NCBI GenBank assembly: GCA_964575135.1 | Contig: CAZNQX010000002.1 | Coordinates: forward strand, 1,091-44,864 | Origin: an uncultured Planctomycetaceae bacterium | GTDB lineage: Bacteria > Planctomycetota > Planctomycetia > Planctomycetales > Planctomycetaceae | Reading direction: 5' to 3' | Length of the DNA: 43,774 bases | Program-made: the position numbers and the translations under genes | The notes under the pieces: generated by a model | Seen by the model: the letters and a program-made list of their open reading frames with translations, nothing else | Told to the model about the DNA's origin: nothing | Databases searched by the model: none | Shown here: piece by piece, positions 1 to 43,774 of the stretch | How the letters are laid out: each line of letters begins with the position of its first letter | Numbering within the stretch: the first letter of the stretch is position 1

Positions 1-295
1 CGCTGTGCGTGCTGCCGTAGTGGTCGAACTCGATGTCGAACCCTTCGAAGTCACGCCGATGTTCGTCGTGGACGCGAGCGATGAACTCTTCTTCGCTGAC
101 GCCGGCTTTCTTCGCCGAAAGCATGATCGCCGTGCCGTGGGTGTCGTCGGCACAGAAAAACCGGCAGCGTCGCCCCCGCAGCTTCTGATACCGCACCCAG
201 ATATCCGTCTGGATGTATTCGACGAGATGACCGATGTGGATCGGCCCGTTCGCATAAGGCAGCGCGGCTGTGACGAGAATACGGCGGTCCGACAT
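1..295 (-). CDS. metG: Methionyl-tRNA synthetase, N-terminal fragment (the gene continues past the left edge of the window)
   Basis: Not in the ORF track because it is open at the window edge. The reverse complement from the ATG at 295-293 reads [71 protein letters not shown]. It contains the class I HIGH motif and the MetRS-typical PYANG and ADDTHG blocks. Confidence 0.85.
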
Positions 296-607
296 GCGGG
301 ATTCGCAGTGAAGAGAGAGGCGCTTGAAGGTCTCGGGGGTTCAACGAGGCGGCATTCTAGCCGAGTCCGCCCGACGACACGAGGTTCGCGCCGCCTGAAA
401 GATGGTCTCGCCCGGCAACCGCCCAGCCTGCGAGGCGATCGTCGGCCGAGAGGCCGGCGGAGCACTCCCTATGACGCGACGCGTTAGCTCCATCCGGAGC
501 AAACGTCTTGCCTGTAGGGATCGGTCGCGTATACCGTGAACCGATACGGATCTTTGTCTGCGGTTTCGCGGCGGTATGCCGTCGTCCCAGAATTGCGGAA
601 TCCCACC

Positions 608-1633
608 ATGCGACGGATCGTCATTGCCCTGCTGATCATTTCGATGTGCCCGTTTGTGGAAGCCGCCGATGCGGATGCCCGCGTCGACGGGTCCGTGCGT
701 GCGGCCCTGGGCTACCTCGCCAGGACACAAACGAAGCAGGGATACTGGTCGGCCAACGGCAACCAGTACAAGGTCGCGATGACGGCTCTCGCCGGCAATG
801 CGATGCTCTGTGAAGGCAGCACAACGACCCGCGGCCAATACGCCGAGAACATCCGGTCGGCCGTCGACTTCCTGCTGAGCTGCAGCCAGGACAACGGTCT
901 GATCGGTTTTCGCGACGACTTCCATTACACCTACGGACACGGCTTCAGCATGCTGTTCCTGTCGCAGGTGTATGGCGAAGAAGAAGACGCCGAACGCCGC
1001 GAAGAACTCAAGGACGTATTGACCAGGGCCGTCGAGTTCACCGTCTTCGCCCAGACCAGCCGCGGCGGCTGGGGCTACGTGTCGGCCAAGGACGGCAACG
1101 ACTTCGACGAGGGCAGCACCTGCGTCACCCAGGTTCAGGGATTGCGGGCCTGCCGCAATGCGGGAATCGCCGTCCCCAAAGAATCCATCGACCGGGCCGT
1201 CAAGTACATCAGCGACTGCATGACGCCCGAGGGGGGCGTGCAGTACAGCATTCGCGGCGGCGGGGCGCGTCCGGCGATCAGCGGAGCCGCGATCGCCTGC
1301 CTGTTCAATGCCGGAGAACAGGACGACCCGATGGCCGACAAGTTGCTGGAATACTGTTCGAAGAACATCTGGCCGGGCACGGCCGCCGGTAACAGCTATT
1401 TCGGACACTGGCACTACGCCCACTTCTACTACGCGCAGGTCATGTACCGCGACGAGGAGCAATGGCCGAAGTATTTTGACTTCGTCAAAGAGGAGATCCT
1501 CGCCAAGCAGACCCGCAACGGCCCTGATGACGGCGCCTGGATCGACGGACACATCGGCCCGGTCTACACGACGAGCATCAACGCCACGATCCTGCAGCTC
1601 GACAACGGTTTCCTGCCGATCTACCAGCGGTGA
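608..1633 (+). CDS. Secreted prenyltransferase/squalene-oxidase-repeat (terpenoid-cyclase-like alpha/alpha toroid) protein
   Basis: ORF 536..1633. I prefer the internal ATG at 608, which gives the signal peptide MRRIVIALLIISMCPFVEAADA. Repeated QW-like motifs are present (TQTKQGYW, AQTSRGGWGY, TPEGGVQY, RNGPDDGAW). The function call rests on motifs only. Confidence 0.7.
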   Translation: MRRIVIALLIISMCPFVEAADADARVDGSVRAALGYLARTQTKQGYWSANGNQYKVAMTALAGNAMLCEGSTTTRGQYAENIRSAVDFLLSCSQDNGLIGFRDDFHYTYGHGFSMLFLSQVYGEEEDAERREELKDVLTRAVEFTVFAQTSRGGWGYVSAKDGNDFDEGSTCVTQVQGLRACRNAGIAVPKESIDRAVKYISDCMTPEGGVQYSIRGGGARPAISGAAIACLFNAGEQDDPMADKLLEYCSKNIWPGTAAGNSYFGHWHYAHFYYAQVMYRDEEQWPKYFDFVKEEILAKQTRNGPDDGAWIDGHIGPVYTTSINATILQLDNGFLPIYQR

Positions 1634-1775
1634 GTGGTCGTCGACCTGGCTTGGCGTCGGCGTCGGCGTCCGAAGAGAATCAATCCGGTCGCGAGCACGG
1701 CGTTCGGCAAGCGGCGTCGATGTCGGGCGGATTCATGACGTGGCTCTCTGCCGCATGAACGCAGCGCGAGCCGTT

Positions 1776-1805
1776 CCGGTTCAAGTCAGAATGTCCTTGA
1801 ACCGG
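1776..1805 (+). terminator. Perfect 10-bp-stem hairpin downstream of the prenyltransferase-like gene
   Basis: ccggttcaag / tcagaatgtc / cttgaaccgg. No T-run follows, so it could equally be a structure in the typA leader. Confidence 0.3.
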
Positions 1806-2011
1806 CACGCCAGAATCGCCCTTTCTCGTGGGATTCCCTTCCGCTTGATCTTCCCAAATCGGGGGTGCCCCCCGTATGATACCTCACCTCTTTTACCCAC
1901 TTGCCGGTGCGCCCAGGTTCCCATCCGGGGCCGCGTAGCGGCAAGTGCTGGCGGGATCCGATGCCGCATCATCCTGCCACCCCACCCTTGCCTCCCGCCC
2001 CAGCTGCGCCC

Positions 2012-3853
<1,842 letters not shown>

Positions 3854-3858
3854 AAGGC

Positions 3859-3882
3859 CGCTTGCATCGGTTTCGGCAAGCG
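3859..3882 (+). terminator. Weak hairpin just after the typA stop
   Basis: cgcttgc / 10-nt loop / gcaagcg, 6 nt after the TAA. No T-run. Confidence 0.3.
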
Positions 3883-3919
3883 TGGAACATCAGGCGATGC
3901 GGGTGTTCCCACGCGCGTC

Positions 3920-4591
3920 GTGCTGCAAACGACCGACATGTCAGTCGCTCTGCCTCTCACCGCTCGCTCGTTACAGGCTGGTCGGATCGAATTCGCTGCC
4001 CCCGACAAGGATGACCCGGATCAGCGTGTGCGGGTCGTATCGGCACCGCTGCCGTTCGCCGAGTCCGACGATCTGGAAGCGATCGAAGAGAAAGCCTACG
4101 CTCATCTCGGCAGAGTGCCGGACGACACCGTTTATCTGATCGATGGAGACCACCGGCTGGTTCGCAGCCTTTCAATCGACAACCGAAAGAGCCACGAGTC
4201 GATTGAACGATTGGCACGGTGGTTGGCGATCGGCTGGGTGCTTCTGTTCTTCTGCGTGATCCTGTTCGCAGTGACGGCGATTGCCGGCCTGCCGGCATGG
4301 CCGGGCCTCATTTCGTTTGCGATCGTGGGTTCGTTCTATCTCGGCCTCGTCCTGCTGAGAATCCAGAACGAAGTGGAAGCCGCCTTTCTGTGCTTCATTA
4401 TTTTGGTGCTCATTCTTCTGCTGGTTCCCGCAGTCCGGGGGGGCCGCGAACGGGCCGAAGCGAACCAGAACAAGCAGACCCAATGCTTCCCCACACCTCC
4501 CTGTTGGGAAATTTCCACACGCAACGCCATTCTGAAAGCCGTCGTCGATGCCGACTCGCTTGAGGGATACTGCACCGTGCCGAACTGCTGA
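3920..4591 (+). CDS. Hypothetical membrane protein with a Cys-containing C-terminal tail
   Basis: ORF 3920..4591. Third-position GC bias fits the neighbouring genes. There are three hydrophobic helices (WLAIGWVLLFFCVILFAVTAIAGL, LISFAIVGSFYLGLVLL, AAFLCFIILVLILLLVP). The tail is QCFPTPPCWE...GYCTVPNC. The stop lies 15 nt before the next start. An alternative start is the ATG at 3938. Confidence 0.5.
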   Translation: MLQTTDMSVALPLTARSLQAGRIEFAAPDKDDPDQRVRVVSAPLPFAESDDLEAIEEKAYAHLGRVPDDTVYLIDGDHRLVRSLSIDNRKSHESIERLARWLAIGWVLLFFCVILFAVTAIAGLPAWPGLISFAIVGSFYLGLVLLRIQNEVEAAFLCFIILVLILLLVPAVRGGRERAEANQNKQTQCFPTPPCWEISTRNAILKAVVDADSLEGYCTVPNC

Positions 4592-4606
4592 TCAGGGACA
4601 CTTCGC

Positions 4607-5353
4607 ATGCCCCTCCATGACTGGACCCGCGTCGATGCCGGCATTTTTCATGCCTTCCATCACAACTGGATCACCGAGATCTCACGCACGCTGAACAACG
4701 GCGTGCTGTCGGCCGACTACTATGCCTTGCCGGAACAGTTCGCCGGCAGGTTCGGTCCCGATGTTCTGACGTTGAAGCACCCCGGCGGTGAATTCCGGAA
4801 CGTTGGCCCGATGGAAGCCATTCCGCAGGGAAGCATCGCTCTTGCGACTGCGCCGTCAGCCGTCCGATTCCGACTGGGAACCGAAGCGAACCGATACGCC
4901 GCGAAAGCGAAATCCGTGGTCGTCCGCCATGTGAGCCGCCATCAAGTCGTGGCGATGATCGAGATCCTTTCTCCGGGAAATAAAAATAATCGAAGCGGTC
5001 TGGACGCTTTCGTGCGAAAGTCGCAGGAGGCGCTTGCCGCCGGCATCCATTTGCTGCTGATCGACCTGTTCCCGCCCGGACCGCGGGACCGCCAGGGAAT
5101 TCACGGCGCCATCTGGGGCGACGACGGCGCCGATCCGTTCGTGCTTCCCGAAGACAAGCCGTTGACGTGCGTCGCCTACGTCGGCGGAAGCGCTGCCGAA
5201 GCGTCCCTCGAACCGCTGGCCGTGGGTGACTTGCTGCCCGAAATGCCCTTGTTCTTGACACCCGACTTCTACGTGTCGGTTCCACTGGATACGACCTATC
5301 GCGCAGCTTGGAACGACATGCCGGGGTACTGGTGCGAGATGCTGGAACAATAG
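4607..5353 (+). CDS. DUF4058-like conserved hypothetical protein
   Basis: ORF 4607..5353. The N-terminus MPLHDWTRVDAGIFHAFHHNWITEISRTLNNGVL...YYALPEQ matches my memory of a widespread cyanobacterial/planctomycete family annotated as DUF4058. The family name is recalled, not searched. Confidence 0.65.
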   Translation: MPLHDWTRVDAGIFHAFHHNWITEISRTLNNGVLSADYYALPEQFAGRFGPDVLTLKHPGGEFRNVGPMEAIPQGSIALATAPSAVRFRLGTEANRYAAKAKSVVVRHVSRHQVVAMIEILSPGNKNNRSGLDAFVRKSQEALAAGIHLLLIDLFPPGPRDRQGIHGAIWGDDGADPFVLPEDKPLTCVAYVGGSAAEASLEPLAVGDLLPEMPLFLTPDFYVSVPLDTTYRAAWNDMPGYWCEMLEQ

Positions 5354-5416
5354 CGGCCTCAGCAGCGGCTGGCCGTCGCCTCATCCGCTGCCAACAATGA
5401 CCACGGAAGGTCAAAT

Positions 5417-6283
5417 ATGTCGCAGGTCGAACTGAGAACAAAACCCACCATCCTGATGTGCCCCCCCAAGCACTACGGGATCGAGTACGAGATCAATCCG
5501 TGGATGAGCCGGCAGCGGCCCGCCGATCGTGCGATCGCGACCCGGCAGTGGACGGGGTTGAAGAATCTTCTCGAATCGCTCGGTGTCGACGTGAGGCTGC
5601 AGGAACCGGTCGCCGGGCTGCCCGATCTCGTCTTCACGGCGAATGCGGGACTTGTCTGTCACGATGTCGTCTACCTGTCGCAGTTTCGCCACTCGGCCCG
5701 GCAGGGAGAGACGCCGCTCGACAAAGCCTGGTTCGAAGCCAACGGCTTTCGGACCGTCACGCTACCCGAGGGGCTCGACTTCGAAGGGGCCGGCGACGCT
5801 CTCTTCTGCGGCGAGACGCTTTTCGCCGGCTATCACATTCGCAGTAGCGCCGCCGCAATGCAGTGGGTCGCCCAGCAGATCGGCTGCCGCGTCATCCCGC
5901 TGCAACTGGTGTCGGGCTACTACTACCACCTCGACACCTGCTTCTGCCCGCTCGATGCGCAGACCGCGCTCTATTTTCCCGGAGCATTCGACGAGTACGC
6001 CCGCCGGGCACTCGCGGCCCACGTCCCGCACCTGATCGAAGTGGAACAGACCGAAGCCGAGCGCTTCGCCTGCAACGCGGTCGTGGTCGGCAAGCACGTC
6101 GTGACAAACACCGGCTGCCCGGCCCTGCACAGAGAGCTTTCTCGCCGCGGCTTCACGGCGCACGAAACTCCGCTCGACGAGTTCCTCAAAGCCGGCGGCA
6201 GTGCGAAGTGCCTCACGCTGCGTCTGGACGGAGAAGATGCGGCGATCTGGCCGAAAGCCGACCACATCGGTCGATCAATTTGA
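5417..6283 (+). CDS. Amidinotransferase / dimethylarginine dimethylaminohydrolase-like enzyme (guanidino-group-modifying superfamily)
   Basis: ORF 5417..6283. It reads ILMCPPKHYGIEYEINPWM, has a HLDTCF block, and ends with GGSAKCLTLRL, the position of the catalytic Cys. A GGAAGG Shine-Dalgarno-like sequence lies 6 nt upstream of the ATG. Confidence 0.85.
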   Translation: MSQVELRTKPTILMCPPKHYGIEYEINPWMSRQRPADRAIATRQWTGLKNLLESLGVDVRLQEPVAGLPDLVFTANAGLVCHDVVYLSQFRHSARQGETPLDKAWFEANGFRTVTLPEGLDFEGAGDALFCGETLFAGYHIRSSAAAMQWVAQQIGCRVIPLQLVSGYYYHLDTCFCPLDAQTALYFPGAFDEYARRALAAHVPHLIEVEQTEAERFACNAVVVGKHVVTNTGCPALHRELSRRGFTAHETPLDEFLKAGGSAKCLTLRLDGEDAAIWPKADHIGRSI

Positions 6284-6315
6284 GTGAATAAGAGCGTTCG
6301 ATGGGCAATCGGGCG

Positions 6316-6948
6316 TCAGCGCCGATCACGGCGCAGTCGCAGCAAGTGCTCGTCGTGAAGTGGAGACAGCAGCACCAAAGCGGCAATTGCGCCGATCAGG
6401 CAGCAGAACATGTCCCACTGGGTGTCCCACGGGTCGCCCTGTTCGGCCAGGGCGTCTTCGCGGCCGGCACCGGTGAAGATCGCCACCCACCATTCGAGAA
6501 GCTCAAAAAACGCACTGAACGCCAGGCAGACGCAGACGACCAGAAACGACAGCCACTTGCCTCGAACGAGCGGGCTTCGTCGCAACAGGATTTCCCGCGC
6601 GAGGATCGCCGGGACGAAGCCCTGCAACAGATGCCCGATTCGATCGTAAGGGTTCCGTTTCAGAGCAAAGAAATCCTGTAACCACTCGCCCGGTGGTGTG
6701 AGCGTGTAGGTGTAGTGACCGCCCACAACCAGAAATACGGCATGCAGGGCCAACAGGCGTTCCAGCAATGGCGTCAGCGGAAAACGGTGCCGCGTCGCGA
6801 TCACCAGCGGCAAGCCGATCGCCACCCAGAACACTTCCGCCGCCCACGCTCCCCAATGGTACGGCTTCCAGGCCGACCAGAGCAGCGCCGCAGCGACGAT
6901 CAACACAAGAATCGGCTGTTCGAATGGTAACCGCTTCATCGACGTCAT
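6316..6948 (-). CDS. DUF2238 (YjdF-like) inner-membrane protein
   Basis: ORF 6316..6948. It is multi-pass, with the blocks GGHYTYTLTP, NPYDRIGHLLQGFVPA and QGDPWDTQWDM that I remember as typical of YjdF-like proteins. Confidence 0.8.
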   Translation of the reverse strand: MTSMKRLPFEQPILVLIVAAALLWSAWKPYHWGAWAAEVFWVAIGLPLVIATRHRFPLTPLLERLLALHAVFLVVGGHYTYTLTPPGEWLQDFFALKRNPYDRIGHLLQGFVPAILAREILLRRSPLVRGKWLSFLVVCVCLAFSAFFELLEWWVAIFTGAGREDALAEQGDPWDTQWDMFCCLIGAIAALVLLSPLHDEHLLRLRRDRR

Positions 6949-7322
6949 GCAGGCGTTGTAACATGGAACCGGCCGCGTCGCATGTTCGACCGGCCTTTCC
7001 GATTCCGTACTGGAATCCAGGTACGGATTTCCAGCCGGTGCTCATCACAATCCCTGAGTTCGATATGGCGCACTGTCCCCGTACCCGCACGCGATCGAGT
7101 CGGATGGACTGTGTCCACCGATCCGTTGCCTTCGAGTGCTGAGGGCCATCGCCCAATCTCCTGGCTCCCGTCCTCCCGACTGCTGTCACAAAAATCCAGG
7201 GCGCCCTGGTGGTTCATGGGGAGCTGCGAGAGTGTTTCTCCGGCGAGTTCGATCGAACTTCCGGCATCACTCGCAGCCTCGCCGGCCTGCAAAACCGGTG
7301 GGTCTTGCAGGGGGCGGATCAA
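6945..7322 (-). CDS. Possible small hypothetical protein (125 aa) overlapping the DUF2238 gene start
   Basis: ORF 6945..7322. Its TGA overlaps the ATG of the DUF2238 gene (ATGA at 6945-6948). Third-position GC is only moderate, the C-terminus is Arg-rich, and I recognise no motif. Confidence 0.25.
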   Translation of the reverse strand: MIRPLQDPPVLQAGEAASDAGSSIELAGETLSQLPMNHQGALDFCDSSREDGSQEIGRWPSALEGNGSVDTVHPTRSRAGTGTVRHIELRDCDEHRLEIRTWIPVRNRKGRSNMRRGRFHVTTPA

Positions 7323-7345
7323 AACATGGGGCCGTCAGTCGGCAG

Positions 7346-7371
7346 CACGGGAAAGGTCCGGACTTCCCGTG
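7346..7371. repeat. Near-perfect palindrome; its first 16 nt form the left copy of a long-range inverted repeat
   Basis: cacgggaa-aggtccggac-ttcccgtg forms an 8-bp stem, and the loop contains the gtcc/ggac palindrome. The 16-mer cacgggaaaggtccgg (7346-7361) recurs as an exact reverse complement at 7803-7818. Confidence 0.8.
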
Positions 7372-7465
7372 CCTGGCCAACGGCTTGGCACGTGCCTTCT
7401 ACTTAACCGGTCGCGCGATTCGTTTTTCGACGTAAGTCGTTATTTCTCGGTCGGGGCTGATGAGA

Positions 7466-7497
7466 TTTCCGGAGATTTTTTGAAAATTTTCCGGAAA
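7466..7497. repeat. AT-rich palindromic hairpin (TTTCCGGA ... TCCGGAAA)
   Basis: tttccgga / gattttttgaaaattt / tccggaaa. The second arm is part of the self-complementary decamer TTTCCGGAAA. This is the lowest-GC patch of the intergenic gap. Confidence 0.6.
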
Positions 7498-7802
7498 GCG
7501 AAGCCCGAAGTCTGTGGCGGCGCGCAGACGGGAACGCCCGCACGGCAACCAGCGGTGCCTTTGACCGTCCTGTGTCCGTCCCGGTGGACAGACTCCCTAT
7601 TTGCTGGAAAGCCGAGACCTTCCTACGATTGGCCTGACCGATCCGGAATGATCCACGCTGGGAACCAGCCGTGTGGTTCGGCAAATCTGCTCCGCACCCG
7701 CCATGGCAGAACCCACGCCCTGACGGAATCCGCATCCTGCCGACAGGCAACCCCATCCGATCACGTCCGACGTTGCAGACGACAACCTTCGCGCCGGCAG
7801 AA

Positions 7803-7818
7803 CCGGACCTTTCCCGTG
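7803..7818. repeat. Right copy of the 16-bp inverted repeat, 48 nt upstream of the Hsp70-like start
   Basis: ccggacctttcccgtg is the exact reverse complement of 7346-7361. Confidence 0.8.
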
Positions 7819-7866
7819 ACGTTTCGACGTTCCTTTTAATCCTCAGAAGAGGCTGGCGCCTCCCGC

Positions 7867-10824
7867 TTGCCAAGATCCGTGTCTACCAATTCCCCCCGCT
7901 ACGTTGTCGGCATCGACCTGGGTACGACGAACTCCGCCGTCGCCTTCGCCGACACGGAAGACGATCGCCTGGCCGTTCATATTTTTTCCGTACCGCAGGT
8001 GGTTGCCGCCGGGCAGGTCGAGCGGCGGGAGACGCTGCCGAGCTTTCATTACCAGCCGGCCGCAGGCGAGTTCCCGCCCGAGTCACTGGCGTTGCCATGG
8101 AACAGAAAGGCCGACCACGTCGTCGGTGCATTCGCGCGCGATCAGGGACTGAAGGTTCCCGGCCGGGTGATCATCAGCGCCAAGAGTTGGTTGTGCCATC
8201 CGGGCGTCGATCGGACGGCCGATCTGCTGCCCTGGCACGGAGCCACCGACGTCGATCGGCTCAGCCCGGTTGAGGCGAGTGCCCGGTATCTCGCTCACGT
8301 CCGGTCGGCGTGGAATGCGGCACATCCCGATCATCCGCTCGAACGTCAGGACGTCGTCCTGACGCTGCCGGCATCATTCGACGAGGTCGCCCGCGAACTG
8401 ACGGTGCGGGCGGCACAGAAGGCCGGCCTGCCGCGCGTCGTGTTGATCGAAGAACCGCAGGCGGCGTTCTACGCCTGGATCAACAAGCACCGCGACGACT
8501 GGCAATCGCACGTCGACGCCGGACAGACAATCCTGATCTGCGACATCGGCGGCGGAACGAGCGATTTCACGCTGATTCGTGCCCGCCCGGCAGAAGGCGG
8601 CAGCGTCGCCTTCCATCGCATTGCCGTCGGCGAGCACCTGATCCTCGGCGGCGATAACCTCGATCTCGCGATCGCGAAGCAGCTTGAGGCGAAACTCGCC
8701 GGCAACGACCGGCTCGAACCGCGACTTTGGGAATCGCTGGTCCGACAAAGCCGAGTCGTCAAGGAAACGCTGCTTGCCGAAGACGCCCCCGAGAATCTGA
8801 CGGTGAGTCTCGCCGGCCGCGGCGCGGGACTGATCGGCGGAGCCATGCAGGTCACGGCCGATCGCGAGGCGTTGCGGGGCATGCTTCTTGACGGATTTCT
8901 TCCGAACGTGCCGCTCGATGCAAAGCCTCAAGCGATGCAGTCTGGCTTTCAAGAGTTCGGGCTGCCGTTCGCAGCCGATCCGGCGATCACCCGGCATCTG
9001 GCATGGTTCCTGACGTCGCACTGGGAAATTCTGGCCGATGAAGTGGCAAAAGCGTCGGCGACGCCGTCGTCCGACGGTGCTCCACAACCTGCGTTCGCCG
9101 ACAGCCGCGGTCTGCCGGTCGCAGCATTGAAACCCGATGCCGTCCTGTTCAACGGCGGATTTTTCGTCTCACCCCTGCTGCGAGAACGGCTGCTGTCGGT
9201 GCTGGGCGGATGGTTCGCAGAAGGGGCGGGAGTAGAAGGGGCGGCGAACGGAACACGAGAGACGAGCGGTGGAAACGACTCGTCGCCCATGCTGTACCGC
9301 CCCACGATCCTCGACAACGACGCCCTGTACCTCGCCGTCGCGCGGGGAGCCGCCTACTACGGTCTCGTCCGCCGCGGTCACGGCGTCCGGATCGCCGCCG
9401 GGCTGGCGCGAACGTACTACGTGGGAGTCGAGGTCGAAGGTCTGGTCTCCGATGGCGACACAGAGACTCGACGGCCAGGCGACCCGCCACCCGACACCTC
9501 GTCCCTCGCCGTCTGCCTCGTCCCGGCGGGCACCGAGGCTGGTGAGACCATCGAGTTGGAACAGCCGACGTTTCACCTGCGGGTCGCAGAGCCGGTCGAG
9601 TTGCCGATTTTCACCTCGGCGGTTCGCCTGACCGACAAACCGGGGACCAGGATTCCCGTTGACCGCGAGCAACTCACGGCGCTCCCACCGATCCGGACGG
9701 TGCTCCGAAGCCGCAAGGGCGAAGAAGGTGTCGTCCCGGTGTGCCTGCGGGCGGGCCTGACGGAGATTGGCACGCTCGACCTCAGTTGCCGCGAACTCGA
9801 GGGGAACCGTTCGTGGAAGCTGCAGTTCGACGTCCGAAGTGCGACTCAGACCGACGTGGCGGCTCACGAATCGGCTGCCGAGGCCGAAGGCGTTCTCGAT
9901 GAAGAGGTCTGGGCAGAATGCGAGGCAATCCTTAAGAGCGTCTGGGGGACGGAATCGCAGGCGTCTCCCCGCGACGTGATGAAACGACTGGCCGAAGCGA
10001 TCGGCAGCCCCCGCAACGATTGGCCGACGTCGCTGCTGCGGCGGATGTGGGAATTGCTGCTCGAGCTCGAATCGGGGCGTCGGAAAAGCCCGTCCCACGA
10101 AGCCCGCTGGCTGAATCTCGCCGGCTTTGCACTTCGTCCCGGTTACGGCTACGCCCTCGACGACTGGCGTGTCGGCGAAACGTGGAAAACGCTGCGCAAC
10201 CGTCTCGTGCATCCCAAGCCCGATTGTCTTTCGCAGTGGCGGATCTTCTGGCGGCGGATTGCCGGCGGCCTGGAAGCCGGTCAGCAGCAGACTCTCGCCG
10301 ACCCGGTATTGTCGGAGTTGCGGACCACGAAACCGCAAAGCCGGAGCCAGGGAGCCGGCGTCGAAGAAACATTCCGACTGCTGGCGTCGCTCGAGCGTCT
10401 GAACGTCAGCCGGAAAATCGAAATCGGCCGCATCGCCGCCGCCTGGTTCACCAATGACAAGGCGGCGAGTCTGCATCCGATTGCGGCGTGGAGTCTCGGC
10501 CGGATCGGCGCACGCGTTCCGCTTTACGGACCGCTCAATTCCGTCGTCCCACCGGAAGAAACCCGCCCGTGGCTCGACGCATTGCTGGCCTCCGACCTGC
10601 CCGCGCAGACCCTGGCGTTTCCCATTGCCCAGATGGCCCGCAAGACGGGCGACCGCTTCCGCGACCTGCCGGACGGCGCCCGCGGTCGTGTTGTCGGGTG
10701 GCTGGAACGCCACGAGGCCGCTCTCCATCTCATCCGGCTGGTTCGCGAAGGCGGACAACTCGAAGCCGAGGAACAATCGGCCGCGTTCGGCGAGAGCTTG
10801 CCGAAGGGGCTGCGGTTGCGGTGA
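7867..10824 (+). CDS. Giant Hsp70-family protein: DnaK-type nucleotide-binding domain plus a ~450-aa non-canonical C-terminal region
   Basis: ORF 7867..10824. The track start is TTG, and a GTG at 7879 is equally possible. It contains YVVGIDLGTTNSAVAF, EEPQAAFYAW, LICDIGGGTSDFTLI and NGGFFVSP. The C-terminal ~330 aa is helical (WLNLAGFALRPGYGY...) and does not resemble the canonical DnaK lid. Confidence 0.9.
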   Translation: MPRSVSTNSPRYVVGIDLGTTNSAVAFADTEDDRLAVHIFSVPQVVAAGQVERRETLPSFHYQPAAGEFPPESLALPWNRKADHVVGAFARDQGLKVPGRVIISAKSWLCHPGVDRTADLLPWHGATDVDRLSPVEASARYLAHVRSAWNAAHPDHPLERQDVVLTLPASFDEVARELTVRAAQKAGLPRVVLIEEPQAAFYAWINKHRDDWQSHVDAGQTILICDIGGGTSDFTLIRARPAEGGSVAFHRIAVGEHLILGGDNLDLAIAKQLEAKLAGNDRLEPRLWESLVRQSRVVKETLLAEDAPENLTVSLAGRGAGLIGGAMQVTADREALRGMLLDGFLPNVPLDAKPQAMQSGFQEFGLPFAADPAITRHLAWFLTSHWEILADEVAKASATPSSDGAPQPAFADSRGLPVAALKPDAVLFNGGFFVSPLLRERLLSVLGGWFAEGAGVEGAANGTRETSGGNDSSPMLYRPTILDNDALYLAVARGAAYYGLVRRGHGVRIAAGLARTYYVGVEVEGLVSDGDTETRRPGDPPPDTSSLAVCLVPAGTEAGETIELEQPTFHLRVAEPVELPIFTSAVRLTDKPGTRIPVDREQLTALPPIRTVLRSRKGEEGVVPVCLRAGLTEIGTLDLSCRELEGNRSWKLQFDVRSATQTDVAAHESAAEAEGVLDEEVWAECEAILKSVWGTESQASPRDVMKRLAEAIGSPRNDWPTSLLRRMWELLLELESGRRKSPSHEARWLNLAGFALRPGYGYALDDWRVGETWKTLRNRLVHPKPDCLSQWRIFWRRIAGGLEAGQQQTLADPVLSELRTTKPQSRSQGAGVEETFRLLASLERLNVSRKIEIGRIAAAWFTNDKAASLHPIAAWSLGRIGARVPLYGPLNSVVPPEETRPWLDALLASDLPAQTLAFPIAQMARKTGDRFRDLPDGARGRVVGWLERHEAALHLIRLVREGGQLEAEEQSAAFGESLPKGLRLR

Positions 10825-10856
10825 CGGTTTTCGGGGCATCCGGTTTTCGGGGCATC
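10825..10856. repeat. Exact 16-bp tandem duplication starting 1 nt after the Hsp70-like stop
   Basis: cggttttcggggcatc occurs twice (10825-10840 and 10841-10856), followed by a partial third copy (cgg). Confidence 0.9.
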
Positions 10857-11080
10857 CGGGCGTCGATGCGGGATTCACCCGGTGCCACGATCGGGTGACA
10901 CGCCGCATCGCGCCACGAAGAGTCGGCGATAGTCTGAGAGACTGTCCTGTCAGCCGCAGGAGCCGCATGAGGGCAGGAATGTCCGTCGGTCTCTTCATTC
11001 TTTGCGGTGACCCGGCGCCGCGGTACGGGACAGATTCTGAGCGAGAGATCGCCGCCAGTCCGCACAACCGGAGTCGCCCG

Positions 11081-11140
11081 ATGGCCAAGCAGAAACCAGA
11101 CCCGCAGCACGCGGGTGCGAAACCTCCTTTTCCACAATAA
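11081..11140 (+). other. Orphaned N-terminal leader of the downstream SDR, cut off by an in-frame TAA
   Basis: The ATG at 11081 gives MAKQKPDPQHAGAKPPFPQ, then TAA at 11138-11140. This is the same frame as the SDR start at 11171. Confidence 0.6.
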
Positions 11141-11170
11141 CCGCAGGAATATACCGGTGCCGAAGCGGAA

Positions 11171-11962
11171 ATGACACCCGAGGCCGACCACGGCGAGGCA
11201 AGCTACATCGGACACGACCGCTTGAAGGGCCAGGGCACGCTGGTGACCGGGGCCGACAGCGGCATCGGCCGGGCGGTCGCTCTGGCATTCGCCCGCGAAG
11301 GAGCCGACGTTCTGATTTCGTATCTCGAAGAAGAAAAAGACGCCCGCGAGACGGCCCGGCTCGTCGAGGACGCTGGTCGCAGGGCAATCGTCGTCCGCGG
11401 CGACATCGGCGACGAAAAGCAGTGCCGGAAACTCGTCGATCAGACTCTCAAGGAGTTTGGCCGGCTCGACGTCCTCGTAAACAACGCCGCGTTTCAGAGC
11501 ACCCATGAATCGCTCGGCGAGTTTACGCCCGAGGAAGTCGAGCATACGTTCCGCACAAACGTTTTCGCGATGTACAACCTCTGCCGGCTTGCCGTTCCGC
11601 ACATGAAGCCCGGTGCGAGCATCATCAACGTCGGTTCCATTCAAGGCTACAACCCGTCTCCGACGCTTCTGGCGTACGCCCCGACGAAAGCGGCGATCAT
11701 CAACTACACCAAGGCGCTCGCCCAATTCGCGATCAAGCAGGGGATCCGCGTGAACTGCGTCGCTCCCGGCCCGGTCTGGACACCGCTCATTCCCTCGACA
11801 ATGCCCGAAGACGCGCTGGAGAACTTCGGCAAGGACGCCGCCTTCGAGCGTCCCGCCCAACCGGCCGAACTCGCCCCGATCTTCGTCTTCCTCGCCTCGT
11901 CGGAAGCCAGCTACGTCACAGGCGAGGTCTACGCCGCCACGGGCGGAAAGACGCCCTATTGA
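11171..11962 (+). CDS. Short-chain dehydrogenase/reductase of the YghA / YdaD (general stress protein 39) type
   Basis: ORF 11171..11962. It contains TGADSGIGRA (Rossmann), NNAA, a Y..K catalytic pair (YAPTKAA) and VAPGPVWTP. The N-terminus MTPEADHGEASYIGHDRLKG aligns with E. coli YghA ...[20 protein letters not shown] (from memory). Confidence 0.9.
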   Translation: MTPEADHGEASYIGHDRLKGQGTLVTGADSGIGRAVALAFAREGADVLISYLEEEKDARETARLVEDAGRRAIVVRGDIGDEKQCRKLVDQTLKEFGRLDVLVNNAAFQSTHESLGEFTPEEVEHTFRTNVFAMYNLCRLAVPHMKPGASIINVGSIQGYNPSPTLLAYAPTKAAIINYTKALAQFAIKQGIRVNCVAPGPVWTPLIPSTMPEDALENFGKDAAFERPAQPAELAPIFVFLASSEASYVTGEVYAATGGKTPY

Positions 11963-12348
11963 GGCGGGGTCAGGAGACCGGGGGGCCGTTCGACTGCTGA
12001 GCACGCCCCATACGCCGCAAGAGCCGTCCGATGCTCACGGCATTTCACAAGCCCGTGCTTGTGGAACAGATTCCGAGCGCGTCGGGTCGGCGAATACGCG
12101 GAACTTCGCATCGCCACGTTCCGGTTTCATCGTTGAGAGTCTGTCGGCGGCGTGGTGATGTCAAACCGCGCAAACTGGTCCGGTCGTGCGGCGACAGCGG
12201 GGCGTGCTGGAAGTCACTGGCCAAAAGAACCGATCTACCCAACGGGCGCGTCGACGGAACGACGCGATCACCGTAGGGCTCCCCGCGTCCGGGGCCACGG
12301 AAGGAACTGCCTCCTCCGCTCGCCAACACTTCGCGCTTCGAGGATCTT

Positions 12349-13392
12349 ATGCCCCGGTCTGCGTTTTCCCTGCTCGCGTTCGGCTTGACGCTGCTCGTCC
12401 CTGCGGTCGCGTTCAGCCAGTTCTTCCCGGTCTCGAATTCGCGCTATCGCTCGAACTCGCAGCCGCACCACACCACCTCCCCCCAGGGCACCTTCACCAC
12501 CGCGCCGTCGAACGGCGGCTGGTCGGCGGGGCTTGTGCCGGGCACGGGATCGCTGCTCGACAGGGCGTTCGACGATTTCGAGGCAACCGACTGGTCGTAC
12601 GATTACGCCCTGCCCAAGAGCAGCTACGAGCAGGACAATCAACGGCGCTATCCGCTCGGTAAGTCGGCCAACAATCATTGGAAAGAGAGTGCCAAGCGCG
12701 GCACGCCCGATCATGTCGTTCGCGTCGAGACTCCGCCAGGCGGACTGCCCGGCAGCACCGGCGCCCTCAAAATCCAGAGTCTGAATACCGGCATCCCCGG
12801 TGTGACGAGCCGCGAACCGCAGCAGGACGACCTGATTCTCAACGTCGGCGAGCGGTACGGCACGATTCCCGTTCACCGCAGCCCGAACGTCGTCGTTCGC
12901 GTCTGGATGCCTCCTTTTGAACAATGGGAAGCGCGCAGCGGCAGCCACTTCGGCATTCGCATGGCCCTGGGAACGACCAAGATCACCGAAACACGCCGGT
13001 TCCTCTTCAAACGAACGGAAGAAGAGGCTGAATCGTACTGGCCGGGCTTCTTCGTTCAGTACACCCGCAAAGCCGACGGCCATGCGAAAGACGGAGCCAT
13101 GTGGCTCATTCGCGGCGCTAACAACGGCGGCGACTTTCCCGGACCGGTGATCGATCAGACCGGCTGGTGGACCGTCGGCATGACGGCCAATCCGAACGGT
13201 TCCGTGAGCTACTTCATCAGCCCCGGCGTCGATGACCTGACGGCCGCCGATCACATCGCAACGACGATGCCTTACGGTTACCGTGCCCAGCGCTTCAACA
13301 GCCTGTTCTTCAACATCACCAGCGCCAACGACGGCCGCACCTGGTCGACGCCGTTCATCATCGACGACCCGGCGGTTTATACCGCTCGCTGA
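12349..13392 (+). CDS. Secreted hypothetical protein
   Basis: ORF 12349..13392. It has the signal peptide MPRSAFSLLAFGLTLLVPAVAFSQ and coding-like composition. I recognise no family. Confidence 0.7.
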   Translation: MPRSAFSLLAFGLTLLVPAVAFSQFFPVSNSRYRSNSQPHHTTSPQGTFTTAPSNGGWSAGLVPGTGSLLDRAFDDFEATDWSYDYALPKSSYEQDNQRRYPLGKSANNHWKESAKRGTPDHVVRVETPPGGLPGSTGALKIQSLNTGIPGVTSREPQQDDLILNVGERYGTIPVHRSPNVVVRVWMPPFEQWEARSGSHFGIRMALGTTKITETRRFLFKRTEEEAESYWPGFFVQYTRKADGHAKDGAMWLIRGANNGGDFPGPVIDQTGWWTVGMTANPNGSVSYFISPGVDDLTAADHIATTMPYGYRAQRFNSLFFNITSANDGRTWSTPFIIDDPAVYTAR

Positions 13393-13412
13393 TCGTGTTG
13401 CGGCCAGACATA

Positions 13413-13450
13413 AAACAAAGCTCGTCCCTTGCAAGGGGCGGGCTTTGTTT
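13413..13450. terminator. Strong hairpin between convergent genes (candidate bidirectional terminator)
   Basis: aaacaaagc-tcgtccct-tgc-aaggggcgg-gctttgttt. The outer stem is 9 bp and perfect, with an inner GC-rich stem. A-rich and T-rich arms give a U-run in both orientations. Confidence 0.6.
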
Positions 13451-13506
13451 GCGTGAGTGAACCGGCGAAGTTCGCCAGAGGCCGGCATGCTATCGACAAT
13501 GCTGCT

Positions 13507-13839
13507 TCAGCCGAACAGGCACAGGAACTCGCTCCAGAACACCAGCGAGGACAGCAACAGGAAGTCCAGCCAGCACCTTTTATGGCATTCAGCGTCCTCA
13601 AAGTTGCCGCATTTCGCCTCGCACTTCAAAAACAGGTAAACGACGATTGAATACAGGAAATAAGTGATAAGGAGGCATGTCACGGATCTGCCCGGCGAAT
13701 GCGAACCCGTCCCAATGGAACGCGCCGCAGCAAAGAGCGCGACGGGCACTCCGTAGCCAAGACCGACGGCCAGAAATCGCCCGACACGCACGCCTCGCTT
13801 TTTTTGAGTGGCCTCCTGGTTGTCCGTGCACTGACACAT
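13507..13839 (-). CDS. Small Cys-rich membrane protein (110 aa), hypothetical
   Basis: ORF 13507..13839. It has three hydrophobic segments, eight Cys (starting MCQC, and including KCEAKCGNFEDAECHKRC) and acceptable third-position GC. It sits in a locally lower-GC patch. Confidence 0.45.
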   Translation of the reverse strand: MCQCTDNQEATQKKRGVRVGRFLAVGLGYGVPVALFAAARSIGTGSHSPGRSVTCLLITYFLYSIVVYLFLKCEAKCGNFEDAECHKRCWLDFLLLSSLVFWSEFLCLFG

Positions 13840-14023
13840 GTCTGATCTCTTTCCGTAATCTCCCGTCGGGGAGTGGGAACGTTGCCGAAAACGCGTGGTG
13901 ATTGAGCACCACCACGCCCTGCACCTTTAACGCACGGAGTTCCGCCCCGTTACAGGCGCATTTTCTTCTCGGCACTGTCGAGCGGATCCCGACGACGCGA
14001 TCGGGTGCACACTGGCAACGCTC

Positions 14024-14051
14024 AAGCCCGTCCCTCAGTAAGGGCGGGCTT
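14024..14051 (-). terminator. Hairpin immediately downstream of the fxsA stop
   Basis: aagcccg-t-ccct-cagta-aggg-cgggctt, 3 nt from the fxsA TAA. Its sequence is related to the hairpin at 13413-13450. Confidence 0.5.
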
Positions 14052-14053
14052 AC

Positions 14054-14545
14054 TTATCGATGCGTGCGATCTTCGAGCGTGCGATCTTCGAGCGGCGTTG
14101 CATCGGTCCGGCGGAACTCGGCGTCGATCACCTCGCCCTGGGTGAACTCGCTCCTGCGTGCTGTATACATTTGGAAGCGGGTGCCGACCCGTCCTTTCAG
14201 GAACGCGACCAGCCGGCGACCGATGACCGCTCGGACGGGCGGCACCAGCAGCAGAAAGCCGCAGGCGTCGCTGATCAGTCCCGGTGTGAGCAGGAACGTA
14301 CCGGCGATCAGAATCATCAGACCGTCGATGACCGACGCGGCCGGCATTCGTCCGGCTGCGAGATCACCCTGAATTGCGATCCATGCCCGCAGTCCCTGCC
14401 AGCGTGTCAGCGAGACACCGAGGATGGCCGTGCTCAGGATGATCAGCACGGTCACGAGAAAACCAACCCGGCTCGCGACCCAGAGGAGAAGCGTCAGTTC
14501 CGTACCCGCGAACAGAATGAACAGCAGCAACAACCGAAGAAACAT
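14054..14545 (-). CDS. fxsA: FxsA family membrane protein
   Basis: ORF 14054..14656. I prefer the ATG at 14545, which gives MFLRLLLLFILFAGTELTLLLWVASRVGFLVTVLIIL. The ILIAGTFLLTPGLISDACGFLLLVPPVR block is typical of FxsA. Confidence 0.85.
   Translation of the reverse strand: MFLRLLLLFILFAGTELTLLLWVASRVGFLVTVLIILSTAILGVSLTRWQGLRAWIAIQGDLAAGRMPAASVIDGLMILIAGTFLLTPGLISDACGFLLLVPPVRAVIGRRLVAFLKGRVGTRFQMYTARRSEFTQGEVIDAEFRRTDATPLEDRTLEDRTHR
14062..14091. repeat. Exact in-frame 15-bp tandem duplication in the fxsA 3' end
   Basis: gcgtgcgatcttcga occurs twice. This produces the duplicated pentapeptide LEDRT in the C-terminal tail (...PLEDRTLEDRTHR). Confidence 0.9.
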
Positions 14546-14707
14546 GGAATCAACCAGAGGGGTACGTGGCGAGCGGCCGGCGTCGATTTTCCGGCGAGTT
14601 ATTCGTTCTGCAACGCCCAATCTTACGCAACACACCGGATTGCGACACGGCGCCACGTCTGAGAGGCTGTGAAAGCCTGTTTCACCCCGGTCGCGAGCCG
14701 GATACCG

Positions 14708-17494
14708 TTATCCCGTCGTGCGCAGTCCGGCCGCGACGCCCTGAATCGTGAGGCGGATCAGGCCGCGGAGGCGTTCGCATTTGGCGACCGCCGCTTCGGA
14801 ATCGTCGTCGGCCAGCGACCGCAGCCGCCGGATCAGTTCGATCTGAATCAGATTGAGCGGGTCGACATACGGATTCCGTTCCCGAATCGATCGTTGCAGC
14901 CAAGGGATGCCGCCCAGCAGTTCCTGCTGGCTCGTCACGAGCAGCACTGCAGCGCGGCTGCGGGCGTATTCGTCACAGATCATCTTCCAGACGGCTTCGG
15001 CATCGTCGCCGTCGGCCAGTTCGGCGTAGCGGTGGGCAATCCCCATGTCCGCCTTGGCCAGGGCAAGTTCGGCATTGTCGATCAGCGCACGGAACAGAGG
15101 CCAGGACTCGTACACCTCCTGAAGCGGCGACCAGTCGTGCCCTGCCGAGGAGACGTACGCTTCCAGTCCGGAGCCAAGTCCGTACCAGGCCGGCAGGATA
15201 TGCCGACATTGTGTCCAGGCGAACGTCCACGGAATCGCCCGTAGATCGGCGAGGCTCCGCCGTTCGCGACGACGGGCCGGACGCGAACCGATCGGCAGTC
15301 GTTCGATCTCACCGATGGGCGTCGCCTGGTCGAAGTAGGCGAGAAACCCGGGGTGCTCGACGAGCTTCCGATAGACGGTCAACGACGCCTCCGAAAGCTG
15401 CTCGAGCATGATGTTCCACGATTCGGGCACCGCGGGGTCATCGTCGGCGGAAACCAGCAGCGTCGCCCAACTTACCTGTTCCAGATGTCGATGGGCAATC
15501 TGAGGATCGTCGTAGCGTTCGGCGAGCACCTCGCCCTGTTCGGTCATCCGCAAGGCTCCGCCGACCGCTTGCGGAGGCAGCGAGAGAATGGCGCGTGCCG
15601 CCGGTCCGCCGCCCCGTCCCAAAGCGCCGCCGCGTCCGTGAAACACGATCAGCCGCACGCCGTGACGATCGGCGACGCTGGCCAGCCGTTCCTGCGCACG
15701 GTGCAGTCCCCACGAGGCGGCGAGGTAACCGCCGTCCTTGGTGCTGTCGGAGTAGCCGACCATCACTGTTTGCGTCGGTTGGCCTTCGGCAGAACTGAGA
15801 TAAGCCCGGTACGCCGGATCGGAGAGCATCGCGTCGAGCACGTCCGCCGACCGGTCGAGATCGTCGATCGTCTCAAACAACGGAATGATCGGCAGGTGCG
15901 GCAGCGGCGCGTTTTGCTCGCCATGCTTCTGCCACGCCCATCGCCACAGGCACAGCACCGCGAGGACGTCGGACAAATGGTGCGTCATGCTGATGACATG
16001 GCCGCCCAGTGGCGACAGTCCGAAATTGCGAACCGTCGTCGCCAGCACGCGAAACAGGTCGAATGTCGCTTGTGCCGCCTGGCCGAGTTCTTCCGACGCT
16101 GCCGCGCCCACTTCTCGAGCCGGCATCTGCAAGAGTTCCGTCAGAACGCGCAAGCGGTCCTCTTCCGAGAGATCTCCGTAATCGCGATCACCGGGGACGT
16201 CGCCTGCAAATTTTCCGGAACACGCCTTCACGACGTCGGTCAGCACTTCGAGATGAACGCGCGAGTCCTGCCGCACGTCGAGGGCGGCAAAGTGCAACCC
16301 GAACGTTTGAACCTGTGCGATCCAGTCGTCGAGATAACTGTCGACGATGGCCTGGCCGCCGTGGCCGGCCAGCGCGTCGGCCAGCAACTTGACGTCGGCC
16401 AGAAGTTCGGAGGCGAGCCGATACCCCCCCGCTGCCTTGTTGCCGTCCGGTCGCGTTTCAATCGTCTGCTGCAATCGCCATTCGATCACCCGCAGCCAGC
16501 GGCGGTATCGCTCCTCGGGAACGATGCCTTCCAGGACGTCGACGAGTTCCGGATACCGGGTCGCAACCGCTTCGGTCGCCTCACGGACTACCGGCGGAAT
16601 CCCGACGCTGCGATCGGACATGACCAGCACGCGATACAAATCGCGAGTCGTCGTCAGATGTCGACGAATGGCCGCAGTGCGGAGCTTGACGAGCGTCTCC
16701 TCGGTCACGTCGGCGGTGACGAACGGATTTCCGTCACGGTCGCCGCCGATCCACGATCCGAACTTCAGGAACGGGCGCAGCGGCTCTTCGGTGCGATGCG
16801 AAACTTCTGAAGCGGCGCCGCGCAATTCCCGGTCGATTCTGGGAACGACCCGCCATAATTCTTCGATGAAGAACAGGCCGCGCTCGACTTCCTGCGTGAC
16901 CGTCGGCCGCTGCGGCCGCAACTGATCGATCTGGCTGAGGATCGTCAGATCGCCCTGCATTCGCTCGATGATTCGCGCCCGTTCGTGGTCGAGCAGGTCT
17001 GTCGCGTGCAACAATTGCAGGGCTTCGCGAAGCGAGCGAATCAACCGCCGCGTCGTTCGCCGCTTCGCTTCGGTCGGATGCGCGGTGAAGACGAGATCGA
17101 CGCTCAATTTCCCGAACAGTTCGGCCAGTCGTTCGGGAGACAGTCCGCGGCGCTGCAGCGTCTGCACGGCGTCGCGAATCGATTCGTGCCGGGGCGCATC
17201 GCCGCTCTCCCGTTCACGGTCGCGAAGCACGCGAACCCGCTGCGTGTCCTCGGCCATGTTGGCAATGTCGAAATACAGGATCAGGGCCGGTACGACGGCG
17301 CGAATTTCGTCCTCGGTCAACGAGGCGATCCGGATCACGAGCCGATCCTCGGCCCCCGGCAATTCCGCGCGGCGTTCGCGGGAGATTTGTCTCAGATCTC
17401 TGATCAGCCGGAGGATGTCGGTCCCGGCCTGGGCCGCGGTGACGCCGTCCAGAAGCCCGGACAGGAAGCGAACGTCGTTTTGAAGGAAATCCAT
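14708..17494 (-). CDS. ppc: Phosphoenolpyruvate carboxylase
   Basis: ORF 14708..17494 (928 aa). It contains VFTAHPTE, GYSDSTKDGG, FHGRGGALGRGGGP and the C-terminus QGVAAGLRTTG. Confidence 0.95.
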   Translation of the reverse strand: MDFLQNDVRFLSGLLDGVTAAQAGTDILRLIRDLRQISRERRAELPGAEDRLVIRIASLTEDEIRAVVPALILYFDIANMAEDTQRVRVLRDRERESGDAPRHESIRDAVQTLQRRGLSPERLAELFGKLSVDLVFTAHPTEAKRRTTRRLIRSLREALQLLHATDLLDHERARIIERMQGDLTILSQIDQLRPQRPTVTQEVERGLFFIEELWRVVPRIDRELRGAASEVSHRTEEPLRPFLKFGSWIGGDRDGNPFVTADVTEETLVKLRTAAIRRHLTTTRDLYRVLVMSDRSVGIPPVVREATEAVATRYPELVDVLEGIVPEERYRRWLRVIEWRLQQTIETRPDGNKAAGGYRLASELLADVKLLADALAGHGGQAIVDSYLDDWIAQVQTFGLHFAALDVRQDSRVHLEVLTDVVKACSGKFAGDVPGDRDYGDLSEEDRLRVLTELLQMPAREVGAAASEELGQAAQATFDLFRVLATTVRNFGLSPLGGHVISMTHHLSDVLAVLCLWRWAWQKHGEQNAPLPHLPIIPLFETIDDLDRSADVLDAMLSDPAYRAYLSSAEGQPTQTVMVGYSDSTKDGGYLAASWGLHRAQERLASVADRHGVRLIVFHGRGGALGRGGGPAARAILSLPPQAVGGALRMTEQGEVLAERYDDPQIAHRHLEQVSWATLLVSADDDPAVPESWNIMLEQLSEASLTVYRKLVEHPGFLAYFDQATPIGEIERLPIGSRPARRRERRSLADLRAIPWTFAWTQCRHILPAWYGLGSGLEAYVSSAGHDWSPLQEVYESWPLFRALIDNAELALAKADMGIAHRYAELADGDDAEAVWKMICDEYARSRAAVLLVTSQQELLGGIPWLQRSIRERNPYVDPLNLIQIELIRRLRSLADDDSEAAVAKCERLRGLIRLTIQGVAAGLRTTG

Positions 17495-17611
17495 CGGCGA
17501 GGATCAGAGCTTGAGGATCGAAATGGGAACGACGTCGCACGAAGACCAGGTTTCAACGACGAACGGACGTTTGCGTTGAGCCGCGATCATCGGGAGCGTA
17601 GCGCCGCGCGA

Positions 17612-20350
17612 TCAGGCGGTCGCGACGTGGGCGATTTCGCTGTCGCGTTCCCCCGCTCGATCGAGGGCGAGATGCCCGAGCATCGAAGCGACGAGTGCAG
17701 TCCAGCCGGTCTGATGGCTGGCACCGCATCCGCGTCCATTGTCGCCGTGGAAATACTCGTGGAACAGGACAAACTGATTCCAGTGAGGATCGGTCGCATA
17801 GCGCGACTGGTCGCCGTGGCAGGGTCGTCGCCCGGTTTCGTCAGGTAGAAACAGTCTCAGCAGGCGATTTTCGATTTCTTTCGCCACATCGCCGAGGTTC
17901 ATCCACCGTCCGCTGCCGGTCGGGCATTCGACGCGAAGTTCATCGCCGTAGAACCGATGGTATCGCTGCAAAGCCTCGATGATCAGGAAGTTCATGGGAA
18001 ACCAGACCGGACCACGCCAGTTCGAGTTCCCGCCGAACAGCCAGGTGTCGGATTCCCCCGGCACATAGGCGACGCGGTGTTCTTCGCCCCCCAGCCGGAA
18101 GACGAACGGCTGGTGTTCATGGACTTTCGAAAGCGATCGAATGCCGAACGGGCCGAGGAACTCGTCTTCGTCGAGCAGGTACCGCAGAATCCGTTCGAGC
18201 CGGTCGCGTGTGGGCACTGCGAGCAACCGCAGCCCGCCATTTCCTCCCCGCCGGTCCTTTTCCATGTAGGTGATGTCGGCGAGCAAGTCGCCGTCGTAAC
18301 GGATGAACCATTCCATCCGTTTGCGGAAATTGGGAAGTCGGTCGAGAATCCGATCGTCGATCACGTCGACCGTCAGCAGCGGGATGAGGCCGACCAGGCT
18401 GCGAATTCGCAGCGGCACGGCGTTGCCGTCACAGTGAAGCCGGTCGTAATAAAACCCGTCCTCCTCATCCCACAGCCCGGTACCGTCCAAAGTGTTCATC
18501 GCATGGGCGATGCGCACGTAGTGTTCGAAGAACTTGCTGGCGATTCCGGCATACGACGTGTCTTCGACGGCCAGATCGAAGGCGATCGCCAGCATGCTCG
18601 CGCAATAGAACGCCATCCAGGCGGTACCGTCGGCCTGTTCGAGATGCCCGCCGTTCGGCAGGGGTTTGGAACGGTCGAACACACCGATGTTGTCAAGTCC
18701 CAGGAAGCCGCCGGCGAACAGGTTCCGCCCCGTCGGGTCTTTGCGATTGACCCACCAGGTGAAGTTGAGCAGCAGCTTCTGAAAGCAGCTTGCCAGAAAA
18801 TCGTGATCGTACTTCTGCCCGGTCGCGGTCATTCGGTACACGCGATGGCAGGCCCAGGCATGCACGGGTGGGTTGACGTCGTCGAAGGCAAACTCGTAGG
18901 CGGGAATCTGCCCGTTCGGATGCATGTACCATTCACGAAGGAACAGCACGAGCTGCTCCTTCGTGAAGTTCGGGTCCAGCCTCGCGAACGGGATCATATG
19001 AAACGCGCTGTCCCAGGCGGCGTACCACGGGTATTCCCACTTGTCGGGCATCGACAGGACATCGCGGTTAAACAGATGCGTCCAGTCGCTGTTGCGCCCG
19101 TACTTGCGATGCTCGGCGACGGGAGGCTCGGCCGGGTCGCCTTCGAGCCAGTCTTTGACGACGTAATGGTAGAACTGCTTCGACCACAGCAGGCCGGCAC
19201 AGGCCTGGCGGTGGATGTTGCGTTCTTCGGCCGAGAGCGCCGCGGGTGTCTGCCCGGCGTAGAACTCGTCGCATTCGGCCTTTCGCTGGCGAAACAACTC
19301 GTCGAACTTTGCGCCGAACGGGGTGTCCGGCGATTCGGACTCGGCACATAACCGCAGATCGATCGTCGCCTCGCCGCCGCGCGGCAGCCGCATCTTGTAA
19401 TAGGCGGCGACTTTTGTTCCCAGCCGCTTGCGCCGGATCGCAGACTTTTCGTTGTCGACCAGATAACGATGGAACGAGTCTTTCGTATACGGTGTGGCGT
19501 TGGGCACCCCGTAGAGCCGCTCGAAGTTGGTCTCGTTGTCGGTGAACAGCCAACGCGGCTTGCGACCGTTCGGGCGAAGGCCGGCGTAAAAGCGAAATCG
19601 CTCCAGCGATTCGTGCTTCGTAACACAGCATCCGGCGGAGTTGTCCCACCAGATTGCCGGCTTCGGCCAGCACCCCTCGCTGTCGCAGCCCCAGCTCCAG
19701 GTATTGCGAAACCAGAGCGTCGGCAGCAGATGGATCGTCGCGGCAGCCGGCCCGCGATTGGCAAGATGAATCCGGATCAGAATATCGTTGGCCGAACCTT
19801 TGACGTATTCCGCGGTGATGTCCCAGTAACGGTCGTCGTCGAAGATCCCCGTATCTTCCAGTTCGAACTCCGGAACGTCGCGACCCCGGGCGTGATTCTC
19901 GGCGACCAGTTGGTCGTAGGGAAAAGCCTGCTGGGGATATTTATAGAGTGCCTTCAGATAGGAATGGGTCGGCGAACTGTCGAGATAGTAATAGCACTCC
20001 TTAACGTCTTCGCCGTGGTTGCCCTCGTTGCCAGTCAGGCCGAATAGCCGCTCTTTGAGAATCGGATCCTTGCCGTTCCAGAGCGCCAGGGCAAAGCAGA
20101 GCCGGCATTCCCGATCGGTGATGCCGAGGAGACCGTCTTCTCCCCACCGATACGCCCGGCTGCGGGCATGGTCGTGGGGGAAATACTCCCAGACGGTTCC
20201 GTCGGGGCTGTAGTCTTCACGGACCGTTCCCCACTGGCGCTCGGCGAGGTACGGTCCCCACCGCTTCCAGTTCGAGCCGGGCATCCGGGCTGCTTCCGCA
20301 GCGAGTCGCCGCTGCTCGACACCTTTATGGACGTCGTCGAGTTTTTGCAT
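17612..20350 (-). CDS. GH63-like (MGH1-type) glucosidase
   Basis: ORF 17612..20491. I prefer the ATG at 20350 (MQKLDDVHKG), which avoids overlap with the upstream gene. It contains WKRWGPYLAERQWGTVREDYS, YRWGEDGL and the (alpha/alpha)6 block PWYAAWDSAFH. Substrate is unknown. Confidence 0.8.
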   Translation of the reverse strand: MQKLDDVHKGVEQRRLAAEAARMPGSNWKRWGPYLAERQWGTVREDYSPDGTVWEYFPHDHARSRAYRWGEDGLLGITDRECRLCFALALWNGKDPILKERLFGLTGNEGNHGEDVKECYYYLDSSPTHSYLKALYKYPQQAFPYDQLVAENHARGRDVPEFELEDTGIFDDDRYWDITAEYVKGSANDILIRIHLANRGPAAATIHLLPTLWFRNTWSWGCDSEGCWPKPAIWWDNSAGCCVTKHESLERFRFYAGLRPNGRKPRWLFTDNETNFERLYGVPNATPYTKDSFHRYLVDNEKSAIRRKRLGTKVAAYYKMRLPRGGEATIDLRLCAESESPDTPFGAKFDELFRQRKAECDEFYAGQTPAALSAEERNIHRQACAGLLWSKQFYHYVVKDWLEGDPAEPPVAEHRKYGRNSDWTHLFNRDVLSMPDKWEYPWYAAWDSAFHMIPFARLDPNFTKEQLVLFLREWYMHPNGQIPAYEFAFDDVNPPVHAWACHRVYRMTATGQKYDHDFLASCFQKLLLNFTWWVNRKDPTGRNLFAGGFLGLDNIGVFDRSKPLPNGGHLEQADGTAWMAFYCASMLAIAFDLAVEDTSYAGIASKFFEHYVRIAHAMNTLDGTGLWDEEDGFYYDRLHCDGNAVPLRIRSLVGLIPLLTVDVIDDRILDRLPNFRKRMEWFIRYDGDLLADITYMEKDRRGGNGGLRLLAVPTRDRLERILRYLLDEDEFLGPFGIRSLSKVHEHQPFVFRLGGEEHRVAYVPGESDTWLFGGNSNWRGPVWFPMNFLIIEALQRYHRFYGDELRVECPTGSGRWMNLGDVAKEIENRLLRLFLPDETGRRPCHGDQSRYATDPHWNQFVLFHEYFHGDNGRGCGASHQTGWTALVASMLGHLALDRAGERDSEIAHVATA

Positions 20351-20418
20351 CGAAAATTGAAAACGTCGAGGCCCATCCGCAGCGACGGATGGGCCTGTGC
20401 AAACGGACTGTTCGATTC

Positions 20419-22386
20419 CTATTTGGTTCCGTCCAGAACCTCCAGCGAAAGCCGGAGCGCCTCGCCGACGCTCCAGGCCTGGAAGGGGCACCCCCGTGGT
20501 CGCTGCGGAGGATCGCCGTCGGCCAACTCCGGCAAATGGCCGATGCCGAGCACCTCGGTCTGTGCCATCAGAGGCTCGAAGTACCTCTGCCGGGCCTCGC
20601 GCTTCGCCTCGATCGAACCGCCGCGAATACGGACCCAGCCTTCAATGAAGGCACCGGCCAGCCAGGGCCAGACCGTTCCCTGATGGTATGCGGAATCACG
20701 CTCCCAGACGCCACCGACGCACTCGCCCCGGTAATCGGGATGATTCGGCGACAGTGTTCGCGGCCCGCAGGGCGTCCAGAGCCGCTCTTCGGCCGCGGCG
20801 AGAATCTGCTCGGCGAGTGATGACGGCACAACGGCCTCCGGCAGGCCGCCGACGGCAAACAACTGGTTCGGCCGGAACTCGCCCGACGTCGTTCCCGGCT
20901 CGTGATCGACATCGACGACGTCGAACAGATATCCACCGTGCGCGTTCCAGAATCGCGATGTAAAGGCCGCCAATCCTCGTCGAAACGCAACCGACCATTT
21001 CTCCTCGAATCGCGACGACATCCGCAGCGCATTGAGCCACAGCGCCTGAACCTCGACCGGTTTGCCGATACGGGGCGTCACGACCCAGTTGTCGATCTTC
21101 GCATCCATCCAGGTGAGCTGCAGACCCGGCTCGCCAGCAGCGATCAGACCGTCGTCATCGAGCCGGATTCCGAAGCGCGTCCCCCGCGCATAACCGTCGA
21201 GAATCGCTTCGATCGCCTGCTCGATCGCCTGGCGATCGGGTTCGGCCAGCAGCGACGGTTGCTGTGCATGACAGCGCCGCAGAAAATCGCCCGCCGTTAC
21301 GACGTACCACAAAGAGGCATCGACCGAGTTGTATTCCGCCGTGCCGCCGACGTCGGTGAACCGGTTCGGCAGCATGCCTTCGGAAACCAGACCGCTCCAG
21401 GCCAGAAGGATGTCGCGTGCTTCGGCGTAGCGGCCGGTGGCCAGGCACAGTCCCCGCAAGGCAACGAAGGCGTCGCGTCCCCAATCGGAGAACCAGGGAT
21501 AACCTGCAATAATCGACTGCCCGCGCCCCCGTTTGACCAGGTAAGCGTCGGCCGCACGATGCAGCGGTGAAACAAACGAGGCCCGTCGCCGCCGTTCGAC
21601 ATCATAGAGTGCCGTATATCGGTCGCGCGCCCGGATTCCGCTGCCGCCCTGCTCCGTATCGCCGGCCGAGAACATCAGGATCGCTTCGCCTTCCGAAAAA
21701 TCGAACCGGAAGATCCCGGGCGAGGCGAGATCCTCGACACTGTCCAGACCGCGGCGGCGTTCCTCGACGTACAGGAAGCGGTAGTACCATTGGGGGGCGT
21801 GAATGTATTTCCCGTTGCCGATCGCCCGGATCGACGGGAGATCGGGGTACGGTCGCCAGCGAACTGATTCGCCAGCCTTGTCGGCGTCGAACTTGAAGAA
21901 CTCGTTGGAACCCTGCAACTGGTGATAGTCGCGGCCGGACAACAGCGGCCTCACGCAGAGCGTCCGTTTCGCATCCGGTGACGGGAGCGACCAGCGGAGT
22001 GCAACGAGCGGCCGACCGCGCGGCATGAAAAGTTCGTGCTCGACAGTTGAGCCGTCTTTGAGCCGATACCGCCACGTCGGCCAGGGTTCGGTCGTGAACG
22101 ACTCGATCCCACGGTATCCGTCGGGGTTGATGACGCCTGGATCGTAGACCTGCGTGCTGAGCAGATCGACGGCACCGTTCCCCTCGATCCAGACGTCCAG
22201 CCCGTTGACGAGGACCGTCCGGCCGACAGGCGGACGCAGCGCAGTGCATAACAGGGCGTGGTAGCGGCGCGACCGATGCCCCGGTTCGGTTCCGGTCGCG
22301 AAACCGCCCAGTCCATCGGTTTCGAGCCATTCGCGAGGCAGATCGTTTAGCAGATCCACGGTATTCACAATCCGGTGGTGGAGCAT
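20419..22386 (-). CDS. Glycogen debranching enzyme-type amylo-alpha-1,6-glucosidase (N-terminal GDE domain plus GDE_C)
   Basis: ORF 20419..22386. It contains REWLETDGLGGFATGT...RRYHALL, GYPWFSDWGRDAF and QLTWMDAK. Confidence 0.9.
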   Translation of the reverse strand: MLHHRIVNTVDLLNDLPREWLETDGLGGFATGTEPGHRSRRYHALLCTALRPPVGRTVLVNGLDVWIEGNGAVDLLSTQVYDPGVINPDGYRGIESFTTEPWPTWRYRLKDGSTVEHELFMPRGRPLVALRWSLPSPDAKRTLCVRPLLSGRDYHQLQGSNEFFKFDADKAGESVRWRPYPDLPSIRAIGNGKYIHAPQWYYRFLYVEERRRGLDSVEDLASPGIFRFDFSEGEAILMFSAGDTEQGGSGIRARDRYTALYDVERRRRASFVSPLHRAADAYLVKRGRGQSIIAGYPWFSDWGRDAFVALRGLCLATGRYAEARDILLAWSGLVSEGMLPNRFTDVGGTAEYNSVDASLWYVVTAGDFLRRCHAQQPSLLAEPDRQAIEQAIEAILDGYARGTRFGIRLDDDGLIAAGEPGLQLTWMDAKIDNWVVTPRIGKPVEVQALWLNALRMSSRFEEKWSVAFRRGLAAFTSRFWNAHGGYLFDVVDVDHEPGTTSGEFRPNQLFAVGGLPEAVVPSSLAEQILAAAEERLWTPCGPRTLSPNHPDYRGECVGGVWERDSAYHQGTVWPWLAGAFIEGWVRIRGGSIEAKREARQRYFEPLMAQTEVLGIGHLPELADGDPPQRPRGCPFQAWSVGEALRLSLEVLDGTK

Positions 22387-22558
22387 CGCCGGCTTGAGTG
22401 TCCGTCCCGGCTTCCGGATGATAGACCCTTCCTGCGCGAGACGCTACCGGCCGGCAGGGGGCGTTCCCGAGCCGAATGCCACCTAATGTGGCTCGAGAGA
22501 CGATTCCTTCGTCCCTGCGTCCGCCAGCCTCCAAAGGACGCCGCGAAAGGATGCCGCG

Positions 22559-23614
22559 ATGACGCCGGTTCCCTGCAATTCTGTGGACGCCTCGGGGTTT
22601 GTTCGACTGGCTCTCGACTGCCTCGGGCGGGAGTACCCGAATCATCCCCTGACCATAATGTTCGACGAGGGCGATGTACGACCTCCCCACGAACACACCC
22701 CGGCGTTCTTCGGCTGTTTCGACTGGCATTCAGCCGTCCACGGTCATTGGACGCTCGTGCGGCTGCTGCGATGCTTTCCCGAAGCCGACTGGCACAGCGA
22801 AGCCAGATCGGCACTGCAACACAGCCTGACTCCTGCACATCTCGCCGCGGAAGTGCGACATCTGGGAAAGGCAGGACGGGAGGGATTCGAGCGCCCGTAC
22901 GGCCTGGCATGGCTGCTTCAACTCGCCGCCGAACTGCGCGCGTGGGACGATACCGACGCCGGCGGTTTCGTGCAGGCTCTCCAGCCGCTCGAACGGCTCT
23001 GTCGCGATCGACTGGCGGACTGGCTCCCGAAGCTGACGCATCCGATTCGCACCGGTGAACATAGCCAGACGGCATTCGCGATGGGCCTCGCACTCGACTG
23101 GTCCGAAGTGGCCGGCGACGAGCATTTCGCCGCGATCGTCGTCGATTGCGCCCATCGATTCTACGGTCGCGATACCGACTTGCCCCTGCGTTGGGAACCA
23201 TCGGGGCACGACTTTCTTTCGCCGGCCCTGGCCGAGGCGGATCTCATGCGGCGCGTTCTGTCGGACCGATTCGATGCCGAGACGGATTTCTCTGCCTGGC
23301 TGACACAGGCGCTGCCGGACCTGGGGAAAGTCACATTGTCGCCGGTCGTTCCGTCCGATCGCATCGACGGCAAGCTGGCCCATCTGGACGGATTGAATCT
23401 CAGCCGCGCGTGGATGCTTCGGGCGATCGCCGCGGCGCTGCCGAACGGTGATCCGAGGACGCAGGCGATCCTCGAATCGTTCGATCGTCATGCCGCCGCC
23501 GGTCTGGCTGCCGTCACCGGCGAACATTATGCCGGCGGTCACTGGCTCGGCACGTTCGCGACCTACCTCGAAACGTCCCCCCAGCTCGCCGGCCCCGCTG
23601 GCGGGATCTCTTGA
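22559..23614 (+). CDS. DUF2891 family protein
   Basis: ORF 22559..23614. It contains EYPNHP...HTPAFFGCFDWHSAVHGHWTLVRLLR and HLDGLNLSRAW. The family name is from memory. Confidence 0.75.
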   Translation: MTPVPCNSVDASGFVRLALDCLGREYPNHPLTIMFDEGDVRPPHEHTPAFFGCFDWHSAVHGHWTLVRLLRCFPEADWHSEARSALQHSLTPAHLAAEVRHLGKAGREGFERPYGLAWLLQLAAELRAWDDTDAGGFVQALQPLERLCRDRLADWLPKLTHPIRTGEHSQTAFAMGLALDWSEVAGDEHFAAIVVDCAHRFYGRDTDLPLRWEPSGHDFLSPALAEADLMRRVLSDRFDAETDFSAWLTQALPDLGKVTLSPVVPSDRIDGKLAHLDGLNLSRAWMLRAIAAALPNGDPRTQAILESFDRHAAAGLAAVTGEHYAGGHWLGTFATYLETSPQLAGPAGGIS

Positions 23615-23629
23615 CGGGGGGTCGTGCCG

Positions 23630-25270
23630 TCAGGCACGCACGCGGCGGAGCAGCACCTTCATGCCGTAGGTCTCCTCAAACAGCCCGCTCGTCTGGTTGA
23701 TGGCCAGTTGTTCGAGCGACAGGTCGTCGACATTCGGAATGGCAATCACCAGCCGGTCTTTCTCGCGGACACAGGTGAAATCGGTGATCCGCTGGCTGCG
23801 TGACTCGTCGAGGGCAATCGCGATTCGCAGCAGGCCTGCCAGTTTCGAGACCGCGACGCGCTCCTCGCGCGTCAGGTCGGCAATGCCCTGATGCGTCGGT
23901 TTGGGACTGGCCCGACGATGGTATCGCGTGACGAGCGACACGAGCGTCAGATCCTTCCGGCTCAGACCGAACAGGTCGCTGTTGAGAATCAGGTACATCG
24001 AGTGCTTGTGGTAACCGCTCGTGCCGACGTAGAGTCCGATCTCGTGGAGCAGACCCGCAATCGTCAGCACAAGTTCATAACGGTTGTCAAGTCGATGTTC
24101 GGCTTGAAGTTGCGTGAACAGTTTCCCGCACAAGTCGGCGACGTGCCGAGCGTGAACTTCGTCGAAACCGAACTTCCGCCCGAGTTCGATCGCCGAATGA
24201 ATCACCTGCCGGCTGGCCTGCGCCGCCCATCCGCCTGAAGCGGCGATGTCGAGCAGCAATCCGTCGCGCAGGTTGACGCTCGCCACGTGAATCTCGTCAA
24301 GCCCCAATCCTTGCGCGAGCTTGAGGTACGCCAGAAGTCCCGGCCCGAGTGTTTCGGCGTCGGGAATCGCGAGGTGGTACTCCTGAATGAGTTCGTCCTC
24401 CGAGACGGACAGAATCTCATCGGTGAGTGCCGCGAATCGCGCGACGGGCATACGGGAAATCACCTGCGGATTGTAGTCGGGCACGAGTTGGGAGGCGGCA
24501 AACCGCACTTCGCTGCCGAGTGCCACCAGACGCAGATCGGGGCCGCGGGGAACGGCCCGCGCAATCTGATCGACGACGCGGGTGATCTGTCGCTCCATGA
24601 TCCGTCGCGACGACGCCGTCGGAGCTCGATACTTCTCGAGCATCTCCCGCAGACGCAACGAACCCAGGCGGTACGAGTGGGAATAGGTCACATCCCCCTG
24701 GCACACAACCAGTAATTCGGTGCTGCCGCCGCCGATCTCGGCAACGACGCAGCGGGCGGCATCCAGTTCCGGCTCCGCTTGCAAGTACGGCAGTATCCCC
24801 AGATACGTAATGCGATTCGCCTCCGCTTCGTCGATCGGCTCGACCTGGAAACCGGTCGCGCTGAAAATTCGATCGAGAAACGTCAACCGGTTGAAGGCTT
24901 CGCGAACAGCGCTTGTCGCGGCGACACGCATCCGTGCAGGATCGGACAGACCGTACTCATCAAGCACACGCCGGTAACTGCGCAGCACGCGGACGCACTG
25001 CTCGGTCGTTCCCGCCGAAATAGCCCCGGTCGTGAACGTGTCCTTCCCGAGACCAACTGCCTGCGAGAGTGCTTCGAGCAATCGGATCTCTCCGCCGTCC
25101 CGCACTTCGGCAATCGCCATCCGAATCGACGTCGTGCCGATATCAATCACCGCAACCGGCTGGACGGCCGGTTCGGCCGCAGGGCGAGACACAGGAACCG
25201 CTGGCGTGTTGGCCGCTGATTCCGTTTCCCGCGGAGGATCGCCTGGGTCCGGCCAGCGCGCGTCGTTCAT
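23630..25270 (-). CDS. Ppx/GppA-family phosphatase with a C-terminal HD domain
   Basis: ORF 23630..25297. I prefer the ATG at 25270 (MNDARW), which forms an ATGA overlap with the ROK gene stop. It contains VIDIGTTSIRMAIAE, EIGGGSTE and an HD region (LLHEIGLYV..HKHSMY). Confidence 0.9.
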   Translation of the reverse strand: MNDARWPDPGDPPRETESAANTPAVPVSRPAAEPAVQPVAVIDIGTTSIRMAIAEVRDGGEIRLLEALSQAVGLGKDTFTTGAISAGTTEQCVRVLRSYRRVLDEYGLSDPARMRVAATSAVREAFNRLTFLDRIFSATGFQVEPIDEAEANRITYLGILPYLQAEPELDAARCVVAEIGGGSTELLVVCQGDVTYSHSYRLGSLRLREMLEKYRAPTASSRRIMERQITRVVDQIARAVPRGPDLRLVALGSEVRFAASQLVPDYNPQVISRMPVARFAALTDEILSVSEDELIQEYHLAIPDAETLGPGLLAYLKLAQGLGLDEIHVASVNLRDGLLLDIAASGGWAAQASRQVIHSAIELGRKFGFDEVHARHVADLCGKLFTQLQAEHRLDNRYELVLTIAGLLHEIGLYVGTSGYHKHSMYLILNSDLFGLSRKDLTLVSLVTRYHRRASPKPTHQGIADLTREERVAVSKLAGLLRIAIALDESRSQRITDFTCVREKDRLVIAIPNVDDLSLEQLAINQTSGLFEETYGMKVLLRRVRA

Positions 25271-26247
25271 CCCTTGTGTTCGTTCGCTTCCTGCCATGCG
25301 GCGGCTCCCATCACGCCGGCGTTGTCGCCCAGTTTTGCGGCAACGACCCGAAACTCGTCGCGAAAAGCGTCGATCGTGTGACGACGGGCGGAATCGCTGA
25401 CGCTCGACACGAGCAACTTCGGCATCGCTTCGACGAGGCCGCCCCCCAGTACAATGATATCGGGAGCCAGCAAATTCACGGCACCGGCGACGGTGATTCC
25501 GATCATCTCTCCGGCGTCGACGACCGCCTGACGAACCGCCTCGTCACCGGCTTCAATCGCATCGGCGAGCGCGCCGCTGCGAATGTTGCCGATGTTGGTT
25601 CCGGCCTCCTTCCTCAGATGCGGAGCCTGTCCGCGAAACGCTGCCTGTGCCGCAGTCGCCGCGATCGCCAGTCGACTCGCATACGCTTCAAGTGTGCCCA
25701 TCTGGCCGGTCCCGTCACGCGGACCGACCGGAAAAAGCGGCACGTGGCCGATCTCCATGCAACTCTGTTTGCGACCGCGGAAAATCTCTCCCCGGTAGAT
25801 GCATCCCCCGCCGATACCCGTTCCCGGAAAGACGCCGAGCAGGCAATGCGCCCCGCGTCCGGCTCCGAATCGGTACTCGCCGTAGACACCGACATCGACG
25901 TCGTTGGCGAGCACGGTCGGGCAATCGAACTCCTTTTCGAAGATGGCTTGCAGGGGGACGTCCCGCCAACCGAGATTGACGGCGTCGACCAGCACCCCCT
26001 CGTCAAGATCCAGAACACCGGGGCAGCCGACACCGATGCCGGCAACGCGATCGGGCGAGACGTTCGCATCGTCGAGCGCCCCGCGGATCGTCCGGATCAT
26101 TCGCTCGGCACCGGCTTCGACGCCGAGATGTCCCTTGGATTTCTTTCGATCTTTCCCGATCAGTTTGTAATTCTCGTCAAACACGGCCGCAAACATCTTC
26201 GTGCCGCCGAGATCAAAACCAATTCGTACCGATGTTCCATCCGACAT
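25267..26247 (-). CDS. ROK-family sugar kinase (glucokinase-like) lacking the zinc-cysteine motif
   Basis: ORF 25267..26247. It contains IGFDLGGTKM, LANDVDVGVYGE, GTGIGGG and EIGH. The CxCGxxGCxE positions read DGTGQMGTLE. Confidence 0.9.
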   Translation of the reverse strand: MSDGTSVRIGFDLGGTKMFAAVFDENYKLIGKDRKKSKGHLGVEAGAERMIRTIRGALDDANVSPDRVAGIGVGCPGVLDLDEGVLVDAVNLGWRDVPLQAIFEKEFDCPTVLANDVDVGVYGEYRFGAGRGAHCLLGVFPGTGIGGGCIYRGEIFRGRKQSCMEIGHVPLFPVGPRDGTGQMGTLEAYASRLAIAATAAQAAFRGQAPHLRKEAGTNIGNIRSGALADAIEAGDEAVRQAVVDAGEMIGITVAGAVNLLAPDIIVLGGGLVEAMPKLLVSSVSDSARRHTIDAFRDEFRVVAAKLGDNAGVMGAAAWQEANEHKG

Positions 26248-26353
26248 GCGTTCTGAAATTCCCTTGAGCTTCCAAAGTCAAAATCACGTTTCCGAAACTC
26301 GAAATCCGCGGTCCCGAATCGACCAGGTTGTGAACTGCTCTCAGTCTCAGTTC

Positions 26354-27292
26354 TTACTCGCTTCGGATTTCGAGATTCGATTTTTCGAGAAATCCGTGGC
26401 GCCTCATCCAGCGTTCACACAGTCCGGGCCATTCCGAAAGCACCGGGTCGTCCTCCGCGAGGCCGACGCCGTGACGGCCGTGTTCAAAGATGTGCATCTC
26501 GACCGGCACCTGCTCGCGACGGCAGGCCTCGAAGAAGAGAAGGCTATTCTCAACCGGAACCGCTTTGTCTTCGACGGTGTGGAATAGAAAGACCGGCGGA
26601 GTCTGCCCGGTGACTGCGTTCTGGTTCGAGAGGGACTCGACGAGTTTCGGATCGGGTTCGGGGCCGAGCAGGTTTTTCTTCGATCCGGCGTGCGTCGTGC
26701 CGTCGTGAAGTGTAATCACCGGATAGCAGAGAATCGCAAAGTCGGGTCGGGCGCTTTCCGCGTCGACGCCGTCGGCCGGTTCAATGGGTTTGTCGAGGAA
26801 GTGCGTCGCCGCGGTCGAGGCAAGATGCCCGCCGGCCGAGAAACCGAGAATGCCGACACGGTTTGTGTCTATTTCATATTCAGGAGCGAGCGACCGCACC
26901 GTGCGAACAGCCCGTTGAACGTCGATCAACGGGACGGGGTGCCGGTAGGGTGACAGGCGATAATGGAGTTCAAAGGCCGTCACGCCCAGCGAACTGAGCC
27001 ATTCGCCAATCTGTTTCCCTTCGTGATCGATCGCGAGACCGCCGTAGCCTCCCCCCGGGCAGATGACGATCGCGCAGCCGTTCGCCTTTTCCGGAGCAGG
27101 CCGGTAGACCGTGAGCGTGGGGATGTCCTTCTCGCCGTCCCCGCCGGCCAGGGGGGGCTGCCCCTCCCAGAGCCGCAAGACGGGGCGTTCGAGGGAGCGT
27201 TCCGGGGCACGATTTACGGTTGGTTGGTCCTGTGCCGTCGCGAATTCGCTCAACATCGCTGCGACGAAGAAAGCCGGCAGGAGGCGCGTCAT
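26354..27292 (-). CDS. Secreted alpha/beta-hydrolase (esterase/lipase-type)
   Basis: ORF 26354..27709. I prefer the ATG at 27292, which gives the signal peptide MTRLLPAFFVAAMLSEFATAQ. It contains ICPGGGYGG (oxyanion hole), GFSAGGH (GxSxG) and a C-terminal His block (FEHGRHG). Confidence 0.85.
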   Translation of the reverse strand: MTRLLPAFFVAAMLSEFATAQDQPTVNRAPERSLERPVLRLWEGQPPLAGGDGEKDIPTLTVYRPAPEKANGCAIVICPGGGYGGLAIDHEGKQIGEWLSSLGVTAFELHYRLSPYRHPVPLIDVQRAVRTVRSLAPEYEIDTNRVGILGFSAGGHLASTAATHFLDKPIEPADGVDAESARPDFAILCYPVITLHDGTTHAGSKKNLLGPEPDPKLVESLSNQNAVTGQTPPVFLFHTVEDKAVPVENSLLFFEACRREQVPVEMHIFEHGRHGVGLAEDDPVLSEWPGLCERWMRRHGFLEKSNLEIRSE

Positions 27293-27451
27293 TGGGAAAA
27301 CTCCGGGGCGGATTTCGCCGTACTGTAGCCGATGCATCCGGTACAGGCGAGCGGGTGGAAGCAAAGTGGGTCGGAAGAAAATCCCGTCGTTCTCAAACTC
27401 CCGGCTCCGCTTTTCCCCGCCTCGCGGCGCCGGATCTGCTATCATCCGTCC

Positions 27452-28249
27452 ATGCCGCCCACCGAGCCAATTCCCGACGACGCGTCCCATGACGACGACT
27501 ATTCCCGTGCGGACATCGGCCTGGTCTGCGCGATGTCGATGGAGTTGAATCACTTCTTCGATCGGTGCGAGAAAGTACGAACGCTTTCGGGAGGAGGATT
27601 CCGGTTTCGAGGCGGTCGATTGAACGGCATCCGTGTTGCCGCAGTGGAAAGCGGGCCTGGCCCGGAGCGCGCGGCACGGGCCACGCGGGCATTGCTCGAT
27701 GGCCACCATCCGAACTGGGTCGTCTGCTGTGGTTTCGCCGGGGCGCTGCAGGAAGGGATCAACGTCGGCGACATCGTCGTTTCTCGCGCATTACATCATC
27801 TGGGCGATGAACCCGTCGACACCCCACACGGGATGCCGTCCGATGCGAAGCATGGTTTGCACGTCGGCCCAGTGGTCACCGTCGGACACATCGTGCGAAC
27901 GGTCGTCGAGAAGAAGGAACTGGCGGCGACGACGAACGCGATCGCCTGCGATATGGAGAGCTATGCGGTCGCCGGAGTGTGCCGGGATGCGAACGTCCCG
28001 TTCATGGTGGTGCGGGCCATTACCGACGATCTGTCGGCCGACATTCCGGCTGAAGTGCATACACTGCTGGAAACGACCGGTGCCGGGCGGCTGGGGGCCA
28101 CGGTGGGTGCCTTGTGGAATCGGCCCGGAAGCGTGAAAGACCTCTGGAAGCTTCGCGAGGATGCGGCCGTTGCAGCACGGCGACTGGCGCCGTTTCTGGC
28201 AAGCGTTGTCGAACAGTTGCACGCCGCAAGCCGGGATCATTCCGAATAA
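27452..28249 (+). CDS. PNP_UDP_1-family nucleoside phosphorylase/nucleosidase-like protein
   Basis: ORF 27332..28249. I prefer the ATG at 27452. It contains IGLVCAMSMEL, CCGFAGAL, DMESYAVAG and VVRAITD. Substrate cannot be assigned (MTA/SAH, futalosine or HpnG-type). Confidence 0.7.
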   Translation: MPPTEPIPDDASHDDDYSRADIGLVCAMSMELNHFFDRCEKVRTLSGGGFRFRGGRLNGIRVAAVESGPGPERAARATRALLDGHHPNWVVCCGFAGALQEGINVGDIVVSRALHHLGDEPVDTPHGMPSDAKHGLHVGPVVTVGHIVRTVVEKKELAATTNAIACDMESYAVAGVCRDANVPFMVVRAITDDLSADIPAEVHTLLETTGAGRLGATVGALWNRPGSVKDLWKLREDAAVAARRLAPFLASVVEQLHAASRDHSE

Positions 28250-28326
28250 CCGCGACGGCTGGAATCTCTCGCATTCATCCATCCGCTTTGGCGGCCTCTG
28301 ATTTCCCTGTCGACCGGTTACGAACC

Positions 28327-29109
28327 ATGCGCCACTGGAACCTTGCGGAAACAAACTACGGCCATCTCAAGGACCATCCGGCAGAGGTGGCAGTGCTCGT
28401 GATGGGAGCGACAGAGCCTCACAACCTCCATCTGCCCTACGGCACCGACACGTTCGAGGGAACGGCCATCGCAAGCCGGGCCTGTGAAGCCGCCAGCGAA
28501 CGTGGCGCAAAAGTGGTTCTGCTGCCTTCGATCCCGTTCGGCACACAGACGAACATGGCCGCGTTTCCGCTGGCGATGAATCTGCATCCGACGACTCTGC
28601 TGGCGATCATTCGCGACCTGTGCGGATCGCTCGCCCTGGCGGATGTCCGCAAGCTCGTCATCGTCAACAGCCACGGGGGCAACGATTTCAAGTGGATCCT
28701 GCGGGAACTGGCGAACCAGACGCCGGTGAAGCTGTTTCTGTGCGAATGGTTCCGCGGGCTGTCGGCTGATGTGCAGAAGGAGCTGTTCACGCACCCCGAG
28801 GACCACGCAGGGGAGATGGAAACGTCGCTGATTCTGGCAATCCACCCGGAGCTTGTCGCCCGAAATGACGACGGCTCGCTCCGTGCGGACGACGGGGCCG
28901 TCCGAACGACGCGATTCGCAGCCATCAACGACGGCTGGGTTTCGATCAGCCGACCGTGGCATCTGCTGACGACCAACACCGGCAGCGGCAATCCGCATCA
29001 GGCGAGTGCCGAGAAGGGAAACCGGCTGTTGGAGATCGCGTCAACACGATTGGCCGATTTCCTGGTCGAATTGGCAGCCGCGCCGGTCGATGAGTCCTTT
29101 CCGTTTTGA
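28327..29109 (+). CDS. Creatininase-family amidohydrolase
   Basis: ORF 28114..29109. I prefer the ATG at 28327. It contains GATEPHNLHLPYGTD, VNSHGGN and HAGEMETS. Confidence 0.85.
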   Translation: MRHWNLAETNYGHLKDHPAEVAVLVMGATEPHNLHLPYGTDTFEGTAIASRACEAASERGAKVVLLPSIPFGTQTNMAAFPLAMNLHPTTLLAIIRDLCGSLALADVRKLVIVNSHGGNDFKWILRELANQTPVKLFLCEWFRGLSADVQKELFTHPEDHAGEMETSLILAIHPELVARNDDGSLRADDGAVRTTRFAAINDGWVSISRPWHLLTTNTGSGNPHQASAEKGNRLLEIASTRLADFLVELAAAPVDESFPF

Positions 29110-29201
29110 GTTGTCGGCCGTCGTCGTGTCGCTTACGTTTCTGCCTCAAGCCGGAGGGGCACACCCCCTCCGCATTATCGACGGACAACGAAGGAACGAT
29201 T

Positions 29202-29930
29202 ATGAATCTGTCGGGCAAATCCGCGGTGATCACAGGGGGTGGCTCGGGGATCGGGGCGGCGATCGCACTCGCCTTCGCAGCGGAAGGGGCCGAGGTAATG
29301 ATCGCCGGTCGCAACGCCGAGAAACTCGCCACCGTCGTCGAAGATTCCGACCGCGGAATCATGATTCCATTTCCCTGCGACGTCGCCGACCGTGGACAGG
29401 CGGCGAACCTGATCGCCCATGCGACCGAACGGTTCGGCAAAGTCGACATGCTCGTCAACGCCGCGGGCGTCAATATCGCCCGGCGGCTGATGTCCGAACT
29501 GGAACCGGCCGACTGGGACCGGCTCGTCGCGATCAATGCGACGGGGACGTTCAACACGATTCACGCCGTTCTGCCGCAAATGCGGAAACGCAAGGACGGC
29601 CTGATCATCAACGTCAACTCGATGAGCGGCGTGCGGGCCGGGATGCTCGGCGGCGTCGCTTACAACGCCGGCAAGTTCGCCGTTTCTGCCCTGACGCACA
29701 GCGTCGCCCAGGAAGTGAAGGACGAAGGCATCCGCCTGACGAACCTCTGTCCCGGCGAAGTCGATACCCCGATCCTCAATCAACGCCCCACGCCGGTCTC
29801 CGACGAACACCGGGCACGCATCCTCCAACCCGAAGACGTGGCATCGGTCGCCTTGACGATCGCCTTGCTGCCCCCGCGTGCGAACGTCGTCGAGGTGATC
29901 GTCAAACCAACGATCCAGCCGTTTGCCTGA
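29202..29930 (+). CDS. Classical short-chain dehydrogenase/reductase
   Basis: ORF 29106..29930. I prefer the ATG at 29202, preceded by AAGGAA. It contains TGGGSGIGAA, NAAG, YNAGKFA and CPGEVDTP. Confidence 0.9.
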   Translation: MNLSGKSAVITGGGSGIGAAIALAFAAEGAEVMIAGRNAEKLATVVEDSDRGIMIPFPCDVADRGQAANLIAHATERFGKVDMLVNAAGVNIARRLMSELEPADWDRLVAINATGTFNTIHAVLPQMRKRKDGLIINVNSMSGVRAGMLGGVAYNAGKFAVSALTHSVAQEVKDEGIRLTNLCPGEVDTPILNQRPTPVSDEHRARILQPEDVASVALTIALLPPRANVVEVIVKPTIQPFA

Positions 29931-29971
29931 ACGGCACCCCGCGTGATGGATGAGGGTGGCGGGACAGACTC

Positions 29972-32926
29972 TCAGAACCGCAGTTCGAGCGTGGCGACTT
30001 CGTAGGCGCCCAGATCGACCGAAACGGTCCCGGCTTCGACGAGCAGATCACCGGCAGTCTCGCCGGCGAGCGTCACGAGTCGGGCCGATGTGGGCGATTT
30101 GAAGCAGGCGAGGCGTGCTCGCCTGGCGCGGCCCTCGGTTTCCAGCAGACGAACCTGCAAGCCGCCGGGACCGCCGTCATCAGGCGGCAACGGACGGACG
30201 GAAGTCACCTGCACGTTCCTGGCGTCCACCTGGAAAAACCAGCCTGTTCGCCCGGCAGGCGGTGGCCCGCCCGATGTTTCGACGACGATCGGCGGAACGT
30301 AGGCGTCAAGTGCCGGACGCATCGGATACGGATCGTCGCAGGCGATGACGAAGCGGAACGATCGCGTCGATTCGCCATCGACGATTAACAGGGTATCGAG
30401 CATGCGTTCGCCGGTTCGTCGATGAAACGGAAGTTCGAGTGGCACGATCGTCGTTCGCAGATCCCCCTCGGCGATTTCCAGATAATGCGGCGCATCGAAT
30501 CGGCCGTCGGGTGTCGGCTGCGCCGTTTGTTGAACGCTGCGGGTCAGTACGGCATCCGGGTCGTTCCAGGCGAACCGGCAGGCGTAATAGTTCGTCCACG
30601 GATCCCCCTCGGGCAGGCGCTGCGGATCGAGAACGACGTCCAGTTCGACCACTGGCCGTTCCCGCCAGACGCGAATCGTCTGCCGGAACGTTGCCATGAC
30701 ATCCCCGGAGATCTGATCGATCAGTTCACCGGCCGTGACGGCTTTGGCAAGGGCCGGGCCGTCGCAGGTCAGTTCGACTGACCGGGCACGCATGATTCCG
30801 TAATAGGTGCTTTCAATGTTGCCGTCACCGGATTCGATCTGCCGCTTCCGGGGGAAGCGGTAAGCCAACTGCTGGCTCAGTCGCTTCGGGCTGCGCCCGT
30901 GCCCTTTCAGAAAAGCGATCCCGCCGGTCGTTTCGCTGAGTCGCAGTTCGAAGAACTCGTTACGAAGAGTCAATTCTTCGGCAGTGATCGAACGGTCGCG
31001 TGGTGCGTCCGTGCTGGAATCGCCCGGTAACCACGCAAACCCCGACCCCGGTAATTCGACGACCACGTTGTGCCGCGAGCTGTCGAACTGGATTTGCTTG
31101 ACCGGCCCCTCGAGAACCGGCGGCGAAAATCCTTCGGGGAGTTGGACAACGACCCGACGGGAAAAGGACAAAGGATTGACGATCAGCACCCCCCGGTCGT
31201 GTGGGGAGCCTTGGGCAATCATGGAGGCGAGTGAACCGGCGGCCGCGCTCGTTGCTTCGACCAATTGCCGATCGACCTCCAGGGCCGTTTCCATCTCGGC
31301 ATCGGGTCCGGCCTCTTCGCTGTCATCTTCACGGCGGGCGACCGTGGATGCGTCGTACTCGCTTTGCAGCACGCCCACGATCGACTGCAACCAGTTGACC
31401 GCGTCGAGTTGATGGCGGCGGGTGACGGCGTGACCGAATCGGCCGATCGGATCGGGAAGGCGGCGGGCCACGGCCTGCGTCAGATATGGCGCAAAATAAT
31501 CGGAGGCGCGATGGCGATGCGTCCGCCCCGGTAACTCGCTGTCCTCGAAAAACGTTTCCAGCCCGACGATCCGGCCGAACACCGGCGCATAACGGTGAAT
31601 GCGCCGCAGGTCATCGAGCCACGGCGACGAGACCTCCGGCCACCGGGCAAACATCGCGGCTGCCGTTTGATCCTGCTCCATCGACTCCGCGAGGCGCTGT
31701 GACAGCCGCAGAAAACTGGTGGCACTGTCGGCAGCGAGCGGAATGCGGCTGAAAGCATCGACGCTCACTCCGTCGCAGCCTTCCCAGCGAAAGCGGCTCA
31801 GTTCGTCGTCCGGGTAGTATCCGTCGTCCAGCGCAGCATGAACGGCGTACGGCATCTGTGAGCGTTCGAGCAACTGCGGCAGCAGTGTTGAAAACCCGTA
31901 GCGCCGTCGCGCCCATATCGTCGGTGGGCGACCAAACAATCGCTGGAAGACCGCTCGTCCCCGGTTCAATTCCCACAGGACCGATTCAACGGGAAGCAGC
32001 GATGTCGGCCCTTCACGCATTTCCCCACCGACAAGGCAGAGGTGCTGCTTGTGCCAGTCGGCCGCGAGTCGTTCGACGAGTTCGGGATGTTCGGTGGCGA
32101 TCTGGTCCCAATCGGAGGCCGTGGCCAGCAGGGTCGTTGGTGCGAGCGAAGAGAGTGTTTCCGGGAGCTTGTCTGCCAGTTGCGGCACGACGAGACAGAG
32201 ATCGATCAGATAACTATCAACCGGGAAATAGCGTTCCCGGGCGTCCAGAAGCAGTTCAAAAGCCCGGCTCAGCCGTCGGCGGGCCTGTTCGCAATCGCCC
32301 GCAACCGCCGCCTCGGCGGCTGCGACAACGTCAAGACGCACCGGGCTGCTGTCGAGATTGCTGTAGTAGTGCATCCGCCGGGTCAGCAACTCGAGCTGCA
32401 ACATCGCGGTGCCGAACGCCAGGAAGTCAGCCGCAAGTTCCGCGTCGATCTCCTGACGAGTGCGATCGGCCTGCCGACTGTCTGCGCCGTCGCTGTCCTC
32501 GGCCGGTTCGGCCTTCTGTTCGGTATCCGGCGGGGTAGACGATTCAGCCGTTTCGTTCTGTGCGGTTTCGATCGTTAAAAGCGCTGAGAGAAGTTGCGAG
32601 ACCAGTTCGTCGCGCTCTTCGATGTTTTCAAGGACGACCGCCCCGGAGGCGGTTGCCTCCTCCGACCAGTGGTGCGGCAGCCAGGACGCACAGCAGGCAG
32701 GCACGATGATGATTTTGCCGGTCAGACCGACTGCATCGTCTGTGACGGCGGGAGGTTCGTCGGCCCGCTTCCAGTTCGGCAGTTCACGGGCGGCAGCCAG
32801 CAGAACCGGGTGGTATGCTGCAGAGAAGGCGTTCAGCAGACCTGACGCCTCTGACTCGCCGAGATCGGTCGGGAAATCTTCGAGGCTGTGACAGGGGATG
32901 AGGATCGTGATTTCAGGGCGAATCAT
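29972..32926 (-). CDS. Large GH38 (alpha-mannosidase)-like protein with substituted catalytic motifs
   Basis: ORF 29972..32977. I prefer the ATG at 32926 (MIRPEITILIP). The central block HPELVERL...LVGGEMREGP..LLPVESVLWELNRGRAVFQRLFGRPPTIWARRRYGFSTLLPQLLERSQMPY....FRWEGCDGVSVDAF aligns with the GH38 N-domain consensus as I remember it. The C-terminus is a beta-rich region ending ...VDLGAYEVATLELRF. Confidence 0.75.
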   Translation of the reverse strand: MIRPEITILIPCHSLEDFPTDLGESEASGLLNAFSAAYHPVLLAAARELPNWKRADEPPAVTDDAVGLTGKIIIVPACCASWLPHHWSEEATASGAVVLENIEERDELVSQLLSALLTIETAQNETAESSTPPDTEQKAEPAEDSDGADSRQADRTRQEIDAELAADFLAFGTAMLQLELLTRRMHYYSNLDSSPVRLDVVAAAEAAVAGDCEQARRRLSRAFELLLDARERYFPVDSYLIDLCLVVPQLADKLPETLSSLAPTTLLATASDWDQIATEHPELVERLAADWHKQHLCLVGGEMREGPTSLLPVESVLWELNRGRAVFQRLFGRPPTIWARRRYGFSTLLPQLLERSQMPYAVHAALDDGYYPDDELSRFRWEGCDGVSVDAFSRIPLAADSATSFLRLSQRLAESMEQDQTAAAMFARWPEVSSPWLDDLRRIHRYAPVFGRIVGLETFFEDSELPGRTHRHRASDYFAPYLTQAVARRLPDPIGRFGHAVTRRHQLDAVNWLQSIVGVLQSEYDASTVARREDDSEEAGPDAEMETALEVDRQLVEATSAAAGSLASMIAQGSPHDRGVLIVNPLSFSRRVVVQLPEGFSPPVLEGPVKQIQFDSSRHNVVVELPGSGFAWLPGDSSTDAPRDRSITAEELTLRNEFFELRLSETTGGIAFLKGHGRSPKRLSQQLAYRFPRKRQIESGDGNIESTYYGIMRARSVELTCDGPALAKAVTAGELIDQISGDVMATFRQTIRVWRERPVVELDVVLDPQRLPEGDPWTNYYACRFAWNDPDAVLTRSVQQTAQPTPDGRFDAPHYLEIAEGDLRTTIVPLELPFHRRTGERMLDTLLIVDGESTRSFRFVIACDDPYPMRPALDAYVPPIVVETSGGPPPAGRTGWFFQVDARNVQVTSVRPLPPDDGGPGGLQVRLLETEGRARRARLACFKSPTSARLVTLAGETAGDLLVEAGTVSVDLGAYEVATLELRF

Positions 32927-33100
32927 CGGCCTTTCGCGGAGACGGCGGGACCACGAAACCCGGGGCGGACCTTTCATACCCCGGCGGGCTGCGTCATGAT
33001 ATCGGAGTAGCCGGGAACTTTCCCGCCGGTGGCGTCGTCAAAGGGGTGGCGAACGGGTGACCGTCGCCCGGACCCGAGGCGGTTCGATCCGGTTTTTTGG

Positions 33101-33130
33101 TTGACTTTTTGCGAATCACGGTGATAGCGT
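33101..33130 (+). promoter_or_regulatory. Candidate sigma70-type promoter for the pilM-like operon
   Basis: TTGACT (33101-33106), 18-nt spacer, then TG-a-TAGCGT (extended -10-like, hexamer 33125-33130). A T6 run lies upstream and could act as an UP-like element. Pattern match only; planctomycete promoter rules are poorly known. Confidence 0.2.
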
Positions 33131-33245
33131 TCAATACGTCCGATCGGGTTGTCCGCGCGGTTTCGCGGGGACCGATGCCGGTTTCGGGCAGTTTCCTTTC
33201 CTGATTCCAATCGAATCGTCTGCAATCTGGCACAGGTGTCCGCCT

Positions 33246-33273
33246 TGACGCGTTGGAGGATGACGCGTTGGAG
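33246..33273. promoter_or_regulatory. Exact 13-bp direct repeat with 15-bp period in the divergent control region
   Basis: tgacgcgttggag (33246-33258), ga, tgacgcgttggag (33261-33273). Each copy contains the ACGCGT palindrome. The repeat lies ~125 nt upstream of the pilM-like start. Confidence 0.5.
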
Positions 33274-33399
33274 ATCGACCGGTCAGAACACGGGCGCCGG
33301 ATTCACCGGCGACCACAGGCATTCACAATTGACTATCGTTAGCAACCGCAGAACCGTTTCGGGCGCCCGCTTGCGGCGCACCGGCCGGGAGTGACGACT

Positions 33400-35946
33400 A
33401 TGCCCGAGGAACGCGGCTACTGGGGAATCGAGATCGGTCAGGCCGGCCTCAAGGCGCTGCGGTTGCAGCCGGTCGAAGGGGCCGGCAAAGCCGTCGCCAC
33501 CAACTTCGATTATGTTCCGCACGCCAAGATCCTCAGCCAGCCGGACGCCGTCCCGGAGGAACTGGTGGCCTCGGCGATCGACACGTTCCTGTCGCGGAAC
33601 GATCTACGGGGCGATTCGATTTCGATCAGCGTGCCGGGACAAAGTGCGCTGGCCCGCTTCATTCAGTTGCCGCCCGTCGAGCAGAGCAAGGTCCACCAGA
33701 TCGTGCTCTACGAGGCCAAGCAACAGATCCCGTTTCCGCTCGAAGACGTGATCTGGGATTACCAGACACTCGGCGGCGGCTCCGAGGAAAGTGGCTATCT
33801 GCTTGAAGCCGAGGTCGGTCTGTTCGCGATGAAACGCGACCTCGTCATGCAGCAGTTGCAGCCCTTCGCCGACCGCAAAGTCGAAGTCGACGTCATTCAG
33901 GTCGCTCCGCTGTGTCTGTTCAACTTCCTGTGCTACGACCGGCTCAAGATCCGGCCCGAGGAACCGTTCACCCCCAATGACGACCATATCGTCATCTGCG
34001 AAATGGGAACGGATAACACGATCCTCGTCGTCACCAACGGCGCGAAGATCTGGATTCGCAACGTGCCGATCGGCGGAAATCATTTCACGCGGGCACTGGT
34101 GAAGGACATGAAATTGACCTTCGCCAAGGCCGAGCACCTCAAGTGCAACGCCACGAAAAGCCCCGATCCCAAGGCGGTCTTCCAGGCGATGCGGCCGGTC
34201 TTCAACGACTACGTCGCCGAGATCCAGCGTTCGGTCGGTTACTTCGCCAGCGTGAATCGCAGTGCGAAAATCACGAAAGTGCTCGGCGTCGGCAACGGCT
34301 TCAAACTCGCCGGGCTTCAGAAATTCCTCCAGCAGAACCTGCAATACCCGGTCGAGCGCGTCGAACGGTTTGAAAGCCTGGTCGGCGAGAAGGTGCTCTC
34401 CGATGCGGTGTTCCACGAGAACATCCTCGGTTTCGTCGTGCCCTACGGCCTGGCGGTGCAGGCGATGGGCCAGACGACGACGAAAACGACGCTCCTGCCG
34501 CCGGAGATCGCAACCGCTCGCAAGATTCGCGGCAAGAAGCCGTGGGCGGTACTCACCGCCGCCGGGCTGCTGGGCATGTTCGCACTGAGCGCTTTCGGCT
34601 ACGGGAACGTCGGGCGGAGCGTCAGCGAAGCCAGGTTCGGCGACGCCGAACAGGCCGTCGAATCCTGGAACGGCACGGCGTCGACCTTCCAGTCGCGCTA
34701 TAGCGGCGTCAAAAGCGAAATTGCCGAGATTCAAAACAGGGCCAACGGCCTGATCGGCGACGTGAGTACGCGGAGCCTCTGGCTCGAATTGATGCGGGCG
34801 GTCAACGAGTGCCTGCCTCGCGACACCGCCGAAACGATCGATGCCGAAGACCCCACCAAGCATCGGCGCATTCGGATCACGTCGCTGACCACCCGGAAAG
34901 TGCCCGATCCCGCGATCTGGTTCAACACGCTTTCGCCAAGCGCGAAGGGCTACCTCGCTCCCTACGACCAGACCGCACCCGCCGCGACCCCCGAGACGGC
35001 CGCGGCCGCTTCCGACGGAGCCGGCACACCCGCCCCGCCGGAATGGTATGTCGTCACACTCGTCGGCAACCACATCCACCACAGCGGCGAGCAGTACACA
35101 CAGCGCGGCATCGGCTTCGTCGCCGATACACTGCTCAGAAACCTCCAGCAGTGGAACGTGCAGCAAGACGGCTCGATCGGCGCGATTCCCGTCGGGAAAA
35201 TGGGGATCAGTCATGCGACGGTGATCCAGAACGACACCGTTCCGGTTCTTGATCCTCGCAACTTCACCGAACTCGACCTGGACGATTCCAATCCGTTCGG
35301 GCAGCGGTTTGGCAGCGGCGGTCGAGGGGGAGCGGGGGCCGGCTACGCTCCTGGCGAAATGATGGAAGATTACGCCCCGCCGGAAATGGCCCCCGGTCCG
35401 GGAGGTGGTCATGGTGGTCCGATGGGCAACGGCGGCTCCTTTGGTGCCCGGAGGCCACAGATCGACCGCCGGACTCTGGAAAACCTGGAAAACCTGACCC
35501 GCCAGAGCCAGGACGGCGAATTGCCGTACCCCGAGATTGAACTCACAACGTTTACGGTCCAGTTCCTCTGGAATCCGATCCGGCCGGAACAACGCACCGA
35601 GACCCGACCGGTTGCCAGTGCCGAGGGCGAGACGCCGGATGACTCGATGACCGCGCCGCAAGACCCCACCGCGGCAGACCCGGCGGCCACGCCGGCACCG
35701 GGAATGCCGGCACCAGGATCACCACCGATGACGAACGATACGCCGGCTCCCGGGGCGCAAATGGCTGAGCCGGCCCCCGGCGCCCCGGCCGAATCGACTC
35801 CCCAGTCGCCGATGCCGACGCCTCCTGAGGGAGGATCTGCAGCACCGGCGGCCCCCGGACAACCACCGTCCGACGCACCAGCACCGAATGCGGCAGCACC
35901 CGGTGCGCCGGATCCGGCGGCGGGCGGACCACCAGCCGCTCCTTGA
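33400..35946 (+). CDS. pilM: PilM-PilN fusion: actin-like PilM ATPase-fold domain, PilN-type linker and TM helix, then a large extracytoplasmic region with Gly- and Pro-rich tracts
   Basis: ORF 33391..35946 (GTG in the track). I prefer the ATG at 33400. The PilM-like part contains YWGIEIGQAGLKAL, VICEMGTDNTILVV, NVPIGGNHFT and GVGNGFKLAGL. It is followed by TLLPPE (34489-34506, compare INLLP of PilN) and the TM helix WAVLTAAGLLGMFALSAFGY. The C-terminal ~130 aa is Pro/Ala-rich. Confidence 0.85.
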   Translation: MPEERGYWGIEIGQAGLKALRLQPVEGAGKAVATNFDYVPHAKILSQPDAVPEELVASAIDTFLSRNDLRGDSISISVPGQSALARFIQLPPVEQSKVHQIVLYEAKQQIPFPLEDVIWDYQTLGGGSEESGYLLEAEVGLFAMKRDLVMQQLQPFADRKVEVDVIQVAPLCLFNFLCYDRLKIRPEEPFTPNDDHIVICEMGTDNTILVVTNGAKIWIRNVPIGGNHFTRALVKDMKLTFAKAEHLKCNATKSPDPKAVFQAMRPVFNDYVAEIQRSVGYFASVNRSAKITKVLGVGNGFKLAGLQKFLQQNLQYPVERVERFESLVGEKVLSDAVFHENILGFVVPYGLAVQAMGQTTTKTTLLPPEIATARKIRGKKPWAVLTAAGLLGMFALSAFGYGNVGRSVSEARFGDAEQAVESWNGTASTFQSRYSGVKSEIAEIQNRANGLIGDVSTRSLWLELMRAVNECLPRDTAETIDAEDPTKHRRIRITSLTTRKVPDPAIWFNTLSPSAKGYLAPYDQTAPAATPETAAAASDGAGTPAPPEWYVVTLVGNHIHHSGEQYTQRGIGFVADTLLRNLQQWNVQQDGSIGAIPVGKMGISHATVIQNDTVPVLDPRNFTELDLDDSNPFGQRFGSGGRGGAGAGYAPGEMMEDYAPPEMAPGPGGGHGGPMGNGGSFGARRPQIDRRTLENLENLTRQSQDGELPYPEIELTTFTVQFLWNPIRPEQRTETRPVASAEGETPDDSMTAPQDPTAADPAATPAPGMPAPGSPPMTNDTPAPGAQMAEPAPGAPAESTPQSPMPTPPEGGSAAPAAPGQPPSDAPAPNAAAPGAPDPAAGGPPAAP

Positions 35947-36021
35947 GACCCTCAGTCGAACGAAATCGCTGCCTGAGACACGCGAAACAACCGACCAATC
36001 CTGCATGCAGGAAGTGCTGCG

Positions 36022-38058
36022 ATGGATAAGCTCAAACCGCTGCTGACCCATAAGTTCTGGATCCTGTCGTTCGTTGCCCTGATCGTGGTGACGGTTGGCT
36101 GGTATCTGGGCACCGGTGCGCAGGCGGCGGCGATTCAGGCCCGCATCGACAAGCTCAACGGCTTGTCACCCACGGCCGGGGGGACGACGCCGAACGACGA
36201 CTGGATCGAGAAGGCCACGGCCGTGAAGGACCAGAACGCGGTCAAGGTTCAGGATGCGGCCGCCTACCTCTGGGAGCACCAGAAGGGCAACATGGTCTGG
36301 CCTCGGCAGATGCGGGAATACGTTCAGGACAAGACGTTCGACTCGGAGCTGGAAAATCAGGCCAAAGAGACCTATCGGCGTCATTTTGCAGCGGAGGTCG
36401 AGCGCCTGGGAGAGGTGGTCGATCCATACGACAGGAACGATCGCAGTATGCGCTGGGAAGGCGCGGTTGTGCTGCAACGGGAAACATTGCCGCTCGTTGA
36501 CCCGTCGATCTGGCAGGGAACGCCGCCGTCGAGCAAAGAGATCTGGTATCTCCAGGAAGACGTCTGGTTGCTGGAAGCCCTGCTGCAATCGGTCCGCGAC
36601 GTCAACGACCGGGCCGGGGCCGACTCGAACATCATCAAGGCGCCGATCAAGCAGATCTCGCTGATCGAACTGCGTGGCGGCGATCGGGCCGCTCTGGCTG
36701 CCGCGGGTGCTGCCGGCGGCATGGCGGCAGGCGGAATGGGCAGTGAAATGGACGCCGAAGGCTACGCCCCGCCCGGCGGTGGTATGTTCAGCGAGATGCA
36801 CGCCGGCGGCGGAGGCGGCTTTGGAATGGGTTCCGGGATGGGCGGCGGAATGGGCGGCGTCGCGGCCGGGACGGATTTCAACATGGACGAAGAGGTCGGA
36901 CCGGCGACGCTTGCGGCTGTCGGTGCAATGGGTTCGATGGAGGGGGAAGCAGCCGACCCGTATGCCGTGCCGGGCGAGGCTGGCGGCGGTGGCTATATCC
37001 CCCCCGCGGACATGGGCGGCGGGATGGGGAGCGCAAACCGGAATCCCCTGCTCGATCAGAAACGCTATGTCGACGACGGCCCGGAACTGCCGTACAAAAC
37101 GCGCGCCTTCAAGCTGTCAGTCGTCATGGACCACCGGCAGATCCCTGAGTTCCTCGTTGAACTCACAAACTCTCCCTTCCCCGTCAATATCGAACGTGCT
37201 CATTGGGCCGAGATGAACCCGGATCCGCGATACGCAGGTCGGGGTCGCGGTTACGGCGGGGGCATGGAGGGGACCGACGGTTACGCGCCTCCCGGTTTTG
37301 GCGGATCGCGCGGGTCGAGGCCTGGTTCCCGCGGCGGCTTTGGCTCACCCATGGGCCTCGGTCACTCTGCGCCGGGACTGAGCAACCCGATGAGCCACGG
37401 TGGTTTCGGCAGCAGCCCGATGGGCAGCGGCCGCCGCAATCCAATGGGCAGCGGGTTCGGCCGCTCGCCGATGGGGGGTGGCATGTTGCCTGGAATGGAC
37501 GGCATGGACGAATACGACGGTATGGGGGGATTTGGCGGCATGGGGAGACAGCGCGGAAACGACCCCTACAGTCAGGCGATGTCCGATCCTTTCCTGGCCG
37601 AGGTCGTCGTCGGCGGCGTCATGACGCTCTACCGATCGCCCCAGGACGTGCAGGCATCGGTGGACGAGGCCGAAGCCGGCACAGGCACCGCGACGGCTCC
37701 CACAGACGCGACGGCTCCCGACGCGGCAGCCTCCGGAATGACGCCGATGAACGGGCCCGGACCAATGGGTACGCCGTCACCGGTGGATCCGGACTCGCCT
37801 CCAGTCACTCCGTCGGCTGCCGAGTCGCTCACTCCTCCGGCAGACGAGACGTTGCCGGAGGATGGCTCCGGACTGCCGGAGGAAGCGGCAGCAGATTCGG
37901 ATGCTTCGGCAACTCCCAATCCGTCGGCACCACCGCCAGCGAACGGCGTTACGGCGCCACCGCCAGCGAACGACGTTACGGCGCCTCCGGCCGAGAGCGG
38001 TGGAGTGGATCCTGAGTCGCCACCGCCTGCGGATGCCGGCAGTGGCCCACCGCTGTAA
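36022..38058 (+). CDS. Hypothetical 678-aa single-pass membrane protein with Gly/Met-rich tracts and a Pro/Ala/Asp-rich tail
   Basis: ORF 36022..38058. It has an N-terminal anchor FWILSFVALIVVTVGWYLGTG preceded by Lys residues. Ordered-looking segments (WYLQEDVWLLEALLQSV, RAFKLSVVMDHRQIPEFLVELTNSPFPVNIE, FLAEVVVGGVMTLY) are separated by long G/M/F/Y low-complexity stretches. Confidence 0.8.
   Translation: MDKLKPLLTHKFWILSFVALIVVTVGWYLGTGAQAAAIQARIDKLNGLSPTAGGTTPNDDWIEKATAVKDQNAVKVQDAAAYLWEHQKGNMVWPRQMREYVQDKTFDSELENQAKETYRRHFAAEVERLGEVVDPYDRNDRSMRWEGAVVLQRETLPLVDPSIWQGTPPSSKEIWYLQEDVWLLEALLQSVRDVNDRAGADSNIIKAPIKQISLIELRGGDRAALAAAGAAGGMAAGGMGSEMDAEGYAPPGGGMFSEMHAGGGGGFGMGSGMGGGMGGVAAGTDFNMDEEVGPATLAAVGAMGSMEGEAADPYAVPGEAGGGGYIPPADMGGGMGSANRNPLLDQKRYVDDGPELPYKTRAFKLSVVMDHRQIPEFLVELTNSPFPVNIERAHWAEMNPDPRYAGRGRGYGGGMEGTDGYAPPGFGGSRGSRPGSRGGFGSPMGLGHSAPGLSNPMSHGGFGSSPMGSGRRNPMGSGFGRSPMGGGMLPGMDGMDEYDGMGGFGGMGRQRGNDPYSQAMSDPFLAEVVVGGVMTLYRSPQDVQASVDEAEAGTGTATAPTDATAPDAAASGMTPMNGPGPMGTPSPVDPDSPPVTPSAAESLTPPADETLPEDGSGLPEEAAADSDASATPNPSAPPPANGVTAPPPANDVTAPPAESGGVDPESPPPADAGSGPPL
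37931..37984. repeat. 27-bp in-frame tandem duplication (1 mismatch) in the tail of the 678-aa protein
   Basis: caccgccagcgaacggcgttacggcgc followed by caccgccagcgaacgacgttacggcgc. This encodes PPPANGVTA / PPPANDVTA. Confidence 0.9.
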
Positions 38059-38180
38059 GCTGAGAAATGGTACGATGAGAACACGACCTTCGAGACGAAA
38101 TTGCTGAACATCGATCGACCCTCGATCACCAATCCACAATCCCAGTCAATTCGGAACCCGTTCCGACCCGGGAGCCGGCC

Positions 38181-40481
38181 ATGAAACTTTCTCCTTCCGG
38201 CATGAAAAACATGAACTGGAAGCAGTTTTTCGTCGATCACGGCGAGAAACTCTTCTTGGGCGTCGTGGCTCTGCTCGGCTTGGTGGCTCTCGGGTTGACC
38301 CGGTGGGCTCCTTATTCCGAGAAGTCGCCATACGAACTGCAGCAGGCGGTGGCGCAGGCTGAAGTCGACCATCAGAACAGCACCTGGCCCGAAGCCGAGC
38401 GCGAGGAGTTGACGTCCAGCGATGATATCTACGCGAAAGCGCAGCAGTTGCTGTCACCGCTGGAAGACTCGCGTTACGTCTTCAGTCGGACGTTGCGGGA
38501 GATCTTCCCCCCGATCGTGCCGCAGAAGCAGCCGCTTGAAGAGCCGCGCTGGTATCCCGTGCAGCGGTTGATCGCCGACGCGAGTACGGTGCTTTACGCA
38601 AAAGCCCCCTCGATGGATGCCCTGCTGGCGGCGGCCGAGGCCGAGGAGGCGGCAGCAGAGGAAGAATCGCAGTCGGGCACCCAGAGCACCGGCCCCGGCC
38701 CGAGAGGGATCGACACCGGGGCGTTCACACCGTCCGCGGCGCGACGTTCTCAGGGATTGCCTGGATTCGGACCGGGGGAAGGAATGGCGGAAGGTTACGT
38801 CCCACCGGGGGGGGGCGAGGAAGCGACCGCCGCCGGGCGCGGAAGAGGCTCGGCTCGCGGTAGCCGCCGGGGGAGTGCACGAGGTGGTTCCGGCGGTCCG
38901 GCTGGTGGCCACGGCGGAGGCGGATCGGGTGCGATGCCGGGGGCAGACTTCTACGGCGGTGAATACGCCGGCGAGTACGGCAGCGGAATGATGGGTGGCT
39001 ACGGGATGGCTGGCCCGATCGAGGCCGAAGCAAAACGGTTTGTCTCGGTCCGCGGCGTCTTCCCGATCAAAGATCAGGAAACGGCTCTCGCGCGGGCGTT
39101 GGGTGCCCAGTCCGCTGCCCAAGTCGTCAATGCGCTGCAGTTCGAGGACTTCGAACTGCAACGTCAGACCGCCGTGCAGGGGAGGAACCCCTGGTCGGGC
39201 CCTTGGGAGGCGGTGGACCATCAGATCGCAATCGACGTGCTCAGCGAACAGGCGAACTTTTCCGCCGACATCGTGGATCAGTCGGTCACCAACGCCGTTT
39301 TCACTATGCCGCTGCCCAACCGGCTCATGGGCGAATGGCAGGAAAGCACCGCCAGCCATCCTGCGCTGACGCAGTTCGAATTGACCGAGGACGCCAGGAA
39401 GCAACAACTCTGGCTCCAGACGAAGATCGCCGAGTATGCCGAGTTGATGAAAGAGCAGGAGGCGGCCCGGCCGCAACCGGGTGGTTTCGCCGCGCTGACC
39501 TACGACACGCGGCAGATTGGCAGCATGATGGCGATGGACTCGGGCTACATGACCGATATGGCCTCTGAGTACTCCGAATACAGCGGGGGGGGAGGATTCG
39601 GTATGTCCCGGCCAACGGCCCGCGGAGCGCGGCGTCAAACCGGCCTCGACAAAATTAAGCCGGAAGACATCAAGAACATGCTCACCGCGAGCGGTACGTA
39701 TTTGCTGTTCCGATATCTCGACTTCGACGTCGAACCGGGGAATGCCTACCGGTATCGAGTCCGCCTGAAAGTTCAGAATCCGAACTTCGGTCGCGATCCG
39801 GGCGAGGCGACCGCTCACAGCGTCGTCGAGGGCGCCAGTCGGATGACTCCCTGGAGTGAACCAACGCCCGTGGCGATCGTTCCGGACGATACCCGGCACT
39901 TCCTGGTCGAGATCGAGCGGCCCGTCTCGAATCAGGCCGATCGGGCCTTGTTCGAGTTGTTCCAGTGGTCTCGCGAATTCGGAACCTACGTTCGTGAATT
40001 TCTCGCGGTCGAGCGGGGGCAGTTTGTGGGAGGAACGACGGAGACCCCGGTGATCGATCCGGCGGGCGGCACCTTCGAGGAACAAAAATTCACGTTCACC
40101 TCGAACGAGGCGCTGGTCGACATCAATCGCAACGGCATGTTCGTCGCGGGACGGACGGAACTGGGGGTCTCCGACCGGAGGTTCCAGATTCCGGCACAAG
40201 TGCTGACCGTCAACGATTGGGGCGGTCTGGAAGTTCAGGATCCGGTCAGTACCCGAGGAAATCGCGTGGCTTGGGAGAACTGGATGGCCGGCGTTGCCAG
40301 CAGCTTCGATTATCTGAAACAACAAACGGTCGCGACCGGTGAAGCTGGCATGGAATACATGGAAGAGGGAATGTACGACGCTGAGATGACCCGCGGCTCC
40401 CGCGGCTCGGGACCGGCCAGCCCGCTTCGCCGGGGCCGTGGACGCGGCGCCGCTGGATCGTTTTCCGGCAGTATGCCCTGA
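38181..40481 (+). CDS. Hypothetical 766-aa single-pass membrane protein with RG/GY/GM-rich tracts and a beta-rich C-terminal domain
   Basis: ORF 38181..40481; alternative ATGs at 38202 and 38211. It has the anchor LFLGVVALLGLVALGL and low-complexity tracts (RGRGSARGSRRGSARGG, YGGEYAGEYGSGMMGGYGMAG). Ordered-looking parts include FVSVRGVFPIKDQE and TYLLFRYLDFDVEPGNAYRYRVRLKVQNPNF. Confidence 0.8.
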   Translation: MKLSPSGMKNMNWKQFFVDHGEKLFLGVVALLGLVALGLTRWAPYSEKSPYELQQAVAQAEVDHQNSTWPEAEREELTSSDDIYAKAQQLLSPLEDSRYVFSRTLREIFPPIVPQKQPLEEPRWYPVQRLIADASTVLYAKAPSMDALLAAAEAEEAAAEEESQSGTQSTGPGPRGIDTGAFTPSAARRSQGLPGFGPGEGMAEGYVPPGGGEEATAAGRGRGSARGSRRGSARGGSGGPAGGHGGGGSGAMPGADFYGGEYAGEYGSGMMGGYGMAGPIEAEAKRFVSVRGVFPIKDQETALARALGAQSAAQVVNALQFEDFELQRQTAVQGRNPWSGPWEAVDHQIAIDVLSEQANFSADIVDQSVTNAVFTMPLPNRLMGEWQESTASHPALTQFELTEDARKQQLWLQTKIAEYAELMKEQEAARPQPGGFAALTYDTRQIGSMMAMDSGYMTDMASEYSEYSGGGGFGMSRPTARGARRQTGLDKIKPEDIKNMLTASGTYLLFRYLDFDVEPGNAYRYRVRLKVQNPNFGRDPGEATAHSVVEGASRMTPWSEPTPVAIVPDDTRHFLVEIERPVSNQADRALFELFQWSREFGTYVREFLAVERGQFVGGTTETPVIDPAGGTFEEQKFTFTSNEALVDINRNGMFVAGRTELGVSDRRFQIPAQVLTVNDWGGLEVQDPVSTRGNRVAWENWMAGVASSFDYLKQQTVATGEAGMEYMEEGMYDAEMTRGSRGSGPASPLRRGRGRGAAGSFSGSMP

Positions 40482-40541
40482 TGATCAATGTGCCCTGAAT
40501 TGCAGCAATCAGCGGGGCGACGGCTCGGTGACATTGGAATC

Positions 40542-40577
40542 GAGGGTCGCGAAAGCCACACCGCTTTCGCGACCCTC
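40542..40577. terminator. Perfect 15-bp-stem hairpin between convergent genes (candidate bidirectional terminator)
   Basis: gagggtcgcgaaagc / cacacc / gctttcgcgaccctc. It lies 60 nt after the stop of the 766-aa gene and 5 nt after the folC stop on the other strand. Confidence 0.65.
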
Positions 40578-40582
40578 GTTGC

Positions 40583-41908
40583 TCAGGAAACAATCAAGCG
40601 GCGAATCTCCGCCGCGAGGAAGAATGACCCTGTCGCACAGATGAGCGATTTTGGGTCGGCAATCCGTCGACAGAACTGAAACGCTTCCTCCGACCTGGCG
40701 AACAGGTGCGCCGGGCTATCGCTCACGCCGCGCCAGATTCGCTGCAAATCTTCCGGACAGAGAGACCGGGGATTCGTGCGGAATGTGGTGAGCACCACCG
40801 AGTCGAACACCGGGGCGAGTCGTCTCAGCATTCCCGGCACGTCTTTCTCGCGGCTTCCCGCGAAGAGCAGGATACGCCGGTCGCAGCGAAAGTCCTCCGC
40901 GAGCGTTCGCACCAATGCACCGACCGAAGCCCAGTTATGGGCTGCATCGAGAACAATCGTCGGACGGTGCGACACCACTTCGATGCGTGCCGGCCATTTC
41001 AGGCCGTTCCAGCCGGCCGCGACGTCTTTGACGGAAATCCGATGGCCCTGTCGTGTCAGTTCGTCGATCACGTGAAGCACCACCGCCGCGTTCTCGGCTT
41101 GATGGCGGCCGGGCAGCGGTATCGGGAGCGGTCCCCAGGCTTGTCCTTCGGCATATGCCGTCACCATCCTGTCGCGACCACTCACCGGTTCATCGATGCG
41201 ATAGCGGTCCGGCACTTCGATCAGGGGTGCACCCTGCTCGCGACAGACGGCACGGATCACGGTCGCGGCCTCAGGATCAGTCACGCCTGACACGCAGGGA
41301 ACGGCCTCCTTGACGATGCCGGCTTTCTCGAAGGCGATCGCCGCCGGCGTCTCACCGAGCAAGGCGGTGTGATCGCGGCTGACGTTCGTGACGGCGACGA
41401 CGATCGGCCGGCAGACGTTCGTCGCATCCAGCCGTCCCCCCAGTCCGACTTCGAGCACGGCGATCTCGACACCTCGACGGGCAAAAAACTCCCATGCCAT
41501 CGCCGTGGCGGCCTCGAAGTAGGTGATCGCGAAATCGGCATCCGACGCCTCCAGCTCGAACACACATTCCGCGACGCGATTGGCCACGGCCACGAACTCG
41601 TCGGCGGTGGGCGTCGCACCATTCACCTGCATCCGCTCTTCGAATCGCTCCAGATGCGGCGAGGTATAGAGTCCGGTGCGAAGGCCCACGGCCGCGAGAG
41701 CCGCCGCGGTCATCACGGCCGTCGAGCCTTTTCCCTTCGTGCCGGCGATATGAACGGCGGGAATCTGCTCCTGGGGATTGCCGAGCAGCGACAGCAATCG
41801 TCGCATTCGATCAAGTCGGAACGCATGCCGGTCGGCGAGCGCCGGGTTTCGCTCATAATTGATGCGACCGAGCAGATAGGCGACCGCGGCGTCGTAATTG
41901 GGAATCAT
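40583..41908 (-). CDS. folC: Bifunctional folylpolyglutamate synthase / dihydrofolate synthase
   Basis: ORF 40583..41944. I prefer the ATG at 41908 (MIPNYDAAVAYL). It contains HIAGTKGKGST (P-loop), TSPHLERFEER and VLEVGLGGRLDATN. Confidence 0.9.
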   Translation of the reverse strand: MIPNYDAAVAYLLGRINYERNPALADRHAFRLDRMRRLLSLLGNPQEQIPAVHIAGTKGKGSTAVMTAAALAAVGLRTGLYTSPHLERFEERMQVNGATPTADEFVAVANRVAECVFELEASDADFAITYFEAATAMAWEFFARRGVEIAVLEVGLGGRLDATNVCRPIVVAVTNVSRDHTALLGETPAAIAFEKAGIVKEAVPCVSGVTDPEAATVIRAVCREQGAPLIEVPDRYRIDEPVSGRDRMVTAYAEGQAWGPLPIPLPGRHQAENAAVVLHVIDELTRQGHRISVKDVAAGWNGLKWPARIEVVSHRPTIVLDAAHNWASVGALVRTLAEDFRCDRRILLFAGSREKDVPGMLRRLAPVFDSVVLTTFRTNPRSLCPEDLQRIWRGVSDSPAHLFARSEEAFQFCRRIADPKSLICATGSFFLAAEIRRLIVS

Positions 41909-41985
41909 CCGGTGGGTTGAACCCGAGGGAGGCGGTCCGCACAATTGCGAGTCGGAATCGAACAGGTCACGCGAGGCGAACGGCG

Positions 41986-42480
41986 ATGGGCGTCATCAGG
42001 ATTGTCTCTGCCTGCTGGGAGTTCAACCGAAAACAGACGTGGACGCTGCTGGAGAGAATCGAGCAACTGCCCGATCCTGGGGCGGCACTCGGATGGCGAC
42101 CCGGTCCCGGTCGCGCTCATATCGCCTGGCAGTTGATGCACATCGGCATCACCGAGGAACTGTTCGCGACGGAACGGCTCGTCGGCAGTGCTCCCGAGTT
42201 CCCGGAGTTCGTGCCGCGATTTCGAGGCGGCAGCACGCCGGACGACGACATCCCCGACGTCGGAACGATTCGCAGCGTGCTCGAAACTTCGCGGCTGCAC
42301 CTGCTGAACACGACGGCGAGCTTCTCCGAAAGCGATCTGCAAACGGTGCCCGAGGCGTTTCGGGAACGCGGCTGGAATCTGGAGACGATTCTACACGTCA
42401 TCGCCTGGCATGAGGGACACCATCAGGGCCAGGCTCATCTGACCCTGAACCTCTTCAAGGCCGCCCACGGGATCGCATGA
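41986..42480 (+). CDS. DinB-family (four-helix-bundle metalloprotein) protein
   Basis: ORF 41917..42480. I prefer the ATG at 41986. The His triad pattern is HIAWQLMH ... IAWHEGHHQGQAHL. Confidence 0.75.
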   Translation: MGVIRIVSACWEFNRKQTWTLLERIEQLPDPGAALGWRPGPGRAHIAWQLMHIGITEELFATERLVGSAPEFPEFVPRFRGGSTPDDDIPDVGTIRSVLETSRLHLLNTTASFSESDLQTVPEAFRERGWNLETILHVIAWHEGHHQGQAHLTLNLFKAAHGIA

Positions 42481-42526
42481 CGGATCGCTTCTTCTGAAAA
42501 TCTTTGACAAAACCACATCAGAATCC

Positions 42527-42580
42527 CGGAATCTTTGATGATTCCGAGATTCTGGCCGAGCTTTGTCCAGGATTCTGGAC
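42527..42580. terminator. Two small hairpins in the lower-GC convergent gap
   Basis: cggaatc/tttgat/gattccg (42527-42546) and gtccag/gatt/ctggac (42565-42580), between the DinB-like stop and the CpaE-like stop. Confidence 0.35.
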
Positions 42581-42633
42581 AATCCGCGATGTTCGCGTGG
42601 CCAGGGCGCGCAGCCCAAGGTGGTGGCGTCGAT

Positions 42634-43774
42634 TCAACGCTGACCGGCGGCCAGATACCGGGCCAGACCTTTACTGCGGTTGCGCGACGGCACGGTGTCG
42701 GATGCGACATCGGCTCCGACGGCTGCAACCGCCGGATCAACCGGCTCGTCGATTTTCCGCGCCAGTCCTTCGATGGCCGTTGTAAGTCGTGACTTCGACG
42801 ACTGAGTCACGAGCGGCACGCCCTGATTGCGGCTTTCGACCATCGCGGCAAACTCATCGGGCAACTCCCAGAAGATCTCCTGGCCAATCGACTCTCGGGC
42901 CGCATCAAGCGTCATCCCGGTGCCTGGAAGGCCGACGCGGTTGGCAACGACCCTGACCTTCTCCCGGAGACCGTCGTGGCGATCGAGCAGTTCCAGCAAT
43001 CGGACGACGTTCCGCAGGCAGGGCCGATCGAGCTGCGTCACCATCAGAATCGTGTCGGAGGTTTTCAGGATCGCGAGATCGAGTGGGCCGAAGTTCCTGC
43101 CGACGTCGATCACTTGGTGGGTGAAGGTCGTTTTGAGCAGGACAACGACACGTGCGATCTGGTCGGGCGTCAACGCTGCGTCCGGTCCGATTTGTCCCGT
43201 CCCGGGGAGCAGGAAGACACCGCAGGCATGACGGGTCAGGCTCCGTTTCAGAAAGGTGGAATCGAAGCGTCCGACCTTCCCGGCAATGTCCCGGATCGTG
43301 GTGTCGGGCACCAGATCGAGCCAGATGTCGGCATCGCCGAGCGTCAGATCCAGATCGAGGACCGCGACGCTGCTGCGATCCGCCCGTGCCAGAACGCAAC
43401 CTAGATTGGTCGCCAGACTCGTGCAGCCAACGCCCCCGCCTGCCCCACAAACCGTGATGACGCGGCTCGACCTGAGTCTGCCGGCCGCATCTTTTCCGGC
43501 AGTCCGGGCCTGGATTCGATCGAGAGTGGCCAGAACGTTTTCGAGAGTCGGCGCATCGGCCAGAAACTCCCGGGCGCCGTTCCGCATCGCCTGCAAAATC
43601 AGACTGCCGTCCTGGCGACTGCTGATGCAGAGAATCGCGCAGGTCGGTGCGTCCCGGCTGATTTGGGACACCAGCTTCAGTGCCTTCGCCGGCTCGGCGT
43701 CGAGTGCGACAACCGCGACGTCGGGACACGTTTGGCTAATAATGTCGCCGAAGAATTCGTAACGGCTGCAATCC
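42634..43774 (-). CDS. TadZ/CpaE-like pilus-assembly protein (receiver-like domain plus MinD/ParA-fold domain), 5' end outside the window
   Basis: ORF 42634..43671 in the track (GTG). The frame stays open to the window edge, reading DCSRYEFFGDIISQTCPDVAVVALDAEPAKALKLVSQISRD. The ParA-fold part contains VITVCGAGGGVGCTSLATNLG, LDLDL and VVANRV. Confidence 0.8.
   Translation of the reverse strand, partial: DCSRYEFFGDIISQTCPDVAVVALDAEPAKALKLVSQISRDAPTCAILCISSRQDGSLILQAMRNGAREFLADAPTLENVLATLDRIQARTAGKDAAGRLRSSRVITVCGAGGGVGCTSLATNLGCVLARADRSSVAVLDLDLTLGDADIWLDLVPDTTIRDIAGKVGRFDSTFLKRSLTRHACGVFLLPGTGQIGPDAALTPDQIARVVVLLKTTFTHQVIDVGRNFGPLDLAILKTSDTILMVTQLDRPCLRNVVRLLELLDRHDGLREKVRVVANRVGLPGTGMTLDAARESIGQEIFWELPDEFAAMVESRNQGVPLVTQSSKSRLTTAIEGLARKIDEPVDPAVAAVGADVASDTVPSRNRSKGLARYLAAGQR

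Follow-up and report, generated by a model that had tools for sequence, protein, structure and literature searches.

Three neighbouring genes of an uncultured Planctomycetaceae bacterium raise the question of what kind of machine they encode, since the first joins an actin-like PilM domain to the PilN signature and the two others code for large single-pass membrane proteins. An earlier note on this DNA had taken them for a candidate non-canonical envelope-spanning machine with two giant unclassifiable components. We analysed this trio within a stretch of 43,774 nucleotides (hereafter, the window), combining profile searches, structure models and the comparison of orthologous loci across the Planctomycetota.

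A compact three-gene operon

The trio comprises three co-directional ORFs on the plus strand, coding for proteins of 848, 678 and 766 aa and separated by gaps of 75 and 122 nt. The locus and its surroundings are organized as follows:

32978..33399, no strand: divergent intergenic region between a GH38-like gene (minus strand) and gene 1
33391/33400-35946, plus strand: gene 1 ORF, 848 aa from the ATG at 33400
36022-38058, plus strand: gene 2 ORF, 678 aa
38181-40481, plus strand: gene 3 ORF, 766 aa
40541..40578, no strand: perfect hairpin with 16-nt arms (40541-40556 and 40563-40578) and a 6-nt loop, between the convergent gene 3 and folC-like gene
42634-43671, minus strand: last gene of the window, a CpaE/TadZ-like ATPase

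In agreement with the earlier note, the three genes form one operon: they are co-directional and closely spaced, we found no plus-strand terminator-like site inside the three-gene region, and a hairpin closes it. This hairpin is very stable (-33.6 kcal/mol, z = -6.3, with 0 of 200 shuffles as stable) and perfect, although its stem, reported as 15 bp at 40542-40577, actually has 16 bp and spans 40541-40578. It carries no U-tract, so we infer its role, which is probably that of a bidirectional terminator. At the other end, the sequence reads GGGAG 8 nt 5' of the gene 1 ATG at 33400; the promoter presumably lies within 32978..33399, a position that we infer because no sigma-70-like site was detected there. 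The window codes for no secretin, including directly downstream of the trio (the pilQ position), and for no pilin, PilB/T/C or prepilin peptidase. The corresponding claim thus holds for the window, with the CpaE/TadZ-like gene at its edge as a caveat: in relatives, this gene is followed, past the point where the window ends, by genes for a Cpa-type secretin, RcpC and a prepilin peptidase. Stand-alone pilMNOPQ operons lacking nearby pilin or ATPase genes are normal, as in Pseudomonas aeruginosa.

Gene 1 is a natural PilM-PilN fusion

Gene 1 codes for PilM and PilN in a single polypeptide, with the following parts:

33400..35946, plus strand: gene 1, natural PilM-PilN fusion (Pfam, NCBIfam and PDB profile matches)
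33400..34470, plus strand: aa 1-357, cytoplasmic actin-like PilM domain (PF11104, TIGR01175, 3jc8)
34486..34506, plus strand: aa 363-369, TTLLPPE, counterpart of INLLP, the PilM-binding motif at the PilN N-terminus (alignment to 5eou)
34540..34602, plus strand: aa 381-401, single TM helix (hydropathy)
34603..35619, plus strand: aa 402-740, periplasmic part (conservation map)
35620..35943, plus strand: aa 741-848, Pro/Ala-rich tail, not conserved (gap fraction 0.7-0.9)

The PilM domain matches PF11104 at 9.8e-28 (aa 9-354, 338 of 340 model positions), scores 147.5 bits with TIGR01175, above the cut-off of 133, and is matched by Myxococcus PilM (PDB 3jc8) at 2.7e-35; its conservation is very strong, with column identities of about 0.5-0.97, mostly > 0.75. 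It is directly followed by the PilN-like TLLPPE (aa 364-369), and in the family profile KTTLLP aligns with RINLLP of 5eou, an engineered PilM-PilN(1-12) chimera. T363, L365, L366, P367 and E369 do not vary among 45 orthologs and lie within a wider invariant pattern TxLLPxE...R...KKPW, the last residues of which (K379, K380, P381 and W382) belong to a basic stretch, RKIRGKKPW, that precedes the TM helix. All N-terminal features of PilN, namely the INLLP-type peptide, the basic residues and one TM helix, are therefore present and fused to PilM in one chain, which bears out the fusion that had been proposed. In 5eou, a chimera of P. aeruginosa proteins, the PilN peptide comes after the PilM C-terminus, in the same place as in the natural gene 1, whereas in gene 1 a complete TM helix and then a periplasmic region of ~450 residues come after it. 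This region had no Pfam match and no PDB sequence match; conserved blocks alternate there with poorly conserved insertions (aa 521-547 and aa 621-700), and a crude periodicity-based estimate is compatible with the order alpha-beta-(insertion)-beta-alpha-beta-(insertion)-beta and with the PilN layout of a periplasmic coiled coil plus ferredoxin-like core. Complete orthologs (n = 61) measure 700-800 aa, except two truncated calls.

Two large partners unmatched in Pfam, NCBIfam and PDB

Genes 2 and 3 each code for one N-terminal anchor preceded by basic residues, as had been noticed, with Lys residues before the hydrophobic helices of aa 6-33 in gene 2 and aa 21-44 in gene 3. For both proteins, searches returned no Pfam or NCBIfam match at E <= 1 and no PDB sequence match, so that the profile searches suggested by the earlier note recognized only gene 1, as PilM plus the PilN motif. 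Membership in the Pfam PilO and PilP families was found neither for the full proteins, nor for insertion-deleted constructs, nor for 70 distant orthologs. Similarly, family profiles, insertion-deleted constructs and shorter distant orthologs gave no sequence similarity to PilO, PilN, PilP, GspM, GspC or Amuc_1100/1099, and the periplasmic parts of genes 1, 2 and 3 share no profile-profile similarity with one another. By sequence, then, the two proteins are as unclassifiable as had been stated, even with their insertions removed; that description goes too far in view of their secretin-linked orthologs (see below) and of the fold topology predicted for gene 2. The parts of gene 2 are:

36022..38058, plus strand: gene 2, single-pass (N-in) membrane protein of 678 aa, PilO / Amuc_1100 position (AlphaFold model, Foldseek, ortholog context)
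36037..36120, plus strand: aa 6-33, TM anchor running on into a long helix to aa 47 (hydropathy and model)
36532..36675, plus strand: aa 171-218, alpha1-beta1 of the ferredoxin-like core, pLDDT > 90 (DSSP of AlphaFold model)
36682..37041, plus strand: aa 221-340, Gly/Ala/Met-rich disordered insertion 1, beta1-beta2 loop (pLDDT < 50)
37093..37212, plus strand: aa 358-397, beta2-alpha2-beta3 of the core (AlphaFold model)
37222..37581, plus strand: aa 401-520, Gly/Ser/Pro/Met-rich disordered insertion 2, beta3-beta4 loop (model, conservation, composition)
37594..37632, plus strand: aa 525-537, beta4, closing the core (AlphaFold model)
37657..38055, plus strand: aa 546-678, Pro/Thr/Ala-rich C-terminal tail (composition, conservation)

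In the AlphaFold model, the DSSP order of gene 2 is TM helix, helices, alpha1-beta1-(insertion)-beta2-alpha2-beta3-(insertion)-beta4, with the ordered parts at pLDDT > 90. The predicted structure thus has the (alpha-beta-beta)x2 fold topology of PilO, with insertions in its two hairpin loops. Among the 14 PDB matches retrieved with Foldseek, 10 correspond to PilO (3jc8_O, 2rjz, 5uvr), Amuc_1100 (6lad, 6kny) or PulM (5hl8); each match is statistically weak on its own (E 0.66-10), and as the insertions interrupt the alignment, the matched part is limited to some 42-45 columns. Both gene 2 alignments have R361 and F363 as invariant residues, to which the deeper one (A5) adds L381, P387 and R392. 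The claim of long disordered insertions was well founded: the Gly/Met-rich insertions are poorly conserved and rich in gaps, the models give them pLDDT < 50, and the example quoted at the time, PVNIERAHWAEMNP ... DPFLAEVVVGGVMTLY, is the beta3-insertion-beta4 junction of the gene 2 model. Insertion 1 (G 31%, A 20%, M 11%) contains a short conserved FD..EEFG patch near aa 285-295 that is an exception to the low pLDDT.

Gene 3 is organized as follows:

38181..40481, plus strand: gene 3, single-pass (N-in) membrane protein of 766 aa, PilP/GspC position (model, ortholog context)
38241..38312, plus strand: aa 21-44, TM anchor (hydropathy and model)
38601..39020, plus strand: aa 141-280, Gly-rich disordered insertion (pLDDT 31-56; gap-rich, poorly conserved)
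39021..39590, plus strand: aa 281-470, conserved alpha/beta and helical middle region (pLDDT > 90)
39687..40250, plus strand: aa 503-690, conserved beta-sandwich region (FN3/Ig-like) with the motif LLFRYxDFDVxPGxAYRYRVRLxxxNP (AlphaFold model, Foldseek)

The model of this protein, ~4 times the size of PilP, is confident and shows the TM anchor and C-terminal beta-sandwiches with FN3-like matches; Foldseek retrieved tandem FN3/Ig domains at E 0.04-1, and the best 50 matches included no PilP or GspC chain. Gene 3 contains no Cys and is therefore not a lipoprotein. Its assignment to the PilP position comes from distant orthologous operons, where it precedes a secretin gene.

Conservation of the trio and linkage to a giant secretin in distant orthologs

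The gene order g1-g2-g3 is found wherever a Planctomycetaceae locus includes sufficient upstream DNA, which is the case for about 65 of 80, and the survey of gene order that had been called for also recovered it in orthologs of a distant subfamily. Gene 1 matches 1,076 representative clusters at E <= 1e-30, and most members of the best 150 of these have 600-1000 aa, with [TS]NLLPxE in 130 of the 150. Named members of this set with the fusion come from Phycisphaerae, Gemmataceae, Thermoguttaceae and Gimesia. Judging from these matches, the PilM-PilN fusion is phylum-wide, already annotated as 'PilM', and not special to the locus of the window.

The distant subfamily, with one named member from a Phycisphaerae MAG, is the most informative about the nature of the locus. 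Over its 32 loci with at least 7.5 kb of downstream DNA, gene 2-like and gene 3-like partners occur in 24 and 25, respectively, and a same-strand secretin of 929-1476 aa in 21. All five secretins that we scanned match PF00263 (6e-23 to 4.6e-29), two of the five with weak STN/TPR matches in addition. Comparison of window-family and distant partners with hhalign (99.3%, E = 1.3e-20 for gene 2; 99.8%, E = 4.2e-29 for gene 3) confirmed at the profile level that the distant partners are homologous to genes 2 and 3. As orthologs of the trio are followed there by a giant secretin, the trio represents the M/N-O-P part of a pilMNOPQ-type locus, which agrees with the envelope-spanning type of machine envisaged in the earlier note. 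Calling this machine non-canonical was an overstatement, given the classical pilM-N-O-P-Q layout of the distant orthologs and the phylum-wide fusion; the case that the note named as refuting its reading, a standard type IV pilus (T4P) locus split across the genome, applies in part, as the type of locus is T4P-like but not a standard one. No giant secretin was found in the window or, at Planctomycetaceae loci, in the 10 kb on either side of the trio, where the only secretins were Cpa-type ones; no PilB/PilT-type ATPase motif was found near the trio at 161 loci.

Likeness to known systems

With the type IVa pilus (T4aP) machinery of Myxococcus xanthus (3jc8) and the pilMNOPQ products of P. aeruginosa, the trio shares a homologous PilM domain, the PilN N-terminal motif with its TM helix, a gene 2 product with predicted PilO-type topology (TM helix, helices and (alpha-beta-beta)x2 core) and the order M/N-O-P-(Q), with an adjacent secretin in the distant orthologs. 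By contrast, PilM and PilN are here one polypeptide, and the partners are 3-5 times larger, with disordered Gly/Met-rich insertions of 80-140 aa within their folds and Pro-rich tails, and lack detectable sequence similarity to PilO and PilP. Whereas PilP, a lipoprotein, binds the N0 domain of the secretin through its C-terminal beta-sandwich (HR) domain, gene 3 is TM-anchored, with FN3-like beta-sandwiches and without a lipobox Cys. The secretin gene, finally, is unlinked in Planctomycetaceae and, where linked, codes for a giant protein that reaches 1476 aa and in some cases carries TPR/STN.

A second likeness is with Akkermansia muciniphila, a member of the PVC superphylum, as is the host of the trio. 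Components of the same kinds, including hypothetical proteins, are found in its cluster running from Amuc_1098 (secretin-type) to Amuc_1102 (PMC5332112). The layout Amuc_1101-1100-1099-1098 is the pilM-N-O-P-Q layout of the secretin-linked orthologs of the trio, and Amuc_1101 (NCBIfam NF045709, 'Amuc_1101 family PilM-like pilus complex protein') is likewise PilM-like and continues across a TM segment, the fusion being also common to this family. Gene 1 scores 197.3 bits with NF045709 over model positions 52-465 of 608, and its aa 355-476 alone match positions 350-465 (E = 2.9e-6); as the cut-off is 650, gene 1 is related to the Amuc_1101 family and not its equivalog. Amuc_1100 (6kny/6lad) is among the Foldseek matches of gene 2; it has ~317 aa and lacks the giant insertions seen in gene 2. 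The two systems also differ in that genes 2 and 3 match no NCBIfam model and that the window has no adjacent secretin.

A probable divergent type IV pilus-like alignment subcomplex

We consider it likely that the trio is a divergent alignment subcomplex of a type IV pilus-like machine specific to Planctomycetota, the secretin gene of which is unlinked in Planctomycetaceae. Such a subcomplex would span from the inner membrane through the periplasm and link to an outer-membrane secretin pore. In gene 1, the cytoplasmic PilM domain would lead directly into the PilM-docking PilN motif, the TM helix and a periplasmic domain. Gene 2 would take the role of PilO, with its N-in anchor, helical stalk and (alpha-beta-beta)x2 ferredoxin-like core; as in the pairs PilN/PilO and GspL/GspM, this core would be the partner of the gene 1 periplasmic part. 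Gene 3 would act as PilP or GspC do, its TM anchor and C-terminal beta-sandwich domains allowing it to reach the outer-membrane secretin. The secretin gene would have become unlinked from the operon in Planctomycetaceae, and the source genome would code for the partner secretin of a machine that presumably produces a filament.

An unlikely alternative is that the trio belongs not to a surface pilus but to a device for uptake or type II-like secretion, the pseudopilus of which is short and periplasmic, gene 1 being GspL-like, gene 2 GspM-like and gene 3 GspC-like. The architecture fits the T2SS even more literally than the T4aP: GspL also combines an actin-like cytoplasmic domain, one TM helix and a periplasmic ferredoxin-like domain in a fused chain, GspM is a single-pass PilO-like partner, represented by PulM (5hl8) among the gene 2 Foldseek matches, and GspC is TM-anchored, with a beta-sandwich domain that contacts the secretin. 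Moreover, planctomycetes take up macromolecules via fibres associated with crateriform structures (PMC5394234). However, the likeness is limited to architecture. The cytoplasmic domain of gene 1 is PilM by sequence and not GspL (TIGR01175 above cut-off, no T2SS-L family match), no T2SS family appears among the Pfam/NCBIfam matches of the three proteins, and the gene order and neighbourhood are those of pilM-N-O-P-Q and not gsp-like, with no GspE-type Walker motif near any locus and no GspF or pseudopilin genes adjacent or nearby.

We give slightly less credit to the idea that the trio is an accessory inner-membrane scaffold for the CpaC/RcpA-type secretin of a neighbouring Tad/Cpa-type system, rather than for a PilQ-type one. 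Two different arrangements place a Cpa-type secretin near the trio. In Gimesia and the closest relatives of the window, cpaE, the gene of a cpaC-type secretin, rcpC and a prepilin peptidase gene form a cluster 2-6 kb downstream, in line with the CpaE/TadZ-like gene at the right edge of the window. In another clade (L028, L074, L075), a same-strand murD comes after the trio, together with a short CpaC-like secretin, ~44% identical to that of Gimesia. Nevertheless, this linkage occurs in only about 13 of 80 Planctomycetaceae loci, the downstream genes being unrelated in Schlesneria, Planctomicrobium and Maioricimonas, and two housekeeping genes separate the trio from the Cpa cluster, which is encoded on the opposite strand. 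The trio proteins match no Tad/Cpa (type IVc) component (CpaA-F / TadB, C, Z), Tad systems are not known to use PilM/N/O/P, and the distant orthologous operons are joined to the giant STN/TPR secretin, not to a Cpa-type one.

Finally, a division or peptidoglycan-synthesis scaffold of the FtsZ-less planctomycetes with the actin-like domain acting as FtsA, an idea raised in the earlier note, is highly improbable: PilM and FtsA have a common fold, gene 1 gives a weak FtsA match (PF14450, 2e-6, 28.6 bits vs cut-off 31.8), its cytoplasmic domain is unusually conserved, Amuc_1101 was formerly annotated as FtsA and Mur-ligase family genes are often neighbours (folC-like in about 30 loci, murD in about 6), but this role is weak because the ftsA model TIGR01174 scores 17.9 bits, far below its cut-off of 175.85, while the pilM model passes its own, and because the orthologous operons run on into a secretin, which has no division role; in addition, gene 1 carries the PilN docking motif, the strand and position of folC and murD vary, and the operon is conserved across lineages with different division modes (budding in Planctomycetaceae, binary fission in Phycisphaerae).

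As a type IV pilus-like alignment subcomplex, the trio would be an unusual representative of a known kind of machine, two of its proteins escaping database recognition. The disordered Gly/Met-rich loop insertions and Pro-rich tails may be flexible spacers or a meshwork in the unusually large, variable planctomycete periplasm. A link with the crateriform structures of planctomycetes is a candidate one and, if true, would heighten the interest of this trio.

Operon structure and membrane topology

Three co-directional open reading frames, already recognised in the earlier note, are present and are backed by GC3-based gene calling:

33391/33400-35946, plus strand, gene 1 (848 aa)
36022-38058, plus strand, gene 2 (678 aa)
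38181-40481, plus strand, gene 3 (766 aa)

They are separated by gaps of 75 nt (genes 1 and 2) and 122 nt (genes 2 and 3), and the presence of GGGAG 8 nt 5' of the ATG at 33400 favours this codon as the start of gene 1. Inside the trio region we found no terminator-like site on the plus strand, and a scan for sigma-70 promoters returned no site, as expected for this phylum. The hairpin reported past gene 3 exists, with a perfect 16-bp stem (arms 40541-40556 and 40563-40578), a 6-nt loop and a free energy of -33.6 kcal/mol (z = -6.3 against shuffled sequences). Because it lacks a U-tract and lies where gene 3 and a folC-like gene converge, we only infer that it acts as a terminator.

Each protein contains one strongly hydrophobic segment (aa 381-401 in gene 1, 6-33 in gene 2 and 21-44 in gene 3), preceded in all three cases by basic residues on its N-terminal side, which predicts a cytoplasmic N-terminus and a periplasmic location for the bulk of each protein. 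The Gly/Met-rich low-complexity segments noticed earlier are real, being gap-rich and poorly conserved among orthologs. Together with the Pro-rich tails, the disordered insertions account for ~55% of gene 2; in genes 1 and 3 the share is a fifth to a quarter. Conservation extends to the positions of these segments but not to their sequences. The pentapeptide GY[AVI]PP recurs five times in the Gly/Met-rich insertions (gene 1 aa 658; gene 2 aa 248, 325 and 421; gene 3 aa 206). We rejected it as a shared, conserved short linear motif, since it is confined to the lineage of the window and its closest relative, L002; the repeats may have arisen by a recent expansion in parallel or through a common mutational bias, instead of marking a conserved function.

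A natural PilM-PilN fusion

The N-terminal 357 aa of gene 1 belong to the PilM family, as indicated by PF11104 (9.8e-28), by TIGR01175 (147.5 bits, cut-off 133) and by the match to Myxococcus PilM (3jc8, 2.7e-35); against the FtsA model TIGR01174 the protein scored only 17.9 bits (cut-off 175.85). The proposal that TLLPPE represents the PilN signature also holds, as a profile of 45 orthologs pairs ...LKLTEI-KTTLLP with ...FDSSGMARINLLP of 5eou, an engineered P. aeruginosa PilM-PilN(1-12) chimera, and TxLLPxE...R...KKPW is invariant in these 45 orthologs. Scanned alone, aa 355-476 match positions 350-465 of NCBIfam NF045709, the "Amuc_1101 family PilM-like pilus complex protein" (E = 2.9e-6), implying that the fused architecture is common to the Akkermansia protein; the full-length gene 1 product reaches 197 bits with this model, far under its equivalog cut-off of 650.

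Searching 1.84 billion representative proteins exhaustively, we retrieved 1,076 clusters related to gene 1 at E <= 1e-30. Among the best 150 of them, mostly 600-1000 aa long, 130 carry [TS]NLLPxE directly past the PilM domain, in most cases with a TM helix next. Named relatives, found in Gimesia, Gemmataceae, Thermoguttaceae and Phycisphaerae, bear the annotation "type IV pilus assembly protein PilM". Judging from these sequences, the PilM-PilN fusion is phylum-wide. Column identity is mostly 0.75-0.97 in the PilM domain (33400-34470) and 0.2-0.5 in the periplasmic parts of all three proteins (34603-35619 in gene 1); the high conservation of the PilM domain suggests a strongly constrained cytoplasmic partner or activity. 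The trimmed periplasmic part of gene 1 gave only chance-level matches in a PDB profile search. A crude periodicity-based secondary-structure estimate, which agreed at 70% with DSSP when calibrated on gene 2, places beta segments on the flanks of both insertions in this part, a pattern that would fit a PilN-like core and can be called suggestive at most.

Gene order and the link to a secretin

In a survey of representative genomes, all 80 loci with gene 3 relatives were from Planctomycetaceae/Planctomycetales (genera Gimesia, Planctomicrobium, Schlesneria, Maioricimonas and Planctomyces). The order gene 1-gene 2-gene 3 occurred in every locus with enough upstream DNA (~65), and the genes downstream of the trio differ among genera. 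Complete genomes with the trio include Gimesia algae CP036343, Planctomicrobium sp. SH668 CP195793 and Schlesneria sp. T3-172 CP172346.

The decisive evidence for placing the trio comes from the genomic context of a distant subfamily of the fused protein, for which we fetched 80 metagenome loci, the sole named member being from a Phycisphaerae MAG. Counts refer to the 32 loci in which the sequence extends 7.5 kb or more past the fused gene. A gene 2-like gene comes next in 24 of them, a gene 3-like gene is present in 25, and a protein of 929-1476 aa then follows on the same strand in 21. All five of these fourth-gene proteins scanned against Pfam carry a C-terminal Secretin domain (PF00263, 6e-23 to 4.6e-29), two of them with additional weak STN and TPR matches, and the remaining 16 were recognised by an HMM built from these five. 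Profile-profile comparison linked the distant gene 2-like proteins to gene 2 of the window with 99.3% probability (E = 1.3e-20) and the gene 3-like proteins to gene 3 with 99.8% (E = 4.2e-29); by this measure, the distant partner genes are true homologs. From the gene order of the distant loci, the ancestral unit is fused pilM/N, gene 2, gene 3 and secretin, arranged as in a classical pilM-N-O-P-Q locus. Components of the same types make up a cluster in Akkermansia, with Amuc_1101, annotated as FtsA-like, Amuc_1100 and Amuc_1099, both hypothetical, and the secretin-type Amuc_1098 (PMC5332112).

The giant secretin was absent within +/-10 kb of the trio in the window and in the Planctomycetaceae loci. 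Across all 161 loci, a motif scan for the PilB/PilT Walker box found no ATPase, and prepilin signal peptides turned up only in sporadic genes, an uninformative result given how many such proteins planctomycetes have. In the Phycisphaerae-type operons a fifth gene lies past the secretin (for example L085:12789-14147, L094:18857-20164 and L103:18727-20130). Conserved in 12 loci, it encodes 435-467 aa with a signal-peptide-like N-terminus and no Pfam match, and was absent within +/-10 kb both in the window and in the loci of Planctomycetaceae; its product may be a pilotin or some other protein that associates with the secretin.

Sequence and predicted folds of genes 2 and 3

Genes 2 and 3 had been considered unclassifiable, and at the sequence level they are. 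They belong to families of at least 153 and 393 database clusters, respectively, none with a Pfam domain and with "hypothetical" as the sole name on named members. Neither protein matched Pfam or NCBIfam, at full length or as insertion-deleted constructs. PDB family-profile searches with both full proteins, the trimmed gene 2 core and shorter distant orthologs yielded chance-level matches, and a bulk Pfam scan of 32 gene 2-like and 38 gene 3-like distant orthologs produced only scattered single chance matches. No PilN/PilO-type paralogy among the periplasmic parts of the three proteins was detected by hhalign (probability <= 0.1%). Orphan paralogs of gene 3 occur without genes 1 and 2 (L065:9998-12031 and L068:1508-3592) as second loci in MAGs that also hold the full trio (L005 and L045); their contexts are unrelated, with a Ser/Thr kinase-WD40 protein and a glycosyltransferase in one and DNA polymerase III alpha in the other.

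Gene 2 was modelled over aa 1-545 from a 120-sequence alignment, with pLDDT > 90 in the ordered parts.

Predicted structural elements of gene 2
TM helix, running on to aa 47
Helical region, aa 59-131
Core, first half: alpha1 171-196, beta1 209-218, disordered insert 221-340
Core, middle: beta2 358-370, alpha2 371-382, beta3 388-397
Core, end: disordered insert 401-520, beta4 525-537

The predicted core has an (alpha-beta-beta)x2 ferredoxin-like topology, which is typical of PilO, PilN, GspM and the GspL periplasmic domain, and both insertions fall in the two beta-hairpin loops of the model. Foldseek matches in the PDB were weak (E 0.66-10), as the insertions split the alignment into pieces of ~43 residues. 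Nevertheless, 10 of the 14 matches were PilO of M. xanthus or P. aeruginosa, Amuc_1100 or PulM; since very few of the 350,542 chains in the library are of these kinds, their concentration is unlikely to be due to chance.

The gene 3 model, from a 116-sequence alignment, has a pLDDT of 77 and a pTM of 0.72.

Predicted structural elements of gene 3
N-terminus: TM anchor and N-terminal helices
Strand, aa 128-141, paired with the middle region across a 140-aa disordered insert
Middle region, aa 281-470: conserved alpha/beta and helical
C-terminal beta-sandwich region, aa 503-690

The most conserved motif of the family, LLFRYxDFDVxPGxAYRYRVRLxxxNP, lies within aa 503-690. Foldseek gave weak matches to tandem FN3/Ig domains (E 0.04-1), and the 50 best matches included no PilP or GspC chain; the proposed PilP/GspC role of gene 3 therefore rests on its position and general architecture.

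Neighbouring genes

The rest of the window contains unrelated housekeeping and metabolic genes, with the exception of a CpaE/TadZ-like ATPase. Three neighbours deserve mention:

7867-10824, plus strand, 985-aa HSP70-like protein with a C-terminal DUF3731 "DnaK-related" domain, unrelated to the trio
29972-32977, minus strand, 1001-aa protein with a weak GH38 N-terminal domain match (E = 6e-6)
42634-43671, minus strand, CpaE/TadZ-like ParA/MinD ATPase (Pfam CbiA/AAA_31) at the far right end of the window

The GH38-like gene is divergent from gene 1 and lies upstream of it in ~45 Planctomycetaceae loci. In the five Phycisphaerae-type loci checked, a divergent gene of similar size (474-565 aa) occupies this position, and the two scanned encode radical-SAM/UPF0004 (MiaB-like) proteins. 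The N-terminal ~65 aa of the ATPase fall outside the Pfam matches and look receiver-like by eye. In eight relatives (loci L001, L002, L004, L009, L016, L018, L058 and L080) a CpaC/RcpA-type secretin comes next on the same strand as the ATPase, most of them also having RcpC and L001 a prepilin peptidase (PF01478) as well; from this order, a Tad/Cpa pilus locus probably starts just where the window stops. One Planctomycetaceae clade has the trio followed by murD and a short secretin of 348-405 aa on the same strand (L028:13859-14935, L074:13610-14827 and L075:7219-8265), made up only of the Secretin domain and a coiled-coil-like N-terminus and ~44% identical to the Cpa-type secretin of Gimesia.

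Discussion

In our reading, the trio most likely encodes an alignment subcomplex of T4P type, a divergent one in which PilM and PilN are naturally fused. Gene 3 is an oversized TM-anchored protein in the PilP position and gene 2, according to its model, a PilO-fold protein with giant intrinsically disordered loop insertions. The annotation of the fusion as PilM and the naming of the related Akkermansia family were already known; the assignment of genes 2 and 3 appears to be absent from databases.

By analogy with T4aP and T2SS machines, the PilM domain of gene 1 would be positioned beneath the membrane and bind the PilN motif tethered to it, and gene 2 would supply, with its PilO-like core, the pairing partner for the periplasmic part of gene 1. 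Gene 3, in the same membrane, would reach the outer-membrane secretin by its beta-sandwich domains, and the whole complex would align an inner-membrane pilus motor and platform with the outer-membrane pore. The contacts among the three proteins and the secretin are ones that we infer from this analogy. The planctomycete periplasm is enlarged and variable by cryo-ET (PMC5394234), and the disordered insertions and Pro-rich tails may serve in it as flexible spacers or a meshwork.

Two independent arrangements, each bringing a Cpa-type secretin near the trio, suggest that the Cpa/Tad secretin next to it is its partner, although this linkage is seen in a minority of loci only and orthologous operons are joined to a different secretin type. 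A T2SS-like secretion or uptake device would agree with the GspL/M/C-like architecture, whereas sequence family and gene order speak against it. The division or peptidoglycan scaffold that the earlier note had left possible finds little support, given the failure of the FtsA models, the presence of the PilN motif and the secretin linkage of the operon.

For an alignment subcomplex of T4P type, planctomycete morphology offers one conceivable counterpart. Planctomycetes have large crateriform structures, ~100 press-stud-like connections between outer and inner membrane per cell, which give rise to macromolecule-binding, pili-like fibres of 12 nm; a cryo-ET study of 2017 left the structures without a molecular identity (PMC5394234). 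Combining this published morphology with the phylum-wide conservation of a T4P-like, envelope-spanning scaffold and with the unusual size of the latter, we raise, as a speculation more likely wrong than right, that the fused PilM/N, gene 2, gene 3 and a giant secretin encoded elsewhere form the core of these structures. Were this true, the oversized proteins and their Gly/Met-rich insertions would be adaptations to build a wide, flexible crater in an enlarged periplasm, and the small crateriform structures at the pole might be the counterpart of the adjacent Cpa/Tad system.

These results provide a likely role for two large families of "hypothetical" proteins and indicate that the T4P alignment complex tolerates both a PilM-PilN fusion and 100-residue disordered insertions inside a PilO-type fold. 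Molecular understanding of the planctomycete envelope, including its enlarged periplasm, its crateriform structures and the uptake of macromolecules, is still poor, and the trio provides specific candidate genes for envelope-spanning, fibre-producing complexes in this phylum. Orthologs are presumably found in genetically tractable species such as Planctopirus limnophila, which would open the hypothesis to direct test.

Follow-up and report, generated by a model that had tools for sequence, protein, structure and literature searches.

A short linear motif of the form acidic-G-Y-[AVIT]-P-P-[GE] is conserved, we propose by purifying selection, in one clade of Planctomycetaceae, where it recurs in the Gly-rich tracts of three proteins encoded by neighboring genes, here called g1, g2, and g3. 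The genes lie in a 43,774-nucleotide stretch of DNA from an uncultured Planctomycetaceae bacterium (the window). Our preferred reading, to which we give a probability of roughly 0.4, is that selection keeps the motif as a sticker in the periplasmic loops of a platform-like trio of membrane proteins, and that these loops cohere much as an elastomer does.

Results

Architecture of the g1-g2-g3 operon

The three genes (Table 1) are found together as an operon, with strict synteny, in about 70 of 80 loci from Planctomycetaceae genomes, with the g3 orthologue immediately downstream of g2 in 69 loci. The g1 orthologues were taken from the operon loci; with the g1 periplasmic part as the query, homologue searching gave two distant matches only. 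All database copies of the trio that we saw are labeled "hypothetical," and we found no description of the g1, g2, or g3 proteins in the literature on planctomycete PilM, PilN, and PilO. An Rfam scan of the window returned nothing.

Table 1. The three operon genes and their Gly-rich tracts, in window coordinates
Feature	Size or residues	Position	Strand	Content
g1	851 aa	33391..35946	+	PilM domain, TM helix, predicted periplasmic part with Gly-rich tract, tail
g1 Gly-rich tract (predicted periplasmic)	aa 627-695	35269..35475	+	GYAPG 35341-35355, DYAPP 35368-35382
g2	678 aa	36022..38058	+	N-peptide, TM helix, predicted alpha/beta domain with two tracts, tail
g2 tract 1	aa 236-337	36727..37032	+	GYAPPG 36760-36777, YAVPG 36961-36975, GYIPP 36991-37005
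g2 tract 2	aa 405-512	37234..37557	+	GYAPPG 37279-37296; RG, GFG, and PMG words
g3	766 aa	38181..40481	+	N-peptide, TM helix, predicted periplasmic parts, RG-rich C terminus
g3 main tract	aa 161-288	38661..39044	+	GYVPPG 38793-38810; GMMGGYGMAG
g3 second short tract	aa 453-490	39537..39650	+	GGGGFGM, a 7-mer in common with g2

In g1, an actin-like PilM domain in the cytoplasm (aa 12-357) is followed by a single TM helix (aa 385-403), the periplasmic part, and a Pro/Ala-rich tail. Residues 12-357 matched Pfam PilM_2 (PF11104) with 97.5 bits against a cut-off of 27, and g1 scored 147.5 bits against TIGR01175 pilM (cut-off 133). Matches to PDB PilM chains spanned E values of 2e-27 to 5e-10, with M. 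xanthus PilM (3jc8_Ma) at E = 2.3e-27. The best NCBIfam match was Amuc_1101_fam (NF045709; E = 5e-58, residues 57-479), although its 197.3 bits lie below the family cut-off of 650. An FtsA-like role in cell division was set aside for g1, since the PilM cut-off was passed and the FtsA matches fell below theirs.

In g2, the conserved N-peptide MDKLKPxL, on the cytoplasmic side, precedes a TM helix (aa 12-30) and helices, and the protein has a Pro-rich tail; it had no match in Pfam or NCBIfam. In the AF2 model of g2, the TM helix and helices are followed by beta-alpha, beta-alpha-beta, and beta-alpha elements with high pLDDT; the folded blocks exceed 90, and residues 238-281, 300-336, and 409-508 are below 50. 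Because of the order of these elements in the model, we read the two g2 tracts as predicted disordered loops within one alpha/beta domain. All 11 Foldseek matches of g2 in the PDB were to PilO or Amuc_1100, each of them weak (E 0.6 to 9.6); being non-significant (E at least 0.6), they hint at a PilO/Amuc_1100-like bitopic protein. The g3 protein also has a conserved N-peptide on the cytoplasmic side, and its TM helix (aa 24-42) is followed by alpha/beta and beta-rich parts that are predicted to be periplasmic. Its AF2 model, made with 11 sequences, was poor (mean pLDDT 50, with residues 162-282 below 50), and we did not rely on an FN3-like beta-sandwich for g3 that was suggested by weak Foldseek matches of this model.

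Neither g2, g3, nor the periplasmic part of g1 matched any Pfam or NCBIfam family, the PilN, PilO, and PilP models among them. A Pfam search with the tract-deleted cores at E ≤ 10 yielded nothing, PF04350 and PF05137 included, and no relevant match came from PDB sequence-profile searches started from the alignments of g2 and g3. An hhalign comparison of the profiles of g2, g3, and the periplasmic part of g1, with the loops masked, detected no homology (probabilities ≤1%), so the shared motif is not explained by detectable paralogy. No genes for a secretin (PilQ), pilin, PilB, PilC, or ATPase were present near the operon in the loci examined. The trio is a module conserved across Planctomycetaceae, and it is similar to the platform that type IV filament machines have in the inner membrane; which machine such a platform would serve we can only infer.

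Each of the three proteins has one hydrophobic helix with more Lys/Arg on its N-terminal side. Given a single N-in helix, as this bias implies, and the cytoplasmic PilM N terminus of g1, all tracts are predicted to be periplasmic, and the preliminary description, which had placed them outside the cytoplasm, fits this topology.

Motif copies within the Gly-rich tracts

All seven motif sites listed in the preliminary description translate as given, with coordinates that are right within one codon, and the low-complexity strings and g3 RG runs that it quoted are present in the translation. Some of its site labels carry a flanking residue outside their coordinates, hence the one-codon offset. Five sites in the window translation are strict, namely DYAPP in g1 (residues 660-664), GYAPP, GYIPP, and GYAPP in g2 (residues 247-251, 324-328, and 420-424), and GYVPP in g3 (residues 205-209); GYAPG in g1 and YAVPG in g2 are degenerate. 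The YAVPG site is a looser variant that stands outside the six Y[AVI]P[PG] sites. Every motif copy in g2 and g3 sits in sequence to which the AF2 models assign a pLDDT below 50.

Pooled, the Gly-rich tracts of the three proteins amount to 588 aa with 21 Tyr. They contain Y[AVI]P[PG] six times, against 0.06 expected from composition, and GY[AVI]PP four times, and 20,000 composition-preserving shuffles gave at most two copies of the loose pattern and one of the strict pattern. Upon six-frame translation of the whole window (87,544 residues), Y[AVI]P[PG] was found eight times, and six of these are the operon-tract copies. The motif is non-random with respect to tract composition.

At the DNA level, likeness between the copies ends at the ∼17 nt coding for the motif, and the 27-nt flanks of each copy match at background level (4-14/27). 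With the flanks unrelated, we reject an origin of the copies by recent duplication or conversion of DNA, upholding the earlier claim that no recent duplication was involved, and the synonymous codon differences within the motif between the window and its relative L001 likewise bear out that it is the protein sequence which is preserved. TRF found nothing in the tracts beyond two to three copies of 8-27-nt units. A tandem-repeat origin of the motif was rejected, there being one to four copies per protein and no tandem array.

These results bear on whether the motif is a neutral by-product, in which case YxPP would have arisen in one lineage, spread via slippage or ectopic conversion, and persisted by ancestry and weak constraint on composition. 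While the small slippage-type repeats in the tracts are consistent with such an origin, the unrelated flanks and a motif count never reached by the shuffles argue against it.

The extended motif is regular, with acidic residues at -1 to -3, Tyr, Pro-Pro, and then often Gly. This regularity, which g1, g2, and g3 of the clade all retain, could point to a docking or modification site for one external factor that marks the three subunits alike. Candidates would be a folded periplasmic partner that binds polyproline-II peptides, prolyl hydroxylation (X-Pro-Gly), Tyr sulfation or phosphorylation, and glycosylation of nearby Ser/Thr, and the motif may resemble recognition patterns of known enzymes such as X-Pro-Gly and acid-flanked Tyr. 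A GH38-like gene lies divergently upstream of the operon in 48 of 80 loci, which also favors a modification, but this gene is not specifically tied to the motif clade, and the operon and the genes beside it encode neither a candidate enzyme nor a PPII-binding domain. We consider docking or modification rather unlikely, the more so as the motif is missing in most orthologues (see below), which argues against a modification essential to the machine.

Conservation of the motif

The motif occurs at homologous sites in g1, g2, and g3 of close relatives, and the motif clade takes in the window's genome together with these relatives, down to an identity of roughly 45-55%. L001 and L002 retain the g1 site, and P0121, P0122, P0123, L002, and L082 retain the g3 site. 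Among the g2 tract columns of close relatives, 8 of 12 motif columns are invariant versus 38 of the 194 other columns; here, as the preliminary description had proposed to check, the motif is conserved while its flanks drift. It is short, set in predicted disorder, conserved above its flanks, and present in non-homologous proteins, as short linear motifs are, within a single clade. In a Gly-rich context it was found only in the operon proteins, both within the window and at the loci of its relatives.

The motif is not, however, a general property of the operon's orthologues, as it is absent from 65-76 of the roughly 70-80 available per protein. GYxPG-like words appear sporadically in distant lineages (L006, L007, L058, L061, and L072). 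All orthologues, including those lacking the motif, keep Gly/Met-rich tracts, the g1 tract being variable and low-complexity throughout. Since most orthologues have the tracts without the motif, the motif is dispensable for core function.

This distribution cuts both ways for a neutral by-product. The motif-less majority with its retained tracts and the sporadic words in distant lineages support neutrality; against it stand the homologous sites retained at 45-62% protein identity despite synonymous codon turnover, as well as the invariant g2 motif columns. Weighing both, we consider a neutral origin rather unlikely.

Composition and shared words of the tracts

Across the family, the tracts consist of ∼30% Gly, 4-8% Met, 7-13% Pro, 4-5% Tyr+Phe, and 3-5% Arg. 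Asp+Glu make up about 7-9% of the tracts. Tract 1 of g2 contains the abductin-like string GGGGGFGMGSGMGGGMGG and a DFNMDEEVGPA island (36874-36906) that is conserved family-wide, and the main tract of g3 holds the RG run GRGRGSARGSRRGSARGG (38835-38888). The composition and words are like those of abductin, with its consensus GGFGGMGGGX, and of resilin, with its repeat GGRPSDSYGAPGGGN (PMC13052691). Together with the disorder predicted by AF2, this likeness would suit a purely mechanical role, in which the tracts are abductin/resilin-like entropic springs that follow a variable, enlarged periplasm and YxPPG is a non-binding turn or PPII unit. Yet the g2 tracts appear to be intra-domain loops rather than inter-domain linkers, and a loop sets no end-to-end distance. 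The motif copies are also few and not tandem, and a spring requires no words common to different proteins, all of which makes a solely mechanical function very unlikely.

Such common words were observed. Tracts of different proteins from the same genome have 3- and 4-mers in common beyond composition, with k=4 cosines of 0.07-0.10 within genomes, as compared with 0.03-0.05 for tracts from different genomes and 0.036-0.061 after shuffling that preserved composition only. The permutation p value was ≤2e-4 with incomplete correction for phylogeny, and the effect persisted with seven distant representatives. Identical peptides of up to 14 aa are found across proteins, encoded by differing DNA. The words vary from lineage to lineage, a shift that is also compatible with neutral drift. 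The motif looks like this clade's version of the tract words common to the trio within each genome. The preliminary description had offered mutual cohesion of the three proteins as one explanation of their shared motif, and word sharing within one genome's trio lends this option indirect support, although it could instead reflect a genome-wide low-complexity bias.

Aromatic residues in the g2 tracts are spaced more evenly than random (mean z -0.68, 85% below 0, p about 1e-12, uncorrected for phylogeny). In g3 the mean z was -0.34 (p = 0.09), and in g1 it was -0.29 (p = 0.3), again without full correction for phylogeny.

Discussion

In the reading that we favor, g1, with its PilM domain, membrane helix, and periplasmic domain, forms an inner-membrane platform-like module with g2 and g3, and the periplasmic parts of all three bear long loops that are predicted to be intrinsically disordered. 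Acid-flanked Tyr/Pro-Pro stickers spaced by Gly/Met would engage one another, as well as the Arg-Gly runs in g2 and g3, through weak and multivalent contacts. In this way, the loops of the three subunits could stick together and surround the platform with a compliant periplasmic layer that behaves like an elastomer; we infer both the cohesion and the elasticity. A stronger version, that the loops are a cohesive periplasmic gel or condensate, the bacterial counterpart outside the cytoplasm of FG-nucleoporin/abductin-like phases, with lineage-specific words (in this clade acidic-GYxPPG together with RG runs) that co-evolve in the trio as an assembly "dialect," seems improbable to us.

Should the loops indeed cohere via co-evolving short words, they would represent a rare sticker-and-spacer chemistry that organizes a bacterial envelope machine and does so outside the cytoplasm. 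Planctomycetes have an enlarged, variable periplasm and surface structures that are still poorly understood. The motif and tract idea provides a concrete, testable handle on the function of the trio, either by mutation or by tract swaps between species, and one paper reportedly describes genetic tools for the planctomycete phylum. Even if the motif were neutral, the case documents the speed and concertedness with which low-complexity loops drift within one complex.

Among known systems, the PilM-PilN-PilO(-PilP) assembly of the type IVa pilus (P. aeruginosa, M. xanthus, and T. thermophilus) is like the trio in the PilM domain of g1, and it may be like it in the bitopic proteins that follow PilM, with an N-in helix, a helical stalk, and an alpha/beta core. 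Canonical PilM remains soluble in the cytoplasm and is anchored by binding the N-terminal peptide of PilN, a second protein, whereas the PilM domain of g1 continues in the same chain into a TM helix and a periplasmic domain, with ∼450 residues beyond the helix. The trio further differs in its disordered Gly/Met-rich periplasmic loops of 70-130 aa and in the long Pro-rich tails of g1 and g2. In type II secretion, GspL joins an actin-like cytoplasmic domain, one TM helix, and a periplasmic domain, and it has two bitopic partners, GspM and GspC. The combination of g1 with two bitopic proteins may be analogous to this platform in architecture; Pfam and NCBIfam gave no sequence or profile match of the trio to GspL, GspM, or GspC.

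The pili-like cluster Amuc_1098-Amuc_1102 has been described in Akkermansia muciniphila (PMC5332112), which like the window organism belongs to the PVC group. The likeness lies in the PilM-like Amuc_1101, whose family is the best NCBIfam match of g1, and in the Amuc_1100 structures weakly matched by g2. The Akkermansia cluster has a secretin, Amuc_1098, whereas the planctomycete operon stands alone.

The tracts share with abductin and resilin a Gly/Met/Phe-rich composition, Tyr-x-x-Pro-Gly-Gly words, and predicted random coil, as seen in the abductin-like string of g2 and in GYAPPGGG. However, those proteins belong to animal extracellular matrix and have long tandem arrays and cross-links, while the tracts of the trio are short, non-tandem, and, by prediction, in a bacterial periplasm; the resemblance is compositional convergence without homology. 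FG-nucleoporins and prion-like domains are eukaryotic and cytoplasmic or nuclear, and compared with them the trio tracts are shorter and more acidic. What the tracts have in common with these domains are GFG/GMG/GYG words, Gly-rich spacers, Arg-Gly beside Tyr, related words across different proteins of one assembly, and perhaps an even spacing of aromatics.

The same motif recurs in three operon proteins

Translation of g1, g2 and g3, the three neighbouring operon genes, gave the peptides reported in the preliminary description, with label offsets of at most one codon. We found five strict [G/D]-Y-[AVI]-P-P copies (g1 residue 660; g2 residues 247, 324 and 420; g3 residue 205) and two looser ones (GYAPG in g1 and YAVPG in g2). 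The Tyr is usually preceded by acidic residues, often together with Met, as in EMMEDYAPPE, MDAEGYAPPG, EGTDGYAPPG and GMAEGYVPPG. Gly-rich tracts, taken as 20-residue windows with at least 25% Gly, total 588 residues and 21 Tyr in the three proteins and contain four GY[AVI]PP and six Y[AVI]P[PG] sites, against a mean of 0.06 in 20,000 within-tract shuffles (maximum two for the loose pattern and one for the strict). Translated in all six frames, the whole 43.8-kb window holds eight Y[AVI]P[PG] sites, six of them in these tracts and the other two in folded contexts within unrelated genes. At the DNA level, likeness between copies is limited to the ∼17 nt encoding the motif (repeat family D3), only 4 to 14 of 27 flanking nucleotides match, and TRF returned only tiny arrays of two to three copies. 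Therefore, the observation of a motif shared by all three proteins holds, as does the earlier claim that its copies are not a recent DNA duplication.

Features of the operon and its surroundings in the window
Feature	Position	Strand	Length or residues	Remarks
985-aa ORF	7867-10824	+	985 aa	N-terminal third matches Hsp70/HscA, actin-like ATPases; E about 1e-23, far under family cut-offs; remainder unassigned
GH38-like gene	29972-32977	-	1001 aa	Divergent from g1; weak GH38 N-terminal domain match (E=6e-6); no NCBIfam name
g1	33391-35946	+	851 aa	
g1 tail	35593-35943		∼115-120 aa	Pro/Ala/Thr-rich; no folded domain beyond
g2	36022-38058	+	678 aa	
g2 N-peptide	36022-36045		aa 1-8	Cytoplasmic, before TM helix; MDKLKPxL; K3, L4, P6 at least 90% conserved
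g2 island	36874-36906		aa 285-295	DFNMDEEVGPA, in disordered tract 1
g2 tail	37699-38055		∼115-120 aa	Pro/Ala/Thr-rich; no folded domain beyond
g2 tail repeat	37925-37989		2.4 copies of 27 nt	Tandem; encodes APPPAN[GD]VT
g3	38181-40481	+	766 aa	
g3 N-peptide	38205-38252		aa 9-24	Cytoplasmic; K9, K14, H20, E22, K23 invariant
g3 C-terminus	40383-40478		aa 735-766	Conserved Arg-Gly motif PLRRGRGRG; R741 at least 90% conserved
MinD/ParA-type P-loop ATPase	42634-43671	-	345 aa	MinD model E=1e-14, under cut-off; two genes downstream of operon, past convergent folC-like gene

The tracts are family-wide and the motif belongs to one clade

Gly/Met-rich tracts occur at identical insertion points in essentially all orthologues, with a family-wide composition of about 30% Gly, 4-8% Met, 7-13% Pro, 4-5% Tyr plus Phe and 3-5% Arg; on one rival reading they would be a purely mechanical spring. 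The motif itself is restricted to one clade. All three g2 sites are retained in homologues P0002-P0004 and partly in P0005 (44-62% identity) and are missing from P0006 onward, while g3 keeps GY[VAT]PPG in P0121, P0122, P0123, L002 and L082 and has it degenerate or absent past about 50% identity. Versions in g1 include EEYAPPGEE (L001), EGYTPPE (L002) and EGYAPE (L005), with GYMPPGE sporadic in L058 and L072 and a looser GYMPGGE in L061. When four g2 sequences are compared, the invariant columns number 8 of 12 in the motif and 38 of 194 in the rest of the tracts, and the motif codons of the window and L001 differ synonymously. Given this retention of sites, the invariant columns and the synonymous codons, purifying selection appears to act on the motif's protein sequence within its clade; a rival account is neutral low-complexity drift. 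The motif does not characterise the whole family, and the earlier interpretation is partly supported. Every Gly-context occurrence of the motif in relatives' loci lies within the operon proteins; on a second rival reading, the motif would serve one external partner, or one modifying enzyme, common to the three proteins.

Other lineages' tracts seem to share words of their own across the three proteins, such as PGGLSGPGG (L056, L066) and GMGM or GMPPGM (L067). Among 48 genomes having all three tracts, the cross-protein k=4 cosine was 0.07-0.10 within genomes versus 0.03-0.05 between them (permutation p≤2e-4, with partial correction for phylogeny), and composition-only shuffles reached 0.036-0.061, below the same-genome value. 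The sharing persisted with seven representatives having less than 70% PilM identity to one another. Identical peptides in different proteins span 8-14 residues and share much shorter stretches of DNA: 15 nt for GLSGPPSGGGIG in L066, 12 nt for SPGGLSGPGG in L056 and 12 nt for GGGGFGM in g2 and g3 of the window. Aromatic residues in the tracts tend toward a more even spacing than in random sequence (again partly phylogeny-corrected), Met and acidic residues are blocky, and so is Arg in g3. A genome-wide low-complexity bias may be an alternative source of same-genome word sharing in the loci compared. A further reading, in which the loops form a cohesive phase in the periplasm and their sticker dialects co-evolve, is unlikely.

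Architecture of the operon proteins

Residues 12-357 of g1 score above the cut-offs of PF11104 (97.5 bits vs 27) and TIGR01175 (147.5 vs 133) and match Myxococcus xanthus PilM (3jc8_Ma) at 2e-27. The best NCBIfam match is the Akkermansia Amuc_1101 PilM-like family, with a score of 197, far under the cut-off of 650. Whereas canonical PilM is soluble, g1 continues into a TM helix of its own (residues 385-403) and ∼450 residues predicted to be periplasmic. The g1 product qualifies as a PilM-domain protein, yet as neither a canonical soluble PilM nor an Amuc_1101 equivalog.

A single TM helix lies near the N-terminus of both g2 and g3, its positive side facing that terminus. Pfam and NCBIfam gave no match to either protein, also after deletion of the tracts. 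The AF2 model of g2 (65 homologues) reaches pLDDT >90 for three sequence blocks and falls below 50 at residues 238-281, 300-336 and 409-508. Because the elements run in the order TM helix, long helices, then beta-alpha, beta-alpha-beta and beta-alpha, we infer that both g2 tracts are loops within one alpha/beta domain. Foldseek of this model against the PDB gave 11 matches, all PilO (3jc8_Oa, 2rjz, 5uvr) or Amuc_1100 (6lad, 6kny, 6laf) and every one with E≥0.6, which is suggestive, not proof, of a PilO/Amuc_1100-like fold; present evidence is insufficient to classify g2 as PilO. The g3 model was poor and its structural matches uninformative, and profile-profile comparison found no mutual homology among the periplasmic parts of the three proteins.

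The g2 island shows family-wide conservation (consensus roughly F-x-L-x-E-E-F-G): G293 does not vary among 18 sequences and reaches at least 90% conservation across 65. AF2 models the island as a short helix with pLDDT around 80. Conserved far more widely than GYxPP, it makes a stronger candidate for a docking motif serving the whole family. The g2 N-peptide is reminiscent of the PilM-binding N-terminal peptide of PilN and may dock on the g1 PilM domain. In relatives such as L005 (9224-11611) and P0125, the internal g3 RG run is expanded into around a dozen GRGGAAG repeats; for a predicted periplasmic protein, runs of the RGG type are unusual. The mechanically called g3 ORF begins upstream in L014, L018 and L032, overlapping the g2 end by 230-284 nt, probably a start-codon artefact of ORF calling.

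A putative platform module and its known relatives

Homologues of g2, all annotated hypothetical, were found only in Planctomycetaceae, including Gimesia, Calycomorphotria, Thalassoroseus, Schlesneria, Planctomicrobium and Fuerstiella. Across 80 loci taken from GTDB genomes, g1, g2 and g3 follow one another strictly in this order wherever the contig permits. The neighbours are housekeeping genes, with a divergent GH38-like gene upstream in 48 of the 80 loci and a convergent folC downstream in 21. Near the operon, the loci examined contain no gene for a secretin, a pilin or an ATPase. The evidence best supports reading the operon as a platform module that resembles the PilM/PilN/PilO subcomplex or, in its architecture, GspL/GspM/GspC. 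The periplasmic domains of such a module would carry disordered loops, with acidic-GYxPPG as a local, selected "sticker" word common to the three subunits, and the loops would cohere, with contacts between Tyr/Pro and the RG runs perhaps holding them together.

In our literature search, we came across no account of these planctomycete proteins, nor of the motif. Within the PVC group, the nearest described relative is the Akkermansia Amuc_1098-1102 cluster, which includes a secretin (PMC5332112), whereas the planctomycete operon has none nearby. In composition, the loops of g1, g2 and g3 resemble abductin, with its consensus GGFGGMGGGX, and resilin, with its repeat GGRPSDSYGAPGGGN (PMC13052691).
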